Of a stretch of 64,000 nt of DNA, positions 1-64,000 are shown piece by piece. The notes below the pieces were generated by a model. The model saw only the letters and a list, made by a program, of their open reading frames with translations, was not told where the DNA came from and ran no database searches. The stretch lies in NCBI GenBank assembly GCA_032718475.1, contig JAUCBJ010001864.1:62001-126000 (forward strand), given 5' to 3'. Numbering within the stretch: the first letter of the stretch is position 1; every line of letters begins with the position of its first letter. This DNA comes from Nemertoderma westbladi. Taxonomy: Eukaryota; Animalia; Xenacoelomorpha. A program made the translations under genes and the position numbers.

Positions 1-3000
1 GAGTTGGGAACTCTAGCGAGCCAGAATATACTGGTGGGTACAAGGGAGGCGGGGTAGCCAATTGGTAGAGCTGGGAACTCTAGCGAGGCTGAATATACCG
101 GTGGGTACAAGGGAGGCGGGGTAGCCAGTTGGTAGAGCTGTGAACTCTAGCGAGGCTGAATATACTGGTGAGTACAAGGGAGGCGGGGTAGCCAGTTGGT
201 AGAGCTGGGAACTCTAGCGAGGCTGAATATACTGGTGGGTACAAGGGAGGCGGGGTAGCCAGTTGGTAGAGCTGGGAACTCTAGCGAGTCTGGATATACT
301 CGTGGGTACAAGGGAGGCGGGGTAGCCAGTTGGTAGAGCTGGGAACTCTAGCGAGCCAGAATATACTGGTGGGTACAAGGGAGGCGGGGTAGCCAGTTGG
401 TAGAGCTGGGAACTCTAGCGAGGCTGAATATACTGGTGGGTACAAGGGAGGCGGGGTAGCCAGTTGGTAGAGCTGGGAACTCTAGCGAGGCTGAATATAC
501 TGGTGGGTACAAGGGAGGCGGGGTAGCCAGTTGGTAGAGCTGGGAACTCTAGCGAGGCTGAATATACTGGTGGGTACAAGGGAGGCGGGGTAGCCAGTTG
601 GTAGAGCTGGGAACTCTAGCGAGGCTGAATATACTGGTGGGTACAAGGGAGGCGTGGTAGCCAGTTGGTAGAGCTGGGAACTCTAGCGAGTCTGGATATA
701 CTGGTGGGTACAAGGGAGGCGGGGTAGCCAGTTGGTAGAGCTGGGAACTCTAGCGAGACTGAATATACTGGTGGGTACAAGGGAGGCGGGGTAGCCAGTT
801 GGTAGAGCTGGGAACTCTAGCGAGGCTGAATATACTGGTGGGTACAAGGGAGGCGGGGTAGCCAGTTGGTAGAGCTGGGAACTCTAGCGAGGCTAAATAT
901 ACTGGTGGGTACAAGGGAGGCGTGGTAGCCAGTTGGTAGAGCTGGGAACTCTAGCGAGGCTGAATATACTGGTGGGTACAAGGGAGGCGGGGTAGCCAGT
1001 TGGTAGAGCTGGGAACTCTAGCGAGCCTGAATATACTGGTGGGTACAAGGGAGGCGGGGTAGCCAGTTGGTAGAGCTGGGAACTCTAGCGAGGCTGAATA
1101 TACTGGTGGGTACAAGGGAGGCGGGGTAGCCAGTTGGTAGAGCTGGGAACTCTAGCGAGGCTGAATATACTGGTGGGTACAATAAGGGAGGCGGGGTAGC
1201 CAGTTGGTAGAGCTGGGAACTCAGCGAGTCTGAATATACTGGTGGGTACAAGGGAGGCGGGGTAACCAGTTGGTAGAGCTGGGAACTCAGCGAGTCTGAA
1301 TATACTGGTGGGTACAAGGGAGGCGGGGTAACCAGTTGGTAGAGCTGGGAACTCTAGCGAGGCTGAATATACTGGTGGGTACAAGGGAGGCGGGGTAGCC
1401 AGTTGGTAGAGCTGGGAACTCTAGCGAGCCAGAATATACTGGTGGGTACAAGGGAGGCGGGGTAGCCAGTTGGTAGAGCTGGGAACTCTAGCGAGCCAGA
1501 ATATACTGGTGGGTACAAGGAAGAGGTGGGGTAGCCAGTTGGTAGAGCTGGGAACTCTAGCGAGCCAGAATATACTTGTGGGTACAAGGGAGGCGGGGTA
1601 GCCAGTTGGTAGAGCTGGGAACTCTAGCGAGTCTGAATATACTGGTGGGTACAAGGGAAGCGGGGTAGCCAGTTGGTAGAGCTGGGAACTCTAGCGAGCC
1701 AGAATATACTGGTGGGTACAAGGGAGGCGGGGTAGCCAGTTGGTAGAGCTGGGAACTCTAGCGAGCCAGAATATACTGGTGGGTACAAGGGAAGCGGGGT
1801 AGCCAGTTGGTAGAGCTGGGAACTCTAGCGAGGCTGAATATACTGGTGGGTACAAGGGAAGCGGGGTAGCCAGTTGGTAGAGCTGGGAACTCTAGCGAGT
1901 CTGGATATACTGGTGGGTACAAGGGAGGCGGGGTAGCCAGTTGGTAGAGCTGGGAACTCTAGCGAGCCAGAATATACTGGTGGGTACAAGGGAGGCGGGG
2001 TAGCCAGTTGGTAGAGCTGGGAACTCTAGCGAGGCTGAATATACTGGTGGGTACAAGGGATGCGGGGTAGCCAGTTGGTAGAGCTGGGAACTCTAGCGAG
2101 GCTGAATATACTGGTGGGTACAAGGGAGGCGTGGTAGCCAGTTGGTAGAGCTGGGAACTCTAGCGAGGCTGAATATACTGGTGGGTACAAGGGAGGCGGG
2201 GTAGCCAGTTGGTAGAGCTGGGAACTCTAGCGAGGCTGAATATACTGGTGGGTACAAGGGAGGCGTGGTAGCCAGTTGGTAGAGCTGGGAACTCTAGCGA
2301 GGCTGAATATACTGGTGGGTACAAGGGAGGCGTGGTAGCCAGTTGGTAGAGCTGGGAACTCTAGCGAGGCTGAATATACTGGTGGGTACAAGGGAGGCGG
2401 GGTAGCCAGTTGGTAGAGCTGGGAACTCTAGCGAGGCTGAATATACTGGTGGGTACAAGGGAGGCGGGGTAGCCAGTTGGTAGAGCTGGGAACTCTAGCG
2501 AGACTGAATATGCTGGTGGGTACAAGGGAGGCGGGGTAGCCAGTTGGTAGAGCTGGGAACTCTAGCGAGGCTGAATATACTGGTGGGTACAAGGGAGGCG
2601 GGGTAGCCAGTTGGTAGAGCTGGGAACTCTAGCGAGGCTAAATATACTGGTGGGTACAAGGGAGGCGTGGTAGCCAGTTGGTAGAGCTGGGAACTCTAGC
2701 GAGGCTGAATATACTGGTGGGTACAAGGGAGGCGGGGTAGCCAGTTGGTAGAGCTGGGAACTCTAGCGAGCCTGAATATACTGGTGGGTACAAGGGAGGC
2801 GGGGTAGCCAGTTGTTAGAGCTGGGAACTCTAGCGAGGCTGAATATACTGGTGGGTACAAGGGAGGCGGGGTAGCCAGTTGGTAGAGCTGGGAACTCTAG
2901 CGAGGCTGAATATACTGGTGGGTACAATAAGGGAGGCGGGGTAGCCAGTTGGTAGAGCTGGGAACTCAGCGAGTCTGAATATACTGGTGGGTACAAGGGA

Positions 3001-3258
3001 GGCGGGGTAACCAGTTGGTAGAGCTGGGAACTCAGCGAGTCTGAATATACTGGTGGGTACAAGGGAGGCGGGGTAACCAGTTGGTAGAGCTGGGAACTCT
3101 AGCGAGGCTGAATATACTGGTGGGTACAAGGGAGGCGGGGTAGCCAGTTGGTAGAGCTGGGAACTCTAGCGGGTCTGGATATACTGGTGGGTACAAGGAA
3201 GAGGTGGGGTAGCCAGTTGGTAGAGCTGGGAACTCTAGCGAGGCTGAATATTCTGGTG
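1..3258. repeat. 67-bp tandem satellite (about 48 copies in window) in an ENOX intron, G-rich on + strand
   Basis: Unit GGAACTCTAGCGAGGCTGAATATACTGGTGGGTACAAGGGAGGCGGGGTAGCCAGTTGGTAGAGCTG with 67-bp period; ends about 30 bp before the splice acceptor at 3289; runs off the left edge. Confidence 0.97.
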
Positions 3259-3289
3259 TCGCTCGATTCATGACATTATATATTTACAG

Positions 3290-3632
3290 GTCGTATCCAC
3301 GTAGACTACGCTGAAGCGAGAAACGACCAAGCGGAATGGGAGATGATGCATCGACAACAACGCGAGATGGAGGAGGCACTGCGGCCCCCCTCGCCTCCTC
3401 GGATGGGGGGCTACAGCGACCGGGAGGCTGTCGATGTGTGCGACCGACTAAAGTCGGAGGAGACCTTCCCGGAAGCGGTCCGCTACCTCATACACTGGCT
3501 GGAGAAGGGCGAAGTCAATCACTTCACCAACGCCAGGTTCTACTCCATGATCCAATCGGCTGCCAGCCAGGCGAGACGGATAGTGGAGGCCAAGGAGGGG
3601 TTGTGTCGGGATCTGGATGAGATCAAACAGAG
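3290..3632 (+). CDS. ENOX: ENOX (ecto-NOX disulfide-thiol exchanger 1/2-like) internal coding exon
   Basis: tttacAG acceptor and GTaggc donor; translates GRIHVDYAEARND..LRPPSPP..HWLEKGEVN..FYSMIQSA, matching the ENOX GRLHVDFAQARDD/RPPSPP/WIERGEVN/FYSMIQSAN motifs. Upstream RRM exons are outside the window. Confidence 0.92.
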
Positions 3633-3785
3633 GTAGGCGGGGGGGGGGGGGGATTGGTGTCCACTATTACAGTGTATACCCAGAGTGATCTTAATTTCTT
3701 GTGAATCAAATGTTAAAATGGTATGAGGGCGTTTCATAAAAAAAATACCTGTCGCGATGGTATTTTTTTAATTATATTTAATTAA

Positions 3786-4230
3786 CAGGGTTGCCACTCA
3801 CCTGGAAAACCAGGAATAGTCAGGGAATTTCATTTTTTCTTGAAATGTCAGGGAATTCATGTAAAAAATTGACAAATCAGGGAAAAGTCAGGGAAAGTGA
3901 TATATGGCACATAACACTTTTAAGGAATTAAATATCAAAGATTTTGGTAAAAGTTTGAAGATTTGAAGCTATAAGAAGATTTCTGTCATCCAAGTATCGT
4001 ACGGAAGCTAATTCTTAGCTCTTTTACATATACAAGACAAGTTTCATAAGCAAAAATGTGTAAAATAATCGCTTAACTCGTAATATTGTATGGAATATAA
4101 TAAAGCGGGCAATATTATACTATTATCAATATATTCTATAAAAATGCTGTGTACCTACAGCCAGGGAATTCTTTCAAAAATTCAGGGAAATATCAGGGAA
4201 AAGTTGAAACAGAACTAGAGTGGCAACCTG
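3786..4230. mobile_element. Non-autonomous TIR element (MITE) in ENOX intron
   Basis: Ends CAGGGTTGCCACTC ... GAGTGGCAACCTG; ATTAA on both flanks (3781-85, 4231-35); internal repeated TCAGGGAA motifs. Confidence 0.7.
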
Positions 4231-4414
4231 ATTAATATAATTAAATTGCACTAAATTTATGTAGTTATTGGCAGGGCGGACATGAATTAATAGCAATAAA
4301 AAATAATAATAACTACAAATGACATTTCATTCGAGATCAGTGGATTTTTTAGTAATGAATTGATGTTTAGCACGTTAGCTGCAGCTCTGAAACCACTGGG
4401 TTCTTTCTTCTTTG

Positions 4415-4957
4415 TAACTGCGGATTGTGCGCCGGTGCTCAACAACTTACTTTTTGTTAATTACATTTTGTGTGGATGCCTTTGGGCACGCACCGGTGCT
4501 CAAATTCACTATCATTGTATATAAAACAATGGACAGCCACCCTGGAAAAAAACCGCATCTCAATAACTCCTTCCAGGCCAGAGATAGTAGTCTGAATTTT
4601 ATCTAAATTTAATTTTTTTTAATGATTTTACGCTTACAGGATTAATAATTTTCAAGATTGTATCAATAATTACCCCATCACGTTAATCAATTCGTAACTT
4701 AGCTTTGGCCACTTTCCGAATTTCAGGGGTTGCACCGGTCACAGATATCGAATATGTTAACGGCATATGTATTTGAGCACTGGTGCTCAACATATAGCCT
4801 TCGCACTAAGGGCTAGCCAAGCCAAAATAGCTCATCACCACAGGGTTGCACAATGCACAGGTTATGTTCACCGGTGCTCAATCCACAGGAAGAAGTTGAC
4901 AGGGAGTAAAACCTGCGTTAAAACACGAATTGTTACCGGTGCACAAATCCACAGCTA
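4415..4957. mobile_element. Putative MITE with imperfect TIRs
   Basis: TAACTGCGGATTGTGCGCCGGT at left resembles the reverse complement of ACCGGTGCACAAATCCACAGCTA at right; internal CACCGGTGCTCAA motif recurs. Confidence 0.45.
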
Positions 4958-5092
4958 AAGTGGTTTATTGTATAACATTTATAGTATTTTTATTTGTGCA
5001 ATGCAAACGTTGAACTTCCGAGTATTTTCGAACGGTTTTGAAAATGCGTATCATGTGTAACATATGTTGAATATTATATTGTTGCCGTTTAG

Positions 5093-5234
5093 ATTTACGC
5101 TGAAACAGATTTGGTTGGACGAGCAGCTTGAGAATATCGAGAAAGTCCTAACCACCTCGCTACAGAAGCGCTCCTGGGATCATTTCTCTAAGGCTCAACG
5201 CAAAACTATACAGTTCTGGAAGTCCCAGTTCCAG
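5093..5234 (+). CDS. ENOX: ENOX coding exon
   Basis: tttAG acceptor and GTgggt donor, phase compatible with previous exon; QKRSWDHFSKAQRKTIQFW matches ENOX QKAWDHFTKAQRKNISVW. Confidence 0.92.
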
Positions 5235-5485
5235 GTGGGTCTCCATGGATATCGGTTGATTCTCTTACGCAGTTCATTACAACAATTATAAAAAAAGTGG
5301 AGAATATTATCATTATTTATTATTTTTTTCGAATATTTGTCAGATTATTTCATTCATAATCACAATTATTTTGGCTTTTTTGTTTTGTTACTCTTTTTTT
5401 CATTACGTTATATTTTTCTTTCACTATACCCATTCCTTGATAGCAACTGAAACTTCACCCTTGGTCTTTGATTGTGTTCCCATAG

Positions 5486-5767
5486 CAACTGAAGCTGACC
5501 CTCCCGCAGTACATCCAATCAGTGGTCGATCAACCCGACGACATAAAGACCCTCGATATGGACGTCCAAGATTCGGAAGACGAAGATAAACCCGTCGTTA
5601 AGAAAGTTAAACCGAGCGGCGCAGACGAGCTAGCAGCGGTGTCTACGGGGGGGAAGCAGGTTACAGACTTCCTCGAGTACCGTGTGCTGCAGAGTAAGCA
5701 CGCGGAACTGCAGACACGGTTGGAGGTTGTTAATAATGAGGTTGAGCTACTGAAACAGGAGAACACC
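5486..5767 (+). CDS. ENOX: ENOX coding exon (acidic / coiled-coil region)
   Basis: cccatAG acceptor and GTgagt donor, phase 0, open frame QLKLTLPQ..DMDVQDSEDED..NEVELLKQENT. Confidence 0.85.
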
Positions 5768-6270
5768 GTGAGTGATTTAGTCTTATAATCTACAGTTTAG
5801 TATTCTAGAAAGTAATACATCACGATCTAAATTTGTTTTGGTAGGGATCTATTAGATCCCGTGTGAATAAACACTGGTAGGGAGGGGGTTTCCAGTATTT
5901 TGTATCAGTTTACCACTTAGTTTGCAGTTTGTCTTTGTATTTGAAAGGTTTCAATTCCGGTTTTCTTCTTTATATTTTATTTTTTTGTGAATTTAAATGG
6001 CCATAATGAAATGCGTTAATGATGGTTGATGCATAATATTATAAATATAATTAATTTATAATTATTATAATTAATATAATCAATATCGTTAATCGTTAAT
6101 TATTAATATAATTTTAGAATAATATTCTCGCAATAAACTTAATTATATTTATAATTATTTAATTTATTTAATGGCCGTGTAAAGCGGGGTAATTTCAATT
6201 GTAGTGACCAAGTATATTTTACCATATCATATAAAGATACCTTAACGTAACGTAATAACATCCTTGGGAG

Positions 6271-9200
6271 TGACTTTATGTGACATAATTGTGACGATAT
6301 AGGCGGGGATTGGGTTCGACTTTATGTGACATAATCGTGTCGATATAGGCGGGGATTGGGTTCGACTTTATGTGACATAATCGTGGCGATATAGGCGGGG
6401 ATTGGGTTCGACTTTATGTGACATAATCGTGACGATATAGGCGGGGATTGGGTTCGACTTTATGCGACACAATCGTGGCGATATAGGCGGGGATTGGGTT
6501 CGACTTTATGTGACATAATCGTGGCGATATAGGCGGGGATTGGGTTCGACTTTATGTGACATAATCGTGTCGATATAGGCGGGGATTGGGTTCGACTTTA
6601 TGTGACATAATCGTGGCGATATAGGCGGGGATTGGGTTCGACTTTATGTGACATAATCGTGGCGATATAGGCGGGGATTGGGTTCGACTTTATGTGACAT
6701 AATCGTGACGATATAGGCGGGGATTGGGTTCGACTTTATGTGACATAATCGTGGCGATATAGGCGGGGATTGGGTTCGACTTTATGTGACATAATTGTGA
6801 CGATATAGGCGGGGATTGGGTTCGACTTTATGTGACATAATCGTGTCGATATAGGCGGGGATTGGGTTCGACTTTATGTGACATAATCGTGGCGATATAG
6901 GCGGGGATTGGGTTCGACTTTATGTGACATAATCGTGTCGATATAGGCGGGGATTGGGTTCGACTTTATGTGACATAATCGTGGCGATATAGGCGGGGAT
7001 TGGGTTCGACTTTATGTGACATAATCGTGGCGATATAGGCGGGGATTGGGTTCGACTTTATGTGACATAATCGTGGCGATATAGGCGGGGATTGGGTTCG
7101 ACTTTATGTGACATAATCGTGGCGATATAGGCGGGGATTGGGTTCGACTTTATGCGACACAATCGTGGCGATATAGGCGGGGATTGGGTTCGACTTTATG
7201 TGACATAATCGTGACGATATAGGCGGGGATTGGGTTCGACTTTATGTGACATAATCGTGGCGATATAGGCGGGGATTGGGTTCGACTTTATGTGACATAA
7301 TCGTGGCGATATAGGCGGGGATTTGGTTCGACTTTATGTGACATAATCGTGGCGATATAGGCGGGGATTGGGTTCGTCTTTATGTGACATAATCGTGGCG
7401 ATATAGGCGGGGATTGGGTTCGACTTTATGTGACATAATCGTGGCGATATAGGCGGGGATTGGGTTCGACTTTATGCGACATAATCGTGGCGATATAGGC
7501 GGGGATTGGGTTCGACTTTATGTGACATAATCGTGGCGATATAGGCGGGGATTGGGTTCGACTTTATGTGACATAATCGTGGCGATATAGGCGGGGATTT
7601 GGTTCGACTTTATGTGACATAATCGTGGCGATATAGGCGGGGATTGGGTTCGACTTTATGTGACATAATCGTGGCGATATAGGCGGGGATTGGGTTCGAC
7701 TTTATGTGACATAATCGTGGCGATATAGGCGGGGATTGGGTTCGACTTTATGTGACATAATCGTGGCGATATAGGCGGGGATTGGGTTCGACTTTATGTG
7801 ACATAATCGTGGCGATATAGGCGGGGATTTGGTTCGACATTATGTGAAATAATCGTGGCGATATAGGCGGGGATTGGGTTCGACTTTATGTGACATAATC
7901 GTGACGATATAGGCGGGGATTGGGTTCGACTTTATGTGACATAATCGTGGCGATATAGGCGGGGATTTGGTTCGACATTATGTGAAATAATCGTGGCGAT
8001 ATAGGCGGGGATTGGGTTCGACTTTATGTGACATAATCGTGACGATATAGGCGGGGATTGGGTTCGACTTTATGTGACATAATCGTGGCGATATAGGCGG
8101 GGATTGGGTTCGACTTTATGTGACATAATCGTAGCGATATAGGCGGGGATTGGGTTCGTCTTTATGTGACATAATCGTGGCGATATAGGCGGGGATTGGG
8201 TTCGACTTTATGTGACATAATCGTGGCGATATAGGCGGGGATTGGGTTCGACTTTATGTGACATAATCGTGGCGATATAGGCGGGGATTGGGTTCGACTT
8301 TATGTGACATAATCGTGTCGATATAGGCGGGGATTGGGTTCGACTTTATGCGACACAATCGTGGCGATATAGGCGGGGATTGGGTTCGACTTTATGTGAC
8401 ATAATCGTGGCGATATAGGCGGGGATTGGGTTCGACTTTATGTGACATAATCGTGGCGATATAGGCGGGGATTGGGTTCGACTTCATGTGACACAATCGT
8501 GACGACATAGGCGGGGATTGGGTTCGACTTTATGTGACATAATCGTGGCGATATAGGCGGGGATTGGGTTCGACTTTATGTGACATAATCGTGGCGATAT
8601 AGGCGGGGATTGGGTTCGACTTCATGTGACACAATCGTGACGACATAGGCGGGGATTGGGTTCGACTTTATGTGACATAATCGTGGCGATATAGGCGGGG
8701 ATTGGGTTCGTCTTTATGTGACATAATCGTGGCGATATAGGCGGGGATTGGGTTCGACTTTATGTGACATAATCGTGGCGATATAGGCGGGGATTGGGTT
8801 CGACTTTATGTGACATAATCGTGTCGATATAGGCGGGGATTGGGTTCGACTTTATGTGACATAATCGTGGCGATATAGGCGGGGATTGGGTTCGACTTTA
8901 TGTGACATAATCGTGTCGATATAGGCGGGGATTGGGTTCGACTTCATGTGACACAATCGTGACGACATAGGCGGGGATTGGGTTCGTCTTTATGTGACAT
9001 AATCGTGACGATATAGGCGGGGATTGGGTTCGTCTTTATGTGACATAATCGTGGCGATATAGGCGGGGATTGGGTTCGTCTTTATGTGACATAATCGTGA
9101 CGATATAGGCGGGGATTGGGTTCGTCTTTATGTGACATAATCGTGGCGATATAGGCGGGGATTGGGTTCGACTTTATGTGACATAATCGTGTCGATATAG

Positions 9201-12200
9201 GCGGGGATTGGGTTCGACTTTATGTGACATAATCGTGGCGATATAGGCGGGGATTGGGTTCGACTTTATGTGACATAATCGTGGCGATATAGGCGGGGAT
9301 TGGGTTCGACTTTATGTGACATAATCGTGGCGATATAGGCGGGGATTGGGTTCGACTTTATGTGACATAATCGTGTCGATATAGGCGGGGATTGGGTTCG
9401 ACTTCATGTGACACAATCGTGACGACATAGGCGGGGATTGGGTTCGTCTTTATGTGACATAATCGTGGCGATATAGGCGGGGATTGGGTTCGACTTTATG
9501 TGACATAATCGTGGCGATATAGGCGGGGATTGGGTTCGACTTTATGTGACATAATCGTGGCGATATAGGCGGGGATTGGGTTCGACTTTATGTGACATAA
9601 TCGTGTCGATATAGGCGGGGATTGGGTTCGACTTCATGTGACACAATCGTGACGACATAGGCGGGGATTGGGTTCGTCTTTATGTGACATAATCGTGACG
9701 ATATAGGCGGGGATTGGGTTCGTCTTTATGTGACATAATCGTGGCGATATAGGCGGGGATTGGGTTCGTCTTTATGTGACATAATCGTGACGATATAGGC
9801 GGGGATTGGGTTCGTCTTTATGTGACATAATCGTGACGATATAGGCGGGGATTGGGTTCGACTTTATGTGACATAATCGTGGCGATATAGGCGGGGATTG
9901 GGTTCGACTTTATGTGACATAATCGTGTCGATATAGGCGGGGATTGGGTTCGACTTCATGTGACACAATCGTGACGACATAGGCGGGGATTGGGTTCGTC
10001 TTTATGTGACATAATCGTGACGATATAGGCGGGGATTGGGTTCGACTTCATGTGACACAATCGTGACGACATAGGCGGGGATTGGGTTCGTCTTTATGTG
10101 ACATAATCGTGACGATATAGGCGGGGATTGGGTTCGTCTTTATGTGACATAATCGTGACGATATAGGCGGGGATTGGGTTCGACTTTATGTGACATAATC
10201 GTGGCGATATAGGCGGGGATTGGGTTCGACTTTATGTGACATAATCGTGTCGATATAGGCGGGGATTGGGTTCGACTTTATGTGACATAATCGTGGCGAT
10301 ATAGGCGGGGATTGGGTTCGACTTTATGTGACATAATCGTGGCGATATAGGCGGGGATTGGGTTCGACTTTATGTGACATAATCGTGTCGATATAGGCGG
10401 GGATTGGGTTCGTCTTTATGTGACATAATCGTGTCGATATAGGCGGGGATTGGGTTCGACTTTATGTGACATAATCGTGGCGATATAGGCGGGGATTGGG
10501 TTCGACATTATGTGACATAATCGTGGCGATATAGGCGGGGATTGGGTTCGTCTTTATGTGACATAATCGTGACGATATAGGCGGGGATTGGGTTCGACTT
10601 TATGTGACATAATCGTGTCGATATAGGCGGGGATTGGGTTCGACTTTATGTGACATAATCGTGGCGATATAGGCGGGGATTGGGTTCGACTTTATGTGAC
10701 ATAATCGTGGCGATATAGGCGGGGATTGGGTTCGACTTTATGTGACATAATCGTGTCGATATAGGCGGGGATTTGGTTCGTCTTTATGTGACATAATCGT
10801 GGCGATATAGGCGGGGATTGGGTTCGACTTTATGTGACATAATCGTGTCGATATAGGCGGGGATTGGGTTCGACTTCATGTGACACAATCGTGACGACAT
10901 AGGCGGGGATTGGGTTCGTCTTTATGTGACATAATCGTGACGATATAGGCGGGGATTGGGTTCGTCTTTATGTGACATAATCGTGGCGATATAGGCGGGG
11001 ATTGGGTTCGTCTTTATGTGACATAATCGTGACGATATAGGCGGGGATTGGGTTCGTCTTTATGTGACATAATCGTGGCGATATAGGCGGGGATTGGGTT
11101 CGACTTTATGTGACATAATCGTGTCGATATAGGCGGGGATTGGGTTCGACTTTATGTGACATAATCGTGGCGATATAGGCGGGGATTGGGTTCGACTTTA
11201 TGTGACATAATCGTGGCGATATAGGCGGGGATTGGGTTCGACTTTATGTGACATAATCGTGGCGATATAGGCGGGGATTGGGTTCGACTTTATGTGACAT
11301 AATCGTGTCGATATAGGCGGGGATTGGGTTCGACTTCATGTGACACAATCGTGACGACATAGGCGGGGATTGGGTTCGTCTTTATGTGACATAATCGTGG
11401 CGATATAGGCGGGGATTGGGTTCGACTTTATGTGACATAATCGTGGCGATATAGGCGGGGATTGGGTTCGACTTTATGTGACATAATCGTGGCGATATAG
11501 GCGGGGATTGGGTTCGACTTTATGTGACATAATCGTGTCGATATAGGCGGGGATTGGGTTCGACTTCATGTGACACAATCGTGACGACATAGGCGGGGAT
11601 TGGGTTCGTCTTTATGTGACATAATCGTGACGATATAGGCGGGGATTGGGTTCGTCTTTATGTGACATAATCGTGGCGATATAGGCGGGGATTGGGTTCG
11701 TCTTTATGTGACATAATCGTGACGATATAGGCGGGGATTGGGTTCGTCTTTATGTGACATAATCGTGACGATATAGGCGGGGATTGGGTTCGACTTTATG
11801 TGACATAATCGTGGCGATATAGGCGGGGATTGGGTTCGACTTTATGTGACATAATCGTGTCGATATAGGCGGGGATTGGGTTCGACTTCATGTGACACAA
11901 TCGTGACGACATAGGCGGGGATTGGGTTCGTCTTTATGTGACATAATCGTGACGATATAGGCGGGGATTGGGTTCGACTTCATGTGACACAATCGTGACG
12001 ACATAGGCGGGGATTGGGTTCGTCTTTATGTGACATAATCGTGACGATATAGGCGGGGATTGGGTTCGTCTTTATGTGACATAATCGTGACGATATAGGC
12101 GGGGATTGGGTTCGACTTTATGTGACATAATCGTGGCGATATAGGCGGGGATTGGGTTCGACTTTATGTGACATAATCGTGTCGATATAGGCGGGGATTG

Positions 12201-15200
12201 GGTTCGACTTTATGTGACATAATCGTGGCGATATAGGCGGGGATTGGGTTCGACTTTATGTGACATAATCGTGGCGATATAGGCGGGGATTGGGTTCGAC
12301 TTTATGTGACATAATCGTGTCGATATAGGCGGGGATTGGGTTCGTCTTTATGTGACATAATCGTGTCGATATAGGCGGGGATTGGGTTCGACTTTATGTG
12401 ACATAATCGTGGCGATATAGGCGGGGATTGGGTTCGACATTATGTGACATAATCGTGGCGATATAGGCGGGGATTGGGTTCGTCTTTATGTGACATAATC
12501 GTGACGATATAGGCGGGGATTGGGTTCGACTTTATGTGACATAATCGTGTCGATATAGGCGGGGATTGGGTTCGACTTTATGTGACATAATCGTGGCGAT
12601 ATAGGCGGGGATTGGGTTCGACTTTATGTGACATAATCGTGGCGATATAGGCGGGGATTGGGTTCGACTTTATGTGACATAATCGTGTCGATATAGGCGG
12701 GGATTTGGTTCGTCTTTATGTGACATAATCGTGTCGATATAGGCGGGGATTGGGTTCGACTTTATGTGACATAATCGTGTCGATATAGGCGGGGATTGGG
12801 TTCGACTTTATGTAACATAATCAATCGTGACGATATAGGCGAGGGGGGATTGGGTTCGACTTTATGTGACATAATCGTGGCGATATAGGCGGGGATTGGG
12901 TTCGACTTTATGTGACATAATCGTGTCGATATAGGCGGGGATTGGGTTCGACTTTATGTAACATAATCAATCGTGACGATATAGGCGAGGGGGGATTGGG
13001 TTCGACTTTATGTGACATAATCGTGGCGATATAGGCGGGGATTGGGTTCGACTTTATGTGACATAATCGTGTCGATATAGGCGGGGATTGGGTTCGACTT
13101 TATGTAACATAATCAATCGTGACGATATAGGCGAGGGGGGATTGGGTTCGACTTTATGTGACATAATCGTGGCGATATAGGCGGGGATTGGGTTCGACTT
13201 TATGTGACATAATCGTGTCGATATAGGCGGGGATTGGGTTCGACTTTATGTAACATAATCAATCGTGACGATATAGGCGAGGGGGGATTGGGTTCGACTT
13301 TATGTGACATAATCGTGGCGATATAGGCGGGGATTGGGTTCGACTTTATGTGACATAATCGTGGCGATATAGGCGGGGATTGGGTTCGACTTTATGTGAC
13401 ATAATCGTGTCGATATAGGCGGGGATTGGGTTCGACTTTATGTAACATAATCAATCGTGACGATATAGGCGAGGGGGGATTGGGTTCGACTTTATGTGAC
13501 ATAATCGTGGCGATATAGGCGGGGATTGGGTTCGTCTTTATGTGACATAATCGTGTCGATATAGGCGGGGATTGGGTTCGACTTTATGCGACACAATCGT
13601 GGCGATATAGGCGGGGATTGGGTTCGACTTTATGTGACATAATCGTGTCGATATAGGCGGGGATTGGGTTCGTCTTTATGTGACATAATCGTGGCGATAT
13701 AGGCGGGGATTGGTTCGACTTTATGTGACATAATCGTGGCGATATAGGCGGGGATTGGGTTCGACTTTATGCGACACAATCGTGGCGATATAGGCGGGGA
13801 TTGGGTTCGACTTTATGTGACATAATCGTGGCGATATAGGCGGGGATTGGGTTCGACTTTATGTGACATAATCGTGGCGATATAGGCGGGGATTGGGTTC
13901 GACTTTATGTGACATAATCGTGTCGATATAGGCGGGGATTGGGTTCGACTTTATGTGACATAATCGTGGCGATATAGGCGGGGATTGGGTTCGACTTTAT
14001 GTGACATAATCGTGGCGATATAGGCGGGGATTGGGTTCGACTTTATGTGACATAATCGTGGCGATATAGGCGGGGATTGGGTTCGTCTTTATGTGACATA
14101 ATCGTGTCGATATAGGTGGGGATTGGGTTCGACTTTAGGCGACATAATCGTGGCAATATAGGCGGGGATTGGGTTCGACTTTATGTGACATAATCGTAGC
14201 GATATAGGCGGGGATTGTGTTCGACTTTATGTGACATAATCGTGTCGATATAGGCGGGGATTGGGTTCGTCTTTATGTGACATAATCGTGGCGATATAGG
14301 CGGGGATTGTGTTCGACTTTATGTGACATAATCGTGGCGATATAGGCGGGGATTTGGTTCAACTTTATGTGACATAATCGTGGCGATATAGGTGGGGATT
14401 GGGTTCGACTTTAGGCGACATAATCGTGGCGATATAGGCGGGGATTGGGTTCGACTTTAGGCGACATAATCGTGGCAATATAGGCGGGGATTGGGTTCGA
14501 CTTTATGTGACATAATCGTAGCGATATAGGCGGGGATTGTGTTCGACTTTATGTGACATAATCGTAGCGATATAGGCGGGGATTGTGTTCGACTTTATGT
14601 GACATAATCGTGTCGATATAGGTGGGGATTGGGTTCGACTTTAGGCGACATAATCGTGGCAATATAGGCGGGGATTGGGTTCGACTTTATGTGACATAAT
14701 CGTAGCGATATAGGCGGGGATTGGGTTCGACTTTATGCGACACAATCGTGGCGATATAGGCGGGGATTGTGTTCGTCTTTATGTGACATAATCGTGTCGA
14801 TATAGGCGGGGATTGGGTTCGACTTTATGCGACACAATCGTGGCGATATAGGCGGGGATTGGGTTCGACTTTATGTGACATAATCGTGTCGATATAGGCG
14901 GGGATTGGGTTCGACTTTATGCGACACAATCGTGGCGATATAGGCGGGGATTTGGTTCGACTTTATGTGACATAATCGTGTCGATATAGGTGGGGATTGG
15001 GTTCGACTTTAGGCGACATAATCGTGGCGATATAGGCGGGGATTGGGTTCGACTTTATGTGACATAATCGTAGCGATATAGGCGGGGATTGGGTTCGACT
15101 TTATGTGACATAATCGTGTCGATATAGGCGGGGATTGGGTTCGACTTTATGCGACACAATCGTGGCGATATAGGCGGGGATTGGGTTCGACTTTATGTGA

Positions 15201-18200
15201 CATAATCGTGTCGATATAGGCGGGGATTGGGTTCGACTTTATGCGACACAATCGTGGCGATATAGGCGGGGATTGGGTTCGTCTTTATGTGACATAATCG
15301 TGTCGATATAGGCGGGGATTGGGTTCGACTTTATGTGACATAATCGTGTCGATATAGGCGGGGATTGGGTTCGACTTTATGTGACATAATCGTGGCGATA
15401 TAGGCGGGGATTGGGTTCGACTTTATGTGACATAATCGTGGCGATATAGGCGGGGATTGGGTTCGACTTTATGTGACATAATCGTGTCGATATAGGCGGG
15501 GATTGGGTTCGACTTTATGTAACATAATCAATCGTGACGATATAGGCGAGGGGGGATTGGGTTCGACTTTATGTGACATAATCGTGGCGATATAGGCGGG
15601 GATTGGGTTCGTCTTTATGTGACATAATCGTGTCGATATAGGCGGGGATTGGGTTCGACTTTATGCGACACAATCGTGGCGATATAGGCGGGGATTGGGT
15701 TCGACTTTATGTGACATAATCGTGTCGATATAGGCGGGGATTGGGTTCGTCTTTATGTGACATAATCGTGGCGATATAGGCGGGGATTTGGTTCGACTTT
15801 ATGTGACATAATCGTGGCGATATAGGCGGGGATTGGGTTCGACTTTATGCGACACAATCGTGGCGATATAGGCGGGGATTGGGTTCGACTTTATGTGACA
15901 TAATCGTGGCGATATAGGCGGGGATTGGGTTCGTCTTTATGTGACATAATCGTGACGATATAGGCGGGGATTGGGTTCGACTTTATGTGACATAATCGTG
16001 GCGATATAGGCGGGGATTGGGTTCGACTTTATGTGACATAATCGTGTCGATATAGGCGGGGATTGGGTTCGTCTTTATGTGACATAATCGTGTCGATATA
16101 GGTGGGGATTGGGTTCGACTTTAGGCGACATAATCGTGGCAATATAGGCGGGGATTGGGTTCGACTTTATGTGACATAATCGTAGCGATATAGGCGGGGA
16201 TTGTGTTCGACTTTATGTGACATAATCGTGTCGATATAGGCGGGGATTGGGTTCGTCTTTATGTGACATAATCGTGGCGATATAGGCGGGGATTGGGTTC
16301 GACTTTATGTGACACAATCGTGGCGATATAGGCGGGGATTGGGTTCGACTTTATGTGACATAATCGTGTCGATATAGGCGGGGATTTGGTTCGACTTTAT
16401 GTGACATAATCGTGACGATATAGGCGGGGATTGGGTTCGACTTTATGTGACATAATCGTGACGATATAGGCGGGGATTGGGTTCGTCTTTATGTGACATA
16501 ATCGTGTCGATATAGGTGGGGATTGGGTTCGACTTTAGGCGACATAATCGTGGCAATATAGGCGGGGATTGGGTTCGACTTTATGTGACATAATCGTAGC
16601 GATATAGGCGGGGATTGTGTTCGACTTTATGTGACATAATCGTGTCGATATAGGCGGGGATTGGGTTCGTCTTTATGTGACATAATCGTGGCGATATAGG
16701 CGGGGATTGGGTTCGACTTTATGTGACATAATCGTGTCGATATAGGCGGGGATTGGGTTCGTCTTTATGTGACATAATCGTGTCGATATAGGTGGGGATT
16801 GGGTTCGACTTTAGGCGACATAATCGTGGCAATATAGGCGGGGATTGGGTTCGACTTTATGTGACATAATCGTAGCGATATAGGCGGGGATTTGGTTCGA
16901 CATTATGTGACATAATCGTGGCGATATAGGCGGGGATTGGGTTCGACTTTATGTGACATAATCGTGACGATATAGGCGGGATTGGGTTCGACTTTATGTG
17001 ACATAATCGTAGCGATATAGGCGGGGATTGGGTTCGACATTATGTGACATAATCGTGGCGATATAGGCGGGGATTGGGTTCGACTTTAGGCGACATAATC
17101 GTGGCAATATAGGCGGGGATTGGGTTCGACTTTATGTGACATAATCGTAGCGATATAGGCGGGGATTTGGTTCGACATTATGTGACATAATCGTGGCGAT
17201 ATAGGCGGGGATTGGGTTCGACTTTAGGCGACATAATCGTGGCAATATAGGCGGGGATTGGGTTCGACTTTATGTGACATAATCGTAGCGATATAGGCGG
17301 GGATTGTGTTCGACTTTATGTGACATAATCGTGTCGATATAGGCGGGGATTGGGTTCGTCTTTATGTGACATAATCGTGGCGATATAGGCGGGGATTGGG
17401 TTCGACTTTATGCGACACAATCGTGGCGATATAGGCGGGGATTGGGTTCGACTTTATGTGACATAATCGTGTCGATATAGGCGGGGATTTGGTTCGACTT
17501 TATGTGACATAATCGTGGCAATATAGGCGGGGATTGGGTTCGACTTTATGTGACATAATCGTAGCGATATAGGCGGGGATTTGGTTCGACATTATGTGAC
17601 ATAATCGTGGCGATATAGGCGGGGATTGGGTTCGTCTTTATGTGACATAATCGTGTCGATATAGGTGGGGATTGGGTTCGACTTTAGGCGACATAATCGT
17701 GGCAATATAGGCGGGGATTGGGTTCGACTTTATGTGACATAATCGTAGCGATATAGGCGGGGATTGTGTTCGACTTTATGTGACATAATCGTGTCGATAT
17801 AGGCGGGGATTGGGTTCGTCTTTATGTGACATAATCGTGGCGATATAGGCGGGGATTGGGTTCGACTTTATGTGACATAATCGTGTCGATATAGGCGGGG
17901 ATTGGGTTCGTCTTTATGTGACATAATCGTGTCGATATAGGTGGGGATTGGGTTCGACTTTATGTGACATAATCGTGGCGATATAGGCGGGATTGGGTTC
18001 GTCTTTATGTGACATAATCGTGTCGATATAGGTGGGGATTGGGTTCGACTTTATGCGACATAATCGTGGCAATATAGGCGGGGATTGGGTTCGACTTTAT
18101 GTGACATAATCGTGTCGATATAGGCGGGGATTGGGTTCGTCTTTATGTGACATAATCGTGTCGATATAGGTGGGGATTGGGTTCGACTTTATGCGACATA

Positions 18201-19657
18201 ATCGTGGCAATATAGGCGGGGATTGGGTTCGACTTTATGTGACATAATCGTAGCGATATAGGCGGGGATTTGGTTCGACATTATGTGACATAATCGTGGC
18301 GATATAGGCGGGGATTGGGTTCGACTTTATGTGACATAATCGTGACGATATAGGCGGGGATTGGGTTCGTCTTTATGTGACATAATCGTGGCGATATAGG
18401 CGGGGATTGGGTTCGACTTTATGTGACATAATCGTGGCGATATAGGCGGGGATTTGGTTCGACTTTATGTGACATAATCGTGGCAATATAGGCGGGGATT
18501 GGGTTCGACTTTATGTGACATAATCGTAGCGATATAGGCGGGGATTTGGTTCGACATTATGTGACATAATCGTGGCGATATAGGCGGGGATTGGGTTCGT
18601 CTTTATGTGACATAATCGTGTCGATATAGGTGGGGATTGGGTTCGACTTTAGGCGACATAATCGTGGCAATATAGGCGGGGATTGGGTTCGACTTTATGT
18701 GACATAATCGTAGCGATATAGGCGGGGATTGTGTTCGACTTTATGTGACATAATCGTGTCGATATAGGCGGGGATTGGGTTCGTCTTTATGTGACATAAT
18801 CGTGGCGATATAGGCGGGGATTGGGTTCGACTTTATGTGACATAATCGTGTCGATATAGGCGGGGATTGGGTTCGTCTTTATGTGACATAATCGTGTCGA
18901 TATAGGTGGGGATTGGGTTCGACTTTAGGCGACATAATCGTGGCAATATAGGCGGGGATTGGGTTCGACTTTATGTGACATAATCGTAGCGATATAGGCG
19001 GGGATTTGGTTCGACATTATGTGACATAATCGTGGCGATATAGGCGGGGATTGGGTTCGACTTTATGTGACATAATCGTGACGATATAGGCGGGGATTGG
19101 GTTCGTCTCTATGTGACATAATCGTGGCGATATAGGCGGGGATTGGGTTCGACTTTATGTGACATAATCGTGGCGATATAGGCGGGGATTTGGTTCGACT
19201 TTATGTGACATAATCGTGGCGATATAGGCGGGGATTTGGTTCGACATTATGTGACATAATCGTGGCGATATAGGCGGGGATTGGGTTCGACTTTATGTGA
19301 CATAATCGTGACGATATAGGCGGGATTGGGTTCGACTTTAGGCGACATAATCGTGGCAATATAGGCGGGGATTGGGTTCGACTTTATGTGACATAATCGT
19401 AGCGATATAGGCGGGGATTGTGTTCGACTTTATGTGACATAATCGTGTCGATATAGGCGGGGATTGGGTTCGTCTTTATGTGACATAATCGTGGCGATAT
19501 AGGCGGGGATTGGGTTCGACTTTATGTGACATAATCGTGGCGATATAGGCGGGGATTTGGTTCGACTTTATGTGACATAATCGTGGCGATATAGGCGGGG
19601 ATTGGTTCGACTTTATGCGACATAATCGTGACGATATAGGCGGGGATTGGGTTCGAA
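6271..19657. repeat. 46-bp tandem satellite (about 290 copies, 13.4 kb) filling an ENOX intron
   Basis: Unit GACTTTATGTGACATAATCGTGGCGATATAGGCGGGGATTGGGTTC with 46-bp period; variant units form higher-order blocks. Confidence 0.98.
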
Positions 19658-19739
19658 CTCGATTGGGTATGAACTATAACCATAGTGGCACATATCCCAC
19701 ATTGACACTGACTCATAGAAACATTTACTTTTCCTACAG

Positions 19740-20076
19740 ACCATGGATGACAAGGGACTACAGGTTGCTTCCTTGCAGCAGACTTTACGAGGTTTACAAA
19801 AAAAGTTGTTAGAAACTCAGAAAGAAAAAGAAAAGTTGTCCATCGCGCTGAAGAAAAAGGCGTCGAAAGTAGATGGAGAAGAAGATACAACCGAGTCCGC
19901 GGAAGAGGAACCGTCTGTACTTAAGTTGGACCAATCGCAGGCCTTATTGGTCGGAGTCATAGCAACCTTCCTTAACGTCCATCCAATGGGCGCCTCGGTG
20001 GACTACATCTGGAGTTACTTGAAACAATTACGGCTGGATTCACGGCTGGCGCTGAGTGCTTTGGAGGAGTTGTTAG
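19740..20076 (+). CDS. ENOX: ENOX coding exon
   Basis: ttcctacAG acceptor and GTttgt donor; ALLVGVIATFLNVHPMGASVDYIWSYL matches the ENOX C-terminal ALLVGIISTFLHVHPFGASIEYICSYL. Confidence 0.92.
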
Positions 20077-20487
20077 GTTTGTGGACTTCCTACTAATCAG
20101 TACAAAAATAATTATTAATATAGTTTTACTGTTTTATTATAATTATATTTTTTTAATAAGAATAATATAACGCAGGTTTCGTGTCATAATATATTGATAT
20201 TAATATATTTTATTAATATATTGATTTATTAATTAGACAACCCCATAGCCAAAACCCAGCGCCACCTTGCAGTTATGACATTTGAGTAATTACCGTCTTC
20301 TGATGTCAAGCTACTGATCAGCCGGGATTGCATTTACACCGCGATCCCGATTGTTCAGGATCGGGATCCGGTTTAAACACTAGCTCTACCATTAATAGTT
20401 CGCCATGAGGCTTCTTGTATTCTATGTTTTTGAAAGGTTTTTCATAGGTCGTTTTTTAATATTTTAATTTCCATTTTATTATTCCAG

Positions 20488-20588
20488 CGAATCTACCAGA
20501 TGTTTTCACATTACATACCAGCGGCGTCGGCGCGAGTATTGAAAAACGCTGGAAATTCTGCGGCTACAGCACGTTGGACGATAACTAA
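20488..20588 (+). CDS. ENOX: ENOX terminal coding exon
   Basis: attccAG acceptor, phase compatible; NLPDVFTLHTSGVGASIEKRWKFCGYSTLDDN* matches the ENOX end GVGASLEKRWKFCGF; TAA at 20586-88. Confidence 0.92.
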
Positions 20589-23169
20589 ATGGAAACCTTC
20601 CCTTATTGGCTGAGTTTCATGTCTATATTAAACTGTTACCATAGTTACAACAGGTAAGTAATTGTGGCGAACTGAACGGGAGCAAGAGATACTGTGAAAG
20701 TCGATAAGGGTAACTGAGGGAGGATAGCCGTGAGTCGTCGTAACTGTAACTCGTAAACTACAACGGCAAACTAATATTACCTGGTCTGCTGTCACCTCTA
20801 TTTATAACTCAGACACCAAAAAGCCTCTCATAAGTCTTCAAAGTTAGTATTGTTAAAATTTATTTCAGATTTTGAGGATGGTTGAACTGTAAATTATTGG
20901 ATCTATAATTAGCGGTATATCGTAAGTTTTCTGGTTTGCGTCGCAGAAAACATTGAGGCTAAGTTACCAGGAGCGAGTGTTTTTATATCGCGTTTGATTT
21001 CTGTAAATTATGAAATTGCGTAAACCCACATTTAACCCAAAATGCCGATATGTTTTCTGTAAGTAAACTTGTTTTAGAGATAATAAAGAAGATATTGTGT
21101 TTTTGTGGTATCGCATAATTTGCGATGATATATTTTAATTAATTGTTATGGTACCAAATGCTTTGCATTTTAGGTTTTCTGTGAATTCGAATTTGTTATG
21201 TATAAATGCTTGATTGGTGTTTCGACTATTTTTAATGTTGAATTATATTTCTGTTCTACAATCAATAAGTTTTTGGCAACGTGCGGCTGTCACAATGAAT
21301 CAGTTGTGTTTATTGAAAGGGATCAGACTTTTACGGGATTTCTACTCTTTTTAGGATCGGTATTGAAATGTTGATTACTTGATGGTTTACTGACAATTTG
21401 TTTGGATATAATAATCAATACATATCTGTTCTGGCACAACCTATTTATGTGACGGGATCACAGGATCCCGACCGGTTTGTAGTTTATGTACGCGTCCCCG
21501 CCGTGTAAGTGAAAAGGGTTCCTTTGTTGTTCCGATTAATATTGATGGGTATAAAAATGTAGTATACAATGGACAGATAGATAGCACAATTGAAGTACAG
21601 AATAATTCACTGTAAATCTAATGGTGACCCCGGTGACGGTTACAAAGTGTTACCGTCCTGCCCTAACTGACTGAGCAACTGAGTAAACTAACCAAATAAA
21701 TGAAACACCAACCGGTAATATACACTATGTTGGCCTTATTACTTAGCTGATGCCTTCCTATTGGTTGATAACCCAATTATCGGCTCCCACCTCTGTGGGA
21801 GTGTTTCCCCCCCCCCCCCCCCCCCCCCCGCTACTGTCACTTTCCTTCTCCCGGAGGTGTAACCTCTGACCCCCATTGTGTACGGCCCTTTGGGGTTTGT
21901 CGTCCCCGTTTATTGGGGGTGATACGAGGTTGATTGGTAATCAACCTCGTGTTGTCCAATATTGCTTAAAGGCACCGTTTCCCAACTTTATGGGGTGGTT
22001 AGCGGAATTGAATCCGCTAACAATTTATCTGATATTCAAGTAATTTACTCCACTATTTGTACTACGGGATCCCGTTCCAAAAACGTCGGGGCCGGGATTA
22101 TATTTTAAGCCGGCATCCATACTTGATTTAAGTTGAAGATAAAATCATTCAAGTCGAAAATCAATCCTTTTTTGGAAGGTTGGTTCCTATTTTTAAGTAG
22201 CGATGTAGGTAGGGGGAATTATTGGGAAGGGCCATATTGTCTAACATTGATTAAGAGTATTTATTTGGATTAGAGATGTTGGGCACGGATTAAATTCTGT
22301 TTTTTTTTTAATCAATAATAGATTTTAATATATATTGGAAAAATAATACCCTAAAATGTATTGTAGCAATGGGGTGAAATGATTGATTGATTGATTACGA
22401 TTTTGATTTTTTGCATGTTTATGCGAGGGTATGTTCAAGTTGGGTGCGTTTTTTCGTACACTAACTCGCCGTTTAAATTGCTTTTATTTGAAAGAAATTC
22501 AGTAATTAATATTCTGTCATGGAACTTTATAGTAATATTATTCCTTAAAGATTATAATATAGTTAGGCGTCTATAGTATTAGTATTAATATTGAATTCGG
22601 CGCTGTATACGTTAAACACTGAAAGTATTACGAGCAAAAAAAGGTAAGTTGGTTTTAGTTACTAGAACACATTCACTCCGCATTTCAGTTTGTAAACATA
22701 GAACAGATTTACATAATGGTCATTAACAGGAAACGGACGCCTCTATTAGCAGCAGTAAGCTACTGCGCTCTGTTCACCAGCAACCAACTGAGCATCAACA
22801 AGGTAGGATAAATAATAGTCAAAAATGTATATATACGTGCCCGTGTCCGTCAGCGAAAGGGATCAATATGTCTAAAATATGGTTTTTCACTCCAGACACC
22901 TTATTTTCTCAAATGAGTATAATAGTTCACCAACCTGGAAAACCACCAGCTATCAAAGTGTATGAGGGTTTGAGCTTTTAGACTGACAGCACGACAAACA
23001 TGCAATCGTACAGTGTGTGGTACAGACATTGTAGGAAGATGCCGTCAAACTCTAAAAATTGACATCGAAAATTAATTCACCGACCTCCGATATTCCAGTA
23101 TATTTGGGGAAATGAGATTATCTGAAATTGATCCGATTCTATGAGTGGTCACGATTCGCGATAGTATTA

Positions 23170-24651
23170 CTACTACTACTACTACTAGGATCGGCATGCT
23201 GCATTGCAGCTGCATTTTTAAGAATGCTGTGCCGGCTTGTCAACAAAATTGCACCGCCACAACTCCCTATCACCCATGACATTTGCTAGATCATCCGCAT
23301 CTTTAAGGCCAGTGTCCTTTAAGATGCGTCTCAAGAAAGTCATGGGCTGTCCACCATGCTTATTCACTCCATGAGGCTGCCAAAGTACAAGATTATGCAC
23401 TGGCTGGTCCTCACGGCGAAAGCAATGTCCTGCAAAGCGGAGGCGATTTTGTTCTAGTGTCAAGCTTGGGGGAACCAATGAGACACCTCCAATGTTATAT
23501 AGTGTCTGGTTGGAGATGTGTGCATTGTACTTGACACAATGTACCCGGCGTAGCATTCTTGTGAATGTGCCATCCAGAGATTTGGTGTCCTCAGCAGTTA
23601 GAGCCCAGCATGGACTCCCGTAGAGGAGTACTGGAACTACTGCTGCTCTGAATAATCGGACCTTAAGTTTTCGATTAATTCTAGGTGACTTCCAAATCCT
23701 GGAAAGCCTATTCAAGGCTGCCCATGCCTTTCCCTTACGTATTCGAAGGTCCTCACCTGACTTCCGGATCCATGATCCCAGGTAACAGAAGTCGTCCACA
23801 TGCTCAAGCATACCATCCTTTGAGCTTATGCTCATCCGATCAGAGACTTGCTGAGGACTTTCAAAGTTAACTGTCAGAATTTTGGTCTTTCTGGAGTTAA
23901 TAAAAAGACCAACACTAGAAGCAGCATGTTCTAATGAGCTGAGGAGCCGCTGGGCTCCCTCTAATGATTCTGAGAGTACTCCTAAGTCATCAGCAAAGTC
24001 TAGATCAGTTAGGTACTTGGCAGGATTTCCTCGACTTCTGGAGCCAGTAGGTGGAGTTATCATCACCCCATCATCATTATGATGATCTAAGGACATGCGT
24101 AGAACATAGTCAACCACAATAATGAACAAGAATGGTGCAAGTGTGTCTCCTTGGAGGACGCCCCATAACACTTCAAATGGTTCTGTGTCACCATCAACAG
24201 TAGACACAAATGTTGTCGAACCATCGTATACTGATCTGATTGCTGCAATAATTTCATCAGGAATCCCATATAATGAAAGTATGCTGAACATACGTGAGCG
24301 AGAGACTGAATCAAAGGCCTTGAAGAAGTCAACAAAGATAACAGCCAGATGCCTGTCTTTCTTTTTTGATAACTCTTCAATTATCCTTCTAAGTGCCAAA
24401 ATGGGCTCCATGGTCCCACGACCTTTACGGAACCCATTCTGATTTCCACGTAGCAGTCTCTCAATGGGATCCCTGATGCGATTTAATAGAATTCTATTGT
24501 ATAGTTTTGCAGCAATCGAGATCAATGAGATTCCCCGAAAAGAACCATAGAGTGTTAGGTTGCCCTTCTTGGGAACTGGCACCAACTTATTTGTTTTCAT
24601 TTCTTGTGGGACTCTTGTTGTACGGTACATGTCTACTATGATGGGATAGAT
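23170..24651 (-). mobile_element. 5'-truncated RTE-clade LINE with (TAG)n tail and 8-bp TSD
   Basis: TSD TAGTATTA at 23162-69 and 24652-59; (CTA)6 on + strand is the 3' tail; very short 3' UTR; RT ORF. Confidence 0.9.
23218..24630 (-). CDS. RTE LINE reverse transcriptase, C-terminal part of the ORF, uninterrupted
   Basis: RGISL, QNGFR, FVDFFKAFDSV, GVLQGDTLAPFLF, LDFADD, FCYLGS and the RTE-type VLLYGS..W / RLRFAGH tail; no endonuclease domain (truncated). Confidence 0.9.
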   Translation of the reverse strand: MYRTTRVPQEMKTNKLVPVPKKGNLTLYGSFRGISLISIAAKLYNRILLNRIRDPIERLLRGNQNGFRKGRGTMEPILALRRIIEELSKKKDRHLAVIFVDFFKAFDSVSRSRMFSILSLYGIPDEIIAAIRSVYDGSTTFVSTVDGDTEPFEVLWGVLQGDTLAPFLFIIVVDYVLRMSLDHHNDDGVMITPPTGSRSRGNPAKYLTDLDFADDLGVLSESLEGAQRLLSSLEHAASSVGLFINSRKTKILTVNFESPQQVSDRMSISSKDGMLEHVDDFCYLGSWIRKSGEDLRIRKGKAWAALNRLSRIWKSPRINRKLKVRLFRAAVVPVLLYGSPCWALTAEDTKSLDGTFTRMLRRVHCVKYNAHISNQTLYNIGGVSLVPPSLTLEQNRLRFAGHCFRREDQPVHNLVLWQPHGVNKHGGQPMTFLRRILKDTGLKDADDLANVMGDRELWRCNFVDKPAQHS

Positions 24652-25715
24652 TAGTATTAGTATGGGAGCTGAATCCGATTCTATGAGTGGTCACGATTCG
24701 CGATAGTATTAGTATGGGAGCTGAATCCGATTCTATGAGTGGTCACGATTCGCGATAGTATTAGTATGGGAGCTGAATCCGATTCTATGAGTGGTCACGA
24801 TTCGCGATAGTATTAGTATGGGAGCTGAATCCGATTCTATGAGTGGTCACGATTCGCGATAGTATTAGTATGGGAGCTGAATCCGATTCTATGAGTGGTC
24901 ACGATTCGCGATAGTATTAGTATGGGAGCTGAATCCGATTCTATGAGTGGTCACGATTCGCGATAGTATTAGTATGGGAGCTGAATCCGATTCTATGAGT
25001 GGTCACGATTCGCGATAGTATTAGTATGGGAGCTGAATCCGATTCTATGAGTGGTCACGATTCGCGATAGTATTAGTATGGGAGCTGAATCCGATTCTAT
25101 GAGTGGTCACAATTCGCGATAGTATTAGTATGGGAGCTGAATCCGATTCTATGAGTGGTCACGATTCGCGATAGTATTAGTATGGGAGCTGAATCCGATT
25201 CTATGAGTGGTCACGATTCGCGATAGTATTAGTATGGGAGCTGAATCCGATTCTATGAGTGGTCACGATTCGCGATAGTATTAGTATGGGAGCTGAATCC
25301 GATTCTATGAGTGGTCACGATTCGCGATAGTATTAGTATGGGAGCTGAATCCGATTCTATGAGTGGTCACGATTCGCGATAGTATTAGTATGGGAGCTGA
25401 ATCCGATTCTATGAGTGGTCACGATTCGCGATAGTATTAGTATGGGAGCTGAATCCGATTCTATGAGTGGTCACGATTCGCGATAGTATTAGTATGGGAG
25501 CTGAATCCGATTCTATGAGTGGTCACGATTCGCGATAGTATTAGTATGGGAGCTGAATCCGATTCTATGAGTGGTCACGATTCGCGATAGTATTAGTATG
25601 GGAGCTGAATCCGATTCTATGAGTGGTCACGATTCGCGATAGTATTAGTATGGGGAGCTGAATCCGATTCTATGAGTGGTCACGATTCGCGATAGTATTA
25701 GTATGGGAGCTGAAT
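24652..25715. repeat. 52-bp tandem array (about 20 near-identical copies); first partial unit at 23131-23169 is separated from it by the LINE
   Basis: Unit GAATCCGATTCTATGAGTGGTCACGATTCGCGATAGTATTAGTATGGGAGCT. Confidence 0.96.
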
Positions 25716-26674
25716 ATTTGGATTTATTGTTTGTAATACGTTATAGTGATTATTATTCCTTACCTGTTATATAGAGCGTAAAGGACAGGTTAAAATGCCG
25801 TTTTGGCTTTTCTCCCGTACCCATGTGCTAAGACTGTACACAGTGTTATACTTACCCCACCCACATTCACACAAATATTAGTCAACTTTAAAAATGTAAG
25901 ACTTATTTTTTCAGCCCCCCCACCCCAAATTTCTACCAAGCTGTCAATTAATATTGATAAATGAGGAAAATAAATAGAGATATTGATAAGTCATGTAGAC
26001 ATATAATATAGACAGTCTGTTGCCACTCAATATTAGTTGATCATCTTCATGACTTAATTGTGAGTGGCCTATATAATATTATTTGCCAAATTTTGCGTGA
26101 TTCTTTGCGTTTACTGGTTATTTCCTACAATATTTCAGGGAAATATGACACTTCCACCACCGGATATTGGTTTGGAAAGCTGTTCAAACAATCTGTAAAC
26201 CCCTGTGATCACACATCGGAAGATGCTGACGTCATCATAATGATCATGTAATAAAACCCCAGACCGAAGATCGAACGAAAGGAGACGTTCATATTAAAAA
26301 AACTAAACTTATGCGGACAATTATATTCGTGGAATCTTTAATAATGTTATAATTAATTTGTAATAGTATTAAATACTTTATTTTCTTTATTTTTTTAATG
26401 TATACTATTACTATTAATTATTTAATAATATGAATTATAAATTATTTATTGCGTGTTAAATAATATAGAACATTATTTTCACGGTACTCGTGACATTTTA
26501 TTTACCGAGCGAAATGGAATAGTTGGGAAGTTGTGACTTCTAATTTATAAGGGGGGAAAGATGCAAGAGAAGATGAGATAGGCAAAGCCACAGTTTAATT
26601 TTCTCCCTCGAAACATCGCGCGCATTATCAATAATACCCATTATTTTATTAAGTAATTAAACAGGACTAAGGAA

Positions 26675-26939
26675 TAAGGATGATCCAACTCTATAGCAAA
26701 TGGAGCGGAAAAAATTAATTCGCCACCAGCGGCGAATAATCCATCCGTAAGGGGGACTGTATTCAATAGCAACCGTAAGGTAGCTTACCACCTATAGCAA
26801 ATCAATCGGAAAGGTGCAGGAGCCTCCGTGGTGTAGTGGTTGGCATACCTCAACGTTTATCGGGAGACGCGGGTTCGATCCGAGCTGGTGGTGAATTCAT
26901 TTTTTCCGCTCCATTTGCTATAGAGTTGGATCATCCTTA
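26675..26939. mobile_element. MITE with 40-bp perfect inverted termini (TA at both ends) enclosing a tRNA-derived segment
   Basis: TAAGGATGATCCAACTCTATAGCAAATGGAGCGGAAAAAA (26675-714) and its exact reverse complement (26900-939); internal A box TGGTGTAGTGG and B box GGTTCGATCC. Confidence 0.8.
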
Positions 26940-29900
26940 GGGTCAGAGTAAAACGCGGATCCGGATCAGGATCCGGATTCTATCATTTAACATTGTATCT
27001 GTGGAAGTCGACTGAATTTACATTTTTAGGGTGTAATATGCGGATCCGTGCACTGTTAACTTTACCGAATCCGTAACCGAGTATAAAACGCGGATTGGCC
27101 TTTTTTTCAGATCCGGAACGGAGTGTAAAGCGCGGTTCATATTTCTACTCAATCCGGGATTGGGTGTAAAATACGGATTCAGGTTTATTACAAAGTGTTA
27201 TTTTATCCGGGAAGGAGTGTAAAACGCGGATTCAAGTTAATTACCCAGTTTTATTGGATCCGGGAAGGGGTGTAAAACGCGGATTCTAGTTAATTAAAAA
27301 GTTTTAGTGGATCCGGGAAGGGGTGTAAAACGTGGATTCTAGTTAATTACAAAGTTTTAGTGGATCCGGGAAGGGGTGTGAAACGCGGATTCATGTTAAT
27401 TTACCAAGTTTTATAGGATCCGGGAAGGGATGTAAAACGCGGATTCATGTTAATTACCAAGTTTCATTGGATCCGGGAAGGGGTGTAAAACGCGGATTCT
27501 AGTTAATTACAAAGTTTTAGTGGATCCGGGAAGGGGTGTGAAACGCGGATTCATGTTAATTTACCAAGTTTTATTGGATCCGGGAAGGGGTGTAAAACGC
27601 GGATTCATGTTAATTACCAAGTTTCATTGGCTCCGGGAAGGGGTGTAAAACGCGGATTCTAGTTAATTACAAAGTTTTAGTGGATCCGGGAAGGGGTGTG
27701 AAACGCGGATTCATGTTAATTTACCAAGTTTTATAGGATCCGGGAAGGGGTGTAAAACGCGGATTCATGTTAATTACCAAGTTTCATTGGATCCGGGAAG
27801 GGGTGTAAAACGCGGATTCTAGTTAATTAAAAAGTTTTAGTGGATCCGGGAAGGGGTGTAAAACGCGGATTCCAAGTTAATTACCATGTTTTATTGTATC
27901 CGGGAAGGGGTGTAAAACGCGGATTCTTGTTAATTACTAAGTTTTACTGGATCCGGGAAGGGGTGTAAAACGCGGATTCAAGTTAATTACCAAGTTTTAT
28001 TGGATCCGGGAAGGGGTGTAAAACGCGGATTCATGTTAATTTACCAAGTTTTATAGGATCCGGGAAGGGGTGTGAAACGCGGATTTTAGTTAATTACCAA
28101 GTTTTATTGGATCCGGGAAGGGGTGTAAAACGCGGATTCAAGTTAATTACCAAGTTTTACTGGATCCGGGAAGGGGTGTAAAACGCGGATTCAAGTTAAT
28201 TACCAAGTTTTACTGGATCCGGGAAGGGGTGTAAAACGCGAATTCAAGTTAATTACCAAGTTTTATTGGATCCGGGAAGGGGTGTAAAACCCGGATTCAT
28301 GTTAATTACCAAGTTTTACTGGATCCGGGAAGGGGTGTAAAACGCGAATTCAAGTTAATTACCAAGTTTTATTGGATCCGGGAAGGGGTGTAAAACCCGG
28401 ATTCATGTTAATTACCAAGTTTTACTGGATCCGGGAAGGGGTGTAAAACGCGGATTCAAGTTAAATTCCAAGTTTTATTGGATCCGGGAAGGGGTGTAAA
28501 ACGCGGATTCAAGTTAATTAGCAAGTTTTATTGGCTCCGGGAATGGGTGTAAAACGCGGATTCTTGTTAATTACCAAGTTTTACTGGATCCGGGAAGGGG
28601 TGTAAAACGCGGATTCAAGTTAATTACCAAGTTTTATTGGATCCGGGAAGGGGTGTAAAACGCGGATTCATGTTAATTTACCAAGTTTTATAGGATCCGG
28701 GAAGGGGTGTGAAACGCGGATTTTAGTTAATTACCAAGTTTTACTGGATCCGGGAAGGGGTGTAAAACGCGGATTCAAGTTAATTACCAAGTTTTACTGG
28801 ATCCGGGAAGGGGTGTAAAACTCGGATTCAAGTTAATTACCAAGTTTTATAGGATCCGGGAAGGGTTGTGAAACGCGGATTTTAGTTAATTACCAAGTTT
28901 TATTGGATCCGGGAAGGGGTGTAAAACGCGGATTCAAGTTAATTACCAAGTTTTACTGGATCCGGGAAGGGGTGTAAAACGCGGATTCAAGTTAATTACC
29001 AAGTTTTACTGGATCCGGGAAGGGGTGTAAAACCCGGATTCATGTTAATTACCAAGTTTTACTGGATCCGGGAAGGGGTGTAAAACGCGGATTCAAGTTA
29101 AATTCCAAGTTTTATTGGATCCGGGAAGGAGTGTAAAACGCGGATTCAAGTTAATTACCATTTTTTAATGGATCCGGGAATGGGTGTAAAACGCGGATTC
29201 AAGTTAATTAACAAGTTTTATTGGATCCGGGAAGGGGTGTAAAACGCGGATTCTAGTTAATTACAAAGTTTTAGTGGATCCGGGAAGGGGTGTAAAACGC
29301 GGATTCAAGTTAATTACCATTTTTTAATGGATCCGGGAATGGGTGTAAAACGCGGATTCAAGTTAATTAACAAGTTTTATTAGATCCGGGAAGGGGTGTA
29401 AAACGCGGATTCTAGTTAATTACAAAGTTTTAGTGGATCCGGGAAGGGGTGTAAAACGCGGATTCAAGTTAATTACAGTACCATTTTTTAATGGATCCGG
29501 GAATGGGTGTAAAACGCGGATTCAAGTTAATTAACAAGTTTTATTGGGTCCGGGAAGGGGTGTAAAACGCGGATTCCAGTTAATTACAAAGTTTTATAGG
29601 ATCCCGGAAGGGGTGTAAAACGCGGATTCAAGTTAAATTCCAAGTTTTATTGGATCCGGGAAGGGGTGTAAAACGCGGATTCAAGTTAATTACCATTTTT
29701 TAATGGATCCGGGACGGGGTGTAAAACGCGGATTCAAGTTAATTACAAAGTTTTATTGGATCCGGGAAGGGGTGTAAAACGCGGATTCTAGTTAATTAGC
29801 AAGTTTTATTGGCTCCGGGAATGGGTGTAAAATGCGGATTCATGTTAATTACCAAGTTTTACTGGATCCGGGAAGGGGTGTAAAACGCGGATTCTAGTTA

Positions 29901-30640
29901 ATTAGCAAGTTTTATTGGCTCCGGGAATGGGTGTAAAATGCGGATTCAAGTTAATTACCATTTTTTAATGGATCCGGGACGGGGTGTAAAACGCGGATTC
30001 AAGTTATAATTACCAAGTTTTATTGGATCCGGGAAGGGGTGTAAAACGCGGATTCTAGTTAATTAGCAAGTTTTATTGGCTCCGGGAATGGGTGTAAAAT
30101 GCGGATTCATGTTAATTACCAAGTTTTATAGGATCCGGGAAGGGGTGTGAAACGCGGATTTTAGTTAATTACAAAGTTTTATTGGATCCGGGAAGGGGTG
30201 TGAAACGCGGATTCATGTTAATTACCAAGTTTTATAGGATCCGGGAATGGGTGTGAAACGCGGATTTTAGTTAATTACAAAGTTTTATTGGATCCGGGAA
30301 GGGGTGTGAAACGCGGATTCATGTTAATTACCAAGTTTTATTGGCTCCGGGAATGGGTGTGAAACGCGGATTCATGTTAATTTACCAAGTTTTATTGGAT
30401 CCGGGAAGGGGTGTGAAACGCGGATTTTAGTTAATTACAAAGTTTTATTGGATCCGGGAAGGGGTGTGAAATGCGGATTCATGTTAATTACCAAGTTTTA
30501 TAGGATCCGGGAAGGGGTGTGAAACGCGGATTTTAGTTAATTACAAGGTTTTATTGGATCCGGGAAGGGGTGTAAAACGCGGATTCAAGTTAATTTACCA
30601 AGTTTTATAGGATCCGGGAAGGGGTGTAAAACGCGGATTC

Positions 30641-32230
30641 ATGTTAATTACCAAGTTTTTACTATCAACTGAAAATAATCCACAACTACCAACCATCCCC
30701 GAACAGCCAGATAACGACTTAGACAAACCAATTGATCCCGCTGAAATCACGGAAGCGGTTTACAGTCAAAAGCCAAATAAAGCAGCTGGTCCGGACGGTA
30801 TCACCGGTGAAGCCTTGAAGTATGGTTTTGGTCACCTGCTTCCGTTTTTACTGACATTGTTTAGTGTTTGTTTCGCAACTGCTGCTTGCCCTGCAACCTG
30901 GCTAAAATCATACCTAATTATGCTCTATAAGGGTAAGGGAAGTAAATTATCCCCGGACTGTTACCGTGGAATAGCGCTACTATCATGTTTGTTTAAAGTA
31001 TATACTTCGATATTATTTACACGCTTATATGAATTTGCAGAACGCCGAGGTCTACTACCAGATGCGCAACACGGTTACAGAAAATCACGTTCGACGATCG
31101 ACGCTGTTAAAAGTCTATATACCCGCATCAATTTTGCCCTTGAACCTAAGGGTGGCCATTTATACTGCGTATTTGTTGATTTTCGAAAATGTTTCGACTC
31201 GATAAACCGAGAGATTCTCTGCAGGAAATTATCGAAACTCGGAGTAAGTCGAAAGTTTATTATCGCTATCTGGTCTATGATCGCTATCAACTACATATAT
31301 ATCTGTGTTGGAGTTCACATTCTGGAGCCTATTACTCAAACAATTGGAGTTGTACAAGGCGATAAACTGTCTCCTTTACTTTTTAGTCTTTTTGTATCAG
31401 ACCTACCAGCCTATCTCATATTCGCATCAATTTGGATCATAATGTATGCTGATGATCTAGTCATATCAGGTGACTCTATCGCGGAGGTTCAAGCTAGTCT
31501 AGACAAACTCTCAGAATATTGTGAAGTAAATGGAATCCAGGTCAATATTGCGAAGACAAAGGTGGTTAAGTTCCGGAAGGGGGGGAGATTATCGAGGACT
31601 GACATTCTAGAATATAACGGGCAGAAATTGGAATTTCAAAGCTCCTTTCAATATTTAGGAGTTACTCTCTCAACGAAAAATGGATCCAGAGGACACTACG
31701 ATCATCTATACTCGAAAGGACTCTCCAGTTGTGTTGTAATTGCAACAAAGGTAAACCTACACATCGTTTCGCTAGAATCCGCCCAACGTTTATGGCAGTC
31801 TATTGTCCTTCCATCGACCACTTATGGCTGCAACGTCTTCACTGCAAATGGTGACCTAACGCAACTGGATCATGTTAAACGTGTCCGCGGTTTTTACTGG
31901 AAACTCTGGTGTGGAATAAGCAAGTTTGCCTCCACCACAGCCATCCTAAGTGCCATAGACAACCCGGCTAACTCAGATCCAAACATGACAGGTCTCACAG
32001 GTTTCCGACGCCGCGTGGCAGCGCAGCTATTATCAAACGGTTGCCACCACCGCCTATGTACGAAACTCAATTGCTGGAGACCCACGGAAGACTGCACCTG
32101 TTGGGTGTGTGGCTCCCTGGCGGCAAACACAGACCACTACAAACTATGTACGCGCATACCTCAGTGCAGTTCACACCTAAAGACAGCAATTTGGCTGATG
32201 ACGACAGATGCTGCAACACTAACTATTTAA
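30641..32230 (+). CDS. Non-LTR reverse transcriptase with C-terminal Cys/His cluster (first 6 codons are satellite-derived)
   Basis: KAAGPDGI, YRGIALL, QHGYR, FVDFRKCFDSI, GVVQGDKLSPLLF, MYADD, FQYLG; C-terminal CHHRLC..C..CTCWVC..H..C. Confidence 0.88.
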   Translation: MLITKFLLSTENNPQLPTIPEQPDNDLDKPIDPAEITEAVYSQKPNKAAGPDGITGEALKYGFGHLLPFLLTLFSVCFATAACPATWLKSYLIMLYKGKGSKLSPDCYRGIALLSCLFKVYTSILFTRLYEFAERRGLLPDAQHGYRKSRSTIDAVKSLYTRINFALEPKGGHLYCVFVDFRKCFDSINREILCRKLSKLGVSRKFIIAIWSMIAINYIYICVGVHILEPITQTIGVVQGDKLSPLLFSLFVSDLPAYLIFASIWIIMYADDLVISGDSIAEVQASLDKLSEYCEVNGIQVNIAKTKVVKFRKGGRLSRTDILEYNGQKLEFQSSFQYLGVTLSTKNGSRGHYDHLYSKGLSSCVVIATKVNLHIVSLESAQRLWQSIVLPSTTYGCNVFTANGDLTQLDHVKRVRGFYWKLWCGISKFASTTAILSAIDNPANSDPNMTGLTGFRRRVAAQLLSNGCHHRLCTKLNCWRPTEDCTCWVCGSLAANTDHYKLCTRIPQCSSHLKTAIWLMTTDAATLTI

Positions 32231-32486
32231 ATCAATAGAAAGTTCAAGGCCCGATATACTGTTTATTTATTTTATCTTATTTAATGTGCCTTATATTATG
32301 CCAATCACCCTCTTCCCATCTTTTTATTTAAAATATACTTTTATTTTATTTAAGTTTATTTTATAAATTTTATGTGCTCTATCCAATTACAACTTATCGT
32401 TTTAATTATGTTAAATCAAGTGTCATTACAATAGGCATACTTATAACCATTTACTCATTGAGTAATTAAACGTCATATTGAATCTC
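30660..32486 (+). mobile_element. 5'-truncated non-LTR retrotransposon (clade uncertain) inserted in the 53-bp satellite
   Basis: Satellite unit split at CCAAGTTTT|ATAGGATCC; RT ORF plus about 255-nt AT-rich 3' UTR; no poly(A) and no clear TSD. Confidence 0.85.
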
Positions 32487-33589
32487 ATAGGATCCGGGAA
32501 GGGGTGTGAAACGCGGATTTTAGTTAATTACCAAGTTTTATTGGATCCGGGAAGGGGTGTGAAACGCGGATTTTAGTTAATTACCAAGTTTTATTGGATC
32601 CGGGAAGGGGTGTAAAACGCGGATTCATGTTAATTTACCAAGTTTTATAGGATCCGGGAAGGGGTGTGAAACGCGGATTTTAGTTAATTACAAAGTTTTA
32701 TTGGATCCGGGAAGGGGTGTGAAACGCGGATTCATGTTAATTACCAAGTTTTATAGGATCCGGGAAGGGGTGTGAAACGCGGATTTTAGTTAATTACAAA
32801 GTTTTATTGGATCCGGGAAAGGGTGTGAAACGCGGATTTTTGTTAATTACCAAGTTTTATTGGATCCGGGAAGGGGTGTAAAACGCGGATTCATGTTAAT
32901 TTACCAAGTTTTATAGGATCCGGGAAGGGGTGTAAAACGCGGATTCATGTTAATTACCAAGTTTTATAGGATCCGGGAAGGGGTGTGAAACGCGGATTTT
33001 AGTTAATTACAAAGTTTTATTGGATCCGGGAAGGGGTGTGAAACGCGGATTTTAGTTAATTACCAAGTTTTATTGGATCCGGGAAGGGGTGTAAAACGCG
33101 GATTCATGTTAATTTACCAAGTTTTATAGGATCCGGGAAGGGGTGTGAAACGCGGATTTTAGTTAATTACCAAGTTTTATTGGATCCGGGAAGGGGTGTA
33201 AAACGCGGATTCATGTTAATTTACCAAGTTTTATAGGATCCGGGAAAAAGGGGTGTGAAACGCGGATTTTAGTTAATTACCAAGTTTTATTGGATCCGGG
33301 AAGGGGTGTAAAACGCGGATTCAAGTTACGCGGATTCAAGTTAATTACCAAGTTTTATTGGATCCGGGAATGGGTGTAAAACGCGGATTCATGTTAATTA
33401 CCAAGTTTCATTGGATCCGGGAATGGGTGTAAAACGCGGATTCAAGTTAATTACAAAGTGCGGTATCCGTCGTTATTATTACACGTATATATATTTACTA
33501 CAATCTCCATCCTATAAATTATGTCTTTAAATTAAGTCCTCATGAGGTGCTATGGCTGCAGGTCAGTATTAATCGCCAGGTCATATTAT

Positions 33590-34185
33590 TCCCGGATCCA
33601 GTAACACTTGGTAATTAACTTAAATCCGCGTTTTACACCCCTTCCCGGATCCAACACTTGTTAATTAACTTGAATCCGTGTTTTACACCCCTTCCCGGAT
33701 CCAGAAACACTTAACTTGAATCCGCATTTTACACCCCTTCCCGCATCCAGAAACACTTTTCAATTAACTTGAATCCGCGATTTACATACACCCCTTCCCG
33801 GATCCAATTAAACTTGGTAAATTACTGTAACTTGAATCCGCGTTTTACACCCCTTCCCGGATCCAGAAACACTTTGCAATTAACTTGAATCCGCTATTTA
33901 CACCCCTTCCCGGATCCAATTAAACTTGGTAAATTAACATGAATCCGCATTTTACACCCATTCCCGGATCCAATAAAACTTGGTAATTAACATGAATCCG
34001 CGTTTTACACCCCTTCCCGGATCCATTAAAACTTTGTAATTAACTAGAATCCGCGTTTTACACCCCTTCCCGGATCCAATAAAACTTGGTAATTAACTTG
34101 AATCCGCGTATTACACCCCTTCCCGGATCCAATAAAACTTGGTAATTAACTTGAATCCGCGTGTTTTACACCCCTTCCCGGATCC
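33590..34185 (-). repeat. 53-bp satellite, inverted arm (about 11 units)
   Basis: AATCCGCGTTTTACACCCCTTCCCGGATCC units are the reverse complement of the forward arm. Confidence 0.93.
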
Positions 34186-34321
34186 CATCCCTTCCTATAA
34201 TAAATGTATAATAACAAATACCTCGAAAAATACAGCTTGCCAACACATTGTTACTATCAATAATACAAATCAGGGGCTAATAAAACGGCAGCTGGCTTTG
34301 AAATTAATACTCCATATCTCA

Positions 34322-34385
34322 AGAACCTGTGGCCTAGTGGTTGTAGTCTCGGCTTCCACCTCGAGGTCCCAGGTTCGAATCCGAC
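34322..34385 (+). promoter_or_regulatory. tRNA-derived Pol III internal promoter (SINE head)
   Basis: A box TGGCCTAGTGG (34330-40) and B box GGTTCGAATCC (34372-82) at tRNA spacing; no complete cloverleaf. Confidence 0.75.
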
Positions 34386-34428
34386 ACCACGCTGATGAGA
34401 CCCAGTAAGGTCGAAACGCGTACGTGGT
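34386..34428 (+). ncRNA. Minimal type I hammerhead ribozyme
   Basis: Stem I ACCACG/CGTGGT, core CTGATGA, stem II GACC/GGTC with CAGTAA loop, GAAA, palindromic stem III ACGCGT, GUA cleavage triplet (cut after 34422). Confidence 0.88.
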
Positions 34429-35127
34429 TTGGAGAGGTATTAATTTCAAGAAAAATTACGCGATTCCTAAATTTGTACAATACCCGGTTAAAAAGTACGC
34501 AGGTGATGGGATTAGTCCTACAATTGCGCCAATAAAAGATAAGTTATTTTCGGTAAAATAAACTTATCATTCGAGGTTAAGGACACACAGACTGACAAAC
34601 AGACACAGACAGCCTGGAAATGGTCAGTCGTAAAAACTGACATCAGAAATGAAATCAGAGACCTGGAAAACCACCATGGCGAATATTTTATTACATAATA
34701 TGCTTCCTTATTTTTTGACAGACAGACATACATACAGACACAGAAATCCCTGAGTTGGTCAGTCGTTAAAACTGCCATCAGAAATGAAATTACCAACCCT
34801 TAAAACCTCCATAGCGAGAATGTTAGTAGATTTTATTCTTTCTTAAGTCTTGGCAGACAAACTGACAGAAAGACCGACAGACTTCAGACTTCAGATTTGT
34901 GATTTTACTTTAGGTTTTGGGGGACACATTAAATCGAGAATCAGAAGCGAAAGGGCTAGGGATGCAACAGAGCTGATATTTCATCCGGTGTCGGAGCTCG
35001 GAGGTTTCTCCGGGTTACAATGTGAGCTCCGGCTGGAGATGGAGCCGGTGCCGGAGATTTGGGGATTGATAATTCCAATTTATTATTGTTATACAGTAGT
35101 AGACAGATATGTGTTCATAAGAGGGGT

Positions 35128-35171
<44 letters not shown>

Positions 35172-36946
35172 TTTGGCCAAAGCAAATTCTTTCTCGAAGA
35201 ATTAATGTCATCATAAATTTTAGTTAAATTATCAACTTTTGAAAAATTGAGCAGTTTACAGTGGCATGTTATTTTGCTGCCGATTTTTGGCTTTTGGCGA
35301 TTTGAGCGAAAAGGTAACAATTTAAGAACCAAATATATTTGATTAATATTATAACAAATATTCATTTTAAAAATATCGATAATCCCACAAACCACCCACC
35401 AGTTCCTCTCATCACTTTTTCCGTATGGTACCTCTACAACTGTCAGACTGTCATACTTTAAATAAAGTCATGCGGCGCTGCAGCAGTACAGCACTGCGGC
35501 AGACGTGTGTCTAGCTGCCTCAGAAAAATTTGGCAACAAATTTCACTTTGGCCGTTTGTTTTGGTTCTAAAATTCTGTTTTAGGGTGTTAAGCCTGTTCT
35601 CATTAGCCAATCGGGCGAGTATTTTGTCGTTCCAGATACAACAACTACCGAGTATTTTCTCCTTCCAGCTACAACAACTACAAAGCCTTACTCCGCCAGT
35701 AGAATAAGCTGAATTGTACTGCTCTTTTGTAGTTTGAATCCTATTTGGTCCTGACGATACCCCAACGGGGAGAAATATATTGACCGTTAATTTATAACAA
35801 CATTTTAAACTGGGCGATAAACCTCCTGCACCACCCCCCAACAAGTAGAATAAGCCACATACATCCTTAGCCTGACAGTGGGTTTGAATGCCTGGATATT
35901 ATAAATTGTGGGCGAGCCACGAAAGTAAGCGAACTTAGCATACGGGTACCATTAACTCAATCGGTGTGTCTGTCGTTCTGTTATTCTGTCGTGTCCAATT
36001 TTAAACGTTAACTCGGCTCGGGGGAGAAACAAATGTTAGAATATAAAAACTTATTTAGTTTGAGAAAATTGGGAATATTGCTTTTGCTTTTGCTTTTGCT
36101 TCTGTTTTTATAATTTCATTTTTTCATTTCAATTGTAAAATATTCATTAGTTGGCCTATAGCTTTAATAAATTTATGAAGGCATTCCTGGTTTGACTGGG
36201 CGTGGGGCGGCATATTAATTTCAATAGGCGGCAATGTTAAACGAGGCTATGGGTAATCTAAATAAAATATATTGAATACAAATCGATCTTCATATTATTG
36301 ACATAGACAAGCTTAATATAATATATCATAAACTTGTGTAATACATTTACATCAATTACTTAATACTTTCCCTAGCCCTCACTATTAATTCTACACTAAT
36401 GCCATCTGAGACAAACATTAGGAGAGCCAGTTATTAATTATTGATTTGGATTTCGGGAACCGTTAATAAATAATGGCAATGAAAACCAGCGATAAACATA
36501 ACGATTTCATATTAATCTTGCAGTTGTTATTGCATAACACATCAAAATTGTGAAGGTTTATTATATTTGATGTGTTCTGCAATAACAACTTCAATATTAA
36601 TTATGAAATCCTTATGTTTTATCGCTGCTTTTCATTGCAGTTATTTTTTATATATATACAACAAGCCCCCTGTTAGTCAGTATGTCGTTGCGACCTTTAA
36701 TTTATTAATTATAGTGGCAGGGAATGGACAGTGCAGATACCTAAAATACTCGCCTATTATTGGCTAACAGTTTTTCAGCATAATCTTCTATAGCACAAGG
36801 GCCAAAATTAAATATTATGTTGTATATACAGTATTTTCTGAGTCATCTAGAAACACGTCTGCGGCAGTCGCCTCCCTGACGCCTGTATGTAAGTCTAAGT
36901 ACAGTACATGGCCTACTACTATATATGCTAATATACTACTATCATA

Positions 36947-37506
36947 CAGAGGCGCCCAGGGGAATGGAGCTGAGATGCCACCCCCCCCCCCCCCCCTTCA
37001 TTAAGTTTAACTTTTCTTTTATGACGTTGTTATCTTAAATATATTATATATCTAACAGTATACTGTAAAACCATATCAAATCTATTTTACACAAGTTTGA
37101 TATAGTGGACTTATAATATATAGAGTGGCGAGCGTAGCCAGCAGATAACATTTTTCCCCATTTTCGCTTATGACACATGTCCTGTAAATACTGTATCACA
37201 ATCCCTGAATTTTCACTGATTTGTCCTATTTTTACAATAATTTCCACATTTTCGCTTATGACACATGTCCTGTAAATACTGTATCACAATACCTGAATTT
37301 TCACTGATTTGTCCTATTTTTACAATAATTTCCACATTTTCGCTTATGACACATGTCCTGTAAATACTGTATCACAATACCTGAATTTTCACTGATTTGT
37401 CCTATTTTTACAAGAATTCCCTGACATTTCAGCGCCACTGGGTGAGTGCGCCCGGGGGAACGCACCCCCCCCCCCCCCCCCTCCCCGTTGCTACTGTACG
37501 CCTCTG
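36947..37506. mobile_element. Non-autonomous TIR element with 6-bp TSD, containing three 88-bp tandem units
   Basis: CAGAGGCG ... CGCCTCTG termini; ATCATA on both flanks (36941-46, 37507-12); 88-bp units start at 37159, 37247 and 37335. Confidence 0.7.
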
Positions 37507-37857
37507 ATCATATACTGTATAATATACATATACAGTGTATATGGTATGTCTCATATCTGTATGTACTGGACACGGTAAAGGCTGAAAGAAAGGCTGTCTA
37601 CTGATGTACAGTACTGCCTCCTGAGTCCTGGACAGTGGTACCGGTACAGCGGTAGGCGTACGGCCAATACAGGTATACCATATACCGGTACGTACTGTAT
37701 ATGGCTGCAGGCCTTGGCTGTAGTGGCAGACCGTAATTTTGTATATTATTCTTTGTAGGCCTATGTCGTAAAGTACAGTTAAGTACGATAATACTGTAAT
37801 AGGGCAGGGCCTACCGCGACCGCCTACTGCTGTACTGTATGAATTGAACATTAAAAG

Positions 37858-38217
37858 ATGACTTTTGATTTGGATAAGTGTGTGGAAATTACGCGACAAT
37901 GCAAGTATCTCCCGGAATACGACTTAAAGCGTCTCTGTGACATTATATGTAACCAGTTATTGGAGGAATCCAACGTGCAACCGGTGCGAACCCCCGTCAC
38001 TATATGCGGCGATATCCACGGCCAATTCTACGACCTTCTCGAATTGTTTCGCACCGGCGGACAACTGCCGGACACTAATTACATCTTTCTTGGGGATTTT
38101 GTGGACAGGGGCTACTACAGTCTCGAGTCGTTGTCCTATCTGATCGCGTTGAAAGCCAAATACCCGGATAAGATAACGCTGTTGCGGGGCAACCATGAGA
38201 GTCGACAGATCACTCAG
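37858..38217 (+). CDS. PPP6C: Serine/threonine protein phosphatase 6 catalytic subunit, exon 1
   Basis: [24 protein letters not shown] (PP6-type N-terminus), [23 protein letters not shown]; donor CAG|GTAGAA. Confidence 0.95.
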
Positions 38218-38631
38218 GTAGAACTGTATGTATGATGCACAACAGCATTAGGCCAGGCTATGACTGGCAGACTGGTCTGGTGCTTAGATCGTATCTTTTC
38301 CAGTTAATTTATTTTATTTAATTTTGTATAAAAATTAAAACAAGTGAATTGGTTGGAGAAAGTTGCTAGGCCTACTAAGCAGCAACTACTTCCAGTCCAC
38401 AGGTTCTTAAGATATGCGTTATGAATTTCAAAGCTAGCTGTCGTTTTACGGTAGGCCTAAAACAAACTTATCATTTGAGGTTAATGCGTTACTCCTACCG
38501 ATAAAACAGTTCGTTTTTGTGGCATAGGACAATAATTCAGTGTTTTCGGCTCCTAAAACTGTAGAATTTTATAAAGATAATTAAGTAATTTATTGACGTT
38601 CTGTTATTATTTTCTTGTATTTCTCTTTAAG

Positions 38632-39186
38632 GTTTACGGATTTTACGATGAATGTATGACAAAGTACGGTAACGCTAATGCATGGCGTCACTGTACCCGT
38701 GTGTTCGATCTGCTCACCATAGCGGCCATTATAGACGAGCACATACTCTGCGTACACGGTGGACTGAGCCCAGACATCCGCACCATAGACCAAATACGAG
38801 TGATAGACCGCCAAGTCGAGATCCCCCACAAGGGGGCGTTCTGCGACCTGGTCTGGTCCGACCCCGAGGACGTGGACACCTGGGCGATCTCTCCTCGGGG
38901 GGCCGGCTGGCTGTTCGGGGCGCGAGTTACCGAGGATTTCATCCGGATTAACGGACTCAGACTCATCGCTCGAGCTCACCAACTCGTCCACGAGGGTTAC
39001 AAGTACATGTTCGATGATAAACTCGTGACCATCTGGTCGGCGCCCAACTATTGCTATCGTTGCGGGAATATCGCGGCTATACTGAAGTGCGACACGGTTG
39101 ATTCCCGCGAACCGCGACTGTTTAAGGCCGTCCCGGATGACGAACGGGTAGTCCCTGCCAGAACAACAACTCCTTATTTCCTGTAA
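38632..39186 (+). CDS. PPP6C: PP6 catalytic subunit, exon 2
   Basis: tttaAG acceptor; [54 protein letters not shown]-terminal TTPYFL*; spliced product 304 aa; AATAAA at about 39288 and 39335. Confidence 0.95.
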
Positions 39187-40933
39187 CTATTTATTATTTC
39201 TCTGTTTGTCCACTTCCTATGTTAATATATTAGGTGTAATATAAAGTATAAAAACCTACATGACGACTTTTAACGTAATATTATTATAATAAAGATAATT
39301 TTATCTCAAAAATTCACTTTGTTTCATTATATTTTAATAAAGTAATGCTTTCGCGCACTATTTTTTTACTTTCTACAATTAAAATAATGGCAGAAAGTCT
39401 TTCTACCACTATTTTATTGGCATAATGTACGTAATTTTAGCTCAGTGGTCAGACCACAGGGTGCTGTGCTGTTATTTACTGAGATCGAGACTCGGTTGCA
39501 GTAGCAAATTTTCGTAAATTCGAATCTTGACTATTTCAATAAAATTTGATCTGATATAATCACAAATATGGATTTTTGTATTAAGATTAATTACGCTGAA
39601 TACCGCATTCCGTAACCGTGGAACCCGGTGAAAAGGATATATCGACCCCTTAGAACCATAACGAGCCACGTCCACATTTTGTCAAAATTTAGTTATTGGT
39701 ATCATTGGAATGCTGAACAAAAGTACTATTATCCATGATAAAAGGCTCAAGTCCATATCTGCATTAAACTATCAGATCTGGCAAGTCGGTCTAATAGCCA
39801 TGTCCAAGCCATGAATTCGGATAAATGGGCCAATATATAATAACGCAAGAAACAATGATACTATAAAAGATCAATTGGCTTATTTTCAAATATTTGGTGC
39901 TGGCATAGCAGTTTACACCGACCGACGAAAAATACAAGTTTATTATTCCATTGCAAATTTAGAACCCTCTCTAACCCGTATAGTGACACCATCAATTGAT
40001 GTATTTGATGGTTTTCAAAATTTGCTGCTAGCATCAAATTTTGCACCCATTTCCGAAAAATACAAGTTAGAGATGTCTAGTTAGATAATTATATATTTCA
40101 TTGAAATCAGAACCGCCAAAAGCCTCTAAAATGCGGGATTAAGTTGTCACAAGCAATATAACTATTGAATAGATTTTCAAAACTTCGTGCTGGCACCAAA
40201 TTTTGCACACAGCACCGAAAAATACAAGTTTGATACGCCTGGTGCAACACGTATACATATATTTCATCGAAATCAGATCCCCAAAAAACCCATGTAATGT
40301 TCTTATTGCGCAAAAACAGGTTCAAACAATCAATTTACAAAATTGACATATTTCAAATTTTGGTGCTGGCACCAAAATTTGGCACCCGCGTAAAAAAACA
40401 AGTTTGAAATTTCTAAATTAATCTATATGAATTCCACATGATTGCAAACACCTAAAACTGGTGTAAATCAAAAATAGATGAATAAAAAAAAATTTGATTT
40501 TAAACACGTTTTAGAACGATGCCGTGCGTTTTAAATAGAATCTAGATTTTTTTTCTAAAAAAAGTTCTAGAACAATAAATATTTGTTATTGAACATATTT
40601 TTTTTAAATGAATAGCTAACATGTTCTGGAACACTTTCTATACAAGTAGTAATAAAAACTAACTAGGCCTACTACAAAATATTTATAGAAGGAAGTAGGA
40701 TGTCGGAACCAGTGTCAAAATTACTAGCTAAACCTACCTAAAACACTAGCTACCCTAACATTTAGTATCTTGCTTAACGAGGAGAATTCAATTCAGTCAA
40801 ATTAAAGAATTATATCAAAATATCAAATTGTTGTAAAAAAAAAACTGGTCTCTTTTTGAATGGCCTCAAATGCAGATTTGGAAAAAAATTTAGCAGCGGT
40901 TTTCTGTCATCCATATCTATGTATCTTTTTATA

Positions 40934-41580
40934 AAACTAGAAACGCAACGCAAGCGTTGCGGTAAGGAGCCCTTTTCACCGAGTTATGAAGACCCTGAAA
41001 TTGGTACGGGTTTTTTTTGTATATGTTGTGTTTGTTTACCGTCGTTTGGATCATCATTTCGGAGAGCTGGAGTAGAATTATAACCCGACATCGCGATACC
41101 TTTATTAGTATGTATGTGTGTGTGTGGATGTGGATATGTTTGTGGATCCACTATAGCACTTAGGACTCCAGCCTATTCGAACGTCTCGCAGAATATAAAT
41201 AAACGTACGTGTCGCGTCGCGCAGCACGAGCGGCTGCTTACTCGAGAACGGGTAACCCGAGTACTGGACTCGTGCAGCACGAGCGGCTGCTTACTCGAGA
41301 ACGGGTAACCCGAGTACTGGACTCGTGCAGCACGAGCGGCTGCTTACTCGAGAGCGGGTAACCCGAGTACTTGACTCGTGCAGCACGAATGCCCTACGAA
41401 AATTTTCAAAATATTGGAACTTTTCCTTTAGTACGTTCATTCAAATTAGGTTAAAATTGAGTAAAGGCTTCAAACGATTGATTTTCCATTACAGACAGTC
41501 AGACGGACAGACAAACAGACGGACATGATATTAGGCCCTAATACTAATTGAAATTGTTCACTAGTAGTTTCGCTCACTAA
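40934..41580 (+). mobile_element. Putative Helentron/DINE-1-like non-autonomous element with three internal 53-bp tandem units (41221-41388)
   Basis: AAACTAG start followed by the palindrome CGCAACGC..GCGTTGCG, internal tandem repeats, CAGACGGACAGAC microsatellite near the 3' end. Family assignment is by pattern only. Confidence 0.45.
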
Positions 41581-41871
41581 TCGTGGCTCGTTCCACAGTA
41601 TATTAATTTAATACAGTTCCAATTTAATAATTTATTTAATATAGTTCCATCTAACAACTTTTGTTATTGGGTTATTTAATACGCATGACCATTCAGTTTG
41701 ATAAAACATTACTTTTGTTACATTATGTTTAAATTAACAGCGTTCTGGTGAATTACTCGTAACGCTGCAAAGTTGCAACGTTTTGCAGCGTTGCGGCCTA
41801 TAGGACGGAACGCTGCAAAGTAATCAATGACATGGAAACAATTTCAATTAACGTATTCCAGAATGTATTAT

Positions 41872-44123
41872 TGATGAATTATTTCACTATAAGATAGCAT
41901 TTGTAGTTTAACTTTAACGTAAAAACTTTCGAAAATCCGACGTATTTTGATTGAGTTACAGTAATGTAATATGCCTATTCATATTTGTACACATAAAACC
42001 CCTAGGTACTCTCGTGGCGTAGTGGTCAGATGGTTAAGGCGTTGGTTACATTACATAGGTTACGAGTTCGAATCCCAGTCGGGAAATTTGTATTTTGGGG
42101 CCATTTATTTTCGTTTGGTGCTAATTGGTAGGCCAATGAGAAGCGTACAGCGTAGCGAATGATGAGCCAGGCCAATCATAGGGCATAAATTATCTTATTG
42201 CTCAAATGTGAGGCAGTGGAAAATTCTGTTAGGATTCCATGTCCCAGATTAGTGTAAGGGCCGGACTGCGTTGAACGATGAGCTGGGCCAATCATAGGGC
42301 ACGAAGCACTTCATTGCTCAATTGTGAAGCTGTGGAAAATTCTGTTTAGTTTCCATGTGCAATTTCTAGTATAAAAAGGCCGGTTTGCCTTCGGTTATCA
42401 CCTTCTTTGTAAAACTCTTATTTTGTAAAATTAGTTTATTCGGTTTCTTGTTGAAACTTTATTTGATAAATCCTTTTGTAAAACTGTAAATATACTGCAA
42501 TTTCCTGACATGTTTTCTTTTGGTCCGACTTCGGGACAGCCGAACACCAGGGAGATGGCAGCCTAGATCGTTAGGCCGTAAGCAACGCAGGGAAGGGATG
42601 TCCACAACACGCTAGCGCCCACATTGGATCGACCGCGCACCCCCTTTGCCCCTTCGAAATACTCCACTTGCTATGCAGCGCCCGCTTTGTGAGAAGGTAA
42701 GACTTTGTTCGACGCCCTTGCCCGCCGTAAGACCTATAGATCAGGGTAAGCGTGACATCGTACTGGACGCCGCAAATTTAGGATCAAATAATTATATCCA
42801 GACACCCCCCCTTTGTCAAGTCCTACGAATCCCTGGGTTAACCTGTACTTCCTACAGGTGCGAACTATTGCCATTCGTCAGTACGCGAGTACATATTAGG
42901 TACGGACAGCACATGTTCCATAATTTAGTGATTCATAGCACTGACTGTTTGGTACCGGTTCGCTTTGTAGAACGTACATTAGTACCCCCCCCCCCCCCCC
43001 CTCTGTCTGGAGTTAGCTATTTGATCAGGCAAGGAGCATTTCTGCTACCGGCACACTGCTTGGCCTAGGGAGGTTTATTAATATCCTACCGCGCCTTGCC
43101 ACGTACTGATAGGTATTGCTGCTAACTACCGCAGCAACAAAGTTCTAGAATTAAATTAGTATACCAGATCAGCTAACGTACGGTAGCGATTAACCCCTAT
43201 TCTTATCTTACAACCAGAATCTGGTATTAGTGCCGATCACGGGTGTAGTTACTAACACTGTGGTTGCCCATTGGGTTGTGGATAGGAAGGAGAGAGCTTT
43301 GACGTCATTTGTGAGTATAAAGTTCTACAAACGCGACTAGTTTATTTTAGTAGCTAGCGCACGGTATCATTTAGTCAGAAAATCACTAAAACCTAGTAAA
43401 AGGAATTACACGAAATTGTTTTATTTGTAACACACCCACACACACACGCCCTAAAACATATTGCCCTTAAAGTTCTACTAGCTATAGCGTACTATACATT
43501 ACGTTAGGTGGAAATTATCTGTATTTGTAAAATTAGGATCTGATTTAGTTGCGGCAAGATAAGGAGTATTTCACTTTCGTTATTAAACTGTTGTTTGTCT
43601 GGACAACGGTATTGTTACATTTAGGCCTGACCTTTTAGACTGATTTCGTACAGGGGGATCAGTTATTGTTACATTTAGGCACGACCTTTAGGCTGATTTC
43701 GACAGGGATGATCAGCATTGTTACACTAGGTCTGTTAACCACCTAGTTCGTATATAACCCATATAAATCACACCGCGGCAAGTTACTGTATTTAGGACTG
43801 TCAGTGATAGTTAGGATTCGCTGCGTGGGGATTGTTTTCCCGTGAGTTTGGTCTGTTACTGTAACTGTACATCTGCCTCACCGGTTAGAGGACAGGTATC
43901 CTTCTGTCTAGTACGTAGGCATTAGACCCGCTCACGTACATAGAATAGATACAAGGCTCTGTTCCTCGCCAGTAGTCGTTTGTGTACTATATCTGTTTGT
44001 TTAGATATCCTGGACTGGGATTTGTTGTCAGATACTGTACAAGCCCGTATACATTACTAGAGTCTCATAGTAAGATACATCGTTACTAGGATCTGGTAAG
44101 CGGTATACTACTGGACCCTTACA
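41872..44123 (+). repeat. 5' LTR (2252 bp)
   Basis: Starts TGATGAATT and ends CCCTTACA; three CCAAT boxes and TATAAAA at 42370; TGACGTCA at 43300 followed by TATAAAA at about 43317. Confidence 0.95.
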
Positions 44124-45117
44124 GTAGGAAGTACTATATAAATTAGTGTATAGTATTGTTAGATCTGTACGCTTTGTAGTGCGTGCGCACTACAATAGTA
44201 GGAAGTATATTAGACAAATTCTGAAATTAGCGTATAGTATAGTTTAGAATTGTTAGCTATTGAAAGTAGGAGATATTTAAAATTTAAGGTTAGTAAATTT
44301 AGTAATTTAGAACGTCCCCTGCTTCAGTAGGCTTTTAGGGTAGCTAGTACTTTCGTATTTAATATTTGACTAGCTAACAGTTAGTTTGTAGCACTTTGTT
44401 TTACGCCGTGTGTGTGCGGTGTTACTTTTCGGTACTTGAAAAGGTACATAGGGTTTAAAGACCAATTTGTATCGGTACCTAGGAAGATTTTTCGTAAGCG
44501 TAGAAGTAAAACTCTCACCTTCGACCTTTTCAGGACTCAAGGACTCATTTCTGGACCGCTTCGAGGATTAGACCGCTTTTCGCAAAGTTTGGGAGACAAT
44601 AAATTCGTCCGCGCCGCCGAAAAACGGAAAGACCCACGTCCGGTTTGTATTTGGGAATTTGTACGACTGGAAGATCAAAGGAACGTAAGTTTTACGACTC
44701 GCGTCGTTCAAACTTAAGAAAGCACAGTAGTACTCAAAATTTGTGGGTTTCACTGTCTATTAGTAGTGTTGTTGGTACTTATTTTCCCGTTAGACGTTGC
44801 TGTTTGGCCTATTGTTTATACTTGTTGATCTATATTTTGTTAACGTATACCGTTATCTCACTTATTCGTACAAATTTAGCCGGTAGGCTAGATTACTACT
44901 TATTTTATTATATACTTTGTTAGTTTATTTGTACCGGTTAGGATATATATATGATATATATATATATCAAGGTAAGTTTGACATTTGTACATTTCGACAT
45001 TTTGACATTTCGACATTCTGACTTGTTGATTTATTTGTACCGGTTAGGTAAGTTCGACACTTCAACATTCAGACACTTTGACATTTTATTACCCGTACTT
45101 GACGTATATAATAAGAC

Positions 45118-48100
45118 ATGAGTGACACACCCCATTCGACGAGATACCCACCTACCGACTATGACTCGTGCGACCCGGACAGATCGACAGTAGACGAACC
45201 GAGAAGGAGAACCCGAGATTCCACCGATGTCACACCGCTTGCGTCGCCGGTACCCCGAACGGAAATACCGGAAGCCGCAACGCGTGGCGACAGCAGGATC
45301 GAAGATTTCCTTACCGTCCCGCAGACTAGATCGCGGGAACCGGACATGGTAAGTTCGACTGGAAGCCAGGAGAACGTTATTAGAAGTATAGGAGGACACA
45401 TGGCCCAGATTACTCGGAACCTCGGAGAAGGTTTTCGCGTTTTACGCGAGTTAACCGCCCCGATGTCGAGATACGAGTTCTACACCTTACAGGTAAGGAT
45501 AGAAAGTAGGGTACATGCCTCCGTAGATAAACTTAAAGGTTTGCACGAACTTGCAGAGTTGCGTGGCGACAACTTTACTCAGGTAAAGATAGTAGATAAA
45601 TTGGTAAGTGCGAGAGAAAGCCTTATCCAGTTTAAGTCGGTAATAAGCTTGGCTCAACAGGAGCAGTTCGACCAACTGCTAGGTGAGTCAGTTTCGGACG
45701 CGTTGTTACAACCCGAAGAGGAAGAAGAACTCTACTGCCTGGACGGAAGGTTGGAAACGCTGACCAATTTTCTTCGTAGATGCGGCGTACCGATCGACGA
45801 ACCGGAAGTCGAACCGCGAGGGACGACGGAAGTTCTCACTACGGAAGGCTCGCGAGCCTACCAACATCCACCGCTGGATAGATCGTTTGTTAGCGTACGG
45901 AGCGACGTTGGCAACGTTGGCGACGTTAGTAGAACAGCGTCTGGAATTACTCGACAACAACAGGAGGTTGCACGCCGACAACAAGTCGCCGAGGAAGAAG
46001 CGCGACACCAGATGGCACAGATCGCCATCGAAGGAGAGAAACAACGTAGAGAAGACGAGGCAAGAATTGCACAACTCAAGGCGCAAGCTGAATTCGAAGC
46101 ATCAGAAATGCGCAGACTGGAGGAGGACTTAGCGCGAGAAGCGGCAGCCGACGAGTTAGCACGGCAGAAAGCAGCATCCGACGTTCGTGCCAAGTTGGAG
46201 GCGCGGCAAATAAACGCTCGATTAGCTATACAGGAAGCGGAATTAGCGGCACAACAACAGGACGCAGATCGACGCGAAAGGGAGATGCAACTACAGTTCG
46301 AATTGAATCGTAGATCGCGCGAGACAGCGAACGCGCAAGCGGACCTCGAACTCGACGCGAGAGATAGATCTATGAGATCGCGAACTGGACACGACTTGTC
46401 TGCCCTGGATCGTATGGAAGCTCGATATCGCGGAATACAGAAGCGGATCGAGGAAGGAAGCGTGGGAGCGATAGATCGAGGAGAGGAGTTCGTCGAGGAT
46501 TACTGCAAACGTTTTCCCCAAGTTATTCCTATGCTCAAACCCACGACTCCGATAAAACCGGTCTTCGTTACGAAACCTAAGGAAATAACGCCTGTGCGTT
46601 CGACGCAAGGCAACAGGTTTGTTGTGACGGAAATACCGCAACCTAGGGCGACTTCATCGCCAATTTTAGCAGGTAACATAACTAGTCCACCTACAGTAAG
46701 TCGTAGTCTACTTGTAGGAAGAGAGGAACCTGCGTTTATGACCATTAAACAGGTGAGTAAACCATTACAAGTTAAACCTGTGACGTGCTGTGCAAATCCA
46801 GTTATTTACAGACCGACTACGAAACCCGACTATTTCACTCGACCGTTGACACAATGTTCGACGCAACCTACGACTTCGTGGAAGGCTTGCGAGCCTACCG
46901 AACTACGGAGGAGGATGGAGGTGGGTAGTACCCACGGGATCGGACAACGTATAGCGAGACCTACGACTTCGTGGAAGGCTTGCGAGCCTACCGAACAACG
47001 GAGAGCCGTAGATTCCGGACCGCAACGGACGAAAACGAGAGTAATACGCCGGACACGAACCCGCCAACCACCTTATCCGGACGACAGCGATTCATCTAGT
47101 GACTCGGAGTCGACGGAACGGGAAATATTCCGTACTGGAGCGGCGGAAGATTGCAAACGAGAGGAGAGATCGACGAACCCCTATATCGACAATCCTCCAC
47201 GAGAAACACCCCAACAGAAACCCACGTTGAAACCAGCGGAAACGATCAGCGCTAAACAGTTCACCGAGATGACGGACAGAATAGCTCAACTCGAAGAACG
47301 ACTCGAAGCGCAACCGTCGGATCGATCACGAACCAGCGTGGAGTTGGAACAACCTAGACAACATCGACCACCGAGGAGAGAACAGGAGACTAGACGGACT
47401 CCGACACATCGAAAAGAAGATCCCGTTAATAATTCCTACCGACGAACAACGCGCGGAAGGGAGCGACTGGACGACGCCGCCGAACAGGGACGCGGACAGT
47501 TGGATTTGGTTAGCGAGATTGCGAAATTCGCGGCTAGACACGGATTACCGGCACAGCAACCGCCGAAGTTCTCTGGCAACGCGAAACACTGGCGCACACT
47601 GGTAGACTACGTAGAGTCCCAGATCGCTAAGTGTGCTTTCACCTCGACGGAGAAGTTTAACTACTTGCTCCAAGTCCTGTCTGGTGAGCCGAAACGATTA
47701 GCGGAAACCTTTATTGGTGTTCCCGATGCCTTTGAATTGGCGTACGACCGTTTGTATTCGATTTACGGCGGTAATGTCGCCATGGCTAAATCCATTATAG
47801 AAGACCTCTGCAGAGGAGGCAACATTTCGAGACCGATCGACCTTTTACGACTCGCGGACGAAATAAAGAACGCTATAGGGACTTTACGGTCCATTGGACA
47901 ACTCGAGTACGCTAACGCACCGACGGTTCTCATTCGAATAATCGGTCGACTTCATCATCGACTACGACGAGAATGGCGATGCATCGAGTACCAGCGCGAA
48001 GAGGCCGGAGGGTTATTAAAACTCACCGATGTCTATCAACTTATTTCACGGGAGGCCGTGATTGAGACTCGATCGAACTATACCGATCACCATATCGCGG

Positions 48101-51100
48101 CGGAAGGGATAACTGTTTCTGCGCCGAATCGGACTAAACCGTTTCCGACGAACGCGAAAGCCGTTACTTACGCCACCCCTACTGAGACTTCTAAAGTTCT
48201 GACGCCTATCGGCACCACGCAGCCACGACAACAGTTGCCGGCGGACTTTGTGGGATGCTCATACTGCGAGCGGAACGGCAGAAACCATAGCGGACATAAA
48301 CTACGTGGATGTCGCGCTTTTAAAGAGTTAGGGATCGAGGAAAGGAGACTCCAAATCCGATCTCTAGATTCCTGTTGGAGATGTATGAAGCCAGGACACG
48401 TCCGGAAGGATTGCCCGAGCGACGATACATGTTCTTTGTGTGGACGTAACCATGACGCGTTGCTTCACACAACCAGTCATACTCCGACCCGACGCTTTCG
48501 ACGAGAGCATCCCGATAAAGCGGCTAGATGCGACGCGCTTTATAAGGAGCGTGCGCCGCGCGAGATCCGTACCTTTTATACCGACTGTATGGATCAGTCA
48601 GGATCATCGGACGAGGACGAGGAGGAAGACGACACTTTCTACGTGCATGCAGGTGAGGAACAGCCATCGATAACGCTCCTCACACAGAACCAATTGAAAG
48701 GGTTTAGCGTGATTCCTATAAAGATTACCGGAACCCGAGGGAGCAAGCGTATATACGCCATCTTAGACTCTGCGTCATCGCATAGCTATGTCGACGAACA
48801 AGTAGCCGACGTAGTTACGGACTTGAGTCAAGGTAAGACTGCTCAGTATACTGTAAGCAGCATGTATGGTAAGAGAGCGATTCCTGTGACGAGAGTAAAA
48901 CTAACCTTAGACACTCTTCTTTCCAAAGCGGAACACAGCAAGGAGGAGCGCTCATTACTTCCGGTAAGAAATTTGACCTTTGCAGCTACGAAGGACTTTA
49001 GTAACTTGCTCGGCCCTGTGCCAGAGCAATCACCGGAAGATCGTAAGTATTTCCGACACCTTGGAATACCGGAATGTCCTGTCAATTATCGTTCCATTGC
49101 GATGTTAATTGGGACAGACCAGTTTAACTTACATCAGGTATGGGAGACACGCCCATCTGTTATTACAGCGGGCAACCCCTACGCATGTAGAACTCCCATA
49201 GGTTGGTATACTAGAGCACCAATACGTTCACTAGAGGTAAGTGACCAGGAGGACGACGTTTTGAGTATGTGTAGTTTATTGACTAACACGATAGATAATT
49301 CTCCTTCACACTCCCGTGGTCCAATTGTACGGACGGCACTACGACAGACTCGCGTCACTAACACAGACGCCACCGATACTGACGTAACCGATCTGGACAC
49401 GACCATACGGACCTCTGACTTACAACTACTTGCAGTAGACCAGGTTGTATTGACTACTGAAGACCTGAGGGTTGTTGCCGTGGATGACTCGATGAACGAA
49501 GATTTTGGAAGGCTTGCGAGCCTACCGAAAAATCCGAAGGTCATTGACCCCACCCACCAGGCTTCGACACCGGTCGTTGATCTTGGAAGGCTTGCGAGCC
49601 TACCGATAGATCAAGAGGTTGTCAAACCGCCGCACGACAATTCGACGCCGACTAGTGACACCGGAAGGCTTGCGAGCCTACCAGACACATTGACACTAGC
49701 CACCGCAGCGGACGAAGACGTGGACGAGGACCATGGCGCAGTGCAAGCAGCGCTTGACCGACTGCTGACTGAACGGACCATTCAATGGTTGGAACAGGAC
49801 TCAGCAGAACCCGGTAGTTACGAGACCGCTATGTCAGAACAGGAAAAACGGTCATTAAATATTATGAGAGATACCATTCGCCAGACCGCGAATGGCCACT
49901 ATGAGGTTGGTATGTTGTGGCGCGATGGACAACCTAAGCTCGTTAACAATTACCCGCTTGCTTTGAGGCGACTCAAATCAATAAGGCAGCGATTGTTGCG
50001 AGACGAGACGGCCCATATGCAATACAATGCACAACTTCAGACGTATCTCCAAAGGGGATACGCCATTAGGATGTTAAATCCTGAGGTAACCACAGACCAG
50101 ACATATTACCTGCCACATCATTTTGTTCGACACCCGGACAAACCTGGCAAGGTGCGTGTAGTCAACGACTGCGCTGCACTTTACCAAGGGATGTCTATGA
50201 ATAGCGAACTGATGGACGGGCCGAATATGAATAATTACCTCATGGGAGTCCTAATGCGTTTTAGACAACGCAAAGTGGCTTTCACCTGTGACGTAGAGGC
50301 CATGTTTCACCAGGTTAAGGCTTTGGAGCGGGACAGGGACAGTTTGAGGTTTCTTTGGTATCCGGACGGAAACTTACAACTTCCGCCAGAAACTTACCAA
50401 ATGCAGGTAAGAGTATTCGGAGCCAGGGACAGCCCCAACTGCACCATGTACGCCTTAAAGCAGACAGCATTAGACAGACGAGACCAATTTGACCCAGAAG
50501 TAGTTCGGACCGTGGAACGAGACTTCTACGTGGATGACGGCCTCAAGAGTTGTGACACCTTGGAGCGCGCTACAACCGTAGCACACCAACTCCAGGATTG
50601 TCTCGCTGAGGGCGGATTTCACCTGACGAAGTTCGCTTCCAACGAACCCGAACTGGTGAACTCATTTGACCCGATGGATCGTAGCGGAGGTGACTTGGAC
50701 TTAGACTTAGAACCTCTGCCGACGACCAAAGTATTAGGACTTAGTTGGGACCCTAACACCGACAATTTTAGGGTACGTGTAAGGTCCAACGACCAGACTA
50801 GACCTCTCACAAAGAGGACTTGCTTATCGACCATGAGTCGATTGTATGACCCATTGTGTTTCATTAGTCCAGTGATCCTACATGCCAGGATCATACTCCG
50901 CAGCATTTGGCAAGCCGGACTGGAATGGGACGATCCCATCCCAGAAAAGTTAGCTGAGCGATGGAGGGACTGGGAAGCCCAACTGACGTTCCTACAAGAC
51001 TATACCATACCAAGGGTATACCATACGCGGCTAGTTTACCCGGAATTCGTTTTTTATCGGCACATTTTTTGGATTAGGAGCCAGTGCGAAATCACGCGAA

Positions 51101-51114
51101 CCCGAAATCATTAG
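45118..51114 (+). CDS. BEL/Pao Gag-protease-RT polyprotein, truncated before the RNase H catalytic motifs and integrase
   Basis: Coiled-coil N-terminus, PPKFSG..W capsid region, Cys/His knuckles (CWRCMKPGHVRKDC, CSLCGRNH), protease LDSAS, YYLPHH, DVEAMFHQV, LRFLW, FYVDD, KVLGLSW, LYDPL, WDDPIP; homology ends at IPRVY (about 51022). Confidence 0.93.
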   Translation: MSDTPHSTRYPPTDYDSCDPDRSTVDEPRRRTRDSTDVTPLASPVPRTEIPEAATRGDSRIEDFLTVPQTRSREPDMVSSTGSQENVIRSIGGHMAQITRNLGEGFRVLRELTAPMSRYEFYTLQVRIESRVHASVDKLKGLHELAELRGDNFTQVKIVDKLVSARESLIQFKSVISLAQQEQFDQLLGESVSDALLQPEEEEELYCLDGRLETLTNFLRRCGVPIDEPEVEPRGTTEVLTTEGSRAYQHPPLDRSFVSVRSDVGNVGDVSRTASGITRQQQEVARRQQVAEEEARHQMAQIAIEGEKQRREDEARIAQLKAQAEFEASEMRRLEEDLAREAAADELARQKAASDVRAKLEARQINARLAIQEAELAAQQQDADRREREMQLQFELNRRSRETANAQADLELDARDRSMRSRTGHDLSALDRMEARYRGIQKRIEEGSVGAIDRGEEFVEDYCKRFPQVIPMLKPTTPIKPVFVTKPKEITPVRSTQGNRFVVTEIPQPRATSSPILAGNITSPPTVSRSLLVGREEPAFMTIKQVSKPLQVKPVTCCANPVIYRPTTKPDYFTRPLTQCSTQPTTSWKACEPTELRRRMEVGSTHGIGQRIARPTTSWKACEPTEQRRAVDSGPQRTKTRVIRRTRTRQPPYPDDSDSSSDSESTEREIFRTGAAEDCKREERSTNPYIDNPPRETPQQKPTLKPAETISAKQFTEMTDRIAQLEERLEAQPSDRSRTSVELEQPRQHRPPRREQETRRTPTHRKEDPVNNSYRRTTRGRERLDDAAEQGRGQLDLVSEIAKFAARHGLPAQQPPKFSGNAKHWRTLVDYVESQIAKCAFTSTEKFNYLLQVLSGEPKRLAETFIGVPDAFELAYDRLYSIYGGNVAMAKSIIEDLCRGGNISRPIDLLRLADEIKNAIGTLRSIGQLEYANAPTVLIRIIGRLHHRLRREWRCIEYQREEAGGLLKLTDVYQLISREAVIETRSNYTDHHIAAEGITVSAPNRTKPFPTNAKAVTYATPTETSKVLTPIGTTQPRQQLPADFVGCSYCERNGRNHSGHKLRGCRAFKELGIEERRLQIRSLDSCWRCMKPGHVRKDCPSDDTCSLCGRNHDALLHTTSHTPTRRFRREHPDKAARCDALYKERAPREIRTFYTDCMDQSGSSDEDEEEDDTFYVHAGEEQPSITLLTQNQLKGFSVIPIKITGTRGSKRIYAILDSASSHSYVDEQVADVVTDLSQGKTAQYTVSSMYGKRAIPVTRVKLTLDTLLSKAEHSKEERSLLPVRNLTFAATKDFSNLLGPVPEQSPEDRKYFRHLGIPECPVNYRSIAMLIGTDQFNLHQVWETRPSVITAGNPYACRTPIGWYTRAPIRSLEVSDQEDDVLSMCSLLTNTIDNSPSHSRGPIVRTALRQTRVTNTDATDTDVTDLDTTIRTSDLQLLAVDQVVLTTEDLRVVAVDDSMNEDFGRLASLPKNPKVIDPTHQASTPVVDLGRLASLPIDQEVVKPPHDNSTPTSDTGRLASLPDTLTLATAADEDVDEDHGAVQAALDRLLTERTIQWLEQDSAEPGSYETAMSEQEKRSLNIMRDTIRQTANGHYEVGMLWRDGQPKLVNNYPLALRRLKSIRQRLLRDETAHMQYNAQLQTYLQRGYAIRMLNPEVTTDQTYYLPHHFVRHPDKPGKVRVVNDCAALYQGMSMNSELMDGPNMNNYLMGVLMRFRQRKVAFTCDVEAMFHQVKALERDRDSLRFLWYPDGNLQLPPETYQMQVRVFGARDSPNCTMYALKQTALDRRDQFDPEVVRTVERDFYVDDGLKSCDTLERATTVAHQLQDCLAEGGFHLTKFASNEPELVNSFDPMDRSGGDLDLDLEPLPTTKVLGLSWDPNTDNFRVRVRSNDQTRPLTKRTCLSTMSRLYDPLCFISPVILHARIILRSIWQAGLEWDDPIPEKLAERWRDWEAQLTFLQDYTIPRVYHTRLVYPEFVFYRHIFWIRSQCEITRTRNH

Positions 51115-51248
51115 GCAAAATGGGTTGGGGTTTAGAGCAGAGTTGAGCCAAAAGCCAACAAACTCTGGAGTCACCTCCCATCTAACCTCTATTTTGTGCT
51201 TCATCTAGTAGAAACGTAACGATATGTAACCGCATATATTCGTATACG

Positions 51249-54200
51249 ATGGCGGAGAAGATGTATAAAGAGTTACGTCAAGGGTTTACGCAAGAACAGG
51301 AGCACCAGGCGCCATTCAATCGTTATGGAGCTAAAAACTTTAGTGTGTTTGGAGTGGAGAGTATGGCTAGGAGTACGGCCAAGCTCGCTAAATCCAAGGC
51401 GGACCCGAATGTTAGCGACAGCGGTTGGACGCATACAACAAAAGAACGGAGGAATTACGCGCGGAATACAATGCGTTATATCCCTACGATGCGTTATGCG
51501 ACGCTAGCGACATTTGCGAGGATCCAGACACCGAAATACGCCGATTGTATCATACGCTGCAATATTTGACGGTAAACAAACCTTTACCTGCAGCTAGAGA
51601 CGAATTTGAAGGAATGCATCTTTATAGACGCGCTCGAGGAGCGGATCCAGAGACCAAGGACGCGTTTTCCGTATACAAACTGTTTTATAAATGTGGAGCG
51701 TGTATGCGCGAGCAAGACAACGCGATTCCTATGCGGTTGAACTCGGAGAACCCCGAGCCGATATTAGCGCGATGTTCACACCACCAAAGTCTACGTTACC
51801 AAGAAGGCGGATACCCTTTGACAAATCCGTATCATTCTTTTAAGATGAGTGGACCGAACGCGGGTGAGATCGTTATTTACGAACCTAAATTAGTCGAACC
51901 AGACGTCTACAGCATGGTAGTGGACGAGTCTAACAAGTCGACTCAAGAGAAACGGGAAGCTTTGAGCCTCTACAGGGCGTACAAGGCGTACGAGAAAGGC
52001 GAGATCGAGGAGTTCGGCGGAAGGCTCGCGAGCCTACCATTCTATTGGATATCCCACGATCAAACCGAACCCAAGGAGATGACACCCGAGCTCTTCGATA
52101 GTATCACCTTTGCTCAGCGTTTGTCGCAGAGACTACAGATACCTCACGTTGAGATGACGCGAGAACCTCAGCCCCATTCTACTGGAGCGATAGTATCGGT
52201 TGCGAGACCAACTAGTTTTCCTATTAGTATACCGACCCGGAAGGAGACAACTTACGAGATCCCTATAGTTGAACACCCGGAGATCATCTCGAACCTGGAT
52301 TTCCTCCCATCGGTCACCTTCGGTGATGTGTTAGAATCAACCGAGTTGCGTAAAGTAATAGTTCAAAAAATCGTACGCAACGTGCCTCCACATATCACGG
52401 ACTTTAAGGAAGTGGATCGCGCGGGGACGGATATCGCACCTTGTATCTTGCGAGGATATCTGACGAAAACGATTCGATTATGGATCGGAGTTGGGACGTT
52501 TGAGACCGACACCGATATCGCGACCAATTGGACTGGTAAACCTATTAGTTTCGATGATGAAAAGTCGATCGGGAGAATTTGGAACCCTACCGATGATTTA
52601 CTCGACGATTGGGACGTGACTAGCCGATCTCTGAAAGAGAATGGATATATGTTTTACGATAATGAAGGAGGAAGCCATCAGCAAAGCCTCACTTCAAAGA
52701 CGATACAGATTAGAGCACCAGATGGCGTGTTACATGTCTTCAGCCGACAGAGGAGTGATAGGAAGATGCCTATGCCGGAAGGAACGACGCAAAGACACGC
52801 GATGATAAAACGGATAGTTAAATCCATGGACCTGGCTTGTAGCATAGAAGCTAGGATGTTGCCAAAGGCCGTGCGAGACGTTGTGTTGGATAAGAGCATC
52901 GTCAAGATCGGATCCGGTGTACGGGATGACCTCATTAGCGACTTTGCAGGGATGCCCACGGAAGAGGACCGATTGCCTACGCCATACGTGGATACTAGAC
53001 CATTGTTGCTTTGGGCTATTGAGCAAGGATACTTTAGAGAGTATAACATGCTAAAAACTGGGACGGGTTATATCTCATATCTGATGTTCAGTTGGGATTA
53101 CAAGGAGAGTAAGAGGAACAAATACACGGACGTATACGGAGAGGGAGATACCCCCGGCGTAAACGAGTTCGAGTCACAGTTGAAGTGGCGAGGTTGCGTG
53201 TATTGGGCGATTACTTCACCTCCGCGGATAATCTTGCAATACTATTTAGCGATAGAATCTTCGGTTAACGTTTGTTTCATCGCGGACGTAGTATCCAGAA
53301 CCTTAAAGCGACACCCGTTATGTCTTGGCGAAGGACATACCTTTTACGATGGAGGAAGGACGCATACCGATGTATTCCGACGATTTCTCCAACCCTTTTA
53401 TAACACCGATGCGCACTGCGAAGTTTTCACGCGAGCGGGACTTAGCGTTTTCAGGGACGTCTATCTCACTCACGCGGGAAGTCTAGTTGACAGACCGTCG
53501 ATGTTAACGTTAGTACCCTATGACGGGGAACGCCACGCGGAATTCGAACGCCCGGAAGGATCCTGGAAGGCTCGCGAGCCTACCGCCCATCATGACGATG
53601 TGGATCCGACCGAGTTGGCGCTAATAGACGAACCGTTACGGCAACTCATAGAAATAGAAGAGAACCTTCCAAGGAAGACGCGAACTGAGATACGCGAGTT
53701 AGAGAAAAGCGATGCCATGGTTTGTGTACAACCTACGGAGACGAACATACCGACTGACCCGGATGATGAGAATTATCACGTGGACGGTAGCGCTCGCCCC
53801 ATCGGAGACCTCATCTATGAGCGAGTTTGGTATCCTGCCAACACTATTTGTGGCAGATGTGGAGCAACTGGCCATCACGCAAAGAAGTGCGGAGCGAAGC
53901 ACATATCTCTACCGGATTTAGTATGCAACTGGTGCGGGGATCAACGTTCGCACACTTTCTACACTTGCTGGCGTTTCGTGGCGCAGTGTACTTATTGTAA
54001 TATTAAGGGCCATAGGGCATCTGAATGTCAACTTAGAGACGTCCCCTATGAGCACATGTCAGTTAAAATCGTTCGACAATTATTCGACCATTGGGAGGAT
54101 CTAGCAGACGAGCATGTATCGACGCAGCGACGCCGCTTCCCTATGAGAGCACATTTGGGATTTTGGGCCGTAAACCCTCTCATAATGTCAAAGGAAGGAT

Positions 54201-55003
54201 ATGTATCGGCTATGCCTCAGTACGATGAATTGTTGGAGGTATTGGATATATTGCCGTTGGACAGTGGATTCAAAGTTGTGCGGGACTATTTCTTACAAGT
54301 GCACCCGGACAACAAGAATACTTAGAACTTTCAAACTGTGGTGAACAAGATTACCGCCGGAGAATTCGATAAACTGCGAGTTGAACAGCGGAATCGAGGA
54401 GCCTGGCATTCGATAGCTTGGGCATACCGGAGCGCATTTTATCACAAACGCGTAACCTCGTGCATTCTGGACGAGACCGACGTTTTGCGTGAGACTGGCT
54501 TCAAGGCCACGCCGTTAGCGGAGAAGACGCGTCACCCACAGGATGATCAGCAATTTCGTATACTCAAAGCCCAGAAGGCCGGACAAGAGATTAAGAAGAT
54601 AGTGAATGTCGCCGAGAGGACGACATCGAAATCGCAAATCCGGATGACTCGGGGCACGGTTTCCCTTGCTAGAGAACCACACGGAGGGACAGGATACGCT
54701 TTGACTGAACCCATTAGGATTCAAACGACGTCAGAGAGCGAGGTGTCAACGGACGGAACAGTCCTACCCTTTCGACTTCCTCCTAGCGTTGTAGAAACTC
54801 GATCCGATGTTAAGTCGACAGTTGGAATCGGACGAGGATTTAGAGGATTGAGCGCACGACGGATGTGCGAAACTCCCGTCGTCCCCTTTCCTAGCGTTTT
54901 GGAACCACCGACGACTCGACGCCGAAGTCCGAGCCCAGTTCGACCTCGACCACCCCCCAATCGCACTAGAGGACGTGGACGAGCCCGCTCAGCGAAGGAA
55001 TAG
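51249..55003 (+). CDS. Cargo ORF: DEDDy (WRN/EXD-like) 3'-5' exonuclease, three CCHC knuckles and a basic tail; main open segment 51416-54325, probable frameshift near 51413, in-frame TAG at 54323
   Basis: Exo I FYDNE and IQIRAPDGVLHVF; Exo II LPKAVRDVVLDKSIVKIGSGVRDDL; VDT; Exo III-like QYYLAIE; CGRCGATGHHAKKC, CNWCGDQRSHTFYTC, CTYCNIKGHRASEC. ORF 54338-55003 is in the same frame after a single TAG. Confidence 0.7.
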
Positions 55004-55662
55004 GAAGCGAGTGGAAGGAAGGCTTGCGAGCCTACCGATTTGGATATTATATTTGGATATTATATTTGGATGTTATATTTGGATATTATATTTGGATATT
55101 TTATTTGGATATTTATATTGGACATTATGTTTGAACGTTGGGTTTGGAAGAACGAGATATGGAAAGGAAGGCTTGCGAGCCTACCGTTAGCAATTAGTGC
55201 TCAGGAGAAGATATCCAGACCAGCAGGACGAACTTTTAAGATCGTCAGGAGGACTCTTTAAGACTTATTTGAAGGATTTTAGCGCATTATGTTTATTTTA
55301 TATTTAGACTGATTTAATTTGGTGAATTTATTATGTATATTTACAATATATAAAGATTTATCGAAAGAGTTTGATTTATTTGTTTGATTTGTTTGATTTA
55401 TTTGTTCTGATTTGTTTAATTTGCTTACCTTGATAACCGAAAGCCTTTTTTTTGTATTTTAGGCACTAAAGTTAATTAGTAAATTTGTATTTGTATGTAC
55501 GATCGATTGTATTTACGCCGTATCTGCAATATTAAATATGCAATAATTAGATAGTGATTATATTTTATATTTTAGGCCCTACCAGTAAATTTAGAAATAG
55601 TTTGTAAATATTTTATATTTCGATTGGTGAAAACAGTCTTACTTACTGTTTTCATGGAGCGG

Positions 55663-57936
55663 TGATGAATTATTTCACTATAAGATAGCATTTGTAGTTT
55701 AACTTTAACGTAAAAACTTTCGAAAATCCGACGTATTTTGATTGAGTTACAGTAATGTAATATGCCTATTCATATTTGTACACATAAAACCCCTAGGTAC
55801 TCTCGTGGCGTAGTGGTCAGATGGTTAAGGCGTTGGTTACATTACATAGGTTACGAGTTCGAATCCCAGTCGGGAAATTTGTATTTTGGGGCCATTTATT
55901 TTCGTTTGGTGCTAATTGGTAGGCCAATGAGAAGCGTACAGCGTAGCGAATGATGAGCCAGGCCAATCATAGGGCATAAATTATCTTATTGCTCAAATGT
56001 GAGGTAGTGGAAAATTCTGTTAGGATTCCATGTCCCAGATTGTAAGGGCCGGACTGCGTTGAACGATGAGCTGGGCCAATCATAGGGCACGAAGCACTTC
56101 ATTGCTCAATTGTGAAGCTGTGGAAAATTCTGTTTAGTTTCCATGTGCAATTTCTAGTATAAAAAGGCCGGTTTGCCTTCGGTTATCACCTTATATTATG
56201 TCACTTCTTACCACTTTGTAAAACTCTTATTTTGTAAAATTAGTTTATTCGGTTTCTTGTTGAAACTTTATTTGATAAATCCTTTTGTAAAACTGTAAAT
56301 ATACTGCAATTTCCTGACATGTTTTCTTTTGGTCCGACTTCGGGACAGCCGAACACCAGGGAGATGGCAGCCTAGATCGTTAGGCCGTAAGCAACGCAGG
56401 GAAGGGATGTCCACAACACGCTAGCGCCCACATTGGATCGACCGCGCACCCCCTTTGCCCCTTCGAAATACTCCACTTGCTATGCAGCGCCCGCTTTGTG
56501 AGAAGGTAAGACTTTGTTCGACGCCCTTGCCCGCCGTAAGACCTATAGATCAGGGTAAGCGTGACATCGTACTGGACGCCGCAAATTTAGGATCAAATAA
56601 TTATATCCAGACACCCCCCCTTTGTCAAGTCCTACGAATCCCTGGGTTAACCTGTACTTCCTACAGGTGCGAACTATTGCCATTCGTCAGTACGCGAGTA
56701 CATATTAGGTACGGACAGCACATGTTCCATAATTTAGTGATTCATAGCACTGACTGTTTGGTACCGGTTCGCTTTGTAGAACGTACATTAGTACCCCCCC
56801 CCCCCCCCCCCCCCTCTGTCTGGAGTTAGCTATTTGATCAGGCAAGGAGCATTTCTGCTACCGGCACACTGCTTGGCCTAGGGAGGTTTATTAATATCCT
56901 ACCGCGCCTTGCCACGTACTGATAGGTATTGCTGCTAACTACCGCAGCAACAAAGTTCTAGAATTAAATTAGTATACCAGATCAGCTAACGTACGGTAGC
57001 GATTAAACCCTATTCTTATCTTACAACCAGAATCTGGTATTAGTGCCGATCACGGGTGTAGTTACTAACACTGTGGTTGCCCATTGGGTTGTGGATAGGA
57101 AGGAGAGAGCTTTGACGTCATTTGTGAGTATAAAGTTCTACAAACGCGACTAGTTTATTTTAGTAGCTAGCGCACGGTATCATTTAGTCAGAAAATCACT
57201 AAAACCTAGTAAAAGGAATTACACGAAATTGTTTTATTTGTAACACACCCACACACACACGCCCTAAAACATATTGCCCTTAAAGTTCTACTAGCTATAG
57301 CGTACTATACATTACGTTAGGTGGAAATTATCTGTATTTGTAAAATTAGGATCTGATTTAGTTGCGGCAAGATAAGGAGTATTTCACTTTCGTTATTAAA
57401 CTGTTGTTTGTCTGGACAACGGTATTGTTACATTTAGGCCTGACCTTTTAGACTGATTTCGTACAGGGGGATCAGTTATTGTTACATTTAGGCACGACCT
57501 TTAGGCTGATTTCGACAGGGATGATCAGCATTGTTACACTAGGTCTGTTAACCACCTAGTTCGTATATAACCCATATAAATCACACCGCGGCAAGTTACT
57601 GTATTTAGGACTGTCAGTGATAGTTAGGATTCGCTGCGCGGGGATTGTTTTCCCGTGAGTTTGGTCTGTTACTGTAACTGTACATCTGCCTCACCGGTTA
57701 GAGGACAGGTATCCTTCTGTCTAGTACGTAGGCATTAGACCCGCTCACGTACATAGAATAGATACAAGGCTCTGTTCCTCGCCAGTAGTCGTTTGTGTAC
57801 TATATCTGTTTGTTTAGATATCCTGGACTGGGATTTGTTGTCAGATACTGTACAAGCCCGTATACATTACTAGAGTCTCATAGTAAGATACATCGTTAGT
57901 AGGATCTGGTAAGCGGTATACTACTGGACCCTTACA
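55663..57936 (+). repeat. 3' LTR (2274 bp)
   Basis: Near-identical to the 5' LTR; preceded by a short purine-rich GGAGCGG and a 10-bp hairpin (55628-54); followed by the TSD ATTAT. Confidence 0.95.
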
Positions 57937-57941
57937 ATTAT

Positions 57942-59190
57942 TTCCATTTATGTTAATGAGTGCTGCTTTATTATCAAGTTTACAGTGACGGGACTAGCTA
58001 CAACTGAATGTAAATAATTGTTTAACGTGTACTGTAAAATCCATTATGGCGAAACGTCCACTAGAAGACACTAAAATGACCAAAGAAAATGGCTACAGTG
58101 TTCAGTAAAATTGAACGGACACAGACGGTGACTAAGTTTGCTTCAGTCGACTATATACGTAGTCCAGATGGATTAATGATTATCACATCCATATAGGAGA
58201 TAACTTCCAATAAACCATAATTAGATTTAAATGTATAATTAATAATGTGTACCTGTTAATCAATTTCACTTATATTTGATATAGTACATGATTAAAATGT
58301 ATAAAGGAGTATCCATAAAATGCTTTCATCACATACCGAACGCTGATAAGTTTAGATAATGTAACAAAATTACATACATCATTGCTTGCGAAGGTCACTT
58401 TTCAGCGTTAAAGACCCTTGTTTATTGATGTAAACCTCCCTCGCTGCGCTCGCTCGGTACATAAATAAACTCGGGTCATAATGCTGCAAAGTGCTACTTT
58501 GCACACAATGATGGACTGTAAATAGTTATTGTTACATTATGTCCACTTAACAGAGTTCTGCTGAATTACTCGTAACGCTGCAAAGTAATCAATAACCTGG
58601 AAAAACAACTTAAATTACCGTATTCCAGAATGTATTATTTCCATTTATATTAATGTGTGCTTCTTTATTCAATAAAGCAGCACGTTTTTGCATAATGCGT
58701 GCGTCCAGTTTGAAGTAACGGGACTAGCTACTGTATGTAAATAATTGTTTAATGTGTAAGACTTTTCATACGTCCTATAGAGAAGACATTTTAGAGAAAA
58801 TGAGCAAATAATGGCGACTGTGTTCAGAAAAACTGAACGGACACAGACGGTGACTCAGTGGACGACGGATCAAAGATTTAACACATCCATGCATGACATA
58901 ACAACAATAAACTTTAATTCGATATAAATGTTTAATTAATACTTTGTACCTGTTAATAAATTTCACTTATATTCGAAATAGTACATGATTAAAATGTTTA
59001 AATGAGCATCAATAAAATCCTTTCTTCACATACCGAACGCTGATAAGTTGACATAATGTAACAAAATTACATGTATGTAATTTATGTAAACCTCTCTCGC
59101 TGCGCTCGCTCGGTACATAAATAAACTCGGGTCATGACGCTGCAAAGTGCTACTTTACACACAATGATGTTAATACAGTAGTTATTCTGT
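57942..59190. repeat. Tandemly duplicated ~650-750-bp repeat; first copy (starting about 41710) is split by the LTR element, second copy 58525-59190 is intact
   Basis: Shared GAATTACTCGTAACGCTGCAAAG, CACAGACGGTGACT, CACATACCGAACGCTGATAAGTT, CTCGCTGCGCTCGCTCGGTACATAAATAAACTCGGGTC; second copy shows the empty site GAATGTATTAT-TTCCATTTA at about 58628. Confidence 0.8.
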
Positions 59191-60379
59191 CCATTACTCA
59201 AAACGGAAACTTTAGCCAAACTTTGACACTGATGATAAAGGCATTCTGTAACGTAGGCTATATAAGCATACTTTAAATGTTTTTCAAATAAAATAATATA
59301 TTCGATATAAAAACGTAACACTCTTTCAATCACTTTTTAGCAAAATTAAGATATTCTCTTCTCGTGTGTTGAGTTTTACGCTTTTTGGCATAGGCATATG
59401 GGCACTCGTTTCGCTCGTATGTATTAGAAAGTTATCAACTCGAGAAAACTCGACCACTGTTATTATAATAATAGTCGAATATTCCTAAACAAAAAATAAC
59501 ATTGAAAAAAGCGCTGCTTTTCGAATAGTTATTGTTATCGAATAATATTAATATATACCCGATCCTGTTCGGTAAAACGTATGTAACGTGGCAGCAGGCA
59601 CAGAAAGATGAAATGGGATGTAGAATTGATGGAACATCGGTAAAATTAAAGAAAAATAATTAATAATTAATTAAATTAATAACATTAAAGAGCATCCTAC
59701 CTAATATTACAATATTACAAAAAATGATTTACTATTACTTTACCATTTATTGGATAATACTGTACACGAATCTGGACCGAAATGGACCGAACTGAACGGA
59801 ACTGGATCGAAAGAGTGGCGAACTGGACCGAACTGGACCGCCAAATGAAAGATAATCTAAAAACAACCATCCATGCAAACAGGTGAAAATTTATATTGAA
59901 TTTCAATTGGACTTTTCATACATTATAAATTTAGTTGCATATAAGATGTCGCTAAATTAAGATTACTTGCTTCACATAAAACACTGCTGTACTCATTTTA
60001 CCAGTAGGCCTACCAGTAGCAGGTATCTGGGTTTATAGTGTTTATAGATTGCAGTATTTTGCGTACCGGTCAGCCGGTAGTTGTATTCAATGCAGCAATG
60101 AATGACAGTACCGGAAGCCAGAGTACACATGGTAAATTCGTTAAATATGTATATGTAATGTAATTCATTAAATTGAAATGTAGGCTACCGGTAAATAAAT
60201 AAATATTGCATATAATAAATTTAAATAAATAAATACAGAAATAGTAGTGCCAGATTTCTGGTGTTTGTTAAAAACACTGAACAGCAACAGCGGAACGATG
60301 CCGATCAGCCGATCCGGACTGCCGGATCAGAAAGAGGGAGACGGAGTATATTAAATGGAAACCCTGTATCGATCGCAAC

Positions 60380-60570
60380 CTGGGACGATGGTGGCGGAGT
60401 CTATTAAACCCGGGACGGTGACGGCGGGCTGGCGGAGCCTATTAAACCCGGAATGATGGCGACAGAGTTTATTAAACCCGGGAAGATGACAGTGGAGTTT
60501 ATTAAACCCAGGACGATGACGGCGGAATCTATTAAACCTAAAACGATGGCTTCGATTCTGAGTCTATTAA
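60380..60570. repeat. ~30-bp degenerate minisatellite
   Basis: TATTAAACCCGGGACGATGACGGCGGAGT-like units, about 6 copies. Confidence 0.7.
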
Positions 60571-60661
60571 ACATTTTACTGGTTTGTGAGATCGACCTGC
60601 CAATACTAACTACTGCTTTCTCCGAATTCCTAGTAATATATTTTGATCTTAATAATCTTAA

Positions 60662-61943
60662 TGATCTACTATCGGGTGTGCGGTGGAGTTCTTTTCTTGA
60701 AGTCGGCTTTCCAGGCCGACTTCAGATAACCCTTTGGGTTATGATATTGCTACCCCTTCTTGGTGCAACCGCAACCTATCCTGCACCAAACATCTGACGT
60801 CTCTGTTTGAGACAATTGTGGACTCTTCACACAATTTTAAAAACTTCCTCACTCTGAACTCACTCTAACTTCACTCTGAACTCACTCTAACTCCACTCTG
60901 AACTCACTCTAACTCCACTCTGCTCGCTCCCCACATTTGAATTGCACCCGTCTACATTCTCACGCGCCAACACCTCCTCTCCATAATTCCCTCGTACTGC
61001 TCTCATACTCCTCTCGGGACTTACCCCAGTCCATCGGCTTGTGGAAGACAAGCCTCATGAGCTGGCCCATCCCCACTGCTCCACAATGTCCTGTGTTCTC
61101 TACCACTCCCAAAGTGCCAGTTTTCCTTAGTCTTACCCCTGTCTGTGCTATTATCCTATCTACCTCGCTACTTACTTCTTACCCTTCTACTTACTATGTA
61201 ACTCTCTTACTACTAACTCTATTAACTCTACTAACTCCACTAACTCTACTAACTCTAACGGTACTATGAACCCTAATACTGCTACTACCTACATAATGCT
61301 ACTACCTAATACCTACATACCACACCCTTCACTCTCTCACTACGTGGCGCTTTCGGTGCCCACAACCCCTCTGCTACTACCTCTATGGTATACTTACATA
61401 CCATACCCTCTACTCTCTTTCTACATGGCGCTTTCGGTGCCCACAACCCCTCCGCTACTACTTCTATGGTATACTTACATACCCATACCTTCTACTCTCT
61501 TTCTACATGGCGCTTTCGGTGCCCACAACCTCTAACTCTCTCGGTACTATGTACCCCGCTCCTCTCGTGGTATGTACCCTGCTACTACTCGTGGTATGTC
61601 AATATACCACACTCCCTAACTTCTGCCTAGTTCTAACTCTAATGGTACTATGTACCCTCCTACTCCCGTGGTATGTTTATATACCACACTCCCTAATTTC
61701 AGCCTACTTCTAACTCTCCTCTTACTCTTACTAACTTCTACTAACTTTCTAACTAGTACTTCTTACTAACTTCTACTAACCTTCTAACTACTACTTCTTA
61801 CTAACTTCTACTAACTTTCTAACTACTACTTACTATCTAACTATCTACTACTATTACTTTCTAACTTTCTACTATCTCACTTCTTATTTTATTATTTTTA
61901 TTATTTATTTTATTATTTGTGTGGGAAGGGCGTCTCACCCTCA
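60662..61943 (-). repeat. Candidate 3' LTR of the second BEL element (left boundary uncertain)
   Basis: Minus-strand polypurine tract GAGGGGGTGGGAA followed by TG at 61943; AG-rich simple repeats; hairpin cluster at its distal end. The partner LTR is outside the window. Confidence 0.4.
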
Positions 61944-61983
61944 TTCCCACCCCCTCAGTCCAACACACTGGATGACTTAAACT

Positions 61984-64000
61984 TCAAGGGCAATTCTTCC
62001 AGCAGGCACTCTCCCATTGCTCCCCTTGTAGGTCCTGTAGGATTTGCCACACTCTCATTGCCAATTCCAACTCTCTAGGAATTGATTCTCCCTCCTCCAC
62101 CACCCTAAAATCGGGTCTTCCAGCCGCCTTCTTGATTTCCTCATGGTCCCCTGGCAGCAAAATGCCACCCTTCATCTTGTCGTCACCTGGCGGTAGAATG
62201 TAAAGAAATCGGAAGAATAGATAGAACAGAATGGATAATACTAATCCTATCCCTTTCCACCCTGTCTTCTTATTTGACCTCCCCCTTTTCGCTATGTCTC
62301 TCAAACGGACCGGCGTCTCCTCCGGACACTTCTCCGGACATCTCGCCGTCCACTCTTCTCCATCCTCATACCCTACCGGTGTCGTCATACCGGTAGGATT
62401 CACATCCTTGTTCCATCCCATCGTCTCTAAGTCTTCCGCGTCAAATCCATTCTCCTCCGTACACTCTCTTGCTGTTACTTCCCCTCCTAACTGATCTACC
62501 GACGGTATTTCTCTGGAACTATCCTCTATCATTTCAACACACTCCACTATGCGTGGTTCCAGATCCATACCCAACTCTTGGTATCCTTCCCCGGGTCGCT
62601 TCTCACATGGGACCTCCCCATTGCCCGTCCCTGGTTTCTCCTTTACGTCCTCGACGGTGCCTGATAGCATGCACCCTGATGTCTCCGACACCCTGGATGG
62701 AATCTTGGTTTTAATTGGGCCGCTAAGCATCCATCCGAACGGCGTGAGAATCGCCGTCGGATCCCGCTGCTTATTCTCTCTGAATTTGGTCCTTACTCCC
62801 TCGTGGGCCGTCGGACAATCCATTCCGACTATGATGGATACCTTCGAGACGTCCACTTTTGGTATTGAGAAATCAATATCGTCCAGGAACCGGTATTGCT
62901 CGACCTCGATCTTAGTTGGTCACCTGGCGTTTATGTTAATCGATTCTATAATCTTAATGGGGTCGATGGTCGCCCCATAGTCACATCCCGGTGCTATTGC
63001 TGATATCTCGCACTGTCCCGTTCTCATCTCCAGGACCTCATCCTTACTCGAGATAGTAGTTACCGCCATCCTACTCGGCCTCGTCTGTAACCCTATCTCC
63101 TCGGCCACCCAATTCTCCACCAGTGTGAAGGCTGCTCCGCTGTCGACTAGCATCAGTGTTGTGACTGATCGGCCGCCCCTTCCTGTTATCCTCACTGGTA
63201 TTACCCCGAGTAGTACTTTCCTCTTTCTCCTTGCTCCCGTCGTGCTCGTAACCATGGTTTGGCCTCCAGTCTCATCGTCTCCTATTGGTGATTCCACTCT
63301 CCGGATCTGTGTCCTTCTACCACGCATCGATGACATAGTCCGTTTGCGTCCGCGTAGGCTACACGATCTTGTTTAGGCAACGCTTGCCAATGCTTACAAC
63401 TCATGGTCTTATGGGTCCCATCCCTATGCAATTGACATTCGTATCCTGGATTGTAGCGCTCCCTGTATAGCCCTTCACGTATTGCCCATAGATTCATGTC
63501 TACTGGTTTAGTGTTTTGGTTATTTGGACTCAGCCTACTGGGTGTGTTGGGGTTATATTTATTTGTGTTGTTATTTTGTTTCTGTCCCTGCCACGGTGTG
63601 GCCCTACTATCAACTAACTGTGGACTGTGCGACTGTCTCACTCTCGGGAATGGATCTGCCGGATTATGTTCCGGTTTAGGCCTGTTGTATTCGGTCTTCG
63701 GCACCTTCCCCAAACTATCCTCACTGTAGACTGGGTCTGTAATCAACTCTGCTTCGTAATTGAGGAAGTTCGACATTTCCTCTAGGCCCGGTTCCGCACC
63801 TTTCTTCTCCCGGGTGGAGAAGGCGATCTTCATCCATTTGTTGCGTAGCCAGATTGGCAGTGCCTGCGCTATCATGGTGATGTTATTAGATGCGTTGAGT
63901 TCGTATGGCGCATCTAGCATCTTCAGCACAATTGACGCCTTCTCAACCTTATTCGCAAAGGTCTTTATACTAACAGGGTTATCCTGTAGGCCACCCGATG
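61984..64000 (-). pseudogene. Decayed BEL/Pao gag-protease (no RT in window), continuing off the right edge
   Basis: LPIWLRNKW capsid end, CQLH..H..C and CHRCVVEGH knuckles, protease LVDSGA, VSIIVGMD and TPFGWMLSGP; frameshift near 63290 and in-frame TGA at 62920-22. Confidence 0.82.

Follow-up and report, generated by a model that had tools for sequence, protein, structure and literature searches.

The BEL/Pao retrotransposon at positions 41872-57936 (+) of a 64,000-nt stretch of the Nemertoderma westbladi genome (GCA_032718475.1, contig JAUCBJ010001864.1, 62,001-126,000, forward strand; hereafter the window) carries next to its 5' LTR, in place of a tRNA primer-binding site (PBS), an 11-nt sequence whose exact complement lies inside the LTR itself. 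This complementarity is real and beyond chance, and we consider it very probable that the element uses its own RNA as primer in some form. The particular form that we favor, with moderate confidence, is one in which the duplex between 42845-55 and 44124-34 would replace the tRNA and an RNase H cut made in trans would free the primer.

The limits of the element were set by self-BLAST, by its ends and by a target-site duplication. The 5' LTR (2252 nt, TG...CA, 41872..44123) and the 3' LTR (2274 nt, 55663..57936) are flanked by ATTAT at 41867..41871 and 57937..57941, and a short purine-rich stretch at the polypurine tract position (55654..55662) precedes the 3' LTR, all on the plus strand. The TG...CA termini and the 5-bp duplication fix the LTR end exactly at 44123, where the first-pass annotation had placed it. 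In the self-BLAST, the 2 LTRs are 98.6% identical, with 4 substitutions and 3 indels between them, so the insertion is young. ORF1 (45118..51114, +) is a BEL-type gag-protease-RT frame with DUF1759 (Pfam, E 3.9e-9), zinc knuckles, and Peptidase_A17 (Pfam, E 3.6e-18), and all 120 RT-region matches listed (of 1038) are BEL polyproteins with PF05380 at 38-47% identity. ORF1 terminates after position 72 of the 162 in the Pfam Peptidase_A17 profile, a complete relative of 1879 aa aligns to it only up to residue 1204, and neither Pfam profiles nor alignment to that relative found RNase H or integrase regions in the window copy. Its LTRs, DUF1759 Gag, zinc knuckles, Peptidase_A17, and an RT nearest to BEL polyproteins are shared with BEL/Pao (Belpaoviridae, Semotivirus); judged by sequence, the RT and Gag ancestry is BEL/Pao, and the window copy is a defective, non-autonomous deletion derivative of a BEL lineage.

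The site that adjoins the 5' LTR (44124..44134, +; PBS1) reads GTAGGAAGTAC, and its reverse complement occurs at 42845..42855 (+), the candidate self-primer, and again in the 3' LTR at 56654..56664 (+), so the complementarity described in the first-pass annotation is exact. The match is 11 nt and no longer, extension to 12 nt failing. A chance expectation of about 5e-4 had been given for it. In dinucleotide shuffles of the LTR, 12 of 20,000 reach the match at offset 0, and 56 of 20,000 when offsets 0-3 are permitted. Only one of 981 leader 11-mers has a complement in the LTR, the one at 44124, and 3 of 11,529 internal 11-mers do. A canonical tRNA PBS (18 nt, starting with TGG) was not found; the first TGG 3' of the LTR lies at 44552, 428 nt away, in keeping with the earlier claim that none adjoins the LTR end. 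A second PBS-like copy with a 10-nt match (44198..44207, +; PBS2) sits in a duplicated leader segment and had gone unmentioned.

Contigs from 3 samples show that the family is multi-copy. Variant frequencies were taken as shares of summed contig depth in runs X1, X2, and X3, of which X1 and X3 represent one sample. Among the variants listed, 4 at a frequency of at least 1% fall within 44124-34. The commonest, C>T at 44134 (24% in X1, 59% in X2, 31% in X3), keeps the pairing as G-U, as does A>G at 44126, while G>A at 44127 (1-3%) and G>A at 44131 (4-17%) would each break a pair unless compensated at the LTR site. A TGG form of the PBS, which the first-pass annotation had proposed to look for in sibling copies, does not occur among the sibling-contig variants listed. 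Loose ends in sibling contigs at 44117-44157 show leader repeats that span the last LTR bases and the PBS. Contigs of run X6 skip or replace the primer-site stretch (window 42715-42888 and 42797-42860), which suggests diverged sister families with another primer. Run X4, possibly RNA, gave 11 contigs and no joint, which speaks neither for nor against splicing.

The primer site lies deep within the predicted transcript. From a TATA box at 42370..42376 (+), the usual spacing puts the start of transcription near 42401, so that the site would begin ~445 nt behind the start and end ~455 nt into the RNA, unlike nt 11 in Tf1. The first-pass annotation had listed a transcription start at the primer site as one way to make the primer end, an option that the TATA position disfavors. 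It would amount to a true Tf1 arrangement, a second promoter starting the genomic RNA at 42845 with the first 11 nt as primer. The match does have a length of exactly 11 nt, with a sharp limit at 42845, as in Tf1 (PMC7175516), and alternative starts are reported to regulate Tf2 (PMC5341516). However, TATAAA occurs in the LTR only at 42370, 43316, and 43762, with just the first of these upstream of the primer site and none near 42815; the sharp 11-nt limit would be expected as well if plus-strand synthesis copied part of a longer primer; and the junction primers of relatives described below are evidence for internal primers in this group. We regard a start at 42845 as very unlikely.

Around the primer site the LTR is dense in splice-like signals. 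Four GTAAG donor-like motifs (42578, 42697, 42727, and 42746; 42578..42750, +) are packed into ~170 nt upstream of it, compared with ~1 per kb outside; of the 2 donors named earlier, that at 42697 is correct and the other starts at 42746 rather than 42745. Further 3' come a pyrimidine tract with AAG at 42818-20 and TCCTAC, which is 6 nt of the primer (42804..42826, +; the site of the rival splice-junction primer considered below), and a branch-point-like TTAAC (42838..42842, +). A 7-bp hairpin with loop CTTCC (42841..42859, +; arms 42841-47 and 42853-59) overlaps the primer site. This hairpin had been pointed out before; it is present, but it is not exceptional, since 32 of 739 LTR windows fold equally well. 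Because the flanks of the 11-mer are self-complementary (GTA...TAC), part of the PBS-LTR match could stem from selection on the hairpin. The acceptor earlier proposed at 42857 is acceptor-like by virtue of the branch-like TTAAC at 42838, the pyrimidine tract, and the CAG at 42855-57, yet in motif scoring the same CAG/GTGCGA (42855..42863, +) also reads as a donor at 42858, matching 6 of 8 donor consensus positions. The first hexamer in the LTR that resembles a poly(A) signal is ATTAAA at 43150..43155 (+), 3' of the primer site; a second lies at 43582, and AATAAA is absent from the LTR.

Self-pairing is not confined to this element. We collected 20 BEL loci (L001-L020) from metagenome and genome contigs with 35-46% RT identity to the window element and scored 10 of them, leaving out 6 loci of the same family as L010 (L003, L004, and L006-L009) and 4 with no recognised LTR/leader boundary (L005, L011, L015, and L016). 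In 7 of the 10, a stretch of 11-12 nt no more than 4 nt from the LTR end pairs with the element's own LTR, and the count rises to 8 of 10 when up to 8 nt are allowed, a limit that was widened for L020 after looking; the LTR ends of L002, L010, and L018 in this count are inferred, their 3' LTRs being cut off. The 2 remaining loci are L001, which has a canonical TGG tRNA site and a self-match of 5 nt only, and L014, counted as a miss, where 8 nt pair perfectly (15/300 shuffles) and 10 of 11 pair by eye with one mismatch. In an all-against-all matrix that includes the window element, own pairs reach at least 11 nt in 8 of 11 elements at offsets up to 4 and in 9 of 11 at offsets up to 8, compared with 0 of 110 mismatched PBS-LTR pairs. 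That 8 of the 10 BEL relatives scored show self-pairing with different letters makes tRNA-independent priming, as the first-pass annotation proposed for a BEL element, the best reading, and the same 11-12 nt self-pairing in most distant relatives checked implies that the group likely primes with its own RNA.

The self-pairing relatives differ in how the partner is made. Two have a contiguous partner in a short LTR, as in the window element: L010 (203-214 and 327-338; 12 nt, offset 2, 1/300 shuffles), whose PBS is tandemly duplicated as it is in the window element, and L017 (6301-6311; 11 nt, offset 4, 1/300 shuffles). In the other 6 of 8 (L002, L012, L013, L018, L019, and L020), the partner exists only as a predicted exon-exon junction that joins a GTRAG donor to the final LTR acceptor and has AATAAA after it, with letters that differ between families. 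The pairing with this LTR junction is 11 nt in L002, L012, L013, L018, and L019 and 12 nt at offset 8 in L020. Under a strict junction rule, shuffles did as well in 0/300 (L002), 2/300 (L012), and 3/300 (L013) cases, and under a relaxed rule in 4/500 (L002), 26/500 (L012), 9/500 (L013), 7/500 (L019), and 1/500 (L020); the L018 pairing has no shuffle control. Splicing as the source of the primer end was another option of the first-pass annotation; in most relatives, its predicted role is to assemble the primer, not to terminate it. In the 9 non-tRNA relatives, 44-149 nt of the (spliced) RNA separate the primer end from the LTR end, as against 1268 nt in the window element.

For RT placement, a quick tree was used, from which L020 was omitted as too short. 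It joins L012, L013, and L018 in one clade (SH-aLRT 95), within which primer and PBS letters change together. The window RT forms a long branch grouped with no self-priming relative, so that these relatives serve as an analogy rather than as close kin; several of their loci share a bin and probably come from one host. The idea that the contiguous primer of L017 is an intron-less form of the L013 junction is unsupported by a clean alignment. L011-L020 are complete animal-type BEL elements in contigs filed as bacterial MAGs, where they are probably host contamination.

Since a junction partner is the rule in 6 of the 8 self-pairing relatives, the window element itself might build its primer in this way, by joining TCCTAC at 42821 to an exon whose last base is 42485 (GT donor) or 42496 (GC donor). 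The contiguous 11-mer would then be of secondary importance or have replaced the junction more recently. Of 139 AGs, the acceptor at 42820 comes second by pyrimidine count, the GC-donor junction matches PBS2 over 14 nt (4/1000 shuffles), and the T variant at 44134 would fit the 42821 junction. The 14-nt test was chosen post hoc, however, and PBS2 does not adjoin the LTR end. Against PBS1 the pairing spans just 9-10 nt, which 311/1000 shuffles equal, and the donors are weak (5/8 and 4/8 consensus positions), with 4 stronger GTAAG donors lying in between. A search for splice-junction primers for PBS1 in the window found no junction that outdoes the contiguous match. We judge a junction-built primer distinctly unlikely here.

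In the reading that we prefer, a contiguous primer cut inside the RNA, transcription would start near 42401, the LTR hairpin would open, and 42845-55 would pair with 44124-34, where the loop CTTCC could nucleate on GGAAG. As in Tf1, RNase H would then cleave the RNA and leave a free 3'-OH, but here the cut would fall behind C42855, ~455 nt from the predicted transcript start. Because the window copy lacks both RNase H and integrase, both would have to be supplied in trans. Strong-stop DNA would run from 44123 to 42856 and then jump to the 3' R, which must extend past 42856; the ATTAAA at 43150 fits this. Splicing probably regulates access to the primer. If an intron with its 3' end at 42857 were removed, the primer would be lost and only mRNA would result; if instead 42858 served as donor for a 3'-terminal acceptor, the primer would come to lie 44-149 nt from the LTR end, as in the relatives. 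All of these steps beyond the sequence complementarity are inferred.

Folding models bear on this point. In the predicted unspliced 1.9-kb RNA (42401-44300), the primer-PBS duplex has a probability of 0.0, and in a cut-down model the fold with the duplex enforced reaches -49.3 kcal/mol against -49.4 unconstrained. When the RNA is spliced in silico with 42858 as donor, the summed probability that the site is paired with either PBS copy is 0.90-1.0 for 6 of 6 3' acceptors tried, compared with 0.42 for an arbitrary join; in 4 of the 6 short spliced models the pairing is mainly to PBS2. A hairpin that encloses the PBS and could form a kissing loop, drawn by eye, proved weak (-2.4 kcal/mol). The lack of the duplex in the unspliced fold would suit an explanation in which the site is decayed or binds a host RNA, such as a tRNA half or another small RNA, the LTR match being chance or a by-product of the hairpin, and half-tRNA priming is known in Copia lineages (PMC6317226). 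This is nonetheless unlikely, given a p of ~6e-4 to 3e-3 at the only relevant position, the recurrence of self-pairing in 8 of 10 relatives, with sequences unrelated to each other, as against 0 of 110 cross pairs, and a family that is young and multi-copy with the PBS site in place.

Downstream of ORF1, the element has an extra frame, ORF2 (51416..54325, +; 969 aa, stop to stop), with zinc knuckles at its C terminus and a middle part that is weakly predicted to be DEDDy 3'-5' exonuclease-like. An Atlas lead points to 3'-5' exonucleases (0.91), with PF01612 on 11-29% of cluster members. A word search found no homologue, and a full HMMER scan of 1.84 billion representatives found one, P0123 (E 5.9e-5), for which no further homologue was found. 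Aligning ORF2 with this one homologue by eye brought out D-x-E, D, and Y-x-x-x-E residues, which we take to be at positions like motifs ExoI-III of DEDDy exonucleases. Searches of ORF2 against Pfam and PDB gave no match, P0123 matched PDB entries only at the level of zinc knuckles, and the 2 AlphaFold models made in this work (pLDDT 30-31) are too low in confidence for fold comparison.

Such an enzyme could matter if the primer were a splice product, that is, if the 3' tail of the excised intron (to 42857) or the 5' exon from the first splicing step paired with the PBS and the DEDDy-like protein trimmed the 2 unpaired nt. The primer does end 2 nt before the AG, with a branch-like motif 13-17 nt upstream and donors packed densely, and ORF2 supplies its weak 3'-5' exonuclease signal. 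Progeny made in this way would risk intron loss, though, the exonuclease call is weak for the reasons given above, and an ORF2-like frame was found in none of the first 10 relatives tested, among them the self-pairing L002 and L010; we therefore hold this route to be highly improbable. More tentatively still than for the RNase H-cut primer of the window element alone, one might envisage a widespread BEL/Pao branch that has exchanged tRNA priming for an 11-nt self-primer that is cut inside the RNA under the control of host splicing and possibly end-trimmed by the exonuclease-like ORF. The primer would be made at a junction in most families, and here the AG/GT choice would either delete it to give mRNA or bring it near the PBS to give genome RNA.

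Among known systems, Tf1, Tf2, Tj1, and the Tf1/sushi elements are the closest in design, since they also have no tRNA PBS and carry by the 5' LTR an 11-nt PBS complementary to their own LTR (PMC7175516, PMC4600332, PMC10085805). In Tf1, the first 11 nt of the transcript serve as primer for an 11-nt PBS (PMC7175516), and further duplexes flank the PBS in a three-duplex "pretzel" (PMC10085805). This structure is weakly matched in the window element. A Tf1-type U5-leader duplex can be drawn (-17.1 kcal/mol, 8/1000 shuffles), but several others of the 338 LTR windows equal it, and the duplex 3' of the primer is no better than chance (583/1000 shuffles). Unlike the Tf1/sushi group, which are Ty3/gypsy chromoviruses, the window element has a BEL/Pao RT and Gag, and unlike Tf1 it has its partner site a predicted ~445 nt inside the RNA, embedded in splice signals, in a 2.25-kb LTR. 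Judged by its sequence, it would work like Tf1 in its self-priming, yet it is no member of Tf1/sushi.

Self-priming has been reported for Tf1/sushi and Tcn1 and predicted for the Copia lineage TAR (PMC6317226, PMC6934838, PMC4600332, PMC5341516). TAR (Houba, Osr-1; plant Ty1/copia) and Tcn1 resemble the present case in that self-priming was inferred from sequence outside the yeast elements studied experimentally; they belong to other superfamilies and hosts, and the accessible text of PMC6317226 describes no connection with splicing. The ICTV profile of Belpaoviridae gives an 18-nt tRNA-Arg/Gly PBS, tRNA priming, and LTRs of 0.2-1.2 kb, and describes BEL/Pao replication as poorly understood (PMC8742986); a fly BEL element is reported to have a tRNA-Tyr site (PMC4580426). 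The window element departs from this description in having no tRNA PBS, and also in its 2.25-kb LTR, its missing RNase H and integrase, and its extra ORF. A term search of the available text of the main BEL survey (PMC3118150) returned none of the words primer, PBS, and tRNA, and the accessible portions of PMC8220671, PMC5443660, PMC3601003, and PMC3286476 hold nothing further on the question. Searches of the literature outside subscription journals, Repbase Reports, and supplements turned up neither self-priming in BEL nor a primer built by splicing. The Juno and Vesta LTR retrotransposons of bdelloid rotifers are reported to carry downstream of pol an additional frame, ORF3, that resembles a DEDDy exonuclease (PMC5408684). 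Those elements are not BEL and no link to priming is made in the text available, while the ORF2 assignment here is weak.

If self-priming holds, a mechanism so far demonstrated in Tf1/sushi alone and predicted in one Copia lineage would have arisen here independently. The element would be freed from tRNA supply and, by inference, from silencing by 3' tRNA fragments, and the failure of PBS finders on these BEL elements would be explained. Through the junction primers of the relatives, host splicing would be linked directly with the initiation of reverse transcription.

Some further features of the sequence may be recorded. Searches for other RNA genes gave 0 tRNA genes with ARAGORN and 3 Rfam matches, all sub-threshold, and scans of viral contigs gave no match. 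By eye, tRNA/SINE-like A-box and B-box motifs are present in U3 at 42006-42087, with no ARAGORN or Rfam call. Just 5' of the TATA box, 42157-42358 holds an 86-nt tandem duplication (81% identical), and at 42404, right at the predicted transcription start, 21 nt of the 3' LTR are absent from the 5' LTR. Elsewhere in the window are large tandem arrays of 46-, 52-, and 53-bp units (6100-19500, 24650-25700, and 27100-34200), 2 LINE-like RT ORFs (23218-24690, - strand, and 30611-32230, + strand), and the remnant of a second BEL-like gag-protease region at 61980-64000 (- strand).

Follow-up and report, generated by a model that had tools for sequence, protein, structure and literature searches.

A 20-nt word predicted to fold into a hairpin recurs ten times, in one orientation and three reading frames, through the body of a BEL/Pao LTR retrotransposon, and its constancy lies at the nucleotide level. 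The reading we favour, though tentatively, is that this motif may be a repeated RNA signal, bound by the element's zinc knuckles and capable of pairing between copies, that would pick out a genome RNA of great length and compact it. The window (the whole 64-kb stretch of DNA that was analysed) contains all ten starts reported in the initial annotation, every copy on the + strand:

45843..45862, + strand: motif copy 1 (loop base C), EGSRAY, Gag N-terminal region
46880..46899, + strand: motif copy 2 (T), WKACEPT, 93-nt tandem pair, Gag linker
46973..46992, + strand: motif copy 3 (T), WKACEPT, partner in the 93-nt tandem pair, Gag linker
49507..49526, + strand: motif copy 4 (T), GRLASLP, 78-nt tandem triplet, protease-RT linker
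49585..49604, + strand: motif copy 5 (T), GRLASLP, 78-nt tandem triplet
49663..49682, + strand: motif copy 6 (T), GRLASLP, 78-nt tandem triplet
52019..52038, + strand: motif copy 7 (C), GRLASLP, ORF2 upstream of the exonuclease domain
53565..53584, + strand: motif copy 8 (C), WKAREPT, ORF2 linker joining the exonuclease to the knuckles
55017..55036, + strand: motif copy 9 (T), non-coding, 14 nt past the stop at 55001-55003
55166..55185, + strand: motif copy 10 (T), non-coding, with a 13-nt tandem array between copies 9 and 10

Chance would supply 0.01 copies per shuffled window. Scanning both strands of the 64 kb bore out the earlier claim that the LTRs and the sequence outside the element are free of the motif, and revealed no further copies with 1-5 mismatches beyond the reverse reading of the same ten; the 5' LTR and 5' UTR (41872-45117) hold none, nor does the 3' LTR. 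The motif spans 9.3 kb of coding and 3' sequence, with sites every 1-2.5 kb, and represents six independent sites from which tandem duplication made two pairs and one triplet. The frames also came out as first described (GRLASLP four times, WKACEPT twice, WKAREPT and EGSRAY once each, two copies non-coding), as did the single variable base, always a pyrimidine: C in 3/10, at three single sites, and T in 7/10, in three tandem clusters. Each of the eight coding copies falls in a linker beyond the conserved domains, a place where 0-4 homologous proteins align versus about 120 over the RT.

The host element is a 16-kb BEL/Pao LTR retrotransposon, young and recently inserted, with the following main parts:

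41872..44123, + strand: 5' LTR, 2252 nt, TG...CA, target-site duplication ATTAT just before
45118..51114, + strand: ORF1 gag-pol, with DUF1759, CCHC knuckle, protease-like region, RT (FYVDD) and the first half of Peptidase_A17
51249..55003, + strand: ORF2 region, with a DEDDy-like 3'-5' exonuclease (about 52640-53260) and three zinc knuckles (about 53849-54030)
55663..57936, + strand: 3' LTR, 2274 nt, ATTAT just after

The assignment rests on an LTR pair with TG...CA ends and a 5-nt target-site duplication, differing by 4 substitutions and 3 indels, and on a single gag-pol ORF carrying DUF1759, knuckle, protease, RT and Peptidase_A17. ORF1 matches the profiles PF05380 (E 3.6e-18) and PF03564 (E 3.9e-9), with knuckle and RT below the cut-off, and has 153 homologues, of which those listed are BEL/Pao-type. 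In this copy no RNase H or integrase follows the RT; a profile search gave no integrase match, and the PF05380 match ends at 72 of 162. We attribute this to an internal deletion near 51021, because family contigs that match up to that point continue with other sequence. The ORF2 frame is likewise broken near 51415 and at 54323-54325, two positions at which family contigs differ from this copy. A deletion form that lacks 51810-54873, and with it motif copies 7 and 8, was found in two runs, so single copies of the motif are dispensable. Rfam returned two weak matches below the gathering score, neither at the motif, and ARAGORN found 0 genes.

Is it the nucleotides or the peptides that are held constant? 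A protein-level explanation was rejected, since three reading frames are used. Constraint on the nucleotides, as the initial annotation proposed, is supported by those frames, by the contrast between motif and flanks, and by variants among family contigs. Tandem units keep 20/20 motif bases while their 29-nt flanks match at 7-22 of 29 positions, and flanks of different clusters match at 26-27%. Each coding copy offers 6-8 synonymous sites, and 0/1000 synonymous shuffles retained any copy. Family contigs from two deep runs were compared over 49470-49720, which takes in copies 4-6 (3/10 copies); run X4 yielded no contigs there. This stretch has 19 positions variable at at least 1%, one of them within the 60 motif bases versus 4.5-5.7 expected (p 0.034 for the whole stretch, p 0.008 with ends trimmed), a deficit inflated by contig pile-up on the motif, which reaches about twice the flanking depth at copy 4 and dilutes variant shares. 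All 7 positions variable at at least 5% in at least one run lie outside the motifs. The third-codon test alone is not significant (0/18 vs 8/49, p 0.097). No indel rows cross copies 4-6 among 497 and 141 family contigs, and deletions near tandem copies do occur in such contigs. The motif arm GGAAG is itself in excess in the ORFs outside the motif (39 vs a mean of 26.2, with 2/2000 shuffles as high) and occurs 5 times within 30 nt upstream of copies vs 1.0 expected, a pattern spotted post hoc.

The predicted fold of the 20-mer agrees with the hairpin first drawn (-7.6 kcal/mol; z -2.0 and -2.3). It is present in 60-nt context in 8/10 minimum-energy structures and 9/10 centroids; with 100-nt flanks, four tandem-cluster copies lose it because neighbouring copies are predicted to pair together. 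All 7 stem pairs are invariant, so there is no covariation among copies and the structure remains a prediction. The model extra-stable loop, cUUCGg, has a C-G closing pair. The loop had been placed in the stable YNMG/UNCG class; CGCG and UGCG do fit the YNMG consensus as defined in the accessible text of PMC5633025, but the closing pair is U-A in 10/10 copies. U-closed YNMG-like loops are known from the literature, in sources accessible in part. In the same portion of PMC5633025, enterovirus oriL domain d offers a likeness, a YNMG loop (UGCG being a common variant) in viral RNA read by 3C; that element occurs once, in the 5' UTR, and tolerates many loops, whereas here there are ten copies and only the first loop base varies.

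Two features concern pairing between copies. The hairpin is self-complementary and, in prediction, capable of an intermolecular duplex: 14-bp dimers of -34.9 and -30.7 kcal/mol vs -7.6 for the monomer. C to U is the sole change observed; it preserves the duplex of sense RNA (-34.9 to -30.7 kcal/mol) and not the antisense one (-22.9), and the mirror change is seen in 0/10 copies. Sequence and folding thus support an RNA-type strand signature, in which the variable loop base would keep its pairing with G only on sense RNA, although the antisense strand folds an identical hairpin at equal energy. Immediately outside the motif, the flanking pair is U.G five times, C.A three times and A.G twice, never Watson-Crick, and U.G and C.A wobbles are isosteric. 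This pattern, spotted post hoc, is reached by 1/120 arrangements, or 1/35 with tandem duplicates collapsed.

How might such a signal work? Each sense-RNA copy would present a stem of 5 bp, a mismatch (A.A), two further pairs and a closing pair that is not Watson-Crick. Through the self-complementary centre, two copies, in one or two RNAs, could convert to a 14-bp duplex, and the GGAAG arm may fit the NGNNG ligand of paired CCHC knuckles. The element encodes one knuckle in Gag and three in ORF2, so that Gag nucleocapsid or the ORF2 protein would coat sites every 1-2.5 kb and thereby pick out the unusually long genome RNA, link it and compact it for packaging; tandem duplication in tolerant linkers would be how new sites spread. 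Precedents exist for the parts: the accessible text of PMC6844567 describes Ty1 RNA dimerising via a hairpin that turns into an extended duplex, and that of PMC11011352 has Lin28 knuckles reading NGNNG. The likeness to PAL1-PAL2 of Ty1 SL1 covers a short self-complementary hairpin, a predicted extended duplex, an adjoining knuckle-type ligand and action on the sense strand only. HIV-1 DIS and Psi are dimerisation and packaging signals of the same class. Position speaks against packaging: signals of the Ty1 type number one or a few, each distinct, and sit close to the 5' end (PMC6844567, accessible text), whereas the present element has no motif in 5' UTR or LTR and instead one invariant 20-mer ten times over 9.3 kb downstream. 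The proposed packaging or dimerisation role, with binding by Gag or ORF2 knuckles, is plausible. DNA uptake sequences of Neisseria work as DNA, on both strands, and the dispersed packaging signals of ssRNA phages are degenerate rather than exact. Both share with the motif a short word in coding sequence, several frames and tolerant places; unlike them, the motif is one-strand and near-exact.

The second candidate reader is the ORF2 product, predicted to be a DEDDy-like exonuclease followed by three zinc knuckles. ORF2 has no direct Pfam match to DNA_pol_A_exo1; its likeness is indirect, via P0121 (E 1.4e-5) and P0123 (PF01612, E 6e-5), which have the same exonuclease-plus-three-knuckle layout. 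In an alignment that left out P0122, a knuckle-only match, D-x-E, D and Y-x-x-x-E line up, which we take to be the acidic Exo I-III motifs. Other leads are an Atlas score of 0.90 and a weak one to the WRN exonuclease (E 0.47); a second Atlas search gave knuckle clusters only, all under 0.9. A word search and a PDB sequence search with ORF2 each gave 0 matches, a search with P0121 returned P0121 alone, two structure models were both of low confidence (pLDDT 30-31), and a fold search found no match. The bdelloid LTR retrotransposons Juno and Vesta also have, downstream of pol, an additional ORF (ORF3) that encodes a DEDDy-like exonuclease, according to the accessible text of PMC5408684, which mentions no hairpin, stem-loop or CCHC; the host here is BEL/Pao and ORF2 adds three zinc knuckles.

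The same RNA-level evidence applies equally to export, localisation or protection in place of packaging, a reading we consider rather unlikely. The ORF2 protein would then act as a Rev/CERV-like or Egalitarian-like adaptor, carrying the RNA unspliced from the nucleus or to the germline, or shielding it from small-RNA silencing. The layout common to P0121 and P0123 and several splice-donor-like words in the element are consistent with this, as are two precedents: the Egalitarian DEDDy exonuclease domain binds bulged stem-loops (10.1101/2025.08.03.668247, accessible text), and Cer1 encodes its own export protein, CERV (PMC10309623, accessible text). However, Egalitarian signals in that account are 40-65 nt with little shared sequence, unlike an invariant 20-mer; the accessible part of the CERV paper does not mention an exonuclease, and no likeness of ORF2 to CERV was established. 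The self-complementary centre would be left unexplained.

Could the motif instead act as double-stranded DNA? A palindrome of 14 bp, perfect or near-perfect, might be read by a dimeric protein of element or host that activates or unsilences the element, as VANC motifs are in the VANDAL transposons of Arabidopsis. In the accessible text of PMC5735166, VANC motifs are family-specific, one-oriented, multiplied in tandem and adjoined by an element-encoded accessory gene, and within this window the motif behaves likewise; because those DNA motifs also keep one orientation, orientation alone is not proof of an RNA role. Yet they are 9-nt sites in mainly non-coding regions of a DNA transposon, whereas this is a 20-nt hairpin-type word mostly inside retroelement ORFs, coding in 8/10 copies and absent from the LTR promoter. 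Moreover, the change that is tolerated destroys the DNA symmetry on just one side, the pair flanking the motif is asymmetric in every copy, and the ORF2 domains (knuckles, DEDDy-like) are RNA-type. CpG is not depleted in element or flanks (o/e 0.9-1.45), which argues against a methylation-removing role. We judge a DNA site improbable.

The start of reverse transcription offers a separate observation. No tRNA-complementary primer site was recognised after the 5' LTR, judged by the absence of a TGG start, and an 11-nt match is found in its place:

42845..42855, + strand: candidate self-primer, 11 nt, exact complement of the first 11 nt after the 5' LTR
44124..44134, + strand: primer-binding position without a TGG tRNA-type site, complementary to 42845-42855

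The first stretch sits inside a predicted hairpin, and a match of this length is reached by about 1/2280 sampled internal positions; it is a candidate for Tf1-like self-priming that would replace a tRNA primer site. The motif itself was rejected as a tRNA primer site by inspection: its preceding base varies and its complement is without a T-arm pattern.

Direct repeats favour deletions during reverse transcription. That the motif serves this process, by pairing with the self-priming hairpin or primer site or by guiding template switching on a long RNA, is quite improbable: GGAAG does recur within the 11 nt at the primer position and complements the loop of LTR hairpin 42840-42858, and family contigs show deletions near tandem copies, but these common words span just 5 nt and were spotted post hoc, the deletion risk is a cost rather than a benefit, and the deletion near 51021 in this copy is not at a motif.

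Beyond the window, exact motif-derived peptides occur in 0/120 distant BEL/Pao polyproteins (at most 43% identical), which makes the motif family-specific; four one-mismatch matches among them look like chance. Viral contigs yielded neither the motif nor a locus of related BEL/Pao DNA. Single matches in two bacterial-looking metagenome contigs (L001, L002) and two in 596 Gb of prokaryote genomes, vs 2.2 expected, are chance. No description of such a hairpin array was found in the literature searched.

REPs carry a GTAG word ahead of their hairpin. That we are looking at a very small selfish or neutral insert of REP/RPE type, or a by-product of reverse-transcriptase jumping kept identical by recency or conversion, is very improbable: the copies do sit in linkers where homologues do not align, and the motif's reverse strand starts with GTAG before the hairpin, but the window and prokaryote scans gave one orientation only, no decayed copies and no presence outside one element, while target duplications are absent, the tandem-unit flanks have diverged where the motifs have not, and copies 4-6 are free of indel rows.

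To our knowledge, little is understood of how LTR retrotransposons choose the RNA that they package, yeast Ty1 and Ty3 excepted. For DEDDy cargo ORFs in retroelements, the accessible text of PMC5408684 itself states that activity has not been demonstrated. The packaging reading could belong to a self-contained system of RNA addressing in an animal LTR retrotransposon, possible though doubtful, in which an exact hairpin code for packaging or transport would be joined by a captured exonuclease-knuckle reader and LTR self-priming. One element holds a defined candidate ligand of 20-22 nt and two candidate readers, so both RNA selection and the function of the DEDDy ORF become testable with short synthetic RNAs and isolated domains. 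If the signal is real, a retroelement would be able to repeat one exact signal throughout its ORFs even though direct repeats carry a risk of deletion, and the family would provide a compact new protein-RNA pair.

The ten starts claimed for the 20-nt hairpin motif in the initial annotation are all exact pattern matches on the + strand, where a shuffled window is expected to yield 0.01 matches. Once the ten sites read in reverse are set aside, the 64-kb window holds no further copies with five or fewer mismatches, and the nearest other matches are four 6-mismatch hits in a repeat at 878-2757. The claimed translations in three reading phases hold as well, and the two copies described as non-coding both lie downstream of the last stop. 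The ten copies, numbered 5' to 3', form six sites within a BEL/Pao LTR retrotransposon (window positions, + strand):

41872-57936, the element (LTR lengths 2252 and 2274 nt, termini TG...CA, target duplication of 5 nt)
45118-51114, ORF1 (gag-pol)
51249-55003, ORF2 region
45843-55185, span of the ten motif copies
45843, 52019 and 53565, single copies, each with loop base C
three tandem clusters, spacing 93, 78 and 149 nt, with loop base T in every copy

The count of ten comes from an internally deleted element and covers its retained sequence. Sequencing runs X3 and X4 contain a deletion form that skips 51810-54873, which removes most of ORF2 together with copies 7 and 8; its existence counts against a strict need for those two copies.

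Conservation at the nucleotide level, as first proposed, is borne out by three lines of evidence: tandem flanks, synonymous sites and family contigs. Within the tandem clusters the 20 motif bases are identical whereas the 29-nt flanks match at only 7-22 of 29 positions, and between clusters the flanks match at 26-27%. Each coding copy holds 6-8 synonymous sites, and none of 1000 synonymous shuffles keeps any copy. The sites of the six ORF1 copies are each covered by 0-4 homologous proteins, compared with about 120 for the RT; of the two ORF2 copies, one lies upstream of the exonuclease domain and the other in the linker downstream. Because synonymous shuffles lose the motif and the ORF1 copies lie in poorly aligned regions, its constancy is not explained by the protein. 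Among family contigs over copies 4-6 (3 of the 10), where contigs from other copies stack on the motif and dilute variant shares, variation of at least 1% is seen at 19 positions. One of them lies within the motif, where 4.5-5.7 would be expected (p 0.034 or 0.008, depending on the edges chosen). This sole varying position is the last base of copy 5, at about 1%; the third-codon-position test alone gives p 0.097. Two single X3 contigs aligned over the motif have flanks like those of copies 2 and 3 (about 22/30 and 13/21 letters, by eye), a weak sign that diverged sibling copies retain it.

Between the 5' and 3' LTRs there are 4 substitutions and 3 indels; taken with the TG...CA ends and the target duplication, this marks the insertion as recent. 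ORF1 contains DUF1759, a CCHC zinc knuckle, RT and Peptidase_A17 (the first 72 of 162 positions only), and its closest relatives are BEL/Pao polyproteins at no more than 43% identity (best 120 of 153). No integrase was found in the element. Contigs matching up to 51021 continue into other sequence (seen as 19 loose ends in run X1 and as long contigs in both X4 and X5), and the copy in the window is therefore internally deleted. Its ORF2 frame breaks near 51415 and at 54323-54325, and family contigs differ at both places. Over 16.4 kb covering the element, 21,084 contigs align from X1, which may be the source sample, and 10,124 from X3, and the family is multi-copy in the organism whose label both runs carry. 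In run X5, labelled as a different organism, contigs 95-99% alike cover much of 41700-58100 at a depth of about 4, which may reflect a close relative, transfer or contamination. The element itself seems to sit in another repeat family, matching segments of which flank it on both sides (41734-41871 and 57937-58700). Elsewhere in the window lie a satellite at about 6120-19300 (46-nt unit, about 280 copies, about 97% alike) and other G-skewed repeats at 1-3500 and 27000-31000.

ORF2 has no direct match in Pfam, and a search of 1.84 billion representatives returned three matches. Two of these proteins, P0121 and P0123, have the complete ORF2 architecture: an exonuclease-like domain, then a linker, three zinc knuckles, and finally a conserved tail. 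They are the only same-layout distant relatives among those representatives. P0123 matches PF01612 at E 6e-5, an Atlas search of ORF2 gave a weak lead to the same family, and a profile built from ORF2 matches the WRN exonuclease weakly (E 0.47). Acidic residues align at three exonuclease motif positions, which we take to be Exo I, II and III, the third reading Y-x-x-x-E. A fold search gave no match, and both structure predictions were unusable. Judged by sequence, ORF2 is likely, though not firmly, a DEDDy-like exonuclease with three zinc knuckles. It would in this resemble bdelloid Juno and Vesta elements, which are described as carrying DEDDy-type cargo ORFs of unknown function (PMC5408684).

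What could such a repeated word do? RNA-signal readings, taken together, are quite probable. The one we tentatively prefer is a repeated signal for the knuckle proteins of the element: these would bind each RNA copy, the copies could pair with one another, and binding and pairing together would select and compact the long genome RNA. The template, by analogy, is Ty1 SL1, a hairpin reported to be turned into an extended duplex under Gag (PMC6844567); the motif here is multiplied and lies outside the leader. Folding predictions give the hairpin in a 60-nt context for 8 to 9 of the 10 copies, and pair copies with neighbours in range with one another. The proposed stable YNMG/UNCG tetraloop stands for the loop, which matches YNMG as described in PMC5633025, and falters at the closing pair, which is U-A. 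The nearest rival, which we consider unlikely, keeps an RNA signal but has it serve in export, transport or protection via ORF2, as might be suggested by analogy with CERV, the Cer1 export protein (PMC10309623), and with the DEDDy domain of Egalitarian, reported to bind bulged stem-loops (10.1101/2025.08.03.668247).

Less likely still is a DNA site like the VANC motifs of VANDAL transposons. These too are described as arrayed in one orientation (PMC5735166), so orientation alone does not separate RNA from DNA. Predicted hairpin energy is equal on the sense and antisense strands, and all 7 stem pairs are invariant across copies and give no information on structure. Three asymmetries favour sense RNA. 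The sole change, C to U, keeps pairing with G in the predicted sense copy-to-copy duplex (-30.7 vs -34.9 kcal/mol), whereas the predicted antisense duplex loses the G pair (-22.9 kcal/mol); the mirror-image change occurs in none of the ten copies. The other two patterns were noticed post hoc: the two bases that flank the 20-mer face each other as U.G in five copies, C.A in three, A.G in two and as a Watson-Crick pair in none (1 of 120 arrangements; collapsing the tandem duplicates makes it 1 of 35), and GGAAG, the 5' arm of the motif, is over-represented on the sense strand outside the motif (39 vs 26.2, with 2 of 2000 shuffles as high) and just upstream of its copies (5 vs 1.0 expected). U.G and C.A wobble pairs are isosteric. 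GGAAG fits, as a candidate ligand, the NGNNG described for Lin28-type knuckles (PMC11011352). A selfish or neutral insert fits poorly and is very improbable, given that there are no decayed copies, no indels over copies 4-6 among family contigs, and only chance-level matches in prokaryote genomes.

The non-coding regions hold further features. The first 11 nt after the 5' LTR (44124-44134) are the exact complement of LTR positions 42845-42855 (56654-56664 in the 3' LTR); a match as long as 11 nt turns up at about 1 of 2280 sampled positions, and the LTR stretch lies inside a predicted hairpin. No tRNA-type primer site was found after the 5' LTR. The complement is reminiscent of the self-priming described for Tf1/Tj1 retrotransposons (PMC4600332), and the literature search gave no case in BEL elements among the matches listed. 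The 42845-42855 stretch sits about 450 nt downstream of the start that a TATA box (TATAAA, 42370) probably drives, so self-priming from it might depend on cleavage within the transcript or on a different start. Upstream of the TATA box, 42157-42358 comprises two 86-nt repeats with CCAAT boxes; 21 nt just downstream of them are present in the 3' LTR and missing from the 5' LTR. By eye, about 42005-42080 and the corresponding part of the 3' LTR resemble a tRNA, with words like an A-box and a B-box. This stretch drew no call from ARAGORN or Rfam; it could be the head of a SINE, or a pol III promoter within the LTR. A 29-nt inverted repeat, 83% complementary, joins 43436-43464 (LTR) with 44391-44419 (5' UTR), making long-range RNA pairing possible. 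Tandem arrays of 13 and 8 nt occupy the 3' (55038-55130) and 5' (44970-45086) non-coding regions, which also share a 12-nt U-rich word (45026, 55371 and 55393).

Exact motif-derived peptides occur in none of 120 distant BEL/Pao polyproteins, scans of viral contigs yielded no related BEL/Pao locus, and the motif is known from one element family only. In full-text literature mostly outside subscription journals, the matches listed include no exact hairpin repeated through LTR-retroelement ORFs. The motif appears to be a cis-acting retroelement signal of a known kind in a layout so far unreported. It differs from classical 5' dimerisation signals in position and copy number, and may work like them despite this different layout.

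What the first reader, a model, noticed from the sequence alone, without database searches (positions are those of the whole stretch)
51020..55003. BEL/Pao element in which RNase H and integrase are replaced by a 3'-5' exonuclease + triple CCHC cargo gene
Seen: pol homology stops at IPRVY, just before the RNase H 'LHxFxDAS' motif expected in BEL/Pao, and no integrase HHCC/DDE follows. A second same-strand gene of roughly 1250 codons then occupies the pol-3'/env position. Known: D-x-E, IQI-x-x-PDG-x-x-x-VF and LP-x-x-V-x-x-V-x-x-D-x-S-I-x-K-I-G-x-G-V-x-x-D are hallmarks of WRN/EXD2/Mut-7-type DEDDy exonucleases. Inference: an RNA-binding exonuclease carried by a retroelement could trim its own primer or RNA, or counter small-RNA silencing. 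The cargo contains the element's own 20-nt hairpin twice, so it is a long-resident part of the element, not a recent capture. I know of no BEL lineage described with this cargo.
Basis: partly seen in the sequence, partly recalled or inferred. Interest (0 to 1): 0.85.

Follow-up and report, generated by a model that had tools for sequence, protein, structure and literature searches.

The report
BEL/Pao retrotransposon with exonuclease-like extra gene
A young, unusually large jumping gene of the BEL/Pao group carries an extra gene predicted to encode an RNA-binding 3'-to-5' exonuclease, a cargo my literature searches found only in other transposon groups, while its missing RNase H and integrase are most likely a deletion in this one copy, not a replacement.

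Summary
The element spans 41872-57936, with 2.25-kb LTRs (4 substitutions) and a 5-bp target duplication. Pol homology stops at IPRVY (51021), and no RNase H or integrase sequence is found in the window.

'Replaced' is not supported. Contigs in all four laid runs leave the window's sequence at 51021, contigs in three rejoin it at 51026, and none of 25 listed pieces (of 421) bridges the joint. This copy most likely has an internal deletion.

The cargo (about 1,250 codons, 51249-55003) is real. It is broken here by a frameshift and a stop that many or all sibling contigs lack, and it has a predicted splice acceptor like an env gene. It has three CCHC knuckles and a probable WRN/EXD2-type exonuclease domain. 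Motif II is significant against shuffles and the ESM Atlas score is 0.94, but there is no Pfam, PDB or database homolog, and motif III has E for D.

DEDDy cargo is already known in rotifer Ty3/gypsy-like elements; I found no BEL/Pao report. The most likely role is a separately expressed nuclease that blunts small-RNA silencing (untested). Verdict: new variant of a known kind.

The parts
41867..41871 (.). 5' target-site duplication (ATTAT)
   Evidence: same 5 nt at 57937-57941
41872..44123 (+). 5' LTR, TG...CA, 2252 nt
   Evidence: 4 substitutions in 2249 aligned columns and 3 indels against the 3' LTR
42845..42855 (+). 11-mer in the LTR that is the exact complement of the primer-site position (second copy 56654-56664)
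   Evidence: only 3 of 11,516 internal positions reach 11 nt of complementarity to the LTR
44124..44134 (+). primer-binding-site position; no TGG start; predicted self-priming site
   Evidence: function inferred
44970..45053 (+). two predicted splice donors (AG|GTAAGT, intron starts 44972 and 45048) upstream of the gag ATG
   Evidence: 2 of the 3 perfect matches in the element; use not shown
45118..51021 (+). gag-pol: DUF1759, three zinc knuckles (48256-48470), protease motif (48757), RT YVDD (50527), ends at IPRVY; the frame runs on in unrelated sequence to a stop at 51114
51019..51026 (+). deletion scar: siblings leave at 51021 and rejoin at 51026; 51022-51025 belong to neither flank; 51019-51026 repeats 51003-51010
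51182..51208 (+). predicted splice acceptor (branch point, pyrimidine tract, AG) 40 nt before the cargo ATG
   Evidence: 1 of 2 such matches in the 11.5-kb internal region
51249..55003 (+). cargo gene, about 1,250 codons; broken in this copy by a frameshift near 51414 and a stop at 54323-54325
52589..53308 (+). probable WRN/EXD2-type exonuclease domain: D52658, E52664 (motif I), D52928 (motif II), Y53243 and E53255 (motif III, placed by eye)
53849..54028 (+). three CCHC zinc knuckles
   Evidence: (zf-CCHC E 8.7e-4, two stretches, just under the curated cut-off)
45843..55185 (+). ten dispersed copies of a 20-nt hairpin (45843, 46880, 46973, 49507, 49585, 49663, 52019, 53565, 55017, 55166), in all three frames
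55038..55133 (+). 13-nt tandem repeat in the 3' untranslated region, between two hairpins
55663..57936 (+). 3' LTR, 2274 nt
57937..57941 (.). 3' target-site duplication

Best explanation
This is a recently inserted copy of a multi-copy BEL/Pao family that most likely lost RNase H and integrase by an internal deletion, and whose env position holds a resident accessory gene predicted to be spliced and to encode a WRN/EXD2-like 3'-5' exonuclease with three CCHC knuckles, likely acting on small or cleaved RNAs to blunt host silencing. SHOWN: element anatomy, loss of pol homology at 51021, extra DNA at that junction in sibling contigs, cargo frame, CCHC knuckles and motif II similarity. INFERRED: (a) the extra sibling DNA is RNase H and integrase; (b) an LTR-driven transcript is spliced from the donors at 44972/45048 to the acceptor at 51208, giving a cargo protein separate from Gag-Pol that works in trans; (c) the knuckles grip single-stranded RNA and feed 3' ends to the nuclease, as in trypanosome RNase D; (d) the substrates are silencing-pathway RNAs directed at the family. 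Step (d) is the weakest. Confidence is about 0.9 for the deletion, 0.8 for an exonuclease-fold domain and 0.4 for the whole chain.
For: DELETION: loose ends behind 51021 in X1 (18 contigs), X3 (8), X4 (1) and X5 (1), the last two 255+ letters long. Loose ends before 51026/27 in X1 (9), X3 (3) and X4 (1). Depth collapses in bin 51022-27, and in X4 and X5 no contig crosses it. The break lies where 108 of 118 relatives run into RNase H. A copy with 0.18% LTR divergence and a 5-bp duplication needed an integrase recently.

RESIDENT CARGO: covered along its length in X1, X3 and X4, with divergent pieces at about 82% identity and 0-2 gaps over 321-397 nt. Codon usage correlates with gag-pol (r 0.71; off-frame 0.47-0.49). 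It shares the hairpin.

EXONUCLEASE: a profile of 34 bacterial WRN-like exonucleases (its seed hits WRN at E 2e-17) ranks the cargo first of 2,993 window segments, at 8.0 bits against a maximum of 4.3 in 1,000 shuffles. hhalign scores 34.3 against 23.3 (150 shuffles) and 25.1 (120 real polyprotein pieces). The ordered motif chain scores 64.4 against a null maximum of 40.3. ESM Atlas: 0.94, 174-177 shared features with WRN-like/PF01612 clusters, where 38% of members carry the family.

ROLE: splice signals; no transmembrane segment, so not env-like (max hydropathy 1.48). Exonuclease plus CCHC trims RNA tails in TbRND (PMC7797062). Arenavirus ExoN suppresses innate immunity (PMC7968707). Mut-7, Nibbler and EXD1 act in small-RNA pathways (PMC5408684 discussion; partly recalled).
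Against: No direct evidence of function: no expression, activity or small-RNA data. The sibling DNA at the junction could not be annotated, and in X1 and X3 a rare bridging contig cannot be excluded (396 of 421 pieces not shown).

Sequence support for the exonuclease rests mostly on motif II. Motif I alone ranks 5th in the protein, the LQL-type block and motif III are not picked at the by-eye positions, and motif III has E for D. hhalign probability is only 26-53%. Unrelated six-frame segments reach 6.4 bits (6,108 segments). Atlas recognition was 2275, under its 2300 line, and the longer query scored only 0.76. Pfam, NCBIfam, PDB, two homolog searches and the representative search gave nothing real.

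The rotifer study found no clear link between DEDDy ORFs and copy number (PMC5408684).
Confidence: 0.4

Rival explanations
1. The cargo is an active exonuclease that works on the element's own nucleic acid: recruited by the dispersed hairpins, it trims unpaired 3' ends of the genomic RNA, primer or cDNA, or proofreads reverse transcription and so permits an element of about 18 kb.
For: Ten element-specific hairpins. The element and its LTRs far exceed the ICTV ranges of 4.2-10 kb and 0.2-1.2 kb (PMC8742986). Nidovirus ExoN proofreading accompanies genome growth (PMC7968707). 3'-end processing was proposed for rotifer ORF3s (PMC5408684) and Dada transposons (PMC3706591).
Against: The cargo is a separate gene with splice signals, so packaging is not assured. 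None of 80 related BEL/Pao loci has a cargo match. The primer site fits Tf1-like self-priming, which needs no exonuclease (mechanism recalled).
Confidence: 0.25
2. The exonuclease fold is catalytically dead or weak and acts as an RNA adaptor, like Egalitarian or EXD1, binding the element's hairpins to localise or protect its RNA.
For: E in place of the fourth D, and insertions in the core. Egalitarian's exonuclease domain binds an RNA localisation signal (bioRxiv 10.1101/2025.08.03.668247, abstract). The hairpins keep nucleotide sequence across frames.
Against: Acidic residues sit at all four expected positions. Only 1 of 5 hairpins tested folds well beyond shuffles (z -3.3; the others -0.3 to -1.2).
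Confidence: 0.15
3. The cargo is a real RNA-binding protein gene but not an exonuclease; the motif II match is chance or a small borrowed segment.
For: All family and database searches are blank. The single-sequence model had pLDDT 32. The fold hits come from a model built on a forced alignment.
Confidence: 0.15
4. One reading: the family has swapped RNase H and integrase for the exonuclease gene.
For: In this copy the cargo does follow truncated pol within 230 nt.
Against: Sibling contigs in four runs carry other DNA from exactly 51021. The junction has a deletion-type filler. An exonuclease cannot do hybrid cleavage or strand transfer (established knowledge).
Confidence: 0.04

Closest known systems
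DEDDy exonuclease ORF3 of bdelloid rotifer Juno and Vesta LTR retrotransposons and of Athena/Terminon retroelements (PMC5408684; PMC6431247)
   Same: Stand-alone DEDD-type exonuclease gene downstream of pol in the env position; an altered acidic tetrad (DEED there); function untested.
   Different: Here the RT is BEL/Pao, while those lineages are Ty3/gypsy-like (recalled). The cargo is about 1,250 codons with three CCHC knuckles and two unassigned regions, and the tetrad reads DEDE. Homology to the rotifer ORFs could not be tested.
BEL/Pao retrotransposons (Belpaoviridae; PMC8742986, PMC3118150)
   Same: TG...CA LTRs, target duplication, single gag-pol frame with DUF1759, triple knuckle, Peptidase_A17; RT 40-47% identical to marine-invertebrate BEL/Pao polyproteins.
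   Different: LTR 2.25 kb and element 16 kb even with the deletion; no tRNA-type primer site; third gene not env-like; this copy lacks RNase H and integrase.
Trypanosoma brucei RNase D (TbRND; PMC7797062)
   Same: 3'-5' exonuclease domain followed by tandem CCHC fingers that bind RNA.
   Different: A cellular guide-RNA trimming enzyme with four fingers; no sequence match to the cargo, so architecture only.
WRN / EXD2 / Mut-7-Nibbler / EXD1 / Egalitarian exonuclease domains (PF01612)
   Same: Motif II segment, DxE in motif I, nearest ESM Atlas clusters.
   Different: About 30-residue insertion before motif II, E at the motif III position, below every family cut-off.
Dada DNA transposons of Laccaria and Ectocarpus with a DEDDy domain (PMC3706591)
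   Same: Transposon-encoded DEDDy exonuclease.
   Different: A DNA transposon, with the domain inserted inside the transposase.

Membership tests
BEL/Pao (Belpaoviridae) | LTRs with TG...CA ends and target-site duplication | tested here: met
BEL/Pao (Belpaoviridae) | Gag with DUF1759 and triple zinc knuckle; protease; BEL-type RT/Peptidase_A17 | tested here: met
   all 120 listed homologs carry PF05380
BEL/Pao (Belpaoviridae) | RNase H and integrase after RT, in this copy | tested here: not met
   so the copy is filed as a deletion derivative, not an autonomous member
BEL/Pao (Belpaoviridae) | RNase H and integrase in sibling copies | tested here: inconclusive
   siblings carry extra DNA from 51021 but it was not annotated
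BEL/Pao (Belpaoviridae) | 18-nt tRNA-complementary primer-binding site (ICTV profile) | tested here: inconclusive
   no TGG after the LTR, an 11-nt self-complement instead; 0 of 12 related loci had TGG there either (some LTR ends rough); host tRNAs were not available to compare
DEDDy 3'-5' exonuclease, WRN/EXD2 type (PF01612) | Motif I D-x-E on the first strand | tested here: met
   D52658/E52664 chosen by the ordered chain; alone it ranks 5th in the protein
DEDDy 3'-5' exonuclease, WRN/EXD2 type (PF01612) | Motif II with its aspartate | tested here: met
   D52928; block score 42.1 against next-best 8.0
DEDDy 3'-5' exonuclease, WRN/EXD2 type (PF01612) | Motif III Y-x-x-x-D | tested here: inconclusive
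   only Y-x-x-x-E (53243/53255), placed by eye; not selected by the block scan or hhalign
DEDDy 3'-5' exonuclease, WRN/EXD2 type (PF01612) | Match to the Pfam model above cut-off | tested here: not met
   so it is called exonuclease-like, not filed as a member
DEDDy 3'-5' exonuclease, WRN/EXD2 type (PF01612) | RNase H-like DEDD fold | tested here: inconclusive
   alignment-guided model pLDDT 58; best Z 7.0, rmsd 4.5, 151 aligned, top rows DEDD domains, but circular; single-sequence model pLDDT 32
DEDDy 3'-5' exonuclease, WRN/EXD2 type (PF01612) | Metal-dependent 3'-5' nuclease activity | not testable with these tools
   needs an assay
Rotifer retroelement DEDDy ORF3 pool | Sequence kinship with Juno/Vesta/Athena ORF3s | not testable with these tools
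   those sequences were not returned by any search
env-like third gene | Transmembrane anchor or fusion glycoprotein homology | tested here: not met
   max 19-residue hydropathy 1.48; no Pfam hit

The most novel reading that the evidence does not exclude
An animal BEL/Pao family of about 18 kb encodes its own spliced, zinc-knuckle-guided 3'-5' exoribonuclease that destroys or mis-trims the piRNAs/siRNAs aimed at it, using ten dispersed hairpins to mark its own RNA as self: an enzymatic anti-silencing gene in an animal retrotransposon.
Probability: 0.25. Interest if true: 0.85.

Novelty: new variant of a known kind. Interest (0 to 1): 0.5.

Why it matters
Exonuclease cargo in LTR elements has been described in bdelloid rotifers, with no function shown. 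This case extends the arrangement to BEL/Pao, in a young and apparently abundant family, with a much larger protein that adds RNA-binding knuckles and has an element-specific hairpin as a candidate ligand. That makes a standing question testable on an isolated natural domain: do animal retrotransposons carry enzymes against small-RNA silencing? The element's size (16 kb with the deletion) is above the 15-kb bound used to choose between overlapping calls in one BEL/Pao survey (PMC3118150), so such families may be under-sampled. The headline of an integrase-free lineage does not hold.

Tried and rejected
No genome is held for the window, so copies could not be collected by LTR search.

Cargo homolog searches found nothing: proteins of 532-1696 aa; 155-496 aa, E<=1; one hit, P0121, a repetitive protein rejected as chance; metagenome and genome contigs; phages, plasmids; E 6-10 only; PDB. 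Longer or shorter length classes were not searched.

The single-sequence AlphaFold model was unusable. The alignment-guided model and its fold hits are circular and not counted as independent support. No RNA holder is listed on record; X5 is only guessed to be RNA, so expression and splicing were not tested. dN/dS could not be computed because only 40 of 1,284 variant rows are shown. Depth was not used as copy number.

Nested insertion: no repeat pair bounding the cargo among the listed families, and no listed joint removes exactly the cargo (15 of 165 joints shown). I rejected it, but weakly.

The viral contigs held no relative of the RT and no hairpin match. Rfam and ARAGORN found nothing credible. 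The N-terminal cargo piece was translated in the wrong frame and redone.

Literature searches that found no BEL/Pao element with an exonuclease: (open-access library only; Repbase and GyDB not searchable; no supplements read).


Full report
ANATOMY. The finding lies in an LTR element at 41872-57936. The LTRs (41872-44123, 55663-57936) begin TG and end CA, differ by 4 substitutions in 2,249 columns plus 3 indels, and are flanked by a 5-bp duplication, so the insertion is recent. A single gag-pol frame from ATG 45118 matches DUF1759 (E 4e-9), Peptidase_A17 (E 4e-18, only profile positions 1-72 of 162) and weakly RVT_1. Its RT region finds 1,031 proteins; the 120 listed are 40-47% identical and all carry PF05380, and the named ones are from marine invertebrates. 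LTR and element size exceed the ICTV ranges for Belpaoviridae (PMC8742986, whole text read).

THE POL BREAK IS REAL. IPRVY ends at 51021. Of 120 relatives, 118 align to that point, a median of 701 residues follow, and 108 of the 118 show LHxFxDAS about 12 residues later. A profile of 99 tails of 500-800 residues finds nothing in six frames of the window (best E 6.5).

IT IS MOST LIKELY A DELETION, NOT A REPLACEMENT. No genome is held, so I laid four public runs from four studies on the element (4 of the 9 listed; X1 may be the window's own source). On 50932-51111, contigs leave the window's sequence behind 51021 in all four runs: 18 in X1, 8 in X3, 1 in X4, 1 in X5, the last two with 255 or more unlike letters. 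Others join it before 51026/27 (9 in X1, 3 in X3, 1 in X4). Summed depth in bin 51022-27 falls to 3,018 in X1 (neighbours 13,602 and 27,676) and 4,731 in X3 (15,049 and 18,812). In X4 the 21.3 is fully explained by one contig starting at 51026, and X5 has 0. None of the 25 listed pieces bridges the joint; 396 were not shown, so a rare bridging contig in X1 or X3 is not excluded. Four bases (51022-25) belong to neither flank, and 51019-26 repeats 51003-10, as in a templated repair or template-switch scar (inference). That the extra sibling DNA is RNase H and integrase is inferred from its position and from the need for an integrase; it was not annotated.

THE CARGO IS A RESIDENT GENE. It runs from ATG 51249 to 55003 (about 1,250 codons), broken here by a frameshift near 51414 and a stop at 54323-25. 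All laid depth in X1, X3 and X4 differs from this copy inside that stop codon. About half of the depth in X1 and X3, and all in X4, differs at the frameshift. Divergent contigs align to the cargo at about 82% identity with 0 gaps over 321 and 397 nt and 2 gaps over 380 nt, which suggests old subfamilies under selection for the frame. Codon usage follows gag-pol (r 0.71). A branch point, pyrimidine tract and AG lie at 51182-51208 (1 of 2 such matches in the internal region), and two of the element's three perfect donors lie just upstream of gag: the layout of a spliced env-position gene, untested by RNA. There is no transmembrane segment. The 20-nt hairpin occurs 10 times in the element, in all three frames, twice in the cargo, and not elsewhere in the window; its folding beats shuffles clearly in only 1 of 5 copies tested. 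Among 80 related BEL/Pao loci from metagenomes (best 80 of 435), none matches the cargo (best E 0.19-0.57). In 26 of the 60 loci with a pol-end match, a direct repeat follows within 0.1-1.5 kb, leaving no room for such a gene (some repeats are short contig-end overlaps). The cargo is therefore lineage-specific in this sample.

IS IT AN EXONUCLEASE? Probably (about 0.8). Standard searches are blank. I built a profile from 34 stand-alone Bacteroidota exonucleases whose seed matches WRN and EXD2. It ranks the cargo first of 2,993 window segments (8.0 bits; single-target E 1e-4; maximum 4.3 in 1,000 shuffles and 1.0 in 120 polyproteins, but 6.4 in 6,108 unrelated six-frame segments). hhalign gives score 34 against null maxima of 23 and 25, at probability only 26-53%. 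An ordered four-block scan picks motif I at DNE and motif II, scoring 64.4 against a null maximum of 40.3, but 42.1 of that comes from motif II, and motif III is not picked where I place it by eye (Y-x-x-x-E). The ESM Atlas gives 0.94 with 174-177 shared features to WRN-like clusters for the trimmed domain, with recognition 2275 (below the tool's line), and 0.76 for a longer query. The alignment-guided model (pLDDT 58) matches DEDD domains in its top rows (best Z 7.0, rmsd 4.5, 151 aligned), but this is circular. Three CCHC knuckles follow at 53849-54028. The N-terminal 450 residues and the C-terminal part are unassigned.

HOW IT MOST LIKELY WORKS. Intact copies would replicate with their own RT, RNase H and integrase. 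The 11 nt after the 5' LTR are the exact complement of LTR 42845-55 (3 of 11,516 positions do as well; noticed post hoc). This points to Tf1-like self-priming (PMC6317226 passages list the groups that use it; the RNase H cleavage step is recalled), which argues against the exonuclease being needed for the primer. A separately spliced protein with RNA-binding knuckles and a nuclease from the family that contains Mut-7, Nibbler and EXD1 is best placed to act in trans on small or cleaved RNAs. I commit to anti-silencing at 0.4 for the whole chain. Rivals are processing or proofreading of the element's own nucleic acid (0.25), a dead RNA adaptor like Egalitarian (0.15), no exonuclease (0.15) and true replacement (0.04). 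None of these functions was tested.

COMPARISON AND NOVELTY. DEDDy ORF3s downstream of pol are described for rotifer Juno and Vesta elements and shared with Terminons (PMC5408684, parts 1-3 of 5 read; PMC6431247 passages). Dada DNA transposons also carry one (PMC3706591 passages). Exonuclease plus CCHC fingers occurs in TbRND (PMC7797062 passages). Viral ExoN roles come from PMC7968707 (passages) and Egalitarian from the abstract of 10.1101/2025.08.03.668247. PMC6338049, PMC13524379, PMC3118150 and PMC6934838 were seen as passages and PMC12440569 as abstract. Seven searches showed no BEL/Pao element with this cargo; Repbase, GyDB, subscription journals and supplements were not seen and could hold one. 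Unchecked earlier notes of this scan report self-priming in other BEL/Pao elements and Rrp6-like cargo in other LTR elements; they lower the surprise and are not counted as support.

VERDICT. Observation partly confirmed; replacement not supported; exonuclease-like CCHC accessory gene probable. New variant of a known kind, interest 0.5.

Noticed in passing
window 44124-44134 and 42845-42855: The primer-site position is an exact 11-nt complement of a stretch inside the LTR, suggesting Tf1-like self-priming; none of 12 related loci exceeded 8 nt in the same rough test. The LTR 11-mer also sits in a 7-bp hairpin and an acceptor-like context.
   Followed up: partly
window about 42011-42085 (and the 3' LTR copy): tRNA-like stretch with A-box and B-box look-alikes inside the LTR (read by eye); ARAGORN and Rfam call nothing. 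Possibly a SINE remnant or a Pol III promoter.
   Followed up: partly
window 44682-51288 and 51810-54873: Sibling contigs show other deletion derivatives: one skips all of gag-pol but keeps most of the cargo (X4), another skips most of the cargo including the exonuclease-like domain and knuckles (X3, X4).
   Followed up: no
window 45118-49500: Gag-pol up to the junction is about 1,970 residues against a median of 1,277 (maximum 1,534) in 71 long relatives; part of the extra length is short repeats built around the 20-nt hairpin.
   Followed up: partly
window 5-3258, 6272-19656, 24652-25715, 27152-30659, 32487-33459: Large tandem arrays with periods 67, 46, 52, 53 and 53 nt, strongly G-skewed; the 46-nt array has about 290 copies.
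   Followed up: no
window 23218-24690 (-), 30611-32230 (+), 38581-39186 (+): Three other open frames of 490, 539 and 201 codons outside the element; not examined.
   Followed up: no
window 42157-42358: Two 86-nt repeats (81% alike) in the LTR ahead of a TATA-like box at 42370.
   Followed up: no
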